Source: a virus (Duplodnaviria > Caudoviricetes). From it: a stretch of 54,442 bases of DNA. Positions 1 to 54,442 of the stretch are shown piece by piece. Position 1 is the stretch's first letter. Each line of letters starts with the position of its first letter. A program made the translations under genes and the position numbers. The notes below the pieces were generated by a model that ran no database searches, was not told the origin of the DNA, and saw only the letters and a list, made by a program, of their open reading frames with translations. The stretch spans positions 1 through 54,442 of IMG/VR virus record IMGVR_UViG_3300025727_000815, one strand, 5' to 3'.

Positions 1-3000
1 ATCGTGTCTCTTTTCCAAAGGTATCAAGTCCACCACTTTCATCATACATTTCAAGATATAGTAAATCCATCTCCTTAAATATCTTTCGTTGAATATCTTT
101 CTGATTTCCATCTACATTTCTCCAACCCGATGGTGCTATTCTTAAAACATATTTAGTATTTATTTTATTTTTATCTAAAACTAATCTATCAAATTTATCC
201 CATATTTTGTTGTTTTTATTTCCAAATGGCCAGTTACCAAGTGTTACATCAAATCCTTTCATAAGAATCTCCTTAAATTTTTGAGATGGATTTAATACAT
301 CTTCATTAAAAATATTTTCTTCTGGAATACCTAAATTATATTCTTTGTTGATTTTTTTAAAAATCTTAACCATATATGGATCTATATCATTATAATAAAT
401 ATTAGATGTATCTACCTCAATACCTTTTTCTTTATACATTTCAAGTAAAGTTATCAACGAAGTTCCACGTCCTGCTGCTGGATCTAAAACTACTGGATTT
501 TCAATAACTTCATTTTCTAAAAGTTTTTCAATCATTATTCTAAATAACCAAATGGGTGTTGGATAAAATGAAGTATCTTCATCTTCAAGTTCTGGACTGG
601 CCAAAAGTTCTAATAATCCATTCAAACTTATATTATCTGAATTAATTTTATGAACCCACCGATTGAAATAAGAAATATCTATTTGATTTTTATCTAACAT
701 ATAATATGGAATTAATTCTACTCCCTTACCAATTCCGTCAAGTACATCACTATTATTTTCATTTATAGACTTTACAACGAACTCAACTCCTTCTTGTAAA
801 GTATTAAAATTCTCAAGATAACATAAAACTCGTACTTTAGAAAGATGTTTTTTTACCATATTACGATAAAATGTTACTTTATTTTTCTCATTCTTAAATT
901 CTTTTTCAAATAACTGTAATTGTTTAGATAAGATTTTCCTTTCAAGATCCTTTGCGTCTGTCATACCATTATCCACAATAACAACATCTTCAGATTGGGA
1001 ACTACTTGATTTAAATACTAAATCAAAATCATCTGGTACTTTTAATTCTTTAATACAACCACGAACTCCATAATTTCCCCTAACACTTAAAGCTTCTAAC
1101 CGAGATACTAAATCAGGAAAATCAAGTTTTTTCCAAGAATCATTTTCACCAGTAAATACATTATAGTTTTCAAGAACTCGTATCAAAACATCTTTGAAAG
1201 ATTCATCCTTTCCTCTCATCATTGATACCAACTGTTCAACTGATACATGAAGATTAATTACTTCATCTACACTTCCAATAAACACTCCACAATTTTTCTT
1301 CCCCTTAAATGGTCTTTTCACTCTACCAACTATTTGTTCAAACAATTTAATACTATCACCAATAGGTGCTAAAAAGATAACACTTCCCCATTGTGGAATA
1401 TCAGTTCCAGTTAAATACTTGGTACAAGTTAAAGTAAGAGTTGGTCTTTTATTCTCAACAGTAACTTCTTTAATCTTTCCAACATCACCATCTTCATATA
1501 CTTCTATAATATCTCTATCAGATGCCACTCCATTATCTTCCAATAACTTCATTAACTTTGGAATATAATCACTAACACCAACATTGTTTTGACCTGATGG
1601 AAGTCTCATAATTATATGTCGTTTTGCTTCATCACATAACTCTGGTGCTGAATGAATACTCAATCCTTCTACTTTACTATCAAATCCAATAGAACGACCC
1701 AATATTCTTTCAAAAATATAAACTAACGCATCACCATAAAGAAAATTTTCATTCTTATCCATAGTGGTAAATAACTTTTTCCAAGTCCAACCATTTACAT
1801 CATCTTCCCATTTACCATCCGCCTTTAACCTTACTAAAGTTTCTTTAATATCTGGTAATCCATAATAATTCATATCTGGATATTGACCATATGGCCCATC
1901 TGGATCTAAAATCTTTTCTCTACACAAATCATCCCAAGTAAATAGTGCCGTTTCTTCGGGTGAGAAATAAAGTTGATTATCTTCATTAAAAATATAATCA
2001 TATGGTGTTCCCGTAACTAATATTAAATGCTTTCTCTTTAATTCATTAATATTACTCCACATTTTATTACTGGGATTGGACAAAAATTTATGTGCCTCTC
2101 CAATAGACAAAATACCAATCCGTTCATCTAATCCTACATATATAGATTTTAATTTTTTACCAAAATCTTTGCCTTTTCTTTCAGTTAATCCCAAATCGTG
2201 GAAACTACCAAGTAAAAGAGGAACTTGTTCCTTTGTGTGTGTTGGTGGTATATCCCCCACCGTATCAACAACATTTACATTGTGTTTAAACCATATTTTT
2301 TGTCGGCGAGTAAGAATAGGGTAATAACTCTTTGTAAATTTTTCAACCATATATAGTTCAAATCTACTATAATCATAAAATTTACCTGTTATCTCATCTG
2401 TCATTCCCTTAACTTCTGTAAGTTCTTTGATTAATTCCATTATAGTAGATGGTACGGTTGCTACACCAACATGCAATGATGTTTCATCAATCTTATTCTC
2501 TTTCAACATTTTATCGTGTCGGTGAATTAAGAGAGTCAAGTTACTTGTTTCTTTACCCGAACCAGTACATCCTGCTATAAGAGATTTATCTGAACTATAT
2601 CCCTCATCCATTAATGAATCCATATATCTTCTCATACTATATATTTTAGATGGATTAATCAACACTTGTTTTGAAATTTCTTCCATCTTAGACACAAGTT
2701 TAAGTTCAATATCTTCTCTTGTTTCGTTTTCATCAAACTCAACTAATAACTCACGAGATGCACCACCTACATCATTTTTAATTGTACCTTTATAGTTTGG
2801 AAAAAGTGGTCTAATAAAATCGTCAAATTTGTCGTAATGATTTTTCGAACTATAACCTGCATCAATTGCTTGTTCAGTCATATCAACACAAAAAATTACA
2901 TTATTTGTATTAAGAAGTCCTCGGCCTTTGGCCAATGTAGAGTTTACAGCGTATTTAATCGCTTCATCTTTAGTTACACAAACGTGCTGTCCGGGTGCCT

Positions 3001-3136
3001 TTGCAACCCACTTTCCATTAAATTGATATAGAACTCCGTAAATCCAAAGTCTTTTATTATCTAACATATTATAATTTGTTTTACCATATTTTGGTAAACT
3101 TTCAATTGTAAGTGGTTTTGTTAAAGTATTATTCAT
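1..3136 (-). CDS. Fused SF2 helicase/ATPase + N6-adenine-type DNA methyltransferase (Type ISP/IIG-like restriction-modification protein); runs off the window edge
   Basis: Not in the ORF track. Manual translation from ATG at 3136 (MNNTLTKPLTIESLPKYG...). Motifs: GCTGSGKE (Walker A-like), LSIGEAH (2090-2110, Walker B-like), VTGTP, LTGTDIPQW, EQIVGRVKRPF, then FYPTP, VVLDPAAGRG (SAM binding) and DVTLGNWPF (224-250). GEAH and NWPF checked in frame with the start. Preceded by a promoter repeat. Confidence 0.85.
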   Translation of the reverse strand, partial: MNNTLTKPLTIESLPKYGKTNYNMLDNKRLWIYGVLYQFNGKWVAKAPGQHVCVTKDEAIKYAVNSTLAKGRGLLNTNNVIFCVDMTEQAIDAGYSSKNHYDKFDDFIRPLFPNYKGTIKNDVGGASRELLVEFDENETREDIELKLVSKMEEISKQVLINPSKIYSMRRYMDSLMDEGYSSDKSLIAGCTGSGKETSNLTLLIHRHDKMLKENKIDETSLHVGVATVPSTIMELIKELTEVKGMTDEITGKFYDYSRFELYMVEKFTKSYYPILTRRQKIWFKHNVNVVDTVGDIPPTHTKEQVPLLLGSFHDLGLTERKGKDFGKKLKSIYVGLDERIGILSIGEAHKFLSNPSNKMWSNINELKRKHLILVTGTPYDYIFNEDNQLYFSPEETALFTWDDLCREKILDPDGPYGQYPDMNYYGLPDIKETLVRLKADGKWEDDVNGWTWKKLFTTMDKNENFLYGDALVYIFERILGRSIGFDSKVEGLSIHSAPELCDEAKRHIIMRLPSGQNNVGVSDYIPKLMKLLEDNGVASDRDIIEVYEDGDVGKIKEVTVENKRPTLTLTCTKYLTGTDIPQWGSVIFLAPIGDSIKLFEQIVGRVKRPFKGKKNCGVFIGSVDEVINLHVSVEQLVSMMRGKDESFKDVLIRVLENYNVFTGENDSWKKLDFPDLVSRLEALSVRGNYGVRGCIKELKVPDDFDLVFKSSSSQSEDVVIVDNGMTDAKDLERKILSKQLQLFEKEFKNEKNKVTFYRNMVKKHLSKVRVLCYLENFNTLQEGVEFVVKSINENNSDVLDGIGKGVELIPYYMLDKNQIDISYFNRWVHKINSDNISLNGLLELLASPELEDEDTSFYPTPIWLFRIMIEKLLENEVIENPVVLDPAAGRGTSLITLLEMYKEKGIEVDTSNIYYNDIDPYMVKIFKKINKEYNLGIPEENIFNEDVLNPSQKFKEILMKGFDVTLGNWPFGNKNNKIWDKFDRLVLDKNKINTKYVLRIAPSGWRNVDGNQKDIQRKIFKEMDLLYLEMYDESGGLDTFGKETR

Positions 3137-3194
3137 TTTATTATACATTTATTAATTTATTAATTGTTAATTTATCTCTCATTTCTTATACCTA

Positions 3195-3224
3195 AATATA
3201 ACACTAAAAAGCTATATAAGTCAA
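3195..3224 (-). promoter_or_regulatory. Sigma70-like phage early promoter TTGACT-N18-TATATT
   Basis: agtcaa at 3219-3224 and aatata at 3195-3200; member of a 10-copy family. Confidence 0.8.
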
Positions 3225-3313
3225 GCCTTTTTTTAATTAAGTTATCGGGCCTCGTTTTGATTTTCGAATGCTTTACCACATTCATCACATTGATATTTTT
3301 TATTTTTCATAAC

Positions 3314-3856
3314 TTACAATCCCAAATTATTTACATCAATATTGTTAAATTGTTCTAATGGTGTTATATCATAAAAATTAACTAAGTCTTGTTCTGGAAC
3401 AAAAAATTGTTCACCTTGTGGATTATATCTATTGGGTATATTTACCTTTTTAGAATTAATTAGATCTGGTCCTTTTATTATAGCCATTCTAGTTTGTGGT
3501 CTATTGATATGTATATAAAGTGATGACGGTCTATCGGAGAAGTATTTATATTTTCTGATAGGTGCTCTAAGTTGCCAGACTCTAGAATCAACCAATCTCA
3601 ATTCAGCTTCTATATAGATAGTAGATTGAGAAGAAGGTTGTGGATTTAATACAGTAGGTGTAGTAGTTATAACACCAGCAAGATCTATATCATACATTCC
3701 AAAAGGATCATCTGTTATATTAGATATAGTGGGTAAGATAATAGGTAAATGATATTTAATAGTTTCTCTAGCTATCAAATCACACGTTGATCCTTTATCT
3801 TGATTCTCTTTATAGTATTGACGCCAACCGTTGGGATTGATGTTACTTGGATTCAT
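3314..3856 (-). CDS. Hypothetical protein, possible PD-(D/E)XK-like nuclease fold
   Basis: 180-aa ORF with DPFGMYDIDL...IYIEAELR resembling D...E-x-E/K nuclease motifs. Confidence 0.45.
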   Translation of the reverse strand: MNPSNINPNGWRQYYKENQDKGSTCDLIARETIKYHLPIILPTISNITDDPFGMYDIDLAGVITTTPTVLNPQPSSQSTIYIEAELRLVDSRVWQLRAPIRKYKYFSDRPSSLYIHINRPQTRMAIIKGPDLINSKKVNIPNRYNPQGEQFFVPEQDLVNFYDITPLEQFNNIDVNNLGL

Positions 3857-4001
3857 TTAAAAATTTCTTTCTTTGATTTTTGATTGGTGACGATACACAA
3901 GAGGAACAAATTACACTAATTGCTTTATCTCCTATGTTGGTTACTTTATTTCCACATCGGGTACATTTGAGTGATCGCTTTAAACTTTTTTTCTTTTTCA
4001 T
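3843..4001 (-). CDS. Small basic zinc-ribbon protein (52 aa)
   Basis: Manual translation MKKKKSLKRSLKCTRCGNKVTNIGDKAISVICSSCVSSPIKNQRKKFLNESK; two CxxC pairs; AAGGA upstream. Confidence 0.65.
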   Translation of the reverse strand: MKKKKSLKRSLKCTRCGNKVTNIGDKAISVICSSCVSSPIKNQRKKFLNESK

Positions 4002-4020
4002 ATGTGACTATTTCCTTTAT

Positions 4021-4206
4021 TCATTTATGTTTATCCATCATAATACACCAGTTGATATAACGGTTGAAATCTCTAATAAATCTTATCGGATGTAATAATA
4101 TATAAATGTAATAACGAGATCCATACATAGTATATAGACGTAGGTGTATATAAGATGGACGCAGTAACCACTTAGATATAGATAATAACATTTTAATTCT
4201 TTCCAT
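4021..4206 (-). CDS. Hypothetical protein
   Basis: 61-aa ORF tiling with its neighbours. Confidence 0.45.
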   Translation of the reverse strand: MERIKMLLSISKWLLRPSYIHLRLYTMYGSRYYIYILLHPIRFIRDFNRYINWCIMMDKHK

Positions 4207-4363
4207 TGATTAATCTATTGAGTGATAATAATTTGTTAACTATGATGGTTAATATTACAGAGATAAAAACATCTTCATAAGGTAACGCATCAGGGAATGT
4301 ATAATTCCAACCGGTTAGTAATATGACCCATATAGCCCAAATAACTTTTTGATTAAGATTCAT
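4193..4363 (-). CDS. Small two-TM membrane protein
   Basis: Likely start MNLNQKVIWAIWVILL; two hydrophobic segments; the track's longer start overlaps the upstream gene. Confidence 0.55.
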   Translation of the reverse strand: MNLNQKVIWAIWVILLTGWNYTFPDALPYEDVFISVILTIIVNKLLSLNRLINGKN

Positions 4364-4547
4364 TAATTTTTTTATAAACCTCTTTAACTTTATCACTACA
4401 ATATGTTTTATATATAGAGGGTATAAGCCCGTGTAATAATGCTGCAATGACAACTTTAGTAAATGTGTAAGCAAACCACAAAGCAACTTTCATATGTGAA
4501 AGGTAAGTTAAGTCGTGTTGATTTAAATGTTGTTTAATACTTGTCAA
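4353..4547 (-). CDS. DUF6356-like small protein
   Basis: HL...TY.SHM..AL...HGL.P pattern recalled for the family. Confidence 0.6.
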   Translation of the reverse strand: MTSIKQHLNQHDLTYLSHMKVALWFAYTFTKVVIAALLHGLIPSIYKTYCSDKVKEVYKKINES

Positions 4548-4786
4548 GCCTTTTTTTCACTTTTGTTCACTTCTTCCAGTATATCTTCAAATTCTGCGCG
4601 GTACTCCTCAGGAAAGGATGGTGAGAGCACTACTTCATATTTTTTATCCTTCTCAACTTCTTTCTCATCATTTTTATCCTTCTCAACTTCTTTCTCATCA
4701 GATACCAAGACTCCCCCCTGTGAATCAAATAAATCGCAGAGTTTAGCGATTTCTTCTTCAGTCCAATCTTTATGTATATAACTCAT
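4544..4786 (-). CDS. Small acidic protein, C-terminus paralogous to 6791..7135
   Basis: AGGAG RBS; shared EKDKKY.VVL.PSFP.EYR..FE.ILE; internal DEKEVEKDK duplication. Confidence 0.7.
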   Translation of the reverse strand: MSYIHKDWTEEEIAKLCDLFDSQGGVLVSDEKEVEKDKNDEKEVEKDKKYEVVLSPSFPEEYRAEFEDILEEVNKSEKKA

Positions 4787-5289
4787 CTATTATCTCCTTA
4801 TTATATATTATATTATTCATATATGCTTAATTGTTTATAGTGTTTGATAGTATGATTACCATAATGAATGATATTACTTGGAGCAATACGCATCCTTCCA
4901 CATCTGTTATCTCGTAACAGAAGCTCATTAGATTATATACTGCTCCAAGTTATTCATAATTCTTTTTAGTGTTTGATACTAGCTTACCCACCTGGGTAAC
5001 AACTAATATCAATCCCTTAGGTATAATTTTTAACCCCCGTATATTTGTCAGCCAGGCGCCTGTCAAAATGTCATACGCTGTAGGGTAAACGGCTTAATGG
5101 TGGGGGTAGCGTTCAAGCTAACTTCTGTAGAGATTCTATATGACAATATGTCACATTTGGCCAATATGGGGATTTTCTGCTATGGACCCTACTACTATCC
5201 ATAGATATCCTACGAACATTATAAATAAGAAGGTTAGTGTTTCTTTGATTGACCTTATATAGTTATTAGTTTGCATTTTATTTTTTACC

Positions 5290-5538
5290 TTAAGCTTTCG
5301 CAATTATAAATCTTGAGTCCATTTCTTTTCCTTGATGGTCTATTATGAACTGTATAAAATGAACCATCAACTCATACTTGTCATCTTCTGATACAGTAGA
5401 GGTATTGATCTTCTTTCCATCTTGGCGCTGTAACATACCCTGTTTGATGGCATCTCCTATAATGATATCGATGTTGTCTGCATCGAGTAACACATATTGT
5501 TTATCGTTATATACTTCTTCTACTCTATGATCTTCCAT
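5290..5538 (-). CDS. Hypothetical protein
   Basis: 82-aa ORF with protein-like composition. Confidence 0.6.
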   Translation of the reverse strand: MEDHRVEEVYNDKQYVLLDADNIDIIIGDAIKQGMLQRQDGKKINTSTVSEDDKYELMVHFIQFIIDHQGKEMDSRFIIAKA

Positions 5539-5619
5539 ACTTGTATTTCCATTGCATTTTATTATTTACCTATTATTAATCTTTACACCAAAATTTTTGA
5601 CAGACTAATAATCAACTTG

Positions 5620-6420
5620 ATGTATGACACCGGCCTGTCAGCGGCTACCATCAGTCGGATGGGGTATCTAAATCTTTGAGTAGTGAGGAGCCAGAATTCA
5701 TATTGTTGGATATTATCGCTCGCCACTTCATCATTGTTTCAACACTACTCTAAGTCATGTGGTGTCGTGGTTTTCTAACGATTCAAGTCAAACGACTACC
5801 TCTCAGTCAACACCAAAATTTTGGTGATGTTTGTTTTTAAGGAGTAACATCACCACGAAAACTCACTGCGATTTTAGTTTTCATTTAAGTGTAAACTAAC
5901 CTCTAAGGTGAAAAACACTAATTAGGGATTCCAGTAGCCTTTGAAGTTATCTTTGGACTGTCAGTAGTCTTATACAAGTTCCGCGGAACCCTTTTAACTT
6001 TAATCCCTAAAGTTGTGGAAAGGTAAGGACTCGAACCTTACAGAAGCTTTCAATCGGTATGTTAGATTGATTAGTCTAACACCCTACTTACTCCACCATT
6101 ATCTCGGTTGGATTATCATTCCAACCTTAACGACATACATTCCTAATTTTTGAGAGTTCCAAATTGGTAGTCACTCACAACCCACCAGGTTTCCAAATAT
6201 GTAGTCAACCCTAACCCACAATTCTTTGGGATGGAAATAGTAAAAAAAACCATCCCTTTGCTTTTAACTGGTAATGAAAGGGTAACAACACCCGAAACAG
6301 TCAAAAGACTTTTAAAATCTTCATGTCGCTTTACGCCCTTTGCGACTTTTCACAATATCTCTCTATATCCCTTTTTTTGGGAGAGAGTCGGGCTTTATCT
6401 AATTCAATCTTTTTCTTTCA
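5620..6420 (-). ncRNA. Candidate large structured non-coding RNA or array of small structured RNAs
   Basis: No credible ORF; directly downstream of promoter 6434-6463; consecutive stem-closed domains (5678-5750, 5761-5814, 5822-5855, 5922-6010, 6015-6096, further hairpins to ~6390). Confidence 0.6.
6015..6096 (-). other. tRNA-like element (T-arm plus acceptor-like end, no canonical D or anticodon arm)
   Basis: GTAAGG-TTCGAGT-CCTTAC followed by CTTTCCAC; GTGGAG at 6091-6096 can pair with the 3' end. Confidence 0.5.
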
Positions 6421-6433
6421 TTTCTTATACTAT

Positions 6434-6463
6434 AATATAAGCCTAAATACCTATACGAGTCAA
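6434..6463 (-). promoter_or_regulatory. Early promoter TTGACT-N18-TATATT
   Basis: Exact hexamers, 18-nt spacer; faces the structured non-coding tract. Confidence 0.8.
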
Positions 6464-6481
6464 GCTTTATTTTATTTATTT

Positions 6482-6709
6482 TTAAATTAACTCAAATTTA
6501 TTGATGTTATCTTCGGTGAGTGATATATCTATATTACCATTACTCACTCCAGCCATGGGAGCTTCACCACCATCTTCGTGTGATTTAAGAGGGTTTAAAC
6601 CAAAGTCATGAATAACATTAGCTTTCTTCTCATCCTCGTTAACCACTATACCTTTAACAGTCAACCCATTCATTTTAAACAACTTTTCTAACAGTACTTT
6701 ATTTATCAT
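6482..6709 (-). CDS. Hypothetical protein
   Basis: 75-aa ORF downstream of promoter 6765-6794. Confidence 0.6.
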   Translation of the reverse strand: MINKVLLEKLFKMNGLTVKGIVVNEDEKKANVIHDFGLNPLKSHEDGGEAPMAGVSNGNIDISLTEDNINKFELI

Positions 6710-6764
6710 TTTTTTTCTTTTTTTCTTTATGAATATGATATTTATCTATCATTTCCTATACCTT

Positions 6765-6794
6765 AATATACAACATAATAGCTATATAAGTCAA
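6765..6794 (-). promoter_or_regulatory. Early promoter TTGACT-N18-TATATT
   Basis: The -35 box overlaps the TGA stop of 6791..7135. Confidence 0.8.
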
Positions 6795-7135
6795 GCTTTA
6801 TTTTCATTATCTTCTTTTTCCCAATCTTCCAGTATTTCTTCAAATACTGATCGGTACTCATCAGGAAAGGATGGTGCTAGCACTACTTTATATTTTTTAT
6901 CCTTCTCTGCCCCTTCATTCACATCAGATACCAAGTCATCCAAATCTACAGATTCTGTACCTGGATGTTCTATTACTTTTAAACACTCCCATATATAGTT
7001 AAATAACCCCATGTTATCCAGTAAATCACCATTAGGATTGATATCACCTGAGTAATTATTAACCAAGTCATTTATAAAATTCCTATCATATTCTGGTGAT
7101 GGGAATTCGTCTATTATATATTCATTTAAGTTCAT
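6791..7135 (-). CDS. Acidic hypothetical protein, paralog of 4544..4786
   Basis: Shared C-terminal ~40 aa at protein and nucleotide level. Confidence 0.7.
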   Translation of the reverse strand: MNLNEYIIDEFPSPEYDRNFINDLVNNYSGDINPNGDLLDNMGLFNYIWECLKVIEHPGTESVDLDDLVSDVNEGAEKDKKYKVVLAPSFPDEYRSVFEEILEDWEKEDNENKA

Positions 7136-7161
7136 TATTTATCTCTCATTTCTTATACCTA

Positions 7162-7191
7162 AATATACAACATAATAGCTATATAAGTCAA
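7162..7191 (-). promoter_or_regulatory. Early promoter TTGACT-N18-TATATT
   Basis: Near-identical to the copies at 3171-3230 and 6741-6800, including the leader. Confidence 0.8.
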
Positions 7192-7343
7192 GCTTTATTT
7201 TTCTTTTTTTCAAGTTTTTCATAGATTAGTTTATCTATAACCTTGTCATTTTTCCATTTGGTAGTTTTATCGTAACCAAAGTTGTGATAGGTAGTAGTAA
7301 AGTCTTCCAGTAGATCTTCAGTATTATTTAAGTTTGAGGACAC
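7188..7343 (-). CDS. Small hypothetical protein (51 aa, GTG start)
   Basis: Manual translation MSSNLNNTEDLLEDFTTTYHNFGYDKTTKWKNDKVIDKLIYEKLEKKKNKA; AAGGA upstream; stop lies in the -35 box. Confidence 0.5.
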   Translation of the reverse strand: MSSNLNNTEDLLEDFTTTYHNFGYDKTTKWKNDKVIDKLIYEKLEKKKNKA

Positions 7344-7626
7344 TTTTAAGTATTCCTTTAGTAACTTTTGTTTTATAATCGAAAACTTCTACTGGGAAGC
7401 TTCCATTAGATATACCTATCTCATCCACTATATTAGCAACTTTTAAAACATCTTCATCAGATAGTTTATCTACCCACTCATCTGTTACTTCATTTATAGG
7501 GGTACCGACATCATCTAAGTCGGTTGTTCCATCAGATAACAGTGGTCTAACCATTCCGTCAAGTGATGATAACACACAATCCACACTTTTTAGTGTGTAG
7601 ATTTGTTCTGTAAGTTCTGATTCCAT
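7324..7626 (-). CDS. Acidic hypothetical protein
   Basis: 100-aa ORF with AAGGAG RBS and promoter directly upstream. Confidence 0.75.
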   Translation of the reverse strand: MESELTEQIYTLKSVDCVLSSLDGMVRPLLSDGTTDLDDVGTPINEVTDEWVDKLSDEDVLKVANIVDEIGISNGSFPVEVFDYKTKVTKGILKSVLKLK

Positions 7627-7651
7627 CTTATTCTCCTTTTATTACTATAGT

Positions 7652-7681
7652 AATATACACACAAATATGTATACAAGTCAA
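7652..7681 (-). promoter_or_regulatory. Early promoter TTGACT-N18-TATATT
   Basis: Exact hexamers, 18-nt spacer. Confidence 0.8.
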
Positions 7682-7689
7682 GCTTTATT

Positions 7690-7842
7690 TTAAATTAATT
7701 TGGATGAGGTCATTCTTTTTATGACCTCAACCAACTTATGTCTGTTGACCCATTTGACTGGGTAACTGACGGTTGTAGATTTTACTAGACGACCACCGCG
7801 ATAAACGGTAGTCTGTATAGTATATTGTTTTATGGGATTCAT
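7690..7842 (-). CDS. Small basic hypothetical protein (50 aa)
   Basis: Manual translation MNPIKQYTIQTTVYRGGRLVKSTTVSYPVKWVNRHKLVEVIKRMTSSKLI; ATGA overlap with the upstream ORF; GGAG RBS. Confidence 0.55.
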   Translation of the reverse strand: MNPIKQYTIQTTVYRGGRLVKSTTVSYPVKWVNRHKLVEVIKRMTSSKLI

Positions 7843-8000
7843 TTAGACTCCCATCGATAGAAGCTTCTACCTTTTATGTGAAGGTTAGAACCTTTTTTAG
7901 TCCTTTTCCTACCATTATCCCATATTTTGGGAAGTTCGGAGGTTGAAAGGTTGAGTAGTTTCCTCACTAATAGAGGATTTCTTCTTTTTAAGTTAGTCAT
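7839..8000 (-). CDS. Small basic hypothetical protein
   Basis: Likely start MTNLKRRN with AAGGAG RBS. Confidence 0.6.
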   Translation of the reverse strand: MTNLKRRNPLLVRKLLNLSTSELPKIWDNGRKRTKKGSNLHIKGRSFYRWESK

Positions 8001-8166
8001 ATTGACTCCTTTGTTTATTTTAATTGGGGTTATTAGTTTAACAGGTGTGTAATTAGGTACCACTCTGGACCTGTGTCTCCCGGATTAGGGGCTACCTTAC
8101 ACCCGGGTATCCCCGGAGGTAAACATTTTTAACCAATTGACAATATATTAACTCATTATCTACTAT

Positions 8167-8196
8167 AATATACAACATAAATGGTATATAAGTCAA
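8167..8196 (-). promoter_or_regulatory. Early promoter TTGACT-N18-TATATT
   Basis: Exact hexamers, 18-nt spacer. Confidence 0.8.
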
Positions 8197-8296
8197 GCTT
8201 TATTTTGATTATTTGTCATTTTATTAGTCATTTGGTTCATTCTATACTATAATATACAGCGAAAATCCATTTATTTTGTCAAAAGTGGGTGCCAAT

Positions 8297-8335
8297 AGTG
8301 AGTAATATACTACTCAAGTGAGTAAAATACTACTC
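8297..8335. repeat. Two 19-bp direct repeats AGTGAGTAA(T/A)ATACTACTC with internal GAGTA/TACTC dyad
   Basis: Copies at 8297-8315 and 8317-8335. Confidence 0.85.
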
Positions 8336-8356
8336 GGTAGATACATTACAGCCAAA

Positions 8357-8378
8357 ATACAGTGACGATACAGTGACG
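8357..8378. repeat. Tandem 11-bp repeat ATACAGTGACG x2
   Basis: Copies at 8357-8367 and 8368-8378. Confidence 0.85.
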
Positions 8379-8658
8379 ATTAACGAAGACGTGACACTGG
8401 CTGTTGTCCAATGGAGGGAGATCAGCCGTACAGTGGTGCAAAGTGTCATATATAGGATATACTGTAGGATAATAGACGGATTCGTACTATATAGACGTAA
8501 GTTTATCACCAAATAGACTATATGGTATATCGAACAGTGATTTATATTCCGCGATCAGTATCCTGGGACAACTGTCAACCTAATTGAGACATCAACAGGG
8601 ACACGAAGGTCTTTTTAGAGGTCACGAGCTTATTTTTTTACAACAATGAAGAAAGTGC

Positions 8659-8688
8659 TTGACTCGTATAGGTTTTTATGCTTATATT
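8659..8688 (+). promoter_or_regulatory. Early promoter TTGACT-N18-TATATT on the + strand (only + copy seen)
   Basis: gcTTGACTcgtataggtttttatgctTATATT. Confidence 0.75.
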
Positions 8689-8741
8689 ACTACGTTTGAC
8701 CCTTCGGTGATGACATTCAGGCATTACCTTTCAACATACTT

Positions 8742-8771
8742 AATATACGCATAAAATACCATATAAGTCAA
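8742..8771 (-). promoter_or_regulatory. Early promoter TTGACT-N18-TATATT, convergent with 8659-8688
   Basis: Exact hexamers, 18-nt spacer. Confidence 0.8.
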
Positions 8772-9418
8772 GCTTTATTTTAATTATTTTGATATTTGAG
8801 TGGTTTTGAGAGATAGGTGGGCGAATAATCCAAAATAATATTGTGTGACAAAATGACATAGATGAGTTTGGATTTAGCGCTCTATGTGTGGAAATTACCC
8901 CCTATGACAAAAAGTCAGAGTCAAGAGATGAAAGCTTTATATATTTGAGAGTATTGTATTTTTTAGATTATCCTTAGATATGACTATTGGTATTAAAAGG
9001 TGGGTAAGTGTGGGGGAAAGTAGGTTATTTAACCTATTGTAATTTTAGAGAAGTGTCAAAAGATATTTTAAAACTTGATACTATTTTTTTATTCTACGAA
9101 TCAACCAAGTCCAATAAATAAGACATAAAATGGTGAGTATTACGGTAATCATTCCCGAGTTAAGTGTTTTTCCACCACACTCTACCAAGTACTATTATTA
9201 AAAATCCCATAAGAATAAGAGTTAAATTCATATTATTTTTTACCTTTGAAGGTATGTGTCGTAAGGTTGAATATAAATAGTAGATAGAGTAAATAAAATT
9301 ATGGAATTGGGGGTAGAAGCTAAGATATAAGAAGAATCAAAGATTCTTGAATAGAGTTGTGGATGAAATCCACACATTAAAGTCGCGGTATACTAAGCCA
9401 ATATTGACTTAATAAACA

Positions 9419-9694
9419 TCAAAGATGTTTGATTGATTCTATCAGTCTTTCAATAGATTTTAATATTTTAGAAGGTATATCGTGTTTCAGACATATATAC
9501 AATACGAGCAAAATGATTAAGTGTGTCTTGTATGGGTTGGGTGGAATTGAAATCTCAAGTGCGATATAGATTGATATCAAACACTGTAGTGTATATTTAA
9601 TGGCTCTTTTTATCTTCATTTGGGATTCATATGGGTCTATTGGTATGTACATATAGGGGAGTCGTCTATCTACTAACGATGAACCTGTTTCCAA
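9419..9694 (-). CDS. Hypothetical membrane protein
   Basis: Two hydrophobic stretches; start uncertain. Confidence 0.4.
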   Translation of the reverse strand: METGSSLVDRRLPYMYIPIDPYESQMKIKRAIKYTLQCLISIYIALEISIPPNPYKTHLIILLVLYICLKHDIPSKILKSIERLIESIKHL

Positions 9695-10086
9695 TTCCCA
9701 TTCATTACAACGTCTGGAAAGTTGTCACCTTCAACCTCACCATCACTAAACCTTTGAGGTTTATTACTAAACCTTCGTCTATCTCTATCTCTATCGATGA
9801 ATCCCAAGTCGTTGGGATCAAATCCCAAGTCTAATGGAGTATGATCGGTACCCTTCCAATCACGAATGTTTTGTTCACTTACCTTTACCCTATAGACACT
9901 CTTCAAAGCGTTATCCACTATTCTCTTCTCTCTATAGTATCTTGTATTGGAAAACCATATTGGCATTTTATCACTCAAATAGTCGTCTCCCTTTCTCAAT
10001 AGGAGTGATATTTTATATACGATATATTTTCCAAGATTCATAATTGTCCTTCCTATCGAGATTATAATTGGATCAGGTGGTCTCAT
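9673..10086 (-). CDS. Hypothetical protein
   Basis: Likely start MRPPD overlapping the stop of the upstream gene. Confidence 0.55.
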   Translation of the reverse strand: MRPPDPIIISIGRTIMNLGKYIVYKISLLLRKGDDYLSDKMPIWFSNTRYYREKRIVDNALKSVYRVKVSEQNIRDWKGTDHTPLDLGFDPNDLGFIDRDRDRRRFSNKPQRFSDGEVEGDNFPDVVMNGNWKQVHR

Positions 10087-10577
10087 CAATTTATTCCCAT
10101 CTCTACCCAACCAAGAATGTTCCATTCTTCAATTGCTGGGAGGGAAGACAATTTGATGACTTTATCCACTATGAGATGATTGGATATATCTAAATATGAT
10201 TCATCATCTGCTATATCATTTGATCTATCATCTATTGGATGTACCAACATTAAAAAAGCCCTACTTGTCTTTTGGGGAACAAATAAGGCTTTTTCATCAA
10301 TCTCACTATATGATGTTTCATCATTAATCTTGAGATTGTTAATGCGGTTACTCTCTAATTCGTAATGAATTAAAGCACGAGGGGAACTCTCATTTCTTTG
10401 AGTATCCATTTTATCTTTACCTTGAAAATCCGCTAGGATTTTTGAGGATTGGGATGACAAAGTTACGAGTGTTTTGAAATTGTGTAGTGGAAAGGTTTCA
10501 CCGTTTTTTTGTTGAGTCCTAGAAATAGGACTTACAAGAATAAACAATAATAATAACGGGAAAATATTTTTTATCAT
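10086..10577 (-). CDS. Secreted/exported hypothetical protein
   Basis: Likely start MIKNIFPLLLLFILVSPIS, a signal-peptide-like segment. Confidence 0.6.
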   Translation of the reverse strand: MIKNIFPLLLLFILVSPISRTQQKNGETFPLHNFKTLVTLSSQSSKILADFQGKDKMDTQRNESSPRALIHYELESNRINNLKINDETSYSEIDEKALFVPQKTSRAFLMLVHPIDDRSNDIADDESYLDISNHLIVDKVIKLSSLPAIEEWNILGWVEMGIN

Positions 10578-10717
10578 TTGATGGTGGTCACTTCTACCTT
10601 TACTTAACATTCGGTTACACATGTAACTCTCTCAATTATATATATCTATATATATTTTTTTGAAGTTATTTATTTTGTGTTTTTGGGGTTTTTTATTAAA
10701 TAATCACTTTAACTTAC

Positions 10718-10755
10718 AAAAAAACCTCACAAAATAAATCGTGAGGCTTTTTTTT
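10718..10755 (-). terminator. Intrinsic terminator (possibly bidirectional)
   Basis: CCTCAC/GTGAGG stem flanked by an A7 run and a T8 run. Confidence 0.75.
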
Positions 10756-10903
10756 GAAGGGTTGTGATCGGTCGACTCTCCCCAAGTTGCAACTCGAGTA
10801 GATCATTAACCCTTACATGATTAAACTATTTACACCTTCAACTTTGGATAATTTTGAAATAACATTGTTAAAACCTTTTATTGTCTAAAAAAATTTTTCT
10901 TTT

Positions 10904-11152
10904 CTATGTAAACATATCATATATGTGTTTGACAAATAACCCTACAAAACCCGCACCCATTACACTTCTCCATTTACTAGTATCTTTTCTAAACTGGGTA
11001 TTTTGTCTTGATTCTGACCATAATCCTTCGTGTGGATTGAATAGATTTTCTTTAATAAACTTAATATCATCTCGCATTTCTTTGGTACGATCTTCATGAT
11101 GTTCTAGTCTTTCTAATATAACATTCAAATCTTTTACATCTTGTCCATTCAT
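10904..11152 (-). CDS. Small coiled-coil + C-terminal TM protein (holin-like architecture)
   Basis: LERLEHHEDRTKEMRDDIKFIKE followed by VMGAGFVGLFV. Confidence 0.6.
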   Translation of the reverse strand: MNGQDVKDLNVILERLEHHEDRTKEMRDDIKFIKENLFNPHEGLWSESRQNTQFRKDTSKWRSVMGAGFVGLFVKHIYDMFT

Positions 11153-11212
11153 TTATTATTTCCCGTTAGATTGTATAATCACGTTCAAGTATAAATATAA
11201 AACTAGCAAATT

Positions 11213-11917
11213 TTAATCATCTTTAAACAAATCATCAAGTGATATATTCACATCTGATAAATCACCGAACGTTTTTGTATCTACTGTAGTGTCTATCTTA
11301 TCTTCTTTCTTATGTTCCATAGTTGGTTCTGGAACCTTTTCATCATGTTCCTTTTCCATCTCTTTTTCTCTATCGGTTTGTTTAAATACTTTCCACATAT
11401 TTCTTCGTAAATACATTACATCCTTTGGAGTCTTCATCATCTTACCAACTGGTTTAATTAAGAAGAAACAATTATAACATAACAATCTGATATTTTCTGG
11501 AACGTGATTTGACCCATCTCCATCTAAAAAATCTATAATGAATGGACCTTTCCCATCCATATCTCGAGTTTCTTCATATCCACAATTTGAACATCTTTGT
11601 ACGAAATGTCCAGACCTAACTAATAACGCCTGTAATTTCCAATGTGGATAATTTGGATGACTTCCACCAAATATATCATTAACCGTTACTCCAAATCCTG
11701 TTGATCCACCTTTGGGAACTCCCGCACCACCTATGTTTTTATTCTGTTCAAACAAGTCATACATAATGGCGTACTTCTTGAACGTGTTATAACTAACACC
11801 TAATACTCGAGCGGCTCCCTTGAGTGATAGACTATTCTCTATCGCCCATTGAATCCTACCTTTTGGTATTTGTGTCCCTTTGTAGGGATTTCTACCTTTT
11901 GGTTCTCCTAGGGGCAT
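11213..11917 (-). CDS. HTH + HNH-like zinc-binding endonuclease-family protein
   Basis: SLKGAARVLGVSYNTFKKY (HTH); CSNCG...DGDGSNHVPENIRLLCYNC. Confidence 0.75.
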   Translation of the reverse strand: MPLGEPKGRNPYKGTQIPKGRIQWAIENSLSLKGAARVLGVSYNTFKKYAIMYDLFEQNKNIGGAGVPKGGSTGFGVTVNDIFGGSHPNYPHWKLQALLVRSGHFVQRCSNCGYEETRDMDGKGPFIIDFLDGDGSNHVPENIRLLCYNCFFLIKPVGKMMKTPKDVMYLRRNMWKVFKQTDREKEMEKEHDEKVPEPTMEHKKEDKIDTTVDTKTFGDLSDVNISLDDLFKDD

Positions 11918-12119
11918 TCTTAGTCCTTGTTTTTCTTGGTTTTGGTTTTGGTGAAGTCTGTATATCTATTTCTTCACGTAAAGCTTTTCTTTGAAACCTA
12001 AGATCAATAATCTCTGTTTCCATATCTGTAACCTTACCACTACATAACATTCCACCTATAATCAATCCTAGAGGTGCTCCTATAAAAACACCTACTAATA
12101 CCCACAATGCTTCGTGCAT
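11892..12119 (-). CDS. Small membrane protein
   Basis: N-terminal TM, coiled coil, basic tail; AGGAG RBS. Confidence 0.7.
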   Translation of the reverse strand: MHEALWVLVGVFIGAPLGLIIGGMLCSGKVTDMETEIIDLRFQRKALREEIDIQTSPKPKPRKTRTKNAPRRTKR

Positions 12120-12140
12120 AATACTCTCCTATAACTTGAT

Positions 12141-12263
12141 TTATTTAGCTGGACTTAAAATATTTTTCATACCATTTACAACTCTTGTCCAAAAAGCAGA
12201 CTCTTGTGTTTTCTTAGTTGCTCTTTTTTTACTAGTAGTTGTTTTTTTCTTTGATTTTGGCAT
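12141..12263 (-). CDS. Small Lys-rich protein (40 aa)
   Basis: MPKSKKKTTTSKKRATKKTQESAFWTRVVNGMKNILSPAK; AGGAG RBS. Confidence 0.65.
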   Translation of the reverse strand: MPKSKKKTTTSKKRATKKTQESAFWTRVVNGMKNILSPAK

Positions 12264-12265
12264 AA

Positions 12266-12424
12266 CTATTCTCCTGTTTTTTCTTCTGTTAATAACTGTT
12301 TAGTTTCTTCTTTAGTTTCATTCTTTTTTAAACGTGTTTCTATATCAGTCAATTTCGCTAGAATATCTTTTAAAATTTCTATTACGGGATTAGCTTCTTC
12401 ATAACTTAACTTATATTTATCCAT
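12266..12424 (-). CDS. Small coiled-coil protein (52 aa)
   Basis: MDKYKLSYEEANPVIEILKDILAKLTDIETRLKK...; AAGGAG upstream; TAATG coupling. Confidence 0.65.
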   Translation of the reverse strand: MDKYKLSYEEANPVIEILKDILAKLTDIETRLKKNETKEETKQLLTEEKTGE

Positions 12425-13101
12425 TATTTCTTCTCCTTAAAAACTGATTTACCAAAAAAGGTATTCTTAGCTTTGTCTATCAAAGTAGTAACTTCCCCTA
12501 ATTCTTTATGTAAACCATCCAATTTATCATATAATTTCCCAATCTCTTTCTTTACCGAATCTGATTGTGCTGTAATTGTATTATCTAATGTATTAGTTAA
12601 ATCTGTAGTGGTTTTATTTAAATCTTCTCTAACAGAATATTTTAAGTCTGATATTAAACCTTGTGTTTCTGAAGCCAACACCACAATTCTTTCATTGATT
12701 TCATCTACTTGTGCAGACATATCAATTATATCTTGTTGTGATGGCACTTTATTTAAAACTTTAATTTTAAGTTGTTCTAACTGACTCTCAATCTTTTTTG
12801 TACTAACACTCTCTAACTTCGTTTCAAGTATATCTAATTCACTTTCCACATTACCATATATAGAATCTAACATACCTATTGAACCATAATAAATTCCAAC
12901 CATATAACCTGATAATCCTACTATGGTACTTACTATTGTACCTACTATTAATTGTTTTACATTCATTTGTTTATCACTCCATCCTATTATATTATGTTCT
13001 TTTTTGTAATCTTCGTGGTTTGCCCACATACCCAATATCCACATAACTACTGTTACTGGCATCAGATAAATTATAAACCATATCCAAGTGTCATCCATCA
13101 T
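12424..13101 (-). CDS. Membrane-anchored coiled-coil protein
   Basis: Two TM segments then heptad-rich region. Confidence 0.7.
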   Translation of the reverse strand: MMDDTWIWFIIYLMPVTVVMWILGMWANHEDYKKEHNIIGWSDKQMNVKQLIVGTIVSTIVGLSGYMVGIYYGSIGMLDSIYGNVESELDILETKLESVSTKKIESQLEQLKIKVLNKVPSQQDIIDMSAQVDEINERIVVLASETQGLISDLKYSVREDLNKTTTDLTNTLDNTITAQSDSVKKEIGKLYDKLDGLHKELGEVTTLIDKAKNTFFGKSVFKEKK

Positions 13102-13115
13102 ATCACTTCACTAAT

Positions 13116-13340
13116 TTAAAATAACTTAAGTTCTTCATCTGTTATTGATTTTTCCTCTACCCACCACGCAGGATATTTGTATGTTGTTCCCTTTACTTCC
13201 CATAACTCATCAAATTTTTCATCATATAATTGTTTAACTCCCATGAAATATGTTCTCGCCCCGCTAATACCAACATCATCTGACAAATCTATTGTTGTGA
13301 TAATTTCCTTCGTGCGTCTATCAACAAGACGGTATTTCAT
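13116..13340 (-). CDS. Hypothetical protein
   Basis: 74 aa; AGGAG RBS. Confidence 0.7.
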   Translation of the reverse strand: MKYRLVDRRTKEIITTIDLSDDVGISGARTYFMGVKQLYDEKFDELWEVKGTTYKYPAWWVEEKSITDEELKLF

Positions 13341-13350
13341 ATTATATCTC

Positions 13351-13461
13351 CTATTTAACTTTACTGTCTATCCATTTCTTTCCAAAATACATTATACCTA
13401 ACCAAATAGATATTTCAATTACCTCAAGATATCCAAGATTATTTAATACTCCCACATCCAT
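13351..13461 (-). CDS. Small single-TM protein (36 aa)
   Basis: MDVGVLNNLGYLEVIEISIWLGIMYFGKKWIDSKVK; AGGAG RBS. Confidence 0.6.
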   Translation of the reverse strand: MDVGVLNNLGYLEVIEISIWLGIMYFGKKWIDSKVK

Positions 13462-13470
13462 TTTATTCTC

Positions 13471-14016
13471 CTAATCTAATACAATTGGTATCTCTATAGT
13501 TTTCCAATCAGTAAATGCCCACTCAAAATAAGTAGCCCATATATACATAGTATCACCTACCATTGTTTGAATTGGAGCAATCATATTATTTATTTCACCT
13601 TTTCCATTACTATAACTTACTTGATTGGTAGTAGGAACTTCTTGTCCTTTAAATCCAATAGCGTAAGAAGTATCTAATGATACATATTGTCCATCCGAAT
13701 TTATAGTTCTTCGTACGATATATCCCAATGTATCACCCATATACCAATAATGAGAAGATTCCCATTCTACTCTCAAATTTGGTACATACGCAGTAGTATC
13801 TGATGTAAATGCCAGTCCTTCAATCCTATGAAGTGTTTGCCATTTTTCCTTATTCAATTGTAAATGAAAATATCCATTTACATCTTGTTGTAATCTAGGA
13901 TTTAACACTACTGATATTTCATCAAACTCTTCCTCTAAGTCTGGTTTATATATCATAGAACCATCACAACCAAATGTGAATAGTAGTATTCCTAAACTAA
14001 CGAGTATTTTTAACAT
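13471..14016 (-). CDS. Putative lipoprotein
   Basis: MLKILVSLGILLFTFG-C lipobox-like signal; AAGGAG upstream of this start. Confidence 0.7.
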   Translation of the reverse strand: MLKILVSLGILLFTFGCDGSMIYKPDLEEEFDEISVVLNPRLQQDVNGYFHLQLNKEKWQTLHRIEGLAFTSDTTAYVPNLRVEWESSHYWYMGDTLGYIVRRTINSDGQYVSLDTSYAIGFKGQEVPTTNQVSYSNGKGEINNMIAPIQTMVGDTMYIWATYFEWAFTDWKTIEIPIVLD

Positions 14017-14209
14017 TTTTACTCTTTCTCCTTTTTGTATTCCAAGTTTTTTTCTTATTTCTCTTTTCAAGGTCTTTCTTTATACCTTTCCATTCTTTTT
14101 TATTATGTGTTTTTTCTTTATGATTGGTTTTCTTTTTTATTTCTACTTTCACAGTTTCATCTTCCAACTCATCAGCGAAATCTAACCAATCTTTAATGTT
14201 AGTATTCAT
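13997..14209 (-). CDS. Small basic protein
   Basis: 70 aa, Lys-rich; downstream of promoter 14245-14274. Confidence 0.6.
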   Translation of the reverse strand: MNTNIKDWLDFADELEDETVKVEIKKKTNHKEKTHNKKEWKGIKKDLEKRNKKKTWNTKRRKSKNVKNTR

Positions 14210-14244
14210 TGTAAATATATTTATTTAAATTTAACTAACACTAT

Positions 14245-14274
14245 AATATACACATAAATTGCTATACGAGTCAA
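14245..14274 (-). promoter_or_regulatory. Early promoter TTGACT-N18-TATATT
   Basis: The -35 box overlaps the TGA stop of 14271..14516. Confidence 0.8.
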
Positions 14275-14516
14275 GCATTTTTTTGTATTTTTAAGGTTGT
14301 GAGGGTATCAATAAATTGATCTAATGATATAACTTCACCTGTTTCTTTCTTAACAGTTACTTTTTCTAACAATTCAGGTTTTATATCCTTTATATTCATA
14401 AGAGCCTCAAATCCCTTTTCTGGATAAAATTTACCAAAACTTTCTTCTCCTAAAACATTTGAATCAAAATAGACATCTTTTTCAGAATCTCCTGTCAGTA
14501 ATAAATAGTATAACAT
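14271..14516 (-). CDS. Hypothetical protein
   Basis: 81-aa ORF in operon. Confidence 0.7.
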   Translation of the reverse strand: MLYYLLLTGDSEKDVYFDSNVLGEESFGKFYPEKGFEALMNIKDIKPELLEKVTVKKETGEVISLDQFIDTLTTLKIQKNA

Positions 14517-14520
14517 AACG

Positions 14521-15390
14521 CTAAATTATATAATTTTCTCTTATAAACTGTATGATATCACCTTTGGGTTTCCAACCTAATTCTTTTCTGGCTTTCGTAT
14601 CAACACACAAACTTTCTCTTACTTCACCTTCCCATTTAGGTATATATTCTTTTGGATATTCCTTTCCAAATCCTTCCACTAACTCATTAATTGAATAATT
14701 TTTCCCATTACCAAATTCAAATTCTTCTCCAATGTGTCTACCGAGTGTTGTACGATGTGAAACTCTTATCAACCCATCTACTATATCTTCCACATTAGTA
14801 AAATCTCGTCTTTGTTCACCATCTCCTGTAATAGTTAAAGGTTCTCCATTTTTAAACTGTCTCTCAAAAATTCCCAATACATTACAATACGCCCCATCTG
14901 AAGCCTGGTGATGTCCATATACATTATAAAATCTACATATAGTAACAGGTAATTTAAATATATTAGAATACATCTTACAAACCTCTTCACCCAACCATTT
15001 GGTAAAGGTATATGGGTTAGCGTATTTATCTCCGTGTATTGAAGATGACCCTGCATATACTACAGGAATATTTCCATTAGTCCTTGCCCACTCACATATA
15101 TTTTGAGTACTAACCACATTTGAATTAAATGTAATACTTGGGGCTTCAAATGATGGTTGAATTCTTGGTAATGCGGCAATATGAAATATCACATCTGGGT
15201 TATCCATAAAGAATGAATAATCTTTTGTTAGTCTTAAATCTACATCAAAATATTTACAACCCTTTTGTTCATTTTCTTTTTTACCAGTAGAATAATTATC
15301 TATTGATACTACTTCGTGTCCGTCTTTTAATAATCTCTTTATTAGGTTCGTACCGATAAACCCAGCACCACCTGTTACTAATATTTTCAT
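14521..15390 (-). CDS. NAD-dependent epimerase/dehydratase
   Basis: TGGAGFIG, YTFTK (YxxxK), RFYNVYG, DGEQRRDF. Confidence 0.92.
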   Translation of the reverse strand: MKILVTGGAGFIGTNLIKRLLKDGHEVVSIDNYSTGKKENEQKGCKYFDVDLRLTKDYSFFMDNPDVIFHIAALPRIQPSFEAPSITFNSNVVSTQNICEWARTNGNIPVVYAGSSSIHGDKYANPYTFTKWLGEEVCKMYSNIFKLPVTICRFYNVYGHHQASDGAYCNVLGIFERQFKNGEPLTITGDGEQRRDFTNVEDIVDGLIRVSHRTTLGRHIGEEFEFGNGKNYSINELVEGFGKEYPKEYIPKWEGEVRESLCVDTKARKELGWKPKGDIIQFIRENYII

Positions 15391-16589
15391 ATCAATTCTT
15401 TTTCATAAGTTTTCATTGACTTTATATTAAACTTAAATATATCAAATTCCATTTCACCTATTTCTCCTGAATCTTGAATGATATCTGATAATTTAACTAT
15501 TATCTGAAAATTATTTACATTTAATTGATTTGTATCAAATCTAACCACTATATCATTCTTTGGTTCAATATGATCTGAATGGATCTTCTTACTCAAATCT
15601 ATTAGAGTATTTTTTTGTTCGTCTTTTATATAACCATTTGCTCCATATCCTTTATGTCCCACCCAATCACCATAGATATCTGAACACCAAGGTTCTAATT
15701 CTTTTAACATTTGAGTATTACAATTCTCAACTACAAACCCTATATCATATTTTGGTGATACAATAGGTTTCATCATTTCATCGTGTTGTACCATTGTTCC
15801 CCACTTACGAATAAAATTTCTCATATTCTTAGTAGTAGTATGTATCCACTCAGGACTATCTTTACCTGGTGCTCCACCTGCCATTGGATTAAACCTACTA
15901 CCTCTACTTGTCATATGATATACTAAACCTTTCCAAGTTTGAACAAATTTGTAATCTAATAAATGCATTCTATTAAATATATCCGAGTCCTCTTTGGATT
16001 GAGGTGCAAACAATTCATCATGCCCACCAACCTTCTCATAGTCCTCTTTATAAATTGCCCACGGCGCAAATATACCTTCAGTAGTTTCTTTTAATTCTTG
16101 CTCAATAATCTTTGTCCAGGGAGTTTTCTCTTCTAAAAACTTCATAAGTCCTAATTCATCAAATTCTTCAGGTTCTATACCAAAATCTTGTAATATCTTT
16201 TCTGGACCATCTGGATGTAGTGGTGGTTCTATACGAGTTGCACTTACGACTGTACCTCTTTCCAAATGTTTCAATATCTCTGTATCTAAATTTGGGCAAG
16301 CATACATATCTGCGTGTAAAAACATAACTATATCGTTGGAAGCCTTCTCACATAAAAAATCATACCAATAAACAATTCCTTTTCTCTCTGGACCTTCATT
16401 TCGAAATATCTGTACATTTGTATCTTTATCTTTTACTTCTTGTAAATATTCCCAAGTACCGTCAGTAGAAAAATCATCAGCTAATAAAATCTCGTGGGTG
16501 TAACCAAGGTTCTTTCTTATACTATTATATGACCATTCTAAATATTTTTTATTATTTCGGGATGGAATTACAAAACTAATTAATTTCAT
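15387..16589 (-). CDS. Glycosyltransferase family 2
   Basis: SFVIPSRN, ADDFSTDGT, HAD, KEDSD. Confidence 0.88.
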   Translation of the reverse strand: MKLISFVIPSRNNKKYLEWSYNSIRKNLGYTHEILLADDFSTDGTWEYLQEVKDKDTNVQIFRNEGPERKGIVYWYDFLCEKASNDIVMFLHADMYACPNLDTEILKHLERGTVVSATRIEPPLHPDGPEKILQDFGIEPEEFDELGLMKFLEEKTPWTKIIEQELKETTEGIFAPWAIYKEDYEKVGGHDELFAPQSKEDSDIFNRMHLLDYKFVQTWKGLVYHMTSRGSRFNPMAGGAPGKDSPEWIHTTTKNMRNFIRKWGTMVQHDEMMKPIVSPKYDIGFVVENCNTQMLKELEPWCSDIYGDWVGHKGYGANGYIKDEQKNTLIDLSKKIHSDHIEPKNDIVVRFDTNQLNVNNFQIIVKLSDIIQDSGEIGEMEFDIFKFNIKSMKTYEKELI

Positions 16590-17155
16590 GTTCTAATTAC
16601 TCCTAAATATGATATGGTATGAATACCATCTGTATCTATCATTTCAAAACCTAATGATTTAATTTTATCTACTTCCTTTTCATATATGTAATTATTATAT
16701 TTTGGTCCATGTATATCTTCTATTATATATATCCCACCTTCGTTAAGTCTATTTTTCAAATTCTTATATGTTTTCATTTGAGATTCGGGGTGATGATCTC
16801 CATCATCTATTATTATATCAAATCTTAGGTCTCCAAATCTACCGTGACCTAACAATTTATCAACTTTCTCCGTATCTGTAGAATCACATTTAAACTCCCC
16901 ACCGTGATTAACATCCATTCCATAAACTTTACCCTTTGTAAAATAATCTCTCCACAATTTTAAAGAATTTCCGTTTTCTACTCCAACTTCCAACATATTA
17001 ATCTCTTTATCTTGATATGGTGCAAACCACTCACTATAATATTTTATATAATTATGTTCACCTTTATCTGTTGAATACGACGTATGATTTACCCAGTCTC
17101 GGCCTGGAGTAGATGCTTCTTCCGCACCTCTCTCAAAAAGTTCTAGTAATGTCAT
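16586..17155 (-). CDS. Class I SAM-dependent methyltransferase (sugar O-methyltransferase-like)
   Basis: LEVGVENGNS, FDIIIDDGDH, GGIYIIED. Confidence 0.85.
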   Translation of the reverse strand: MTLLELFERGAEEASTPGRDWVNHTSYSTDKGEHNYIKYYSEWFAPYQDKEINMLEVGVENGNSLKLWRDYFTKGKVYGMDVNHGGEFKCDSTDTEKVDKLLGHGRFGDLRFDIIIDDGDHHPESQMKTYKNLKNRLNEGGIYIIEDIHGPKYNNYIYEKEVDKIKSLGFEMIDTDGIHTISYLGVIRT

Positions 17156-17525
17156 CTACTTTCTCCCATTTATCATTAGAATCTAATTTAAATGCTCCTA
17201 TGAATATTTGATCCCATTGGTCTGGTTCTATCAAAGATAAAAACAATCCGTTTTCTCTCTGATACAAATAATATGTATGTCCTTTTATTGGTTCAAACTT
17301 AAAATCTGAACTAAATACCAACTTACTCCATTCATAAGCTTCAATTAACTTTCTATATTCTTCTTTTATTTCATTATATCTAGCTTTAAAATAATGATTA
17401 GTCTTAGTTATTTTTTCACTTTTCCAAGTATCCACTGATGTGGGTTTGATGGCTGGCGCACCTACATTACTTCCGTAAGGTAATATTCCAGGATTATCTG
17501 CAACATTATCTGGTTTCTTACTCAC
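17133..17525 (-). CDS. DUF2452-like protein
   Basis: PYGSNVGAP...FEPIKGHTYYLY...LSLIEP..W pattern recalled for the family. Confidence 0.65.
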   Translation of the reverse strand: MSKKPDNVADNPGILPYGSNVGAPAIKPTSVDTWKSEKITKTNHYFKARYNEIKEEYRKLIEAYEWSKLVFSSDFKFEPIKGHTYYLYQRENGLFLSLIEPDQWDQIFIGAFKLDSNDKWEKVDDITRTF

Positions 17526-18217
17526 TTTATATTTCCTCTTTCATCATGATGAATAGTTTTAGAATCTGGAAATGTAAAATTATAATATACTGGATCAGTT
17601 CCATACAAAGATTGCAATTTCAATACTGAGTCTGTATGATATAAATCTTTATCATAATCAAAATTATATTCACTCAAAGCCGCATACATCATAGTTTCAA
17701 AGTGACTGTCTGGATGACCATTCTGTATAGACATATTCTTGTACTCATCCAATCTTCCCCATTTAAATATACTCTTACCCAACTGAGTTTCTATAATAAA
17801 AAATGAAGTGTGAAATGGAACTGATTTACCATCTATAAATTTACCATCTCTATCAAACATCCATTGTCTAGGTTGACTACCTACGTTATACTTTCCCTTT
17901 ACTTCCATATAGAGAAGATCTATATAGTCTGGTGGAGTCTCTACATCTCCGTGAAAATGTAATACATAATCACACTCATCAAATAAACCACCTTCAAATG
18001 GTGTAGATAATCCAATATAGACTCCATCCATATGTCCTGGATTCTGGTCTACTTGATAGATAGGAAAAAAAGTTTCTTTATTAACTCGGTCAACTGCCTT
18101 TACATCTTGACAAGTGGTAACAAGAGCAACTTTATGTTTTTCATTAATTCCCTTCAACCATTCATTTTGTTTTAGAATATAATCTATTCTATGTGTAGTT
18201 ATCAATACACCTAACAT
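17522..18217 (-). CDS. Hypothetical protein, possible GT-A fold
   Basis: DYVLHFHGD; glycan cluster context. Confidence 0.45.
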   Translation of the reverse strand: MLGVLITTHRIDYILKQNEWLKGINEKHKVALVTTCQDVKAVDRVNKETFFPIYQVDQNPGHMDGVYIGLSTPFEGGLFDECDYVLHFHGDVETPPDYIDLLYMEVKGKYNVGSQPRQWMFDRDGKFIDGKSVPFHTSFFIIETQLGKSIFKWGRLDEYKNMSIQNGHPDSHFETMMYAALSEYNFDYDKDLYHTDSVLKLQSLYGTDPVYYNFTFPDSKTIHHDERGNIK

Positions 18218-19167
18218 TATTCAAATACTTCCTTCATATGTTTTTTAAATACTTCCTCACTAAAATACTTCTCATAATTTTCTCGAGACTGTAGACTACA
18301 CTCGTGATAAAAGTTTTGATTATTTTTTAACTTTTTTGCCAGATGAATAGCTTTTTCTAAATCTCCTTGTTTTACTGATAATTCTGGATGACATTTTCTT
18401 TGAGTATCTGCTTCATCATATCCAATTACAGGTATTCCGTGAAATGCACAATTCATAGCGAATGTACCTGCGGCAATTGTTGGCATCAGATGAACTCCAA
18501 CATGATATTCACTCAACACATCAATCCATTCTCTCCATTGAACATAAGGTGTATAAGTGATATCTTCTATCTGTTCTTCCATTTGTTGTTTTCTTCCCAT
18601 ACTTACACAATGTAATGAATACTCTGGATGAAACTCTTTACCTACTATATAAGAATCAAAACCACCATACCAACGAACAAAATTACCACCTAGGATAATT
18701 GCATCTCCCCATTCATTTCTTGGAACAATATCATCTGTAATCATTAAAGATGGTATATCATGTATTGGTTTATCTTTTCCTACTAAACCTCTATAATAGG
18801 GAATATCTGTTTCATTCTCTGTAAGGATTCCATCTACATCTGCTAGTACATTGTAGTGCCAGAATTGGTGATGAATTGGCATATCTTGAAATATCCAATT
18901 GGGTCCCTCTTGCATAAACCAAATCTTCTTACCAATTCTCCTAGCTTTCTTAACAACATCTACATCATATAACCTAGCTCTATCTTGAGCAGTTTTTGGT
19001 ATAAGTAAAACAACATGATCATAACTTCCTTCTATTTTGTCAATATCATAAAGTGGATGGTGTGTGGCATCTAACGCTATCATTTGGGCAAATTCTGTAC
19101 GGGCATTCGGGTGATTTCTGGGAACCTTTCCAGAAAATCCCATTTGTGATAGAAATGCTATTTTCAT
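18217..19167 (-). CDS. Putative GT-B glycosyltransferase
   Basis: AGTFAMNCAFHGIPVIG C-terminal GT-B-like motif. Confidence 0.6.
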   Translation of the reverse strand: MKIAFLSQMGFSGKVPRNHPNARTEFAQMIALDATHHPLYDIDKIEGSYDHVVLLIPKTAQDRARLYDVDVVKKARRIGKKIWFMQEGPNWIFQDMPIHHQFWHYNVLADVDGILTENETDIPYYRGLVGKDKPIHDIPSLMITDDIVPRNEWGDAIILGGNFVRWYGGFDSYIVGKEFHPEYSLHCVSMGRKQQMEEQIEDITYTPYVQWREWIDVLSEYHVGVHLMPTIAAGTFAMNCAFHGIPVIGYDEADTQRKCHPELSVKQGDLEKAIHLAKKLKNNQNFYHECSLQSRENYEKYFSEEVFKKHMKEVFE

Positions 19168-19874
19168 TATTCTCCACCTCTTGCTAATTCTGATATGAAA
19201 TCACTATTAGCATACTCCTTTGACATATAAGCTATCCTATCTTCTCCAAATGTCTTTGTGAACTTATACCCATTTAAATTAACCATAATATTTCCCCATT
19301 GTAAATCTGGATTCTTCCCATCATAAGGGTCACTAAACCATTCAAATCCATTTAATTTCTTCAATGCCTTTCCAGTTGTACAAATAAAACTACCTCTAAC
19401 TGTCATACATTTTAATGGTATATCAAAAAATTCTTTATTAACTGCCACTTCTTTCCAAGTCTTAATTGCGGCAAATGGTCTATATTCATTCTTATTTCCT
19501 GGGGTTATAATAGCGTCTGGATCTAAATTAAATCCATAATTTTGTCCATTACCTATTATATCAAATTTTTCACCTACTTGTTCTATACACAAATTAGCAA
19601 AATCCCAATTCTTTATAATGATATCATCGTGAGTGAAAAAAATTATATCTTCATCTTCAAATTTAAACTTTTCATATATTTGTTGATATGAACCCCAGTC
19701 TAAACCTTCATTTGGAAACATCTCATAATCAAAATTATTCTTTATACTATCAGGTGGTTCTTTTCTACAATTCCAAAAAACTTTCATTTCAGGATTATTA
19801 TCTTTCAACCATTTAAGACCCTGATAATATTCTTTTTGATTATAATGCCAACCTGTTACACAATAATAAATCAC
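19167..19874 (-). CDS. Putative GT-A glycosyltransferase
   Basis: NEGLDWGSY, IFFTHDD. Confidence 0.55.
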   Translation of the reverse strand: MIYYCVTGWHYNQKEYYQGLKWLKDNNPEMKVFWNCRKEPPDSIKNNFDYEMFPNEGLDWGSYQQIYEKFKFEDEDIIFFTHDDIIIKNWDFANLCIEQVGEKFDIIGNGQNYGFNLDPDAIITPGNKNEYRPFAAIKTWKEVAVNKEFFDIPLKCMTVRGSFICTTGKALKKLNGFEWFSDPYDGKNPDLQWGNIMVNLNGYKFTKTFGEDRIAYMSKEYANSDFISELARGGE

Positions 19875-20545
19875 AACAACTCCGAAAATGTTTTAAATTT
19901 TACATCATTATTGTCCATAAGATAATTCAATATAACTCTAAAAGTCTCATAATTATCTGAATTCCAATTATTTTTATTATAATGTCCAGCTATATGTGAT
20001 TGAAAATGTACTGCCCCATCCCACTCTTTCAAAGTTTCGGTTTCATTTATAGAATTTTCTCCATAAAAAAGTTCAGTATCAAAATTTATCCCCTTGTTAA
20101 TCCTATCATGAGCCGCTACCCATTCAAAATATTCTGAAACTGCGTCTGCACTATCTTGAGTACATCCCCATCCTGGCATCCTAAATCCTTTTGGACTTAC
20201 ACCTACTGATATCCATTCATTTATAATATCTTTAACTCTATCTTTCGCCTCGTGATAACTCAACTCTAAAAATTCTTGTTCCCCAATTTCCTCAAAAGTA
20301 TATTTAAATACCTTATGATAATGTCCGTGTGAAGATAACTCTATATAATCTTTAGACTTCCACCAATCCACCCAATCCTTATTTTCAGATAAGGGATATT
20401 TGTCGTGATAATTAGATGGTATGAATAAATTAAATTTACAACCATACTCTTTATTAAGTTCTTCTATATAATCTACTGATTCATCACCTTCACATCCCCA
20501 ACCTTGTTCTGGATGTAAATCATCTATTGCTATTACTATTTTCAC
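19871..20545 (-). CDS. Polysaccharide deacetylase-like protein
   Basis: IAIDD, SHGHYH, GFRMPGW. Confidence 0.8.
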   Translation of the reverse strand: MKIVIAIDDLHPEQGWGCEGDESVDYIEELNKEYGCKFNLFIPSNYHDKYPLSENKDWVDWWKSKDYIELSSHGHYHKVFKYTFEEIGEQEFLELSYHEAKDRVKDIINEWISVGVSPKGFRMPGWGCTQDSADAVSEYFEWVAAHDRINKGINFDTELFYGENSINETETLKEWDGAVHFQSHIAGHYNKNNWNSDNYETFRVILNYLMDNNDVKFKTFSELL

Positions 20546-21147
20546 TTCTTTTTTCTTTTTTTAGTTTTAGATAATCCTTCTTTTATACCATCTTCAATAT
20601 ATTTTTTAATAGTATCTGATACTTCTGGCTCTTTAACTATTATATTCAAATTATGTCGTCGACCAACAACATCTTTTGTTTTTCTTCCCTGTTCATCACC
20701 CTTCATAACTCTATATGAATCTGAATCTTTGTGTTGAGTGGATACTTCAAATACAACTCCAATTGTTAATGCTTCTAATTGATGTGGTTGTCCTGGAATA
20801 TGTCGTACAACGTCTCCAGGATATAATTTAATAGTTTTAACTTCTGCTGTTTCTGTGTCTATCCATCTGTATATAAATTCACCCGCATTTACATACCAGG
20901 TTTCATCTTTAACCATATGATAATGCATTGAAAATTTACAACCAGCATTAAATTTCAATAACTTTCCACAATACATTTCATTGTTTTCAATTATAAGTTC
21001 TTCACCCCAACCTTTAGGAACTATACATCCTTCAACAACCTCTCCTGGTTTCCACTTAGTTGTAGGTGTAGTTCCTCTAGATGTCTTCCATTTTGTAGTT
21101 TCTTTTGTTTTAAACTGATCTATATCTTTCACCAACTGACCTCCCAA
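20542..21147 (-). CDS. Cupin-fold sugar isomerase-like protein
   Basis: KGWGEE, SMHYHMVKDETWYV, PGQPHQL. Confidence 0.8.
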   Translation of the reverse strand: MGGQLVKDIDQFKTKETTKWKTSRGTTPTTKWKPGEVVEGCIVPKGWGEELIIENNEMYCGKLLKFNAGCKFSMHYHMVKDETWYVNAGEFIYRWIDTETAEVKTIKLYPGDVVRHIPGQPHQLEALTIGVVFEVSTQHKDSDSYRVMKGDEQGRKTKDVVGRRHNLNIIVKEPEVSDTIKKYIEDGIKEGLSKTKKRKKK

Positions 21148-21515
21148 TCTTTAAATTCTGCGGCTATACAATCTATCTTATAATCCTTTCTACCTTCCCC
21201 TACCTCATCTTGTATTTTATTCTTTGATGTATTTCTAATACCATTTAATCCATGAGTCAATCCAAGATTACCATCACCTTCCCCAGCTCTATATTTAGTT
21301 TCGTTATGCCAAATGTGTAAGTTCATCTGTGATAATACTATAATGGCACGAATCATTTTACCATCCAAACCTAACTCATTTAAATCATGAACTATATCTT
21401 TGATTTCTTTGGCGTATTCTTCTTTATGTTCTGGTATAAAGACTTCCTTTAACTGAATGATTGAAAGTCTATCTATTAATTCAGCTATTGTTGGTAGATA
21501 TTTTCGTAATTTCAT
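21129..21515 (-). CDS. Hypothetical protein
   Basis: 128-aa ORF in operon. Confidence 0.7.
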   Translation of the reverse strand: MKLRKYLPTIAELIDRLSIIQLKEVFIPEHKEEYAKEIKDIVHDLNELGLDGKMIRAIIVLSQMNLHIWHNETKYRAGEGDGNLGLTHGLNGIRNTSKNKIQDEVGEGRKDYKIDCIAAEFKDWEVSW

Positions 21516-22491
21516 CTTTTAACTCTTTTCTTGTAATTAATTTTTTAGTATTGTTATTTAAATTGTGTAGATTAGTTTCACATACTTTATGATTCTTCAT
21601 CCAAGATTTATTATTTTCTCTATTGATATGTGCTGCCTCGTCGTTCATCCCCTCTACATACATTCGCTTTTTAGGATGATTTCTATTATGTACTTTCAAT
21701 ATATTTTTCACTATAAACTGTTTATAATCTCCCCCAAGTATTTTACCAGCTACAGTCATAAAAGAAGTGTCCTCTCCACAAGCCCAAACTCCCAAAGGTA
21801 TATTAGCACCTGCCATAACCAATTGACTTGATATAACCAACCCACTACCATCAAATTTGGGATATTGAATAAATTGTAAATCTACCTCTTTGGTTTCCTC
21901 ATTAACTTTATTCATCTCTGCTAATGACATTGTGTACAAAATACTACTTGGGTCATTTTCCCAATCCTCTTCTCTCTCTTTAAACTTCGCATCTGTAAAT
22001 TTGGGATGTTCTAAAACCTTCCAACTCTCGTCCCACATTTTTCTAACTGCAAATGTAACTATATATCTATAACTATTATTCTGATCTGTGTAATCCTTAA
22101 TTAAATTCAATACTTGATAAGTTTCTTTTGGCAACAAACAATCACTTTCACCCCAAATCAAAAAATCGGTATTAGGTGCAAACATATTATTAAAATCTCG
22201 TCTATAATCTCCAATAAAATAAAACTTATCAGATATGTTATGTGTGAGATTCAAATATTCATATCTAAACTGAGACAGTATTTGTGAATTGAACTTTTCA
22301 ATTACTTTTTCAATCATATCTTTACTAACAGGTTGTTCAAAATATGTATTAGTATTCAAATAAAAGTCTATATAAATATTTTTATGTTCTTCTTCTGAAA
22401 CTTGGTCGATAAGTTGTATCAAAGAATCTACATATTCCCCAACCATCTCAATCTCATACCACATAACATGACAACCTATTGCCAATTTCAT
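21481..22491 (-). CDS. Putative glycosyltransferase
   Basis: WGESD, GEDT; cluster context. Confidence 0.5.
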   Translation of the reverse strand: MKLAIGCHVMWYEIEMVGEYVDSLIQLIDQVSEEEHKNIYIDFYLNTNTYFEQPVSKDMIEKVIEKFNSQILSQFRYEYLNLTHNISDKFYFIGDYRRDFNNMFAPNTDFLIWGESDCLLPKETYQVLNLIKDYTDQNNSYRYIVTFAVRKMWDESWKVLEHPKFTDAKFKEREEDWENDPSSILYTMSLAEMNKVNEETKEVDLQFIQYPKFDGSGLVISSQLVMAGANIPLGVWACGEDTSFMTVAGKILGGDYKQFIVKNILKVHNRNHPKKRMYVEGMNDEAAHINRENNKSWMKNHKVCETNLHNLNNNTKKLITRKELKDEITKISTNNS

Positions 22492-23351
22492 TCTACTACT
22501 GCTCTACCTTTCATCTTTTCCCAATCTCTATTTTTTCTTACTTTATCATTAACTTGTAACACAACTTGTAGTAGTTCCATATCATCATATCCATTTACCA
22601 ATGCTGATACATCCTTTGGTAAACAATGTCCACCAAATCCTAAATCACCATCTGGACCTGGAACAGCCCAATGTGATTTACCAAGTCTTTCATCGTAGGT
22701 TGCATACTCTACAACTTTATCATAGTCAATATCTATACCATCGCATAATTTTTTCATTTCGTTAGCAAATGAAACTTTAGTAGCTAAGAAACTATTAATA
22801 AAATACTTAGTCATCTCTGCAGTTTTACTGCCCGTCTTAACTATGGTAGCGTGAGGAAATACTTTACTGTAAACTTGTCTTAACAAATTTGTTCCCCTAC
22901 GAACACCACCTAATATAATTCTGGTTTGATTCTTAAAGTCCTCAAGAAAGTTGGCCTCTGTTAGAAACTCGGGGTTGAATATAACATCAACACTCTTATA
23001 TTTTCTATGTAGTCTATCTGTTGTGCCAGGTGGAACTGTAGATTTGATTACCACAATTGGTTTATTATCTATAGTGTTTTTATCTAAATCATAATTTCCC
23101 CAATATGCATAACACCACTTATCTATATCTTTAACAACACTCTCAACTATATCTGTATGACAACTTCCATCTTTATTCATTGGTGTTGGCACACATACAA
23201 ATATAACTTTACATTTTTCAACTAAATCAGCTAAATCACAAGTACTTTTCTTTTCATCATACTTATCATACGTTTCTATTTTATAATGTGGTTCGAACCC
23301 AACCTTGATTGCAGTTCCTACATAACCTTGTCCTATTATTCCTATTATCAT
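22488..23351 (-). CDS. ugd: UDP-glucose/GDP-mannose dehydrogenase family (short form)
   Basis: GQGYVG, VCVPTP, KSTVPPGT, NPEFL, GFGGHCLPKD. Confidence 0.9.
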   Translation of the reverse strand: MIIGIIGQGYVGTAIKVGFEPHYKIETYDKYDEKKSTCDLADLVEKCKVIFVCVPTPMNKDGSCHTDIVESVVKDIDKWCYAYWGNYDLDKNTIDNKPIVVIKSTVPPGTTDRLHRKYKSVDVIFNPEFLTEANFLEDFKNQTRIILGGVRRGTNLLRQVYSKVFPHATIVKTGSKTAEMTKYFINSFLATKVSFANEMKKLCDGIDIDYDKVVEYATYDERLGKSHWAVPGPDGDLGFGGHCLPKDVSALVNGYDDMELLQVVLQVNDKVRKNRDWEKMKGRAVVE

Positions 23352-24163
23352 CTCAACAATTCCTCAAAAGTTATTCTATCAAATCTGTTATCTGCAGGAT
23401 TTCTATCAGATAAAATTACCATCTCAAACTTGCGTTCTTTAAACCAATCATATAATTCTTTAGTACTCTGTATCGCTTCTATCAATTCCCCATCTTGAGG
23501 TTGAGTTCCTTTTTCATCATCATAAACTTCTTTAGAAGAATCGTCTGATACAAAGTGTTGACTACTATCCCACTTAGCATTTGTATCTGGTAGTAATCCA
23601 CCTTTTTGTCCTCCCAAATCCCAACCTATAGTAATTAACCGTTTACATCCTAAAAGTAATGTCAGGGGGATTGCTAATTCATAAGTTAATCCTGGACCCC
23701 ATTTTATCTCTACACCGTGCCTAAAACTAAGTAAATTATCAAACTCTCTGGTAGCCGCTGTAGTTTGATGATGCATTGTAAATGGTGGATTAGAAACTGG
23801 TACAAATATGTCCATTGGATGCATTGATGCAAATTCTAAATGTTCCTTAAAATATGACTTAGCCAACGCATACATAACTATAGTATTATCAGTAACATAC
23901 TTGGTCTTTTTATGATTCCAAGTATTCAATAAATGAAAATCTACACACTCTCCAATATAATCATAACTGTGTTTTACTGAACATACCAATTTATCAGACA
24001 AAAAATCACTTAACTTCTGTTTATTATGATCTCCCAAACTTGGTCCTGCTGTAACCCAATACATAGTTTCATCTTTATATAAATCTTTTAGATAATCTAA
24101 CCGCTCTTCTATAGAATCTAAAGTATTAATATGTCGTTTTATATCTGGTGTTTCTTTTTTCAT
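23348..24163 (-). CDS. DUF115/Maf-like (sialyltransferase-like) protein
   Basis: VTAGPSL, LGCKRLITIGWD. Confidence 0.65.
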   Translation of the reverse strand: MKKETPDIKRHINTLDSIEERLDYLKDLYKDETMYWVTAGPSLGDHNKQKLSDFLSDKLVCSVKHSYDYIGECVDFHLLNTWNHKKTKYVTDNTIVMYALAKSYFKEHLEFASMHPMDIFVPVSNPPFTMHHQTTAATREFDNLLSFRHGVEIKWGPGLTYELAIPLTLLLGCKRLITIGWDLGGQKGGLLPDTNAKWDSSQHFVSDDSSKEVYDDEKGTQPQDGELIEAIQSTKELYDWFKERKFEMVILSDRNPADNRFDRITFEELLR

Positions 24164-25143
24164 TTCCAGAACTCATATAGCCCTACATCCAATTCATATT
24201 CTTTCCATTTAAACTGTTTTCTCTTTGGTTGTAGTTGTGCCCATTTCCACATTTTTGTAAGACCTTCCTTCAAATTTGTCTTATGTTCAAAATCTAACAA
24301 TTCTACTGATTTACTATACGTTGAATATGCACTATGTACCTCGTGTCTCTGTTCTAATTCTACTATTTTGCCTCCATCCATAACTTCAATTAAAGTATCC
24401 GCCGCTTCTTTAATACTTACATCAGTTATTCCACCTAAATTTATAATTTGTTTACTAGCCCTGTCATCGATTCCAGCTTTCCATAGTGGCTCTACAGAAT
24501 CACCAATATATGAAAATGCCCGTCTTTGTGTTCCATCACCAAAAAGTGTAACAGGTTCTCCATTTAAATGCTTATTCATCCAAATCCCTAATACATTTCT
24601 GTATTTATCCCATATGTTTTGTTTTTCACCGTAGACATTATGTGGTCTAATAATACACCAATCTAATCCGTGTTGCTCACCTGCTATCTGTATATCTCTC
24701 TCACATGCCATCTTAGCAATTCCGTATGGATCTATTGGTTGTGGGGCATACATTTCTTTAAATGGTACTGTATTATTTCCATATACTGCCATAGATGAAG
24801 TAAATACTAATCTACTAATACCATATTTTATTGAAAGTGTAACCAACTTAGAAGTAGTGACCAAATTGTTCTGGTAATTAAATTGTCTAACAAATGGACT
24901 CAATCCTTCTGCCGCATAAGCTGCAAAATGAAATACTATATCAAAATCATATGTTTGAAATAACTTTTCTATATCATCATCCAATATATTATAATCATAA
25001 AAATTTACTAAATTATTAACATGGTCTTTATAACCACCACTCAAATCATCTATTCCAACAACCTTATGTTGTGTATTATCAATAATCCAATCCGCTAAAT
25101 TAGATCCTAATAACCCTGCTACTCCTGTAATTAATATATTCAT
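24160..25143 (-). CDS. NAD-dependent epimerase/dehydratase
   Basis: TGVAGLLG, YGIAK, RPHNVYG. Confidence 0.92.
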   Translation of the reverse strand: MNILITGVAGLLGSNLADWIIDNTQHKVVGIDDLSGGYKDHVNNLVNFYDYNILDDDIEKLFQTYDFDIVFHFAAYAAEGLSPFVRQFNYQNNLVTTSKLVTLSIKYGISRLVFTSSMAVYGNNTVPFKEMYAPQPIDPYGIAKMACERDIQIAGEQHGLDWCIIRPHNVYGEKQNIWDKYRNVLGIWMNKHLNGEPVTLFGDGTQRRAFSYIGDSVEPLWKAGIDDRASKQIINLGGITDVSIKEAADTLIEVMDGGKIVELEQRHEVHSAYSTYSKSVELLDFEHKTNLKEGLTKMWKWAQLQPKRKQFKWKEYELDVGLYEFWK

Positions 25144-25152
25144 TATTTACTC

Positions 25153-26121
25153 CTATATTGCATAATACCTTCTTCTGACAGTAGGAAACTCATCAAGAAA
25201 ATAAAAAGCAAAATCTAATTTATCTAAAAGACCCATTTCCTCTAAATGACAAGGTATTAATCTATGATTTGAAATACCACCAGTATGATCGTGAATTGTT
25301 CCGCCGCTCCAAGTATTAGGATCTCTAGTCATGTATTCATCCATTTTATCATATAATTCACAATACATATCCATATACTCAGGCTTTGAAAATGCCCAAG
25401 AATCTATAACACCCTCTGAACCATGATTTGGACTGTAAGGCTTAGTATTATGAGGCCACCCATTCAATCTAAGTTCTATACCAGTATCCTTTTCACTTAA
25501 TTCATTGTTTGATATAAATGGTAAGTTATGTTCTTTTCTTTTACGAAACCAAACTCTTTCTTCAATCCAATCACCGGTATTCTTTCCGAAAATATTTGAT
25601 CCAGTTATAAATGGTCTATTCCAATTACCCAACCAAAATTTATTTCGATCAAATTTACTAAAATCAACTATAGTATTCCACGCTAAATCATATCTACCAA
25701 TATACACCATATCATATTTTACACCAGTTTCTTTCTCATACTCTTTCCGTAAATCAGAAACTTGTTTGTGACTAAACCACTTATGATAATGAGCTTGAAT
25801 TCGTGTGTTATTACCACCAGTAAAAATTGGTCCTGAATTTGGTGGTGAAGGAAAATTTGGTTGTTTTAAAAATTTATAACTAACTGGATTATACAAATTA
25901 ATTATATCTTCTGACCTCTCTAATGTCGCTGTGTGGCAAAATACATCACAATCATTAATATCCAATATATACTTTTTATAATGTTTATAACCAAGTTCTA
26001 AACTTTCTAATGAATCGCCTTCACCGTACTTACCACCAACGCCTCCAACTATTCCATGTAAACAAAAAGCTATTTTTTTTGTCTTTCTTTCTGGCTCACT
26101 CACCATTGGCTCATATCTCAC
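25153..26121 (-). CDS. Hypothetical glycan-related protein
   Basis: KIAFCLHG...YDMVYIGRYD pattern; cluster context. Confidence 0.5.
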   Translation of the reverse strand: MRYEPMVSEPERKTKKIAFCLHGIVGGVGGKYGEGDSLESLELGYKHYKKYILDINDCDVFCHTATLERSEDIINLYNPVSYKFLKQPNFPSPPNSGPIFTGGNNTRIQAHYHKWFSHKQVSDLRKEYEKETGVKYDMVYIGRYDLAWNTIVDFSKFDRNKFWLGNWNRPFITGSNIFGKNTGDWIEERVWFRKRKEHNLPFISNNELSEKDTGIELRLNGWPHNTKPYSPNHGSEGVIDSWAFSKPEYMDMYCELYDKMDEYMTRDPNTWSGGTIHDHTGGISNHRLIPCHLEEMGLLDKLDFAFYFLDEFPTVRRRYYAI

Positions 26122-26768
26122 AATGGAAACTCCAATCCAGTATATAATTTAAATTGATGAGACGCTTGTAAAGTAGCTAACTCTTTACCTGTTTTTGTTG
26201 TCACTATACAATCTATAAAATATTTTGATTTAACAGATACATCCTCTAAAGGTGTACAATTATACACTATACTATTATGTTGAATATTATCTACAATATC
26301 CCAATTTTCTTTAGTCACCAAAGTGTAATCATAACCCAATGACTTAGCTGCCTGTTGAACAGCTTTAGAATAACCACCATTACCTAAAATATATAAATCA
26401 TATCCAAGACTTCTTTGTAAAACAGTTTTAGCCGCAAGATAATCTGTATTATATGCTGTTAATATACCATTATCATTAAGAATAGTATTTGCTGCTCCTA
26501 TTTCTACTACATTTTCTGCACACATATCTTGTGTCCCCATATACTCAAGAACTTGTGTTTTATATGGCATCGTAATAGCAAAACCCTTAATATTTAATGT
26601 TTTAACTGATTTTACGGCATCTTCTATATTACTTACTGAAAATGACTTATAGATTTTATTTAAACCATAATAATAAAAGGCACTGTTCATCATTTGACAA
26701 CCAGTATTACCGGCTGTTTCAGCGAACGAACAATATATTTCTGTATCTTTATTTATCCATTGATTCAC
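26118..26768 (-). CDS. aroE: Shikimate dehydrogenase-like protein
   Basis: GFAITMPYK, IGAANT, YNTD, ILGNGG, NCTP. Confidence 0.8.
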   Translation of the reverse strand: MNQWINKDTEIYCSFAETAGNTGCQMMNSAFYYYGLNKIYKSFSVSNIEDAVKSVKTLNIKGFAITMPYKTQVLEYMGTQDMCAENVVEIGAANTILNDNGILTAYNTDYLAAKTVLQRSLGYDLYILGNGGYSKAVQQAAKSLGYDYTLVTKENWDIVDNIQHNSIVYNCTPLEDVSVKSKYFIDCIVTTKTGKELATLQASHQFKLYTGLEFPL

Positions 26769-27675
26769 TTAAAACCCTTTTAGTTATTTGTCCAACACTT
26801 AATCCATACTTTTCATATAAATCTTTAGGTGGTGCTGATTCAGGGAAAATATCATTCAATCCAATCCTTGTAATCTTTTTTGGATACTCGTCTGTTAAAA
26901 CTTCAGAAACCGCTGAACCTAATCCACCAACAATAGAATGGTCTTCAATTGTAAATAAGTATTTTGTTTCTTTTGCACATTTAATTATCATATCTCTATC
27001 TATAGGTTTTAATGTAGATATATTTACTACTCTAACACTATGAGATGTGTTATTTTCTATAAGTTTAGACGCTTCAATTACTTCACCTAAAATACATCCT
27101 GTAGAAAATAAAGTTATATCTATTCCCTCTTTAACTATTTGTCCTTTACCAAATTCAAAAGGCATTTCAACATCTTCAACTGGTTGTCTACCTAATCTCA
27201 AATAATGTGGTGAATCTAATTTTGTTTCACATAAGTATTCTATAACCTTTATAGCTTCTGAATATGATGCTGGATTTAATATCTTCATATTAGGTAATGC
27301 TCTCATAAGACTAACATCTTCTAATCCCATTTGAGTTACACCATCTTTACCTATAGCCATACCAACGTGAGTTCCAACTAATATAACAGGACGTTTTGAG
27401 TATGCTAAACTACATCTTATTTGGTCATATCTACCGGTAAGAAATGAACCAAAGGACGCCAAAAAAACCTTATATCCATATTCAGATAACCCTGATGCTA
27501 TTCCTATCATATTTGCTTCAGCTATACCTATTTGGAAAAATCTATCTGGGTGTGATTGTCCAAAACTGGCTATCTTTGTAGCTTTTCCCAAATCAGCATC
27601 TAATGCAACAATATTATCATACTTGTCGCCCATTAAAGGTAACTGATATCCAAATGCATCTCTTGTAGCTTTCAT
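26749..27675 (-). CDS. Transketolase C-terminal subunit
   Basis: GIAEANM, GKDGVTQMGLED, EDHSIVGGLGS. Confidence 0.9.
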   Translation of the reverse strand: MKATRDAFGYQLPLMGDKYDNIVALDADLGKATKIASFGQSHPDRFFQIGIAEANMIGIASGLSEYGYKVFLASFGSFLTGRYDQIRCSLAYSKRPVILVGTHVGMAIGKDGVTQMGLEDVSLMRALPNMKILNPASYSEAIKVIEYLCETKLDSPHYLRLGRQPVEDVEMPFEFGKGQIVKEGIDITLFSTGCILGEVIEASKLIENNTSHSVRVVNISTLKPIDRDMIIKCAKETKYLFTIEDHSIVGGLGSAVSEVLTDEYPKKITRIGLNDIFPESAPPKDLYEKYGLSVGQITKRVLSESMDK

Positions 27676-27676
27676 A

Positions 27677-28453
27677 TTAAACTCCTAATTCCTTCATAGC
27701 AATCTCATATTCTTCATCAGTAGGAACTTTGCAATGCCAACTTGGGTCTTCCATAAAAGAAACTCCCTTACCTTTTACAGTATCTAAAATAATACATTGT
27801 GGCATATGATGTTTAACATTACCTATCTCTCTCATTTCATATCTAATAGTATCCATATCATGACCATCTACAACTGTGCAACTCCACCCAAATGAAGATA
27901 TTCTCTCTTGTAAATTATCATACATTATACTAAAATCTTTTGAGTATCCATCATTTTGTCCTTTATTCCAATCTATAATACAAACTAAATTAGTTAATTT
28001 TGTTTTAGGATAATACATTAAAGATTCCCAAACTTGTCCTTCCTGTAACTCACCATCACCCAATACACAAAATACAGTTCCTTCTTCACCTCTTAAATTT
28101 TTGCCAAGTGAATGTCCAATAGCAATACTCAACCCTTGACCTAACGATCCTGTTGTAGCATCTAAAATAGGTAATCTTTCTTTATCAGGATGGCCTTGTA
28201 GTGGTGAATCTATCTCTCTAAACAAATCTAATTCTTCATCTGTTATTTGTCCTAACTCATGTAGAACTGCATAAATGATAGGAACTGCATGTCCTTTAGA
28301 TAAAATCAATTTATCTTTACCACCAATATCATAATCTTCATACAACACACTTGTTAATTCTGCCATAGAAAACGATCCACCAATATGTCCTGATTGTTTT
28401 GCTCTGACCATATCTATAACTTTTTTTCTTAATACATTTGGATTAATTTTCAT
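27677..28453 (-). CDS. Transketolase N-terminal (TPP-binding) subunit
   Basis: SGHIGG, LSKGH, TGSLGQG, GDGELQEG, KGKG. Confidence 0.92.
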   Translation of the reverse strand: MKINPNVLRKKVIDMVRAKQSGHIGGSFSMAELTSVLYEDYDIGGKDKLILSKGHAVPIIYAVLHELGQITDEELDLFREIDSPLQGHPDKERLPILDATTGSLGQGLSIAIGHSLGKNLRGEEGTVFCVLGDGELQEGQVWESLMYYPKTKLTNLVCIIDWNKGQNDGYSKDFSIMYDNLQERISSFGWSCTVVDGHDMDTIRYEMREIGNVKHHMPQCIILDTVKGKGVSFMEDPSWHCKVPTDEEYEIAMKELGV

Positions 28454-29075
28454 TATGGACTTTCTCTTTTAATAACCCCACAGAAATATGAGTTATCTTT
28501 GATAATATATCTTCAAAATGAAAATTATTATTGTTACCACCAGTTTGACCAGGAAAATCTGATTCTCCTTTTAACGATATTGTTAAATCTGCAAACTCAT
28601 TACAATTATTTATAGAATTTCTTGTAACCAATATAGTTTTCATTTCTTTTTCTTTAGCCACTCTAAATGCCTCCAAGACATTCTTTGAATTGCCAGAACC
28701 GGACATTCCAAAAACAACATCATCTTTGACACCTTGATATTTTAATTGTTCGCTGAATATAAATCTAAATCCTAAGTCATTACTAACACCAGTAATAGTT
28801 GCTTGATCACTACATAAACTAACACATTTAAAATTATTTCGTGGAATTGTTTGGGCACCTTTATCTTCTGATACGAATGGATGCATATTCATATCTACTA
28901 CCAAGTTCTGTACTGAAGCCACATTTCCACCATTACCACATGCAAATACTGTTTTTTCATTATCATATGCCTCAAATATCATATCAACAAATTCTATAAT
29001 TTTACTTGTAGGTATATTGTGAAATGAATTTGATGATTCTGTCTTATATAAATCAATTAGTTTTCTTTTATCCAT
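28443..29075 (-). CDS. gmhA: SIS-domain phosphoheptose isomerase
   Basis: CGNGG, SNDLG, SGSGNSKNV. Confidence 0.8.
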   Translation of the reverse strand: MDKRKLIDLYKTESSNSFHNIPTSKIIEFVDMIFEAYDNEKTVFACGNGGNVASVQNLVVDMNMHPFVSEDKGAQTIPRNNFKCVSLCSDQATITGVSNDLGFRFIFSEQLKYQGVKDDVVFGMSGSGNSKNVLEAFRVAKEKEMKTILVTRNSINNCNEFADLTISLKGESDFPGQTGGNNNNFHFEDILSKITHISVGLLKEKVHNEN

Positions 29076-30747
29076 GATTATTTTCCTTGTTCATATACTT
29101 TGCTAATAAATATTTTCCATATAAAAATAAAAAATTACCATACTTCCCATCTTTAAAATTATCATACAATGTACAGATATTAAAATATTGTAAAATTCCC
29201 AAAAGTTCTACATTATCCCAGTCATAATTATTTTCATCACAAAACTTTTTAAAAATATCCATAAAATAAACCAGATTACTTTTTGAATAAAACTTTACTC
29301 TTGCACCGTTACCATATGCATAAGTTACATCATAATCAAACATATCTTTTAATATACTTTGCCCATTAATCATTAATGCATGATATAATTTTCCCAAATC
29401 ATAATAAATATCACCAACATCTATACTATTTCCAAATTGTTGTCTCCAATCTATCAATACAAATTTATTATTTTCTCTATCGTATAAAATGTTCTCTGGT
29501 TGTAAATCTCCATGAAAATAAGAAGGTATTGCATTTTGATAAAATTCTGTCCAATTAATTTTATCTAACATAACTTCTATAGGTTCTACCTCAACCCCAT
29601 TAATATTAGTAACCCCATCTAAACTTGTTCCAGATAATGACTTTACTCTTTCCTTAGTTTTTGTTTCATACATTTGAATACAATCATCTATAAAAGTATC
29701 AGTAACTTCTTGTTCTATAAATAAATTTTCTTGACAATTATCTAAAAAATTTCTCATAAGAGATTCATCTGTAATATTTGATAACATTTCTCCTCTAATA
29801 TAATCATAACAATACATATTATCATTTATAACAGTTACTTTCGGACAATTATCATTTAAATATTTAATTCTTTCTATCCGTTGTAATGCTTTTTCTGAAT
29901 CATTAAAATATTTAATCACTTTCTTCTTGTGTATAAAAATGGCTTCATCACTCTTATTAGCTACAACATCATTACAAAAAACCTTTTTGGTATCATTGTA
30001 AGATTTATTATTTCCGGTATCATGCCAAGTAAAATCAATCAATCTAATATTTTCCAAACCATCAAATCCATGTATAACTTGATACTCATCTTTTACTATT
30101 TGTCTATCTTCTAATGCATTCCAAAAATCCACATAATCGTGTATTCCTGCCATACCTACATAAGCTCTATTTCCTGTTCCATAATACAAATTTTCTAAAT
30201 ATTTACTTCCTCGTACTAAACAATAATTCATTGAATCTTCTAAATCAACTTTTGAAACTCCTAACCAATTATCACTAATATAATTAAAAGCCATATCTTC
30301 GTCAACTATAGTATCTACTGACGTAAACATAAAGGGTACTTGTAATTCATCTTTACAACATAATAAACTATAACCTGGACCTGAACCTTTTTTATCATAA
30401 TTATCAACATCTACATATGTTATTTTTCTATCTGTATATACAGTATCTAGATAAGTTTTTATTTGTTCTGATTTGTAACCCACAGCAATTACTATCTCTA
30501 CCTGTGTATCCAACTTATCAATAATATAAGATATAACAGGTTTATTTTCTAATGGAAGTAAGGCTTTATGTAATCCACTAATATCATTATTTCTTGTTCC
30601 CCTACCTGCTGCTAAAATACAAAATTTAAAATTATAATTCAGTTCAGATTCACACTCTGAACAATAGTAAACATCAATATAATTATTACCAAAGTCATGA
30701 TAAACTTTTACAGTAGATTGACAATTAGTACAATATGCAGTTTTCAT
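29068..30747 (-). CDS. Zn-ribbon + NTP-transferase + kinase/phosphotransferase fusion
   Basis: CTNC..CSEC; ILAAGRGTR, HKALL; HGDLQPENI, LIDWR. Confidence 0.8.
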   Translation of the reverse strand: MKTAYCTNCQSTVKVYHDFGNNYIDVYYCSECESELNYNFKFCILAAGRGTRNNDISGLHKALLPLENKPVISYIIDKLDTQVEIVIAVGYKSEQIKTYLDTVYTDRKITYVDVDNYDKKGSGPGYSLLCCKDELQVPFMFTSVDTIVDEDMAFNYISDNWLGVSKVDLEDSMNYCLVRGSKYLENLYYGTGNRAYVGMAGIHDYVDFWNALEDRQIVKDEYQVIHGFDGLENIRLIDFTWHDTGNNKSYNDTKKVFCNDVVANKSDEAIFIHKKKVIKYFNDSEKALQRIERIKYLNDNCPKVTVINDNMYCYDYIRGEMLSNITDESLMRNFLDNCQENLFIEQEVTDTFIDDCIQMYETKTKERVKSLSGTSLDGVTNINGVEVEPIEVMLDKINWTEFYQNAIPSYFHGDLQPENILYDRENNKFVLIDWRQQFGNSIDVGDIYYDLGKLYHALMINGQSILKDMFDYDVTYAYGNGARVKFYSKSNLVYFMDIFKKFCDENNYDWDNVELLGILQYFNICTLYDNFKDGKYGNFLFLYGKYLLAKYMNKENNHG

Positions 30748-31239
30748 TTAATTCCTATCATGTTCTGTTTCTATTTTACCACTACCTCTATCTGAATCAT
30801 CTTCAAATCTAATACAGTCATTCAAATGAGCAGTAGAACACTCTAAAGCAGTATAATCAGTTGTAGCTATAACTCTATGTTTAGTTTTTAATGGAACACA
30901 CCAACCGTCTCCAACTTTATATGTTTTCGATTCCATTGTACCATCATCTTTTTCTAATAATACTTCAGCCTCACCTTCAATAACATAATTTGTTTCAACC
31001 TTCTTTTCATGCCATTGTAAACTACTCTGATATCCCTTGTTCATATGAATTAGTTTGTAAGCATAATGTTCATTCAACTCTAACCATATTTCATAACCCC
31101 AAGGCTTTTCTACTCTATATGAACTAATATCTAATCGGTGAGATTTATTCTCATCTATCTTATCTTTATATTCTTCAAGGGCATCTCGTATCAAATCATC
31201 TTGTATATGTTCATATTTTGACATCTTTAACTCCCTCAT
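30748..31239 (-). CDS. Cupin domain protein
   Basis: EKPWG, SLQWHEKKVET, KHRV. Confidence 0.8.
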   Translation of the reverse strand: MRELKMSKYEHIQDDLIRDALEEYKDKIDENKSHRLDISSYRVEKPWGYEIWLELNEHYAYKLIHMNKGYQSSLQWHEKKVETNYVIEGEAEVLLEKDDGTMESKTYKVGDGWCVPLKTKHRVIATTDYTALECSTAHLNDCIRFEDDSDRGSGKIETEHDRN

Positions 31240-31579
31240 CTCTATTTAAATTTATAACACTAGCTGCAACTCGACCGTCTGGTTTCTTATCATTAATTAA
31301 TACCCTATCACCACCACCAATTCCCATAACAAGTTGATCATAAATTATTCCAGCCTTTCTCAACTGTTCTTCAGTTGATTTTCTCATACCTTCTTTTCTA
31401 CCAGTAGTAAGAATTATATTATAACCTTTACCGTCCCACTCCCACAACTTTTCTTTAGTACCTGGAAGCACTTTCATATTTTGTTCTAAATCATATCTAG
31501 TTATATCGTTATTTCCGCTGTTTGGATGTTCAGTTAATGTGCCATCCAGATCACAAAAAATTGTTTTAGGTCTACTCAT
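31211..31579 (-). CDS. HAD-superfamily phosphatase
   Basis: CDLDGTL, TTGR, LINDKKP. Confidence 0.85.
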   Translation of the reverse strand: MSRPKTIFCDLDGTLTEHPNSGNNDITRYDLEQNMKVLPGTKEKLWEWDGKGYNIILTTGRKEGMRKSTEEQLRKAGIIYDQLVMGIGGGDRVLINDKKPDGRVAASVINLNRDEGVKDVKI

Positions 31580-31604
31580 ATTTCAAACTCCTTTAATATT
31601 TCCA

Positions 31605-32498
31605 TCAATCTAACTCATACATTTTTACGTTTCTTTCAGGTGTTCCCGCCCAACCTGGATATGCATATGTATCTGTAGTCAAATATTTATCTTGTTTTTC
31701 TAAACAAGGTCTAATGAACAGGAATATTGCATCTCGTGGTTCTGTTCCAGGTTTTGGACAACTTGCTCTATGATAAACATTGGGTGTAAGTATACCATAA
31801 GTTCCAGGAGGTCCTTCTAGATTTGCCAATTGCCATCCACTCTCTAATTTTTCTTTAATGACCGTTGGTGGAATCCTTGACGCGGGATATATTTGTGGTT
31901 TAATTGCATCTCTGTGAGGTGCCATTCTATAAGAAGGTATAACTGGAATATCACCGTTTTCATCTATTAAAAACTTAAAAGCTCCACTATCCCCCGTAAC
32001 CGTATTTAAATTGATAAGCATTTTCAAAAATTCTGTAGGACAATCATCATAATGCCATTTCCATGACGAATCATACATTGAATCGTCCCACTCATTATCT
32101 GGTTGGTTATCCAAAGGTACATTTCTATACAAATGAAAGAATTCTATCTTAGCATTACTTCCAAAAACTTCTCGCTCGACAATTGGCATTATCAATTCTA
32201 ACAGTTCATAAATTTCATCTATACTTTTCCAATCATCCACTCTTATAGCATGTTTTGGTCCGACGTGACATCCACCATTATCTATGGCTTTGTCCATTTT
32301 TTTATGTATTTGAGATATCAAATAATCATATCTCTCACTTTCCTCTTTTGAAAATGAATCTAATATATTTGTATCTGCTGTTAAATCATATAAAGAATCA
32401 TATTTGCCCGTAGATGTTTCCCATTTTTCTCTACATAAATCGTAATGTTCTCTATATGTTCCTGGTTTATCTTGTTGTACTAAAGTATGTTGTATCAT
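31605..32498 (-). CDS. Putative 2OG-Fe(II) dioxygenase (PhyH-like)
   Basis: WHYD (HxD), YHRA, distal R. Confidence 0.65.
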   Translation of the reverse strand: MIQHTLVQQDKPGTYREHYDLCREKWETSTGKYDSLYDLTADTNILDSFSKEESERYDYLISQIHKKMDKAIDNGGCHVGPKHAIRVDDWKSIDEIYELLELIMPIVEREVFGSNAKIEFFHLYRNVPLDNQPDNEWDDSMYDSSWKWHYDDCPTEFLKMLINLNTVTGDSGAFKFLIDENGDIPVIPSYRMAPHRDAIKPQIYPASRIPPTVIKEKLESGWQLANLEGPPGTYGILTPNVYHRASCPKPGTEPRDAIFLFIRPCLEKQDKYLTTDTYAYPGWAGTPERNVKMYELD

Positions 32499-32508
32499 AA
32501 TTTATCTC

Positions 32509-33207
32509 CTATCCCGTTTTAAATTTATTATATAAAACCTCTCCTACCTCAAATTGCCATGGATAATCAATATCAAAAACTTCCAATTCATCCATTTCAA
32601 ATAACTCTGGATTTCCTTTGGTGAATGGTGTATCACCCATCCAAATTTCATCCTTAATAGTATCTATCCTTGATGCATAAAGAGTATGAGCGGCTTCATA
32701 AATTTTCTCTACCATTTTAGTATTCATAATAGTAAACCCTTCGGGCCATTTTGTAATCAAATCACCGTTTCCATTCCAATAATATTGTTTCTTCCCTATA
32801 ACACCAAACAACCCATCCGAATCTGAATGCATATATTTCGCAACAAACGCATCAATAGTTTCCGTCTTTAATAACGGAGCACAAGCATTAATAAGTACAA
32901 CATATTTATATGGAAGTTTATCACTCCACTCATACATTCCAGATACAGTATGTTCTTCATTGGCAGATTTCTCAGATCTATGAAAAACATTAACATCATA
33001 CTTTTCACATAATTCTACTAATTCTCTTTCATATACTGAACAATAAAAATTGTCATTTGGAATGATTTTAGAATCCAATACTTTTTGTATCCCCAATCCC
33101 ATCAATGTAGTATCTGAAAATGGTTTTGTCATTTTGCGTGGAACTCTTGTTGAATTTAACCTAGCTTGAATTACAAAACATATATCCTTTAAAGATTTAT
33201 TTACCAC
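32509..33207 (-). CDS. neuA: Acylneuraminate cytidylyltransferase
   Basis: QARLNSTRVPRK, CAPLL, FDIDYPWQF. Confidence 0.85.
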   Translation of the reverse strand: MVNKSLKDICFVIQARLNSTRVPRKMTKPFSDTTLMGLGIQKVLDSKIIPNDNFYCSVYERELVELCEKYDVNVFHRSEKSANEEHTVSGMYEWSDKLPYKYVVLINACAPLLKTETIDAFVAKYMHSDSDGLFGVIGKKQYYWNGNGDLITKWPEGFTIMNTKMVEKIYEAAHTLYASRIDTIKDEIWMGDTPFTKGNPELFEMDELEVFDIDYPWQFEVGEVLYNKFKTG

Positions 33208-33887
33208 GCAGTATAGCCTCCATCTATTAAAAATTCTCCACCATTACAATAAGATGACTCATTTGAACATAAAAATTTAACTATCCCATTTAGTTCACTA
33301 ACATTCATCATCCGCCCAATAGGAACTCTATCATTATATTTTTTAGTAAATCTTTCTGATTGTGAATCTTTAACTCCACCAGGAATAACACAGTTCACTC
33401 TAATATTTGGTGCTAAATTAACTGCTAAATATTTAGATAACTGACGAACTGCACACTTAGAAATTGGATACCCAATATGTTTATTATCACTTCCATACAT
33501 TGAAGGGTCTGGAGAAACCACGCCATATATAGATGAAAAATTAACAATAACACCTGTTTTATTTACTCGAGCAAATTCTCTACATACTGAAAACAAACTT
33601 GTTACATTCACATTTAAATATTCATTTACTGAATCCAAGGAAATATCATAAATATCATTTCCTTTTGGATAATCAGATTCTTCTATATGTTGATTCAAAG
33701 CAAATAAATTTACTAAACACTCTGCTGGATTTTCACTAAAAAACTTTTTAGCTACAGATTCGTCTGTTAAATCATAACCTAAACTTTTCGAACATCTTAT
33801 AACTTTATAACCTGTTTGTTCTAAAAAATTACTTACCTCTTTACCGATAAGTCCTGTAGAACCAGTAACAATTACTCTTTGCATCAA
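33201..33887 (-). CDS. SDR oxidoreductase
   Basis: TGSTGLIG, SSIYG, YPISK, IDGG. Confidence 0.88.
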   Translation of the reverse strand: MMQRVIVTGSTGLIGKEVSNFLEQTGYKVIRCSKSLGYDLTDESVAKKFFSENPAECLVNLFALNQHIEESDYPKGNDIYDISLDSVNEYLNVNVTSLFSVCREFARVNKTGVIVNFSSIYGVVSPDPSMYGSDNKHIGYPISKCAVRQLSKYLAVNLAPNIRVNCVIPGGVKDSQSERFTKKYNDRVPIGRMMNVSELNGIVKFLCSNESSYCNGGEFLIDGGYTAW

Positions 33888-35005
33888 TAATAGTTTCCTA
33901 TTTTTGGCATATCACATTCCGAATTACATTTTATACAGGGATTTAACTCAAAATGATCTTTCCTAAATTTATCATATAGATCACCATTCCAAATATCATA
34001 TAAACTCTTTTTGTAAGAATCTCCAAGAAATATTTCATTGTTATAGTCTTCCATACACATATGAACCTCGCCATCAGACTTAACACTCATTGACATCCAG
34101 GGATGTTTACAAAATTCTGACCAGTGAACTGATTCTGTACCATAAAAATTCTCTCTCTGATCAGGTAACATTCTATTTCTTTGTTCTAAATAGTCCTTTA
34201 ATGTTACATCTTTTCTATACCATTGTTGATCTTCACTTTTTAAATATATGTATACATCATGATCTTTAAATACTTCTTTTAATTTTTCGAATTCTTCTAG
34301 TTGTGTATCATCATGTCCAATATCAATCATAGTAATTATAATTGTAGTATCAAATCCTCTTTCTTCTTTTATAGATAAAACTTCCAAAGTTTTTTTATAC
34401 GCTTCAGTAAAATTAGCTGCTGCACCTCTGACCTCTTTAAATTTAACATCATCTGTGCTTTCAAATGAATATTTTAAATAATTTAATCCATAACCCATCA
34501 TTTCCTCTGTCCGTTCAACATTTATATTTGCTGGGGTACAACTAAAATAAGATTCAAAATCATTTTCTGATAATACTTTAACTACTTTACCTATATTTTT
34601 ATCTAAAAGAGGGTCACCATATCCGTGTAACTGTATCACCTTTGGAATTACATAAAGGAAAAAATGATTTTCACTAGCTGCATCATCTGGTCTTATTCCA
34701 TATGTTTTAGTTACAAATTTTTCCCATTTAGACCAAAGTTCTTTACTATGTGGTTTTATTTGAGTTACTATATCTTCATAAAAATCTTCTTCTAAAAATG
34801 TAATATCTCTTGTCATTCTACTGGTACGAGGACACATCTTACATCTCATATTACACGCATTAGTAGTTTCTATATTATATATTATGGGGTCTTTTGATCT
34901 ATAACTTTCAAAAGTATTCATAACATCTTTCATAGGCAAATTTTCACCATTTTCCAATTTTTTTACAATTGGATGTGATTTCATATAAAAATCTACATCA
35001 TACAT
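33884..35005 (-). CDS. Radical SAM protein with C-terminal SPASM/twitch domain
   Basis: CNMRCKMC; C-terminal CKHPW...MC...CIKC. Confidence 0.9.
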   Translation of the reverse strand: MYDVDFYMKSHPIVKKLENGENLPMKDVMNTFESYRSKDPIIYNIETTNACNMRCKMCPRTSRMTRDITFLEEDFYEDIVTQIKPHSKELWSKWEKFVTKTYGIRPDDAASENHFFLYVIPKVIQLHGYGDPLLDKNIGKVVKVLSENDFESYFSCTPANINVERTEEMMGYGLNYLKYSFESTDDVKFKEVRGAAANFTEAYKKTLEVLSIKEERGFDTTIIITMIDIGHDDTQLEEFEKLKEVFKDHDVYIYLKSEDQQWYRKDVTLKDYLEQRNRMLPDQRENFYGTESVHWSEFCKHPWMSMSVKSDGEVHMCMEDYNNEIFLGDSYKKSLYDIWNGDLYDKFRKDHFELNPCIKCNSECDMPKIGNYY

Positions 35006-35853
35006 TAGCTAATCTTCCTTTTAATTTCTTCTGTTAGTGAGAAATGTTCTTTACTCCAAATAGAACTAAAATTGTATTCTGAATTTTCTCCCAAGTTGTA
35101 AAGTCTAGTATCATAATTTAATTCATTTAAAATATAATTCCATAATTCTTCATATTGTCCATAATAAATATCATAAGCGTTATATTCGTTGACTTGATGT
35201 GGTAAATTAACCTTACCATCTTCAAAAGAATGTTCCATATTATTTTTATTTAAAGTTTTAGTCTTAACAGAAACTCCTGGGCATCCATCCATACCAACAA
35301 AATAAATTTCTTTAGGTTTCATCTCTAATGCAAACATTAACAATCTAGGAACACCGCCTAATTTACCATATATTCTAGTATTAAAACAACTAATTTTAGG
35401 ATAATTTTCATATAATAATCTTAAATATGTTTTTTCTTTCTCCCATCTAGAATGTAATTCAAACATCAATATAGGATTAAACTCATTTACATAATTCAAA
35501 AAGTCATCACTTTGATAATCCACCTCACCACCAATAACTGCAATATCTACTTTCCTGTTCTTCAAATTGGAATTTAAATAAAAATGATTTAAAGAAAATA
35601 TATAATCATATTCTAAATTATACCATTTAACTTCATTTGTAGTAGGTCCAGCTCCAACAATTAATATTTTACTATCTTTAAATTTATCAAATTCATCCAA
35701 ATAATTATATACTATATCAGAACTTTCATTTAAATTATTTGTAAATGGAAATAAACTTTTTAATTGCCCTGTAGAATAAGATTTGAAGGGAGCTATATGT
35801 GAATAAAAATCCTGCATTTCAACAGTACCACGATCTTGGTCAAAAAGGCTCAC
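35005..35853 (-). CDS. DUF115/sialyltransferase-like protein
   Basis: IVGAGPT, SLNHFY, EIYFVGMDG. Confidence 0.6.
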   Translation of the reverse strand: MSLFDQDRGTVEMQDFYSHIAPFKSYSTGQLKSLFPFTNNLNESSDIVYNYLDEFDKFKDSKILIVGAGPTTNEVKWYNLEYDYIFSLNHFYLNSNLKNRKVDIAVIGGEVDYQSDDFLNYVNEFNPILMFELHSRWEKEKTYLRLLYENYPKISCFNTRIYGKLGGVPRLLMFALEMKPKEIYFVGMDGCPGVSVKTKTLNKNNMEHSFEDGKVNLPHQVNEYNAYDIYYGQYEELWNYILNELNYDTRLYNLGENSEYNFSSIWSKEHFSLTEEIKRKIS

Positions 35854-36708
35854 CTATCCCCTCAAATGTTTTCGTACTTTTTTCTCTGATTCTGTAACCT
35901 TTATTTCTCCATCGCCCCGAGCTAGTTCTAATTCTCTAATCCCACTCATTAATTTAAATAACCCCTGTGGCTCTACTGACGACAATTGATCAGAACCCCA
36001 CATTGACCTATCTAATGTAATATGTCTCTCAATAACTGAAGCACCTAAATAAGTAGCCGCTACTGAAGTGGATAGTCTAAATTCATGTCCACTATATCCC
36101 ACTTCACAATTATATCTTTCTTTAAGTGTTTTGATTGCACTTAAATTCAATTCATCTATTGGTGCAGGATATGTAGAATTACAATGTAATAAAACAAAAT
36201 TTCCAGCTTTTTCATAATACGGTTCTACTACAATCTTTGATTTTAACAAAACTACAGCATGATCTATCTCTTCTCTAGTACTCATACCAGTACTTAGAAT
36301 TACTTTTTTATCCGTATCTCTCGCCGCTATTAATAATTCATCATTGGTCAACATCGCTGATGGTATTTTGATATATGGGATATCATACTGCATTAAAAAT
36401 TCTAAACTATCTAAATCCCAGGGTGATGCAGACCAATCAATTTTTCTTTCTTTACAATATACATCTATTTCATCGTATTCTTCTTTTCCAAACTCTACCT
36501 TATATTTGTAGTCCAAATAAGTCATTTTACCCCACGGCGTTTCTCTTATTTTAGATTTCTCATCTTCGGGAACACAAACATCGGGATTTCTCTTTTGGAA
36601 TTTTACTGAATCACACCCAGCCGCCGACGCAATATCTATCAATCTTTTAGCAATATCCATATCACCATTATGATTTATTCCTATTTCTGCTATAAAATAT
36701 GTTCTCAT
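35854..36708 (-). CDS. neuB: N-acetylneuraminate synthase family (no SAF domain)
   Basis: IAEIGINHNG, VKFQKR, LHCNSTYP, GYSGHE, ERHITLD. Confidence 0.93.
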   Translation of the reverse strand: MRTYFIAEIGINHNGDMDIAKRLIDIASAAGCDSVKFQKRNPDVCVPEDEKSKIRETPWGKMTYLDYKYKVEFGKEEYDEIDVYCKERKIDWSASPWDLDSLEFLMQYDIPYIKIPSAMLTNDELLIAARDTDKKVILSTGMSTREEIDHAVVLLKSKIVVEPYYEKAGNFVLLHCNSTYPAPIDELNLSAIKTLKERYNCEVGYSGHEFRLSTSVAATYLGASVIERHITLDRSMWGSDQLSSVEPQGLFKLMSGIRELELARGDGEIKVTESEKKVRKHLRG

Positions 36709-37331
36709 TTCATCAACCCTTCATATAACTCATTTTGTTTTACTTGTTTGTCAATTGTCTTTGGGTGATATAAAGATAATTCTTCGTGTGGTGGTAGATG
36801 TGCGTATGTTTTACAACCTGTAATGTGTTCATGAACTGGTTTTACCCATCTTATACCAGGACTGTTTCTAAAAATTCTGGCCTGATAATCGGGAAAATTC
36901 ACCCAACCTTTTTCTGTTACTTTCCATCCCCATTTTTGTGTCCACTCCTCGGTGAGACCTTCAACTGTATTTACTCTTGGTATCCAAACCAAATCAACAT
37001 CATTCATTTCTAATATAGTATGTAGTTGTTCCATTAATGTTTCGTGTGGGATTTCATCTGCATCTAAATGAAATATATAATCTCCACTACTCATTTTCTT
37101 AGTATGATTTTTTAGGTCTGAGAAGTTACCATCAAACTCAAATGGATGCCAACTAAATTCTCCATTTACTGAATGACTTCTTAAATATTCTTCTACACCT
37201 TTATTACCGTTTTTAGAATCATAGGTGATTACTATTTCGTCTTGTAACTCTTTATGTTTTAATAAAAATGTAACTAATTTTTGTAACTCTACTTCTTCAT
37301 TACAAACAGTTATGCAATAACTAATTTTCAT
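36705..37331 (-). CDS. Glycosyltransferase family 2
   Basis: HLDADE, PDYQARIF, VHE. Confidence 0.88.
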   Translation of the reverse strand: MKISYCITVCNEEVELQKLVTFLLKHKELQDEIVITYDSKNGNKGVEEYLRSHSVNGEFSWHPFEFDGNFSDLKNHTKKMSSGDYIFHLDADEIPHETLMEQLHTILEMNDVDLVWIPRVNTVEGLTEEWTQKWGWKVTEKGWVNFPDYQARIFRNSPGIRWVKPVHEHITGCKTYAHLPPHEELSLYHPKTIDKQVKQNELYEGLMK

Positions 37332-37797
37332 ATTCGAATCGGGTTTCTAATGCTTCCTTTAAACTTTTTGATAATTTTATAGGCTCTTTATAAACTGGAG
37401 ATTTTCTAGCTTTCAGATAATCATAAGTTCTATAAAGATTATTAGATCTATTTAAAGGTTTTAAATCTCTGTAAAGCCTTCTTAATTGTACTTCCCCCAT
37501 ATCTCCTTTAGTTTCTAATTTTAATCCATAAATCTTATTTTTAGCATCTACTAACTCAATTTCTCCGATTTCCATTAAAAATTTTTCTATAACATCTTTG
37601 GGAACCAATGGCCTGTTACTTTCTTCTATTTTTAATCCAATCAAAAATCGTTTAGCACCAGATTTAGTTGGTACTTTTATATCTCTAGCCAATGTTAAAA
37701 TAGAATGTGTCAAAGCTCTACCACTTCGTTCATTCTTATATCTAAATGAAATTATATCTCCCGCCTTTACCTTAGGCCATTGCGTGATTACTTTCAT
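37321..37797 (-). CDS. Hypothetical protein
   Basis: 158-aa ORF in operon. Confidence 0.7.
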   Translation of the reverse strand: MKVITQWPKVKAGDIISFRYKNERSGRALTHSILTLARDIKVPTKSGAKRFLIGLKIEESNRPLVPKDVIEKFLMEIGEIELVDAKNKIYGLKLETKGDMGEVQLRRLYRDLKPLNRSNNLYRTYDYLKARKSPVYKEPIKLSKSLKEALETRFEYEN

Positions 37798-38233
37798 TTC
37801 CCTTTCCTTCTATTATTACTTCTATATATCGTAATGCCTCATAAAATAACACATAATTAAATTCTCTAGAATTATCCATATCTAATTCAAAATCATATTC
37901 TTTTCTCTCTGATTTAATATATTTAGCCGCTTCCCAACAATAAGTATCTTGAAAAGATTCTGGATTTTCTTTCGGATACACTACACCTTTTTCTGGAACA
38001 TTTACTACAGATGGATACCAATAAATTGACCTTTCGATATCATATTGTTTTAAATCTATAACTACCTGTGGTGTATTTTTTAAATGTTTTTCCATAAATT
38101 CTGAATCATCTTCCATCCTAGCATCTGACATATAACCACATCTAAAACACATATATGATGTAAAATCTCCTTGAGATTCCTCAATACACATTTTTTCAGC
38201 ATTACATACTGGACAAATTATTCTCTTTTCCAC
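37772..38233 (-). CDS. Zn-finger hypothetical protein
   Basis: CPVC...CFRCG. Confidence 0.7.
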   Translation of the reverse strand: MEKRIICPVCNAEKMCIEESQGDFTSYMCFRCGYMSDARMEDDSEFMEKHLKNTPQVVIDLKQYDIERSIYWYPSVVNVPEKGVVYPKENPESFQDTYCWEAAKYIKSERKEYDFELDMDNSREFNYVLFYEALRYIEVIIEGKGNESNHAMA

Positions 38234-38234
38234 A

Positions 38235-39566
38235 TTACACCTTTTTCAGCTTTGGAAGTTTTATTTTAGTAGGCTCTACATTAGAATCGCTAACCTTTTT
38301 AAGTTTAGGTAAATTCAGTTGTACCTCTTTCGGAAATTCTGGAACATATTTATCAAGAATCATTCCTAATTTTTCTGTCATTTTCTGTCGAGTAAAATTT
38401 CTAGCATAAATTTTCTGTCTCTGAGATTTTTTACTATATTTTTTGTATTGTTTAAAACAATTAACCAACTCTTTTTTGATCAAACCATAATCACAAGTAA
38501 ACCATTGAGCTCCATCTTGATATATATTCTCTGGAAATGCATCTTTTGGAACTTCTGTTAATCTTCCTTTCAGAAGAGTAACGGCGTCCTTTTTAAGAAA
38601 ATCTATATGACCACTCCAATTACTAACCAACATAGGCTTTCCAGTAGTTGAAAATTCTAAAATAGGTCTTCCAAAACCTTCTCCGTGTGTAAACATAGTC
38701 ATAGCTTTTACTTTTGGATGATTATATAAAGCATTCATTTGGTCATCTGTCAAATCTCCGTGTAATAAATACACTGGGGGTAACTTCTGTCCTGGAAATT
38801 GTTTTTTAATTTGTTCAATTTTACCTAATACCTCGTGCCTATCAAGTACTGACGGAGTAGCACCTGTAGTTTTCAATATCAATGCTGGTTTATTTGGCTT
38901 TCTACCAAAAGTCTCATAAAATATTTTAATTAATGCACCAACATCTTTTCTATCATTACCTAAACCTCCCTGTAACCAATGTCCAGTAAAAAAATAACAA
39001 AAATTCTCTTTAATTTTTGATAATTCTTCGTTTATAAAATCATCTGTTGTAACTTTTCCATAAATATTCTCATTATACCCCTCAAACAATACTTCTATAG
39101 GTTTCTCTAAAAGTAATTCTCCAACCTTTTCTTTAGTTTCTTCGTTATTCTTATCAAATTTAGTCTTAACAATCCATTCTTTAGTAAATTCAGATGGAAC
39201 TATATTTAAATCCATCCTATTTAACCCTTCTAACCATTCAGGTCTTACTGCGGTAAATTCAGCCCCTGCGGTGATACCTATATTATATTTACCCCACGTC
39301 TGAAATTCATTTGGAACTACAATATGAATATGAAGTTCTGGTTGCTTGTCTAAATGTGGTTGTGGTAAATACCTTTCCAGTATTTTTCTATCTTCTGGAT
39401 CATTTTCATCCAAAGCATTTTGTGGTGTAGATCCCCATCTAACTGGCATTACCTTTACATCATATAAATCTAAATCAATAAGTGAATGTACTATATCTCT
39501 GGAATGTGCCCCATACCCACTTCTTGTACCTACTGGTGCTGTAACTAAACATACTGGTTTACTCAT
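38235..39566 (-). CDS. GT-B (GT4-like) glycosyltransferase
   Basis: Likely start MSKPVCL; SGYG, GEGFGRPILE, WSGHIDF. Confidence 0.85.
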   Translation of the reverse strand: MSKPVCLVTAPVGTRSGYGAHSRDIVHSLIDLDLYDVKVMPVRWGSTPQNALDENDPEDRKILERYLPQPHLDKQPELHIHIVVPNEFQTWGKYNIGITAGAEFTAVRPEWLEGLNRMDLNIVPSEFTKEWIVKTKFDKNNEETKEKVGELLLEKPIEVLFEGYNENIYGKVTTDDFINEELSKIKENFCYFFTGHWLQGGLGNDRKDVGALIKIFYETFGRKPNKPALILKTTGATPSVLDRHEVLGKIEQIKKQFPGQKLPPVYLLHGDLTDDQMNALYNHPKVKAMTMFTHGEGFGRPILEFSTTGKPMLVSNWSGHIDFLKKDAVTLLKGRLTEVPKDAFPENIYQDGAQWFTCDYGLIKKELVNCFKQYKKYSKKSQRQKIYARNFTRQKMTEKLGMILDKYVPEFPKEVQLNLPKLKKVSDSNVEPTKIKLPKLKKV

Positions 39567-39936
39567 CTTCGTACCACTCATGCTCTTCCTCTTCAAATTC
39601 TTCGTCATAATCTCCACTTCCATCAAATGTATATGTATTTGTATAACTATTTTGATAATCGTCTGACATCCACACAAACTCTCCCTTGAAAGTAAAATCT
39701 AATTCTTCTTGTAATGTTATCATAAGATGTAACACTTCATCGGCATAATTATATCTCCACGGGTCTTCATTATCCCCCATAAGAATAATATTACCATCTT
39801 CAACCTCTAATACTTCCTCTATTATATTCCATTCATTAGAACCATCTGTAAATTCAAGAACTTTATCTACTCTATCTTTAGTTATTTTCTTACCATTACC
39901 TTCTAAATCAAAACTAAAACCATTATAATCACTCAT
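39559..39936 (-). CDS. Acidic hypothetical protein
   Basis: 125 aa, between the two GT4 genes. Confidence 0.7.
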   Translation of the reverse strand: MSDYNGFSFDLEGNGKKITKDRVDKVLEFTDGSNEWNIIEEVLEVEDGNIILMGDNEDPWRYNYADEVLHLMITLQEELDFTFKGEFVWMSDDYQNSYTNTYTFDGSGDYDEEFEEEEHEWYEDE

Positions 39937-41325
39937 TTACGCCTCATATAACTTAAATTGTTTTCTTGGTGTCCATTTCTCAAATGCAGTATCCATATCT
40001 TCTATGAATCTCTCACTCATTCTCTTAGCTGAAAGACAAGTATCTTCTCTCAACATCCACTCTCTACCTTCCAAACCAAACTTATCTCTATCTTCTTTTG
40101 GTGTCTGATACCATTCATATAATTTTTCTGCTGCATCTTCAAAACTTGGTCTATCATCAAAAATATATGGTGTTGGTACTGAACCTTGTAGTGAACGATT
40201 AGAAGGCCATACTGGTTTTGTCCAACTTCCGTGAGTAAGTCTTGGATTATCTTTCCACTTCTTTGCATCGTGTAAAGAATGTATATCTGTATAATCTTCT
40301 GCTGTCAATAATTTACCATCAAGTCTAAATCCACATTGATCTTGCATTCCACCAGTAACATTTACTGTCATTGGAGTACCCGCCATTACTGATTCTGCTG
40401 TTCCTAGTCCAAATCCTTCGTTGGAAGCCAGATTAATAGTAACATCTGCAAAATTATATAAATAATTTAAACATTCTGGAGTTAGTTTTTCCGTTGAAAA
40501 TTTAACATTTTTTCCAGGTGCTACTGCATCTGCTACCGCCATCAAGTCAGTTCCATTTTCATCAATTGGATTTGTATGCATTAACAATAAACATTTATTT
40601 CTTTTTTCTTCTGGAAGCATATCTACAAATGTACTAAATGATAGTATTACATCACCTGGTAATTTTCTACGAATATTTCTAGCGTTAAAAAATACTACAA
40701 ATTCAAAATCTTCAACTGGATGTTTACTTTCTTTCATAAAATTTTGATAACCTTTGTCATCTCTAGGTAAAGGTTTAAAAACATCTTGATTTATTCCATG
40801 TGGAACATAAGTTACTTGCCAATCTTCAGGTGGTTCTTGATGCCAAACATTATTAACAATATTTACAGTTTGTTTAGATATATTCATAATCAAATCACAC
40901 GATTCATAATATGGTTCATTCCACATTGGATAAGGTAAATCATCCCATATATTATAATAAAAAATCGGTATCTGTGACCGAATTTCATGCTCCATAGAAT
41001 ATAACCAAGTCCAAAATCTTGGATCTGTATAGTGTAGAATTGCGTCTGGTTTTTCTTTTCGCATTACTGCTCTCAACAACTCTTGGTCTCCATATCCGTC
41101 ACATGGATAAATCATCAAATATGGATCTTCAATTTCAGGACTTACTTGTCTTATATCATCCCGCATATCAAACACTTTACCTGTTTCTGGATGTTTAATA
41201 GCTCCACCTATCTGTACCCAATCGTAATGATTAATTGTACCTAATACAAATTCCTTCGAAACTGTACCTACTCCACTCGACATTCGTAAATCGTCTGAGA
41301 GTAGTAATATTTTCTTTTTATTCAT
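39937..41325 (-). CDS. GT4 glycosyltransferase
   Basis: SGVG, VPHGI, RNIRRK, NEGFGLGTAES. Confidence 0.88.
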   Translation of the reverse strand: MNKKKILLLSDDLRMSSGVGTVSKEFVLGTINHYDWVQIGGAIKHPETGKVFDMRDDIRQVSPEIEDPYLMIYPCDGYGDQELLRAVMRKEKPDAILHYTDPRFWTWLYSMEHEIRSQIPIFYYNIWDDLPYPMWNEPYYESCDLIMNISKQTVNIVNNVWHQEPPEDWQVTYVPHGINQDVFKPLPRDDKGYQNFMKESKHPVEDFEFVVFFNARNIRRKLPGDVILSFSTFVDMLPEEKRNKCLLLMHTNPIDENGTDLMAVADAVAPGKNVKFSTEKLTPECLNYLYNFADVTINLASNEGFGLGTAESVMAGTPMTVNVTGGMQDQCGFRLDGKLLTAEDYTDIHSLHDAKKWKDNPRLTHGSWTKPVWPSNRSLQGSVPTPYIFDDRPSFEDAAEKLYEWYQTPKEDRDKFGLEGREWMLREDTCLSAKRMSERFIEDMDTAFEKWTPRKQFKLYEA

Positions 41326-41519
41326 AACATACTTCCCGAATGTTCCAATTCTTGATATTCATCAATTTTCTTTTTAAACTCTCCATCCGTTGTATATAAA
41401 TCCAATGATCTATTAACAAGTTTTTGAAGAGTAAACTCATCTTCTAAACAAAACCTTTTAAATCTCTTATGAAGGCTTGTTAGAATCTTTACTGATGTTA
41501 ATTTTAAATCTTCGTTCAT
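41322..41519 (-). CDS. Small ribbon-helix-helix-like protein
   Basis: LTSVKI...FKRFC...LQKLVNRSLDLY. Confidence 0.55.
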   Translation of the reverse strand: MNEDLKLTSVKILTSLHKRFKRFCLEDEFTLQKLVNRSLDLYTTDGEFKKKIDEYQELEHSGSML

Positions 41520-41566
41520 AACATAATCTCTTATTCCATATATACATATATATAATAAATATATAC

Positions 41567-41968
41567 TTAATTTATAATAATAACCTTTTTATTAAAGTTT
41601 TCAGCGTGATTTAGTGTATTACGAGTTCCATTTGATTCAACTCCCTCTGGTATAAAACCTACAACCATATCACTATAATTTGCTATCTCTTTATTCCTTT
41701 TAAAGTAATTCCATACTGCATATGGTTTACCATAATTAAATGCTTCCCTGATACAAAATTGGTTATGTGGAAAATGTGCTGGTGGAAATTCAACATATCT
41801 TAAATCCAACTCCATTGATACCTGTTTAGCAAATTTATCTGCTCCATATTTACATCCACCACTAACAATTTCCAATTTATCACCAAACTGTTCTTTACAT
41901 TGAAAAATAAATTCTTTTATTTTTAGTTTATTATCGTACTTACGACTACCTACTATCGCCACTTTCAT
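41567..41968 (-). CDS. SLOG/DUF2493 (YspA-like) protein
   Basis: IVGSR, VSGGCKYGAD, RNKEIA. Confidence 0.8.
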   Translation of the reverse strand: MKVAIVGSRKYDNKLKIKEFIFQCKEQFGDKLEIVSGGCKYGADKFAKQVSMELDLRYVEFPPAHFPHNQFCIREAFNYGKPYAVWNYFKRNKEIANYSDMVVGFIPEGVESNGTRNTLNHAENFNKKVIIIN

Positions 41969-42395
41969 TATAATTATGGTCTGTCCTTTTTTGTATTTTT
42001 TTAGGTTTGGGTCCAGTTGTAAAACTTAAAATTTCATCAAAATGTTTAATACCGTCCACTATTTTAGATTTATCAATATAAGAATATGAAAATCTACTAT
42101 TATAGCCTGTTTTATTCTCATAAGTATATGGGATTATATCAAACCAAATAAAATCCTTTGGTGAATTTACGAAAGATGTTCTAATAACCGTTCTAAAATG
42201 TTGTCTAGATTCCCAATTTTTAATAAACTCCTTTAACTGTCCCAAATCTTTCTTATCGTCAGTATCATACCACAAATATAAAGTTATGGGTGCCAAACTT
42301 TTTTTATATATTTTTTCTAACTGTTCTATATTAGTATTTAAATTTTCTATAAAATCTGGTAAATAAAACCTTAGAGTTACTCTCATTCTATTCAT
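41946..42395 (-). CDS. Hypothetical protein
   Basis: 149-aa ORF in operon. Confidence 0.7.
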   Translation of the reverse strand: MNRMRVTLRFYLPDFIENLNTNIEQLEKIYKKSLAPITLYLWYDTDDKKDLGQLKEFIKNWESRQHFRTVIRTSFVNSPKDFIWFDIIPYTYENKTGYNSRFSYSYIDKSKIVDGIKHFDEILSFTTGPKPKKIQKRTDHNYNESGDSR

Positions 42396-43285
42396 TATTT
42401 TATCCCTTCATCGCAATACTCAGTTTGATTGAATTCACAAAATCTACAAGTTTTTTTACTTGCATTTTTTAAATAATCCTTATGTTTATGCTCTCCACCA
42501 TCAAATCCATCATCCAAGAAATCACTCAAATTTTTTACAACTTTATTTATAGACGGTGTTCCATTAGCCGGAACAAAAGATTGAACTCTTTTCTGCGGCC
42601 AATCCACATTTTCATATAATTTTCTTTTAACAATAAAATATTCTACATCAATTTTGTCCATTGGTGTATCAAATTGTTTAGAATAAAACTGTTTGTATAA
42701 TAATAATTGGTCTGTTTTTTTCTTATCTGTTTTCATCCACTTATTCCAACCCATTGTGGAAGTTTTAATATCTATAATTTTTATCTTCCCAGTTATTTTA
42801 TTCTCAAGGATCAAATCAACAAACCCCCTAAACCCAATTAAATCTGTAAGTGGATAATTTAATTCTGTCTCTATACCCCGTAAAACCCATCCTTTTTTAG
42901 AAAAATAATCACCTCTACGTTTTTTAAGAAAATCTAAAATAGCGACACCATCTTTCCAAAACTCTGTTAATTCTTCGGGAGTAGTGAAATGTTCTGCTCC
43001 ATCTACTTCCATAATTTCGGCATATAACTTTTTCATTTTAGACAACAACATAGTATTCAAATCTAATTCATTAGCCGCTTTAGCTGATACTTCATAAATA
43101 GTCTTAACCCAAATCTGCATAATTTCATGCATACTTGTTCCAAACATTGTATGAATACTATCCGTAAAGGTAGATAATCTATCAATATAATTTAATTTCC
43201 ATCTATGTGGACATTGTGACCACATAGAATATTGAGAATAACTAACTTTTAATTTTCCAGACAAATTACTTACCCCACTTACCAC
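42395..43285 (-). CDS. PD-(D/E)XK (RecB/Cas4-like) exonuclease
   Basis: SYSQ..CP, GFVDL, IDIKT, QLLLY, CRFC. Confidence 0.88.
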   Translation of the reverse strand: MVSGVSNLSGKLKVSYSQYSMWSQCPHRWKLNYIDRLSTFTDSIHTMFGTSMHEIMQIWVKTIYEVSAKAANELDLNTMLLSKMKKLYAEIMEVDGAEHFTTPEELTEFWKDGVAILDFLKKRRGDYFSKKGWVLRGIETELNYPLTDLIGFRGFVDLILENKITGKIKIIDIKTSTMGWNKWMKTDKKKTDQLLLYKQFYSKQFDTPMDKIDVEYFIVKRKLYENVDWPQKRVQSFVPANGTPSINKVVKNLSDFLDDGFDGGEHKHKDYLKNASKKTCRFCEFNQTEYCDEGIK

Positions 43286-43679
43286 GATTTACTATTGTTG
43301 CCATAATACCATAGTTACTAACATCGAGATAGGCATCTTCAATAGGTTCGTCTTTTACAGCTGACTTTCTGTTATTCAACAGTAATGTTTTAACTCGTTG
43401 TATTTTGTCATTCATCCTGAAAAAAAGACCGATTAGGGATAATCTTACTTCTTCTGGTGTTTGTAGTTGTGTACCGACTGAAATATTACCTGGACCATAA
43501 TCGTGTTGTTTATGTAAAAACAATTCATATTGTTCTTTTTGTATCTTCTTAAACTCATTGGTCATTTCAGGCCATTCTTCTTCCATCAAAGTAACAACTG
43601 ACTTATCACCATTAGCATTACCATATGTTTCTTCTAACGACACACCTTTTTTTGTACTTGACTCTTTAATAACTTTCAT
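43266..43679 (-). CDS. DUF1599-like nucleotide-modification-associated protein
   Basis: KQHDYG, RMNDKIQR, EDAYLDVSNYG. Confidence 0.8.
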   Translation of the reverse strand: MKVIKESSTKKGVSLEETYGNANGDKSVVTLMEEEWPEMTNEFKKIQKEQYELFLHKQHDYGPGNISVGTQLQTPEEVRLSLIGLFFRMNDKIQRVKTLLLNNRKSAVKDEPIEDAYLDVSNYGIMATIVNRGKWGK

Positions 43680-43680
43680 T

Positions 43681-44106
43681 TTATAATCCCATTTGTTTTA
43701 ATTCTTTATTGGCATAACCATACTTTGAAACTAACTCTCTAATTTGTTTTTTTGATAATAGATTTAAATAATCTTCTGATTCTGACTGACTTATTTGAAA
43801 ATATTCTGAGAATGTCTGAATAACTTGTTTACTATAAATAGTTCCTTTTTTCTTCTTAATATATTTTAAATACTGCTTACCCTTCGGTAATATACTGGAA
43901 TATACAACATAAAGTTGGTACGAGTCAAGCTTTAATTTCTGTATTTCATTAACAAAATCAGTCCACTCCATCTTCATAGATAGAAAACGGTTAATCATAT
44001 AATTAGACCATTGTTTCTTCTCTCTATCGTTTAGAGAATCCCAATAACCTTTGGTCTGTTTTGACGTAATATGATTTATGTGATCAAATAGTGATTTTAA
44101 TTTCAT
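43681..44106 (-). CDS. Clamp loader small subunit (T4 gp62-like)
   Basis: YMINRFLS...LPKGKQYLKYIK pattern; replication module context. Confidence 0.7.
   Translation of the reverse strand: MKLKSLFDHINHITSKQTKGYWDSLNDREKKQWSNYMINRFLSMKMEWTDFVNEIQKLKLDSYQLYVVYSSILPKGKQYLKYIKKKKGTIYSKQVIQTFSEYFQISQSESEDYLNLLSKKQIRELVSKYGYANKELKQMGL
43899..43928 (-). promoter_or_regulatory. Early promoter embedded inside the clamp-loader small subunit gene
   Basis: AAAGCTTGACTCGTACCAACTTTATGTTGTATATT matches the family consensus including flanks. Confidence 0.7.
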
Positions 44107-44257
44107 GAATTGAAACCTTTTAAATAAATAGTATATTAACTATCCAAATACTATAATTATTTTTTAAGTATAACAATATTAATTTCACAGTAATATGTGT
44201 GAAATTTTTAATTTAAATGAATGTGGATTTAATTATTATTAATAATTAAATTTAAAA

Positions 44258-44527
44258 TTATAACTTATCCGATATCCAATCATTCGCGACAGTTAGTTTT
44301 TCTGCCGAAGTAAATTCTACTGGATCCTCTCCAGGATATGTAATATCACTACTGGTCACGTGGGCCTTGAAATCATCACTTGAAACTACCACAGCATCAC
44401 CCGGCACATCTGTATCAAGTGCACTTCCATATAAAAAAGACCCCGATGGGAAATATCCACCATCTATTACATATGATGGTATGGTAGAACCATCTTGAAG
44501 TTCATATTTTACAATTACAGTTGCCAT
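44258..44527 (-). CDS. Hypothetical protein (island)
   Basis: 89 aa; AGGAG RBS. Confidence 0.75.
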   Translation of the reverse strand: MATVIVKYELQDGSTIPSYVIDGGYFPSGSFLYGSALDTDVPGDAVVVSSDDFKAHVTSSDITYPGEDPVEFTSAEKLTVANDWISDKL

Positions 44528-44536
44528 TGTGATCTC

Positions 44537-45349
44537 CTATTTAATTCCATTTTTTAATTGTTTTTTATTTTCCGACGGATTCTCTAACAAATCTTCTGTT
44601 TTACCATATAATCCACTATTTAATCCAATCAAACCTTCTCGTAAACCTTTTAATTGTTCGGCCTCAAGTGCTATTCTATCAATATCAAGTAATCCACTCT
44701 CATTCAACATCGAAACTTGAAATTTTTCATTCAAAACGGGCCTTTCTTCAATATGTTGAATAGTTTCCCAAACACTCTTAGAGATTCCAGTAATTCTAGA
44801 TTTGGCCTCCCATAGTGCCTGATTTTCTATATTCCATTTCCAATATTTGGGCATTTCTTCCTGATATTGTTCATTAGTTGGGACGATCCCATCATTCATT
44901 TCTATCAATTTGACTCTCATTTTTTCAAAATTATTACACATAGATAATTTATTTTGAAGTGCAACCTCATCAAGAAATCTTTTGTTTTTTAAAGTTAATA
45001 TCCATAAATCTGTAAATTTTTCTTCAAACTCACCGTTAGCACCAGTACGAATTGTTATTTTTTTCTCTCCCCGTTCCAATGCCTCTTCATATTCTTTTAT
45101 AAGTCTACTCGATTCCTCTATGTCAGTACAAAATCTAATTGATTCACTCAGAGAGAATACATACTGTCGCATCATAAAATGGAAATTATGTGCTATGAAC
45201 TGTCCCTCTTTCATTACTGTGAATTTCTCCACATCGAAATCCGATTTCAACTGTCCCATCTCTATAAACTGTGAATATAAATCTTCCATTTGTCCTTGAT
45301 GGGATTCTCGAATTTCCTCCAATTTAGTAATATCATATTTTTTCTTCAT
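44537..45349 (-). CDS. Helical/coiled-coil hypothetical protein (island)
   Basis: 270 aa, Glu/Lys-rich, directly after the polyprotein. Confidence 0.75.
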   Translation of the reverse strand: MKKKYDITKLEEIRESHQGQMEDLYSQFIEMGQLKSDFDVEKFTVMKEGQFIAHNFHFMMRQYVFSLSESIRFCTDIEESSRLIKEYEEALERGEKKITIRTGANGEFEEKFTDLWILTLKNKRFLDEVALQNKLSMCNNFEKMRVKLIEMNDGIVPTNEQYQEEMPKYWKWNIENQALWEAKSRITGISKSVWETIQHIEERPVLNEKFQVSMLNESGLLDIDRIALEAEQLKGLREGLIGLNSGLYGKTEDLLENPSENKKQLKNGIK

Positions 45350-45375
45350 TATTATTGTTACCTTTATTTATTTAA

Positions 45376-48150
45376 TCAATTATATCCAGTTTCGGATTCT
45401 GACACCCCATGACCACTTCGATTGCCAATTAAATCACCTTTATCTGAACCATTTCCGGAAGTGGTTGTGTTGTTGGTGTATTCTATTATATTATAGTTAC
45501 TTACGGTATTATTGTTATATCCACCCATAAAATGTGTATAACCGTTATCACCTGAACCACCTGAGAGATAATATCTCCCCACAGTTAAATCACCCTTATC
45601 CGATGCATTTGCAGTTGAAGTGGTATCTGATATATAATCCGTGACGTTTTGTGTTTGACTAGTCGAGGATTTGAATCCACCAGCGTGAAAAATATATGTA
45701 GTTCCACCACCCCCACCATCGCCATTCGCATACCGGCCTGTGGTTAAATCTCCCCTATCCGATGCTGCTGCGCTACCGGCTGATGAAACGTTACAGTGTG
45801 TAATATAGTTCACTTCATGTCCTGAACTTGCCCTTCCACCGGCACCGAATGAATAACCACTATCTCGACTATTTCCCATTCCGGCAGGATCCCTAAGTGC
45901 CCAGGGATAATCCCCGGCATCCGATGCATTACCAGTTGTACTCCCCATATTGATATAATCGATTACATTTGTGGGTGGAGATCCACAAAAACAAAATCCA
46001 TACGTAGCTCCTTGTCCAGACATAGACGCCCGTCTAGACACCGTTAAATCTCCACCATCTGATGCATTACCAGATACCGTAGTGGCAGTAGAATATTGAA
46101 TAGCATTAGTATTACCGCCGTTATATCCACCAAGAGTAAATTTATAACTTGCACCACACACTCCAGTGGTAAATGCTATTGATTGTGCCAAATCCGATGC
46201 ATCGGTAGCGTTTGTTGCACCATTATCCCCATCAAAATATTGAATCGTGTTGGTTCTGGAACCATTCGATTGTGCACTCGATCTACCGCCCATCGCCCAA
46301 ATGTATGCACCCCCACTCTTATTATGGGTTAATACTCCATTTGCAAAAAATGTAAAGTTTTTGTCTAGAGAAAAAATATAAGTCTGGAATTCTTCTTTTT
46401 TAACTTCAAGTTCACCTGTTTTCTCGTTTATTGATTTCTCAACTTTCGGTGAAATTACATTTATTTCAGTGATGGTTTCTTCTACTAAGTCATCACCATT
46501 CAATTTAAAAATAGTATCACCGATTTTCAATTTGTCTACAGGCATATCATATCTAGATAATGTCAAATGTGGTTTAAACGAACACCACCCAACATTTTTA
46601 ACATAATGTGGATGATCAAAGGTATTGGTGACCGAAGTGTTGTCTGAAAATGATATTCTCACAATATCATCATGTAATGGTTGAATTAACGATTTAACGG
46701 TAGATTCTTCAATTTTTTCAGTTTTTTCATTCCACGATTTTACCACGTCCCCCACAACTACATCTTCTATATTTTTTTCTTCACCATCATGCATAGTTAC
46801 CTTAGTACCTGCAATAAAACACCATGCTCCCAGACTCACGTTATGAACAAAATAATTATTTCCAAAATAATTATCATAATTATTTACATCAATTCCATAC
46901 GTTTTGGCTGCCTCATTAACAACCTCTACATCACGAATTTCTTCAATCTCATAATTATTCTTTAAAATGACATCCCCAACTTCAATCTCTGATGCTGGTT
47001 TAAATTTCCAAGAATTCTTATGTAATACACATAAATTTGCACTTTTCGTAAAACGATTCCCATTAATAACAACATACCCATAAGTCATTTTCCCCACCAC
47101 TCCACGAGCCGTAGATTCCAACTGTTTTACGGTTGATAAATTAATTTGATCAGAAACCCACTTCTTCCAAACTTTATTTTTCTGTAGTGATTTTATATCA
47201 TAACTCAACAATTTATCCCCTGGTAAAATATTTTGTATTTTTTTAGTAGAACCATCGGATAATAATATATCAGTATCTTTTAGAAAACTATTCCCATATG
47301 TATCATACTGTTGATATTCAGTTTCCGATATCTTCTCATAAAATTTAGCACTAACGAATGGTTCAGTATTAAGTGGGATAGCGGTGGTGGGTGTTATTAA
47401 TGAGAGTCCACGTAACTCTATATTATAATTCTCAAATTCATCAAATTGGTCTGAAACTATAAAATTTTCTAAATATTGATTTTTATTCAACTCACTTTTA
47501 TATGTATCGGTGAACTCCAATCCCATTGTTCTATCAATTGTGGAATTTTTAATCACATAGTTTGGGAAAATATCATTTAGGAATACTGTATTATCGATTG
47601 TTAATCTACTGAGTTCATTTTCCTTTAAGAAGGTCAAAAATGATTTTTTATTTGCGGCAAATCCATCAATTTTAGACTCTGGATCAAACGAAAATCGTAA
47701 TAAAAATGTATCATTATCAAAATTGATAGTTGAATTATCTTGAGTCACTTCCAACCCAATATTAAAAGTTTTTAATTTATCTTCTAATATAGACATAAAA
47801 TCAGTTGAAGGATTTTCTTTATCTTTTACTGGAATGTCATACATTTTGCTAACCAAGGCAATAACTTTATTATATTTATTTTGAACGAAGAAATCTACCA
47901 ATGTATCAAAATTAAAATATGGAATGTATTCTTTATAAATTCCAATATGAGTATTCAATTCTAATATTTTTAAATTATCATTTTGAGGAATGAAATCATA
48001 TGCAACTAATACTCCCTCATGTTTCTTATTTTGCCAATAAGAATGTCCAGTAAATAGTTCCGAAATGTTTATTATTTCATCATTTAATTTGGAAGTATAT
48101 GTTTTTTTATTATATTTTAATCTATTGTTCATATTAATTTGCAACTCCAA
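45376..48150 (-). CDS. Polyprotein: circularly permuted ATP-grasp-like domain + Hint1 + VSLGAW + Hint2 + Kelch-like beta-propeller repeats
   Basis: YDFIP...LKILELNT, YVIK...G, YLENFI; Hint1 S288-N437 (SFLKDT...YFVHN); Hint2 C444-N610 (CFIAGT...TFDH...VLTHN); about six GNASD.GDLT..R repeats. Confidence 0.8.
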   Translation of the reverse strand: MELQINMNNRLKYNKKTYTSKLNDEIINISELFTGHSYWQNKKHEGVLVAYDFIPQNDNLKILELNTHIGIYKEYIPYFNFDTLVDFFVQNKYNKVIALVSKMYDIPVKDKENPSTDFMSILEDKLKTFNIGLEVTQDNSTINFDNDTFLLRFSFDPESKIDGFAANKKSFLTFLKENELSRLTIDNTVFLNDIFPNYVIKNSTIDRTMGLEFTDTYKSELNKNQYLENFIVSDQFDEFENYNIELRGLSLITPTTAIPLNTEPFVSAKFYEKISETEYQQYDTYGNSFLKDTDILLSDGSTKKIQNILPGDKLLSYDIKSLQKNKVWKKWVSDQINLSTVKQLESTARGVVGKMTYGYVVINGNRFTKSANLCVLHKNSWKFKPASEIEVGDVILKNNYEIEEIRDVEVVNEAAKTYGIDVNNYDNYFGNNYFVHNVSLGAWCFIAGTKVTMHDGEEKNIEDVVVGDVVKSWNEKTEKIEESTVKSLIQPLHDDIVRISFSDNTSVTNTFDHPHYVKNVGWCSFKPHLTLSRYDMPVDKLKIGDTIFKLNGDDLVEETITEINVISPKVEKSINEKTGELEVKKEEFQTYIFSLDKNFTFFANGVLTHNKSGGAYIWAMGGRSSAQSNGSRTNTIQYFDGDNGATNATDASDLAQSIAFTTGVCGASYKFTLGGYNGGNTNAIQYSTATTVSGNASDGGDLTVSRRASMSGQGATYGFCFCGSPPTNVIDYINMGSTTGNASDAGDYPWALRDPAGMGNSRDSGYSFGAGGRASSGHEVNYITHCNVSSAGSAAASDRGDLTTGRYANGDGGGGGTTYIFHAGGFKSSTSQTQNVTDYISDTTSTANASDKGDLTVGRYYLSGGSGDNGYTHFMGGYNNNTVSNYNIIEYTNNTTTSGNGSDKGDLIGNRSGHGVSESETGYN
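46321..46821 (-). other. Hint/BIL domain 2
   Basis: Starts Cys, TFDH block B, ends His-Asn, +1 Lys. Confidence 0.88.
46840..47289 (-). other. Hint/BIL domain 1
   Basis: Starts Ser, ends His-Asn, +1 Val; block B reads TKSAN with no His. Confidence 0.8.
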
Positions 48151-48239
48151 TATTTACGTTGAATGAAATTGTCGTGTCCTAAATCTAATATAGTCTAAAC
48201 TCTATTACATCTATAAATATGTATTTATCAAGTTTTACA

Positions 48240-48779
48240 TTAAATATTTGCAACTATAGAATCACAATCTGTCTTGGAGTTTTCAAATAAAATTTTAAAT
48301 TTATCAGTTGATATTTTAATGTTTGGTGTATCAAAATCATGAATATATATATTATTGTTATCAAATCCTACAACCGGTACATAATGTAATCCCCGGTTTG
48401 GGAAATTTAATAGACAAATTATTGGGATACCAGAATTAATCCAACTTTTAATAGAACTAATAGTTACTTTCTTAACAATCAAATTTAAATTTAATTTTTC
48501 AATATCAATTAAATTTTTATCCAATATACTCTTATATCGGGGTGATATATCAAAATTCAACACATTGGTTTTAGAATATAAAGTTGAGGAAAGTCCATAC
48601 ATATGTAATAATAATAATATTTCTGTTGATAATAATGGTCTATCCTCGATTACTCCCAATCGATGTCTCATCTCATTGACCCCCACAACTATATCAAAAT
48701 ATTCCAATATCATTTTTGCCGAAATAAATCCACATTCATTTAAATTAGTTTGAGTATAATATGGAACAATTAGATTCAT
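48240..48779 (-). CDS. C39-like cysteine peptidase
   Basis: VPYYTQ...ECG, LHYVPVVGFD, IHD; start MNLIV via ATGA overlap. Confidence 0.85.
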   Translation of the reverse strand: MNLIVPYYTQTNLNECGFISAKMILEYFDIVVGVNEMRHRLGVIEDRPLLSTEILLLLHMYGLSSTLYSKTNVLNFDISPRYKSILDKNLIDIEKLNLNLIVKKVTISSIKSWINSGIPIICLLNFPNRGLHYVPVVGFDNNNIYIHDFDTPNIKISTDKFKILFENSKTDCDSIVANI

Positions 48780-49204
48780 CTGGCCACCCACCCACATCGT
48801 GTAAACAATGAATATCCTGCAACATTCCAATCATCAACTTTACAGTAAATTTCTTTTATGTTTTTTCTAAATGTTAAATTCATCATACTATAAACCAACC
48901 CAGACCCAATTCCATTTCCCCTATGATCCTCATGAACATATAAATTACAAAGTTCCTTAATTACAGGATTATACCAAACCCATCCAAATATTTTATCATT
49001 ATTCTCTATTACGTTAAAATCCCATTTGTCATTTATTCTATGAATTGCATCATCAACATCCCACATTTCTTTCCAGTTCAATTCTGTCTGAAACTCATCA
49101 ATGGCATATTGTAAATTTTCCACATTTAGTGTACTGACATTTAATATATTTAATTTCACATCCACTGGAATATATTGTGAAAAATTATAACATAAATTAT
49201 ACAT
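48776..49204 (-). CDS. GNAT acetyltransferase
   Basis: LYVHEDHRGNGIGSGLV, N..G..LF...G. Confidence 0.85.
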   Translation of the reverse strand: MYNLCYNFSQYIPVDVKLNILNVSTLNVENLQYAIDEFQTELNWKEMWDVDDAIHRINDKWDFNVIENNDKIFGWVWYNPVIKELCNLYVHEDHRGNGIGSGLVYSMMNLTFRKNIKEIYCKVDDWNVAGYSLFTRCGWVAR

Positions 49205-49209
49205 TTAAA

Positions 49210-49758
49210 TTACATTTCATATTTATATTTAAACTCTTTTATATCATTATTTGCTAAAGCATATACCTTATCAATACTCACATCATCATAATAATAACTA
49301 TAATGTTTTCTATCAATTGAATTTTCCACATTTAAATTCCCATTAAAAATACTATTAAAATCAGATTGGATAGTTTCATATTTACCTACAAAATCCAGTT
49401 CCGATGTACCAAAATCAACCTGTTGAAGTGTTCTATATGGGAAATTATCTAACCAACTTTTAAATTCATATTTTTTTGCAACTAAAGTGGTCAATCTATC
49501 TGGAAACATTTCCTGGTATGTTTTTGATTTATTATAAAAATATAATGACACAAATCTATCCCAGGGATTTCTTACAAAAGTAAATTTAAAATACTCTTTA
49601 TAGATAGTATCCAACTTCCTAATATGCCTATGGTAATCTAAAGGTGATGGTGGGGAGTTAACTATCTTATCATGGAGATTTAAACAAGATTTAATACTTG
49701 TCCCACCGGTTCTTGGAATATGAATAAAAATAATTTTTTTAGTTTCATCTATATACAC
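49210..49758 (-). CDS. Sulfotransferase family 2 protein
   Basis: FIHIPRTGGTS, FVRNPWDRFVSLY. Confidence 0.88.
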   Translation of the reverse strand: MYIDETKKIIFIHIPRTGGTSIKSCLNLHDKIVNSPPSPLDYHRHIRKLDTIYKEYFKFTFVRNPWDRFVSLYFYNKSKTYQEMFPDRLTTLVAKKYEFKSWLDNFPYRTLQQVDFGTSELDFVGKYETIQSDFNSIFNGNLNVENSIDRKHYSYYYDDVSIDKVYALANNDIKEFKYKYEM

Positions 49759-50006
49759 TAATTTGGATCCAACCCACTACCTTCTAACAATGATTTTGGT
49801 ACTTGTCCACAATTTCCACAACTATAAACTTGAATTGGCACTAGTCCTTCTTGACCTGTTGGTGATAAAATTGCAGAAACTCTTTTAATCACAAATGAAG
49901 TGATAAAAAGATAATTTCCACAATCATCACATTTTATAGTATCAGCTTTTGATAAATCTACTGACTGTTTTGCTTTAGGAAGTGGTTTCATTGGTTTAGT
50001 ACTCAT
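49758..50006 (-). CDS. Zn-ribbon protein
   Basis: Likely start MSTKP; CDDCG...CGNCG. Confidence 0.75.
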   Translation of the reverse strand: MSTKPMKPLPKAKQSVDLSKADTIKCDDCGNYLFITSFVIKRVSAILSPTGQEGLVPIQVYSCGNCGQVPKSLLEGSGLDPN

Positions 50007-50803
50007 TTTTCTAACTCCTTTAATGTAACTGTTGCAACACCATGTTTCTGTACCACTAATGTAGTACACTTTTGAGCAAATATAATTGCTTCATATATAT
50101 TATTTGAATCTAAATACCCTCTAACTAATCCTGCCAAAAATGTATCCCCCGCTCCACTAACATCCTTTACAGGAACTTCTTTTACTGGGAATTCTTTTCC
50201 CTTATATCTACATCCCCTACTTCCCAACGTAACTATAAGTTTATCTTCAAATCCTTTTTCTGATAACATCTCATGGTTTTTCTGGTATTCTAACTCATTT
50301 ATCTTAATAAAATCTGAGTCTTTAATCCACTTACCAAGTTTCTTTTTGGTATCAATAAATACATTCTTATTGTTTTCACAAATATGTTGAATATCTGATA
50401 CTTCTAAAAACCCTTTACAATAATCTGAAATAATAATAGCATCATAATAATTTTCAGTCGTTGAACCAAATCCAAATGGAGGTCTTTCAAATTTATTCTT
50501 TGTAATACCTTTTAATAAAGTTTCTTCAATTCTTTCACAATAATCATGTTCATCAACTCTTAATACCATTTGACCTGAACGATTTTCTACATATCTTTTT
50601 TTAATAATACTATTTTTATTTGTTACGGTATGAATGTGCATATCTAATGATTCGACATTATCTGCAACATTTCTTGCCATACCGCCATTTGATTCTTCAT
50701 GTGTTGGTTTAAAAACTGGTACTGGTGCTTCAGGACTAATTCTTTCTATATCACCATAAATAAAAACATCCTTACAACTATCTCCTATAACTAATACATT
50801 CAT
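50003..50803 (-). CDS. rfaE: PfkB-family kinase, RfaE/HldE heptose-7-phosphate kinase domain
   Basis: RISPEAPVP, GGMARNVA, SDYCKG, DVSGAGDT. Confidence 0.85.
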   Translation of the reverse strand: MNVLVIGDSCKDVFIYGDIERISPEAPVPVFKPTHEESNGGMARNVADNVESLDMHIHTVTNKNSIIKKRYVENRSGQMVLRVDEHDYCERIEETLLKGITKNKFERPPFGFGSTTENYYDAIIISDYCKGFLEVSDIQHICENNKNVFIDTKKKLGKWIKDSDFIKINELEYQKNHEMLSEKGFEDKLIVTLGSRGCRYKGKEFPVKEVPVKDVSGAGDTFLAGLVRGYLDSNNIYEAIIFAQKCTTLVVQKHGVATVTLKELEK

Positions 50804-50804
50804 A

Positions 50805-51968
50805 TTAATCCTTTAATAAATCTGTCATATTAGTTCCCATAAATCTATCTTGCCAATATGACTTTTTAACATTCTCATTTAATATTCTCACCAAATCACT
50901 ATAATTTGAATGACTCTCCTTCCAAACCGCCTTCTTTTCATATTCTTTATCTGTAAAAGTTCCCCAATTTGTAATCTTAGAAAAATAAACATAAATACTT
51001 TTATTTCCACTTTCTTTTACTAATTTATCTCTAAGTTTTATCAACTTTGGTATTTCTTTATAATTTGTATCTTGAACTACCATACTCATCCCAAACCAAG
51101 TAACTTCTTTTGGAATAAATTTTAAATTCTCCATTAATTGATCCCAATCTCCACCTCTCCTAACTTTTTCATAAGTTTCTTTAGTTGCCGCATCAATAGA
51201 TATTTCTGCATCTGAAACTAAGTCATGAACATCTGACATTTTATCCCACAATTCTTTTGTCCACTTTACTCCGTTAGTGTGAAGTCTAATATTTTTTACA
51301 CTCGGAAAATTCTTTTTCTTAAAGTTCAATAAAAATTTTCTTAATGTTGCACTTCCAAATGGATCCCCTGTTCCAGTAATATATAACTTTCTCGTTCCCT
51401 CTTGTATAACTTTAATTACTGAGTTTTGTATTTTTTCAATTAACTCAAATTCTTTTCCTCTCGGTGTTATTAAATCTTCTCTACAAGATGGACAAGATAA
51501 ATTACAACTTCTATCATAATCCATTTTCACAACATCTGGAGCCAAGGATAATTCTGTTAATTGTTTTTCTATTATATTACGATGATATTCACCTTTTTCT
51601 TTATATAACAACTCTATATCTTTCATTTTTCTAACTGATGGAGCTGATTCAATAGAGCCTACATTCGGTTTACTATGTACATTTTGTAAATGTGGACATA
51701 AATTTTCATTACAGTATTTAAATGAACCATCTAAAATAGATTTTCTAAACTCTTGAGCCTTTTCACCATTCCAAACATCTTCCCATTTATCTTTATAAAT
51801 ATTCCCAAAATCATATCCAGCTGGATTGGTATCATCTTTCAACCAACCAGGACAACAAGGATAAACATCACCATTTACATTTGGACTACTTTCTGGTTCT
51901 CCAGTATGTCCTATTTCAGCCCATCCACCCATTGCAATAGAACAATATAATTTATCATTAAAATTCAT
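50805..51968 (-). CDS. Radical SAM protein with N-terminal SPASM/twitch-like domain
   Basis: VYPCC...WNG..AQEFR; CNLSCPSC. Confidence 0.88.
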   Translation of the reverse strand: MNFNDKLYCSIAMGGWAEIGHTGEPESSPNVNGDVYPCCPGWLKDDTNPAGYDFGNIYKDKWEDVWNGEKAQEFRKSILDGSFKYCNENLCPHLQNVHSKPNVGSIESAPSVRKMKDIELLYKEKGEYHRNIIEKQLTELSLAPDVVKMDYDRSCNLSCPSCREDLITPRGKEFELIEKIQNSVIKVIQEGTRKLYITGTGDPFGSATLRKFLLNFKKKNFPSVKNIRLHTNGVKWTKELWDKMSDVHDLVSDAEISIDAATKETYEKVRRGGDWDQLMENLKFIPKEVTWFGMSMVVQDTNYKEIPKLIKLRDKLVKESGNKSIYVYFSKITNWGTFTDKEYEKKAVWKESHSNYSDLVRILNENVKKSYWQDRFMGTNMTDLLKD

Positions 51969-52585
51969 TAAATTATTTCATCAATTAATCCATACTTTAA
52001 ACAAGTTTCAGCATCCCACAATAAATCATGTTTCAATATCTCGTCAAGTTTTTTCATTGGAACTTTTGTATATTCTTTATATACATTTTTAATTGTTTTC
52101 ATCATTAAATCAAGATTCTGTTTCTCATCCTCAAACTCTGAATATTTACCCCAAAAATTTGTAGATAACTGATGAATCAACATATAAGAATTTCTACTCA
52201 TAAATCGTTTACTTCCAACTACCGAAATAAATGTGGCTGCACTTGCACAGAATCCATCTATATAAGTATGAACTGGAATTTTACATCTCAATATAGTATC
52301 CATTGATGAAATACCAGATGTAATTGATCCTCCTCCAGAATTTATAAATAAATGTACATATGGCGGTTCAATATCTAAGTTATTAGCTAAACTAAAACTT
52401 TTAGATTGTAACTCTCCTACTTTCTTATTAAGTTCTACTGCACTATCGCGATTTACTCCTGCATAAAAATAAATTTTATTTTCAATTACTGCTATATGTT
52501 TATAATCCCCTTCACCACCACGTTTTTTACTTGGTTTTACTCGATCTTTATTTGGAATTTCTCCCCAATACTTTTCTTCTTTCAT
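51968..52585 (-). CDS. clpP: ATP-dependent Clp protease proteolytic subunit-like
   Basis: INSGGG, CASAA (Ser), MLIHQ (His), D...A...YGLIDEI. Confidence 0.85.
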   Translation of the reverse strand: MKEEKYWGEIPNKDRVKPSKKRGGEGDYKHIAVIENKIYFYAGVNRDSAVELNKKVGELQSKSFSLANNLDIEPPYVHLFINSGGGSITSGISSMDTILRCKIPVHTYIDGFCASAATFISVVGSKRFMSRNSYMLIHQLSTNFWGKYSEFEDEKQNLDLMMKTIKNVYKEYTKVPMKKLDEILKHDLLWDAETCLKYGLIDEII

Positions 52586-53508
52586 CGTACCTCCTGTAAT
52601 ATTTCAATTAACATTGCCATCGCATTTATTTCTTTATCAACTACTTGACTATCTGATTGTTCATATTTAGCTATTAATAATATAACTTCCGCAATATGTC
52701 CACTACCATAACTATCTACTTCATCATATAGTAATCTAAAAAAGTCTGCAAAATCTGAAACTTTTGCGTCTGCCAGTATTTGTCTTATTTCAGTAAATGT
52801 TTCTTTTTTAGATTTACTAGATTTTAAAACTTCTAATATTTGTAACTTATAATCATTTAAAATAATCTCTCTCGCATCCATCCGTAAAATACCATCTACA
52901 ACCTGTCTTTGTGATGTATTTATAACCTTTCTTATATCTGGATATGCTCCATTAATAATTGTAGCTATATCATCCACTTCAAATTTTACATTCTCATTAG
53001 TTAATATTTCAGATAAATGTACTGCCACTTCTTTTTTGGATGGTGGTACTATCTGAAATGATTGACACCTAGATTGTATTGGGTCAATAATTCTTTCTAC
53101 ATAATTACAAGTTAGAATAAACCTACAATGTCTACTAAATGTTTCCATTAGGTTTCTTAATGCAGCTTGAGCGTTAGGTGTGATGTAATCACACTCATCT
53201 AAAATAATAACTTTTAACGATTGAAATCCTAATGTAGATGCAAAACCTTTAACTTTATCTCTAACTGTATCTACACTATTCTCATCAGATGCATTTATAT
53301 ACAAATATTCACATTCTATAGACTTTGTAATAATCTTTGAAAGCGTGGTTTTACCAGTACCTGCTCTACCATAAAATAATAAGTGTGGAGGATCATTAGT
53401 TTCTATAAAAATACTAACTTTAGATTTTAAATGTTCATTCCCAATATAAGTATCCAATGAAGTAGGTCTATATTTTTCATTCCAAATGCCGTGATGTTCT
53501 ATTCCCAA
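52582..53508 (-). CDS. Clamp loader large subunit (T4 gp44/RFC-like AAA+)
   Basis: EKYRP, GRAGTGKTT, LDECD, AQAALR, SRC. Confidence 0.93.
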   Translation of the reverse strand: MGIEHHGIWNEKYRPTSLDTYIGNEHLKSKVSIFIETNDPPHLLFYGRAGTGKTTLSKIITKSIECEYLYINASDENSVDTVRDKVKGFASTLGFQSLKVIILDECDYITPNAQAALRNLMETFSRHCRFILTCNYVERIIDPIQSRCQSFQIVPPSKKEVAVHLSEILTNENVKFEVDDIATIINGAYPDIRKVINTSQRQVVDGILRMDAREIILNDYKLQILEVLKSSKSKKETFTEIRQILADAKVSDFADFFRLLYDEVDSYGSGHIAEVILLIAKYEQSDSQVVDKEINAMAMLIEILQEVR

Positions 53509-54311
53509 AAATCAAATCCCTTTTCTGCTGTTTCTATTTTTATTTTTTCTTTTAAAATTCTAGACCTTGCTATCTTGCAATAGTTTTCTGAAATTTCAAA
53601 TCCAATATATTTTCTATCTAGATTTACTGATGCTACTGCAGTTGTACCACTACCCATAAATGGATCTAATATTACATCATCTTTATATGTCATAAGTTTA
53701 ATAGCCTTAACTGGTATATCAAGACTAAAATTTGCTTCTGTCATACCTCTAGTTTCTGCAAAATAACCCCACAACCCAGACACAACTTCAATAAATCCCT
53801 TTTTATCCTCGTCGGAATCAGTCCAATAAGATTCACCTTTTTCTAACTTTTTCCATTGGTCTTTATATCCTATCAATACACATTCTTTAGGATTGTGCAT
53901 ATATGGTGCTGATGCAGACAACCAACTTCCCCACGCAGAAAATTTTACCTTCTGTGGCGCTTTTTCATCCAAATCCGCAATTCCAGCAAAACCATATCCT
54001 ATATCTTTCATCATTTGATGATATTCTGAAGATATATATACTCTATTGTGTCCACCAAGTTTTTTCATATTAACTTCATATGGTATATTTACTGCAATCC
54101 TACCATCTGGTTTTAACACTCTGTAAATTTCTGTCAACCAATCTTTAGAAAATTGCATATAATCATCTAGTCTTAGAGTATCATTATGTACATCATACTC
54201 TATCCCTACATTATATGGTGGTGAAGTTACACAAAGATCTATAGACTCATCTAATACATGAGTTTTAAGGCCTTCTATACAATCTAAATTGTATATATAA
54301 TTAGTCCGCAC
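53499..54311 (-). CDS. Site-specific DNA methyltransferase (N4/N6, beta class)
   Basis: TSPPY precedes LDPFMGSGTT. Confidence 0.92.
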   Translation of the reverse strand: MRTNYIYNLDCIEGLKTHVLDESIDLCVTSPPYNVGIEYDVHNDTLRLDDYMQFSKDWLTEIYRVLKPDGRIAVNIPYEVNMKKLGGHNRVYISSEYHQMMKDIGYGFAGIADLDEKAPQKVKFSAWGSWLSASAPYMHNPKECVLIGYKDQWKKLEKGESYWTDSDEDKKGFIEVVSGLWGYFAETRGMTEANFSLDIPVKAIKLMTYKDDVILDPFMGSGTTAVASVNLDRKYIGFEISENYCKIARSRILKEKIKIETAEKGFDFWE

Positions 54312-54442
54312 TTTGAGTCGCTACTAAATGGTAAATTGCGTGATAATTATCTACTTTAAATGTAATTTTGGCTAATCCTTGTGTAGAAATTTCTAATTTT
54401 CCACCACTACATTCTTTATTAGCTTGTAGAATTTTACCAAAA
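54301..54442 (-). CDS. Sliding clamp (T4 gp45-like) C-terminus, partial
   Basis: Manual translation FGKILQANKECSGGKLEISTQGLAKITFKVDNYHAIYHLVATQSAD; upstream of the clamp loader. Confidence 0.7.
   Translation of the reverse strand, partial: FGKILQANKECSGGKLEISTQGLAKITFKVDNYHAIYHLVATQSAD

Follow-up and report, generated by a model that had tools for sequence, protein, structure and literature searches.

A marine phage island centred on a putative self-processing polyprotein with an ATP-grasp-like ligase domain, two Hint domains and a tail-fibre-tip-like repeat domain

Gene content and linkage of the island

The window, a 54,442-nucleotide stretch of DNA from an uncultured marine myovirus-like phage (Caudoviricetes; IMG/VR record IMGVR_UViG_3300025727_000815), carries an island of six genes in a variable slot between two clamp-loader genes. 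PHROG matches and gene context place it in the replication module, not amid structural genes. All six open reading frames were confirmed on the minus strand, where they encode a sulfotransferase (182 aa; 49210..49758), a GNAT acetyltransferase (142 aa; 48776..49204), a stand-alone C39-type cysteine peptidase (179 aa; 48240..48779), a polyprotein (ORF 45376-48150), and two smaller proteins, p270 (270 aa; 44537..45349) and p89 (89 aa; 44258..44527), both conserved genes according to alignments A4 and A3, respectively. The initial annotation described these genes as a co-oriented, RiPP-like operon; co-orientation is uninformative here, because the minus strand carries every relevant ORF of at least 90 aa across the 54-kb window. 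The ATGA coupling that it reported does exist: the GNAT stop codon overlaps the C39 start codon at 48779-48776, and because the peptidase starts at this overlap, it has 179 residues (48240-48779) rather than the length of the ORF 48240-48830. A scan for promoters and terminators gave no signal beyond that of shuffled sequences.

Pfam bore out the earlier domain calls for the sulfotransferase, GNAT, C39 and Hint, whereas the ATP-grasp call is backed by fold. The sulfotransferase matched Sulfotransfer_2 (1.5e-12; 48.6 bits, cut-off 22) and phrog_3347 (1.9e-15), and among PDB sequences it found only weak, unrelated matches. It was present in 3 of the 40 viral loci that have a Zn-ribbon gene (L001, L021 and L025, at the same position) and in none of the metagenome loci; it is an accessory gene, and its place in the system first proposed is not supported. 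The wider family has P-loop 'sulfotransferase-like' proteins, whose Pfam matches are sub-threshold and to which the window protein has no detectable homology. The GNAT scored above the curated cut-off of Acetyltransf_1 (2.6e-13); its nearest NCBIfam model, RimI, fell below its own cut-off, and PDB sequences gave no match. The peptidase matched Peptidase_C39 (2.7e-11; 43.8 bits, cut-off 22) and C39_2 (4.5e-9), and Gln10, Cys16 and His132 are invariant in its six homologues, as expected for the family. No ABC transporter was found in the island by ORF or Pfam analysis, and the C39 domain is not fused to one.

Whether these genes co-occur in related phages was the point on which the earlier reading had been staked, and they do. 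A GNAT gene lies at most 1.5 kb upstream of the polyprotein gene in 41 of the 43 viral loci with enough upstream DNA. The small clamp-loader subunit is downstream in 22/22 loci and the large subunit upstream in 21/21, and between them the gene content of the slot varies widely across loci. In the subfamily whose polyprotein ends in the repeat domain described below, C39 is present in all 10 contigs that cover the DNA upstream of the polyprotein, p270 in all 8 that extend downstream, and a p89-like gene in 7/7. GNAT, C39, polyprotein, p270 and p89 occur together in about 10 related contigs. C39, p270 and p89 are linked to this subfamily only; the rest of the family lacks C39, which was detected in 2 of the 78 viral loci.

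One explanation for this gene set is a graspetide (microviridin-like) operon, in which an ATP-grasp enzyme would cross-link a peptide, C39 would remove a double-glycine leader (for example that of p89), and the GNAT and sulfotransferase would decorate the product. The co-occurrence of GNAT, C39, ligase and a small conserved protein is consistent with this proposal, as is the peptidase itself, which retains the three conserved residues (Gln, Cys, His) and shows a weak alignment to the double-glycine protease LahT (6mpz). The rarity of the sulfotransferase, and of C39 outside the subfamily, argues against it, and no substrate emerged for the C39 peptidase as the leader-removing enzyme that had been suggested. 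Complex prediction for C39 and p89 scored 0.00, which is uninformative either way. Islands of related family members are rich in tailoring enzymes, namely Trp halogenase (2e-91 to 6e-109), 2OG-Fe(II) oxygenases and APS kinase, a feature that would also suit a graspetide system.

The island is not confined to one sample. In 14 marine DNA runs from 2012-2019, at least 98% of sampled words were present. Contigs of four metatranscriptome libraries from three studies matched at 99% or more and were colinear across the Hint junctions, although such libraries may carry DNA. One bin (48321-48521, within C39) was uncovered in all four RNA libraries, which carries no proof. The island-bearing population was almost unchanged in marine samples over this period, and the function is therefore under lasting selection.

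A ligase-like domain followed by two Hint domains

Homologues of the polyprotein begin at the ATG at 48132, which gives a protein of 918 aa; the residue numbers used here (Asn437, Cys444, Asn610 and others) follow a 924-aa numbering. The protein consists of an N-terminal ligase domain (281 aa; 47290..48132), a first Hint domain, Hint1 (150 aa; 46840..47289), a six-residue spacer, VSLGAW, between the Hint1 Asn and the Hint2 Cys (46822..46839), a second Hint domain, Hint2 (167 aa; 46321..46821), followed by Lys at the +1 position, and a C-terminal Gly-rich domain (314 aa; 45376..46320, stop codon included).

The N-domain gave no match to an ATP-grasp model in Pfam or NCBIfam, at E values up to 10, or in PHROG. 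Its profile found only a non-significant hit among PDB sequences (E 1.3), to the Glu-x-Asn motif within a domain of the biotin-carboxylase type. In contrast, an AlphaFold model built from alignment A2 (pLDDT 67, pTM 0.68) matched the glutathionylspermidine/glutathione-synthetase clade in all of the best 45 Foldseek hits (E about 1e-5). Similarly, in a VIA structure comparison the best 11 hits were clade members (Z 10.4-6.0), and the next hit scored 4.8. The nearest structures were glutathionylspermidine synthetase, E. coli YgiC/YjfC, eukaryotic glutathione synthetase and fungal Cp1B (Z 10.4-7.2; 196-223 residues aligned). Like these proteins, the N-domain has an Asp...Glu-x-Asn metal motif near its N-terminus; however, it is only about 10% identical to them and shorter (281 aa versus 370-600). 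Across 31 diverse members, the motifs D..E-x-N-T, R..D and P[DN]..K do not vary. Thus, fold and conserved metal/ATP motifs point to a predicted ATP-grasp amide ligase of the glutathionylspermidine/glutathione-synthetase type. A profile of the domain retrieved 109 proteins from 1.84 billion representatives, and it was N-terminal in every one. Published phage gss homologues, as described in PMC9992855, are stand-alone genes, in contrast to the fused ligase found here. These results give no support to the graspetide or microviridin type of ligase suggested earlier: the closest structures belong to amide ligases that act on small molecules or on peptide C-termini, and graspetide ligases were not among the matches listed.

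The initial annotation counted one Hint domain; Pfam confirmed the Hint assignment, and there are two. Hint1 aligns end to end with Hint2 in BLASTP (E 9e-6), and its PT-HINT score is sub-threshold (25.7 bits, cut-off 27.7). In alignment A1 and 36 further sequences, its first residue is Ser, Asn, Thr, Val or Met, so that an N-terminal Cys or Ser is not conserved, and the block-B His is absent; the terminal His436-Asn437 is invariant. Hint1 is therefore a degenerate member of the Hint superfamily, as only the terminal His-Asn is kept, and it cannot splice because a nucleophile is absent at both junctions. Hint2 is complete: it matched AXH (3.7e-19) and, also above cut-off, Hom_end_hint, PT-HINT (34.8 bits, cut-off 27.7) and Hint, with the Hint families spanning residues 443-610. 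It has the features of an A-type BIL domain, with Cys444, Thr510/His513 (T-x-x-H), His609-Asn610 and a +1 residue, Lys611, in place of Cys, Ser or Thr. Neither domain qualifies as a canonical splicing intein, since the +1 residue is Val or Ile after Hint1 and Lys after Hint2. The residues His436-Asn437, Cys444, Thr510/His513, His609-Asn610 and Lys611 are invariant in the 13 full-length relatives of alignment A1; in the 36 further sequences the Hint1 His-Asn and Hint2 Cys are kept without exception and the +1 Lys in 35. Described BILs are found in variable bacterial surface proteins. The present Hints differ in that they stand in tandem behind a ligase, in phages, and in that Hint1 also lacks the N-terminal nucleophile. 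According to PMC7664689, BIL domains have no +1 nucleophile and for the most part cleave.

The ligase-Hint1 unit stands at the head of a large virus family whose members carry a variable cargo behind the Hint1 Asn: tails of 4 aa, six-Cys peptides, or a peptide plus a second Hint, to which the window protein adds the repeat domain. Many members end 4-75 residues past the Hint1 Asn, and 54 distinct tails, mostly six-Cys, occur across 76 viral loci. This agrees with the proposal of the initial annotation that the substrate is embedded in the polyprotein. The spacer VSLGAW is the positional equivalent of this cargo; in relatives the position is taken by IPPK-type tetrapeptides, K-C-x5-C octapeptides or six-Cys peptides, and in L180 and L187 a six-Cys-type peptide lies between the two Hints. 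VSLGAW has no Asp, Glu or Lys, the residues needed for graspetide cross-links, a further point against a graspetide system. In some members the tail after Hint2 has only 3 residues, which shows that the core function lies elsewhere than in freeing a large cargo. Hint1 with its His-Asn was present in every ligase-bearing member examined, across clades that share about 22-25% identity. Long Cys-rich forms gave a sub-threshold match to Peptidase_S74 (E 0.071). The only matches of the polyprotein among records of cultured phages were to inteins in Vibrio phage helicases. A genome-contig search with A1 returned 7 loci, all Hint-only matches that lack the ligase domain; the pattern used for the ligase was specific to the subfamily, so this result does not establish that cellular genomes lack it. 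Our literature searches found no description of the ligase-Hint fusion or of its family of enzymes with self-released cargo.

Hint2-type domains are common in many other phage proteins, often as the last domain, followed by Lys and a stop codon. Hint2 shares 48-53% identity with Hints of unrelated phage proteins but only 37-41% with the Hint2 domains of the wider family, so it may be mobile and not a purpose-built component. Tandem Hints one residue apart are known in other proteins. One or two extra mini-inteins (Cys1 ... His-Asn, +1 Ser or Thr) lie inside the repeat domain of relatives; the window has none. Both Hints could be selfish, intein-like elements that accumulated in the ligase gene, within an island that is a chance accessory set lacking a joint function. 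Such an origin would fit canonical mini-inteins that come and go in the same proteins, the spread of Hint2-type and closely spaced tandem Hints, and the highly variable content of the slot. It fits poorly with a Hint1 that is fixed, with an invariant His-Asn, in all ligase-bearing members examined, with the lack of a splicing nucleophile after either Hint, and with the GNAT association in 41/43 loci; we consider it unlikely.

Hint2 also raises the possibility of a polymorphic-toxin-like effector, in which a conserved N-module and a pre-toxin Hint would release a variable C-terminal effector, with p270 and p89 as immunity or helper proteins. The above-threshold PT-HINT score, the hypervariable region after the Hint across the family and the small conserved genes that adjoin the polyprotein are in line with this idea. 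However, no known toxin, trafficking/secretion or immunity domain was found in the four libraries searched; many relatives carry a tail of only 3-4 residues, and p270 accompanies the repeat domain in tail-fibre modules. An effector of this kind is improbable.

The repeat domain and its neighbours p270 and p89

The C-terminal domain consists of six repeats of about 50 aa, each with an N-x-I-x-Y motif (residues 24, 72, 118, 171, 225 and 277 of the domain). No DNA-level repeats were detected in this region by Tandem Repeats Finder. The initial annotation described it as a virion-surface propeller; the Gly-rich repeats are real, whereas a propeller fold is unproven, the AlphaFold model having a pLDDT of 34. 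The ESM Atlas returned viral hypothetical proteins only, plus weak matches to Kelch and PLL propellers, which are leads for the fold and nothing further.

The virion-surface role is plausible because stand-alone homologues of the domain (316 and 420 aa; 25 stand-alone relatives) are located in tail-fibre modules. In L157 the gene has a tail collar fibre protein (phrog_523, 5.8e-40) on one side and a tail assembly chaperone (PF16778, 4.6e-9) on the other; in L156/L158 it precedes small membrane proteins and an M23 peptidase. In L156/L158 and L157, a p270 homologue is directly downstream of each stand-alone repeat-domain gene. This is the layout of a tail-fibre tip plus assembly chaperone cassette; the island differs in that its repeat domain forms one polypeptide with the two Hints that precede it and is encoded within the replication module. 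The 420-aa stand-alone protein had no match among cultured-phage records.

p270, whose profile gathered 165 relatives, is a candidate assembly helper of the repeat domain. It had no Pfam or PHROG match, matched no known chaperone family, gave no usable match in the ESM Atlas and found a single weak match among cultured-phage records. p89 follows p270 in L001, L080-L083, L085 and L154, and it had no family match in Pfam, PHROG or NCBIfam. Its six homologues in alignment A3 are 31-35% identical, save for the near-identical L001 (98%). An invariant Gly-Gly at residues 23-24 of p89 is what a double-glycine leader would require. This candidate was rejected and was kept solely as part of the graspetide alternative, as conservation runs past the Gly-Gly along the full length of the protein rather than being confined to a leader; no separate leader-core gene was recognised.

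Proposed processing of the polyprotein and comparison with known systems

From the conserved residues, we propose that the centre of the island is a self-processing polyprotein with a tail-fibre-tip-like cargo and partner enzymes, a reading to which we assign a probability of about 55%. Asn437 of Hint1 would cyclise and cut after itself, freeing ligase-Hint1 and exposing the spacer amine at Val438. Cys444 of Hint2 would convert the Trp443 carbonyl to a thioester, and Asn610 would cut after Hint2 to free the repeat domain, starting at Lys611. Water might then resolve the thioester, or the amine of the spacer itself might do so; a third route, modelled on the Tetrahymena BUBL BIL2 precedent, is attack by a lysine amine, which would yield an isopeptide. 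The repeat domain, aided by p270, would be a tail-fibre-tip-like module, probably sugar-binding. The GNAT may acetylate a newly exposed amine, the ligase may link an amine to a carboxylate of one product, C39 and p89 would be subfamily-specific helpers, and the sulfotransferase an accessory tailoring gene. Several points count against this polyprotein reading: the island lies in the replication module, apart from structural genes; the repeat domain gave no usable fold and lacks the N-terminal anchor region of its 420-aa homologue, which leaves its attachment to the virion unexplained; the ligase model is of moderate quality (pLDDT 67, TM about 0.37), and ATP-grasp sequence models do not match; Hint2 may be mobile; and the 3-residue tails after Hint2 speak against large-cargo release as the core function.

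In microviridin-type graspetide clusters, ATP-grasp ligases occur with a GNAT and a peptidase/transporter. The set of ATP-grasp, GNAT and C39-type peptidase genes is also present here; however, a separate leader-core precursor carrying Thr/Ser and Asp/Glu was not found, the nearest fold matches are ligases of another type, and C39 is without a fused transporter. Of the RiPP-like system first proposed, the embedded substrate is supported and the microviridin analogy is not; a graspetide operon is unlikely. In borosin-type precursors, an enzyme is fused to its own core peptide. The present family resembles them in that enzyme and variable C-terminal peptide form one polypeptide, but it would release the peptide by a built-in Hint rather than a separate protease, and the enzyme is a ligase, not a methyltransferase.

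A similar layout is that of Tetrahymena BUBL BIL2 (PDB 6TMM, 6Y75), in which cargo is flanked by intein-like domains that lack canonical splicing, as the spacer is here in Hint1 - spacer - Hint2 - Lys. As described in PMC8616854, BIL2, with two cargo domains flanking it, needs no ATP to form a Lys isopeptide: the Hint downstream of the cargo activates its C-terminus, and a lysine amine turns the thioester into an isopeptide. The BUBL cargo is ubiquitin-like and eukaryotic, whereas the predicted cargo in the phage polyprotein is a 6-residue spacer, preceded by a degenerate Hint that is itself fused to an ATP-grasp-like ligase.

A broader and less likely reading is that ligase-Hint1-cargo(-Hint2) is a virus-only device to make and attach ribosomal products without a separate protease or leader. 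Hint1 would expose the cargo amine, and Hint2 or the ATP-grasp ligase would activate the cargo carboxyl end, so that the cargo (the six-residue peptide here, tetrapeptides or six-Cys peptides elsewhere) could be cyclised or joined by an isopeptide to Lys611 or another target. Lys611, as acceptor, would be the head of the receptor-binding module, and the GNAT, sulfotransferase, halogenase and oxygenase would tailor the product.

If the proposed cuts occur, a C-terminal-cleaving and a thioester-forming Hint around a short peptide, beside an ATP-dependent ligase, would be a compact natural device. The Hint-peptide-Hint layout recalls engineered intein cyclisation and BUBL conjugation, yet in abundant ocean phages it is a fixed feature. 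The device would offer a new way to make modified or cyclic ribosomal peptides and a source of new self-cleaving and ligating parts for protein engineering, and it would mean that phages may swap or decorate their receptor-binding modules after translation.

Gene content and genomic setting of the island

The initial annotation had described an island of six genes, and this observation was confirmed. All six ORFs were located at 44258-49758 on the minus strand, and four of the domain names assigned to them were backed by Pfam matches above the curated cut-offs: Sulfotransfer_2 for the sulfotransferase (1.5e-12), GNAT (2.6e-13), Peptidase_C39 (2.7e-11) and, in the long ORF encoding the polyprotein (45376-48150), several Hint families over residues 443-610. 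The GNAT stop and C39 start overlap as ATGA (48779-48776), as had been claimed. Co-orientation of the genes is only weakly informative, because the minus strand is the one transcribed throughout the window. The start of the long ORF is most likely the ATG at 48132 (918 aa), since every relative begins there; residue numbers given here are those of the 924-aa ORF. In the sequence libraries searched, no match was found for the 270-aa gene product p270 (44537-45349), the 89-aa p89 (44258-44527) or the C-terminal 314 residues of the polyprotein, and no ATP-grasp domain was matched in the polyprotein.

The window belongs to a large, AT-rich phage. Upstream, the island is flanked by genes for an RFC-type clamp loader, a ClpP-like protease, a radical SAM protein, a PfkB kinase and a Zn-ribbon protein, and downstream by those for a small clamp-loader subunit (phrog_225), DUF1599 and a PD-(D/E)XK nuclease. 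In the phage collection searched, no clamp loader was more than 50% identical to this one. The radical SAM protein (50805-51968) has an N-terminal SPASM/twitch-type Cys cluster (Pfam SPASM, residues 30-87; Radical_SAM, 154-312), matched the NCBIfam model 'twitch domain-containing radical SAM' at 5.7e-19, below its cut-off, and has homologues in 11 related viral loci. Elsewhere, an approximately 27-kb sugar and nonulosonic-acid biosynthesis block, unusually big for a phage, occupies 14521-41325 and encodes NeuB, several epimerases/dehydratases, glycosyltransferases, a split transketolase, cytidylyltransferases, a radical SAM/SPASM protein and UDP-glucose dehydrogenase. ORFs of at least 90 aa are sparse at 4500-9400, where GC skew climbs to about zero or positive, unlike in the remaining window. 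The ORF at 2-3148 (at least 1049 aa) continues beyond the window edge and encodes an N6 DNA methylase domain close to its C-terminus.

At least 98% of the sampled words were present in 14 marine DNA runs (2012-2019, at least 10 studies), some of which are possibly the window's own source. Four metatranscriptome libraries from three studies yielded contigs at least 99% identical over the sulfotransferase, GNAT, all polyprotein parts and p270, although DNA carry-over is possible; these contigs were colinear over the Hint junctions, with no joints.

Domain architecture and possible self-processing of the polyprotein

We aligned the polyprotein with 13 full-length relatives (36-76% identity), which divided it into four parts. 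The N-domain (residues 7-287) is an ATP-grasp-like ligase by predicted fold. In a Foldseek search with a model built from 29 family sequences, of moderate quality (pLDDT 67), the best 45 rows were all glutathionylspermidine synthetase, YgiC/YjfC, eukaryotic glutathione synthetase or trypanothione synthetase (E about 1e-5, TM about 0.37). An independent all-against-all structure search gave Z scores of 10.4-6.0 for 11 members of the glutathionylspermidine-synthetase clade and the ligase Cp1B (PMC12568646); the next row was unrelated (Z 4.8). Asp52, Glu64-x-Asn66-Thr67, Lys168 and Pro196...Lys201 were invariant, and still so in 31 diverse members. Searching PDB sequences with the N-domain profile gave a single, non-significant match (E 1.3), which falls on the metal motif (Glu-x-Asn) of an ATP-grasp of the biotin-carboxylase type. 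Thus, from the fold matches and invariant motifs, the ATP-grasp assignment stands at the fold level, and the predicted type is glutathionylspermidine-synthetase-like rather than that of the graspetide ligases to which it had been likened. In one related locus, L035, a separate 194-aa ORF (10043-10627) with 28% identity to the first part only of the ligase domain lies upstream of GNAT, and a full ligase-Hint gene is also present.

Hint1 (residues 288-437) and Hint2 (residues 444-610) aligned end to end (E 9e-6) and are separated by a six-residue spacer. Hint1 appears degenerate: position 1 is Ser, Asn, Thr, Val or Met and the block-B His is absent, with His436-Asn437 invariant and Val, Ile or Leu at +1. 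Hint2 carries Cys444, Thr510-x-x-His513 and His609-Asn610, followed by an invariant Lys611. By these residues it is classed as a BIL-type Hint under the published definition (PMC7664689), a type that, in the available text of that paper, lacks a +1 nucleophile and chiefly performs cleavage. Many further phage proteins contain a Hint2-type domain followed by Lys, frequently placed last so that nothing but Lys comes after it; the +1 Lys is therefore a trait of this Hint class. Many of these proteins are unrelated and end in the Hint, Lys and a stop; six loci (L111, L112, L116, L118, L125 and L132) encode large proteins (1030-1870 aa) with two Hints one Lys apart.

We infer from the conserved residues that the polyprotein may process itself. 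Asn437 would cyclise, cutting after Hint1; Cys444 would form a thioester with Trp443; and Asn610 would cut ahead of Lys611. These steps would yield ligase-Hint1, the spacer (its amine free and its carboxyl activated), Hint2 on its own, and the repeat domain. The closest tested precedent is Tetrahymena BIL2, which, according to the available text of PMC8616854, lies between a pair of cargo domains and links the upstream one to a lysine through an isopeptide bond, without ATP. Several points count against our overall reading of the island: the predicted ligase model is of moderate quality, the island lies within the replication module, the repeat domain of the polyprotein is missing an N-terminal anchor, and Hint2 looks mobile, being closer to Hints of unrelated proteins (48-53% identity) than to Hint2 of the wider ligase-Hint family (37-41%).

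Variable cargo and the repeat domain in the ligase-Hint family

A ligase-profile search of 1.84 billion representatives returned only 109 proteins, with the ligase domain N-terminal in all; among 37 scanned, most of those reaching 580 aa gave a Pfam Hint match near residues 460-500. Many other members end 4-13 residues past the His-Asn of Hint1, several with Leu/Ile-Pro-x-Lys, the peptide type that separates the two Hints of the marine clade, and further members carry 30-75-residue Cys-rich tails. A viral scan with the Hint1-terminal subfamily gave 204 coding stretches, and 76 parsed loci contained 54 distinct tails, mostly of 26-32 residues with six Cys and rich in Trp and Tyr. A peptide of this six-Cys type is sandwiched by Hint1 and a second Hint in L180 and L187. 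Residues after the Asn of Hint1 thus vary across the family as cargo would, and the six-residue spacer of the window's polyprotein takes the place of this cargo. This position lends partial support to the earlier suggestion that a substrate is embedded in the polyprotein.

The length classes of polyprotein relatives diverge solely after Hint2, which is followed by 3 residues and a stop, by 2-7 residues and a third Hint, by a third and fourth Hint, or by the repeat domain. Release of cargo after Hint2 is dispensable, because some members carry a 3-residue tail there, a further point against our overall reading.

The repeat domain (the C-terminal 314 residues) consists of six Gly-rich repeats of about 50 residues. 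The earlier 'propeller' assignment remains a guess, because the structure model failed (pLDDT 34); its leads were language-model links to Kelch and PLL propeller clusters only. The repeat domain has 25 stand-alone relatives, and the p270 profile matched 165 proteins; for four of the 25, the longest contig is of equal length to that of a p270 relative. In three viral loci, representing two unrelated phages (L156/L158 and L157), a stand-alone repeat-domain homologue (42% and 33% identity, respectively) is directly followed by a p270 homologue. In L157 the pair is flanked by a tail collar fibre protein (phrog_523, 5.8e-40) on one side and a tail assembly chaperone-domain protein (PF16778, 4.6e-9) on the other, and in L156 it is followed by small membrane proteins and an M23 peptidase. 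From this tail-module location and the direct p270 partner, we read the two as a probable mobile tail-fibre-tip/helper cassette, fused behind the ligase-Hint core in the window lineage, a reading against which the missing N-terminal anchor also counts.

Relatives of the window carry a canonical mini-intein (Cys1 ... His-Asn, then Ser/Thr) 16-17 residues past Hint2, and sometimes another within the repeats; none was present in the window's polyprotein. In L083 (3732-5540), L080 (11876-13270) and relatives, mini-inteins occupy equivalent points of different repeats, after a Gly-Gly-x-x-x motif, with two in the repeat domain of L083 and zero in that of the window.

Conservation of partner genes and standing of the island

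We surveyed 78 viral contig loci, 62 of which had Hint1 upstream of Hint2. GNAT lay within 1.5 kb upstream of the polyprotein in 41 of 43 loci whose gene is complete and has 700 nt or more of DNA upstream; the exceptions were L002 (GNAT 2.5 kb off) and L034 (no match). The small clamp-loader subunit was downstream in 22/22 viral loci and the large subunit upstream in 21/21. These counts are not independent, because many loci are close kin. C39, p270 and the p89-like gene were confined to the repeat-domain subfamily, where they occurred in 10/10 contigs covering upstream DNA, 8/8 with downstream DNA and 7/7, respectively. The neighbourhood check thus showed that GNAT travels with the polyprotein across the family, and C39, p270 and the p89-like gene within this subfamily. 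The sulfotransferase was found in 3 of 40 viral loci with the Zn-ribbon gene (L001, a near-identical phage, L021 and L025) and in no metagenome locus, and its place in the set is not supported.

Neighbours in family islands include tryptophan halogenase (2e-91 to 6e-109), several 2OG-Fe(II) oxygenases, APS kinase, Sulfotransfer_2 in L139 and sulfotransferase-like proteins with sub-threshold matches. These tailoring-type neighbours provide indirect support, at the family level, for the 'tailoring island' idea; such genes, however, are frequent in aquatic phages. Trp halogenase (up to 6e-109) and APS kinase adjoin ligase-Hint genes with Trp/Tyr/Cys-rich cargo in L150, L139, L181, L187 and L226. 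Where the spacer is of the Pro-Pro type, in the marine clade, the ligase-Hint gene is followed by two to five 2OG-Fe(II) oxygenase paralogues. Oxygenase paralogues located downstream of this gene in L019, L025, L026, L047 and L052 share the C-terminus Gly-[Asp/Asn]-x-Phe-[Arg/Lys].

The RiPP-like interpretation is partly supported, by the embedded substrate and conserved partner genes; the evidence does not support the microviridin analogy or the inclusion of the sulfotransferase. Roles for GNAT (capping the new amine), the ligase (carboxylate-to-amine joining), C39 and p89 are guesses.

No description of a ligase-Hint fusion was found in the literature searched, nor of the virus family to which the locus belongs in the papers and libraries covered, and no such fusion is mentioned in the available text of a jumbo-phage review (PMC7824862) or a polyvalent-protein paper (PMC5512222). 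Phage gss homologues appear as separate genes within gene clusters in the available part of a virus polyamine paper (PMC9992855). As judged from sequence, the architecture of the locus is a novel variant: the spacer is its only cargo, the second Hint is fixed, and a tail-fibre-like domain is fused on, accompanied by p270, C39 and p89.
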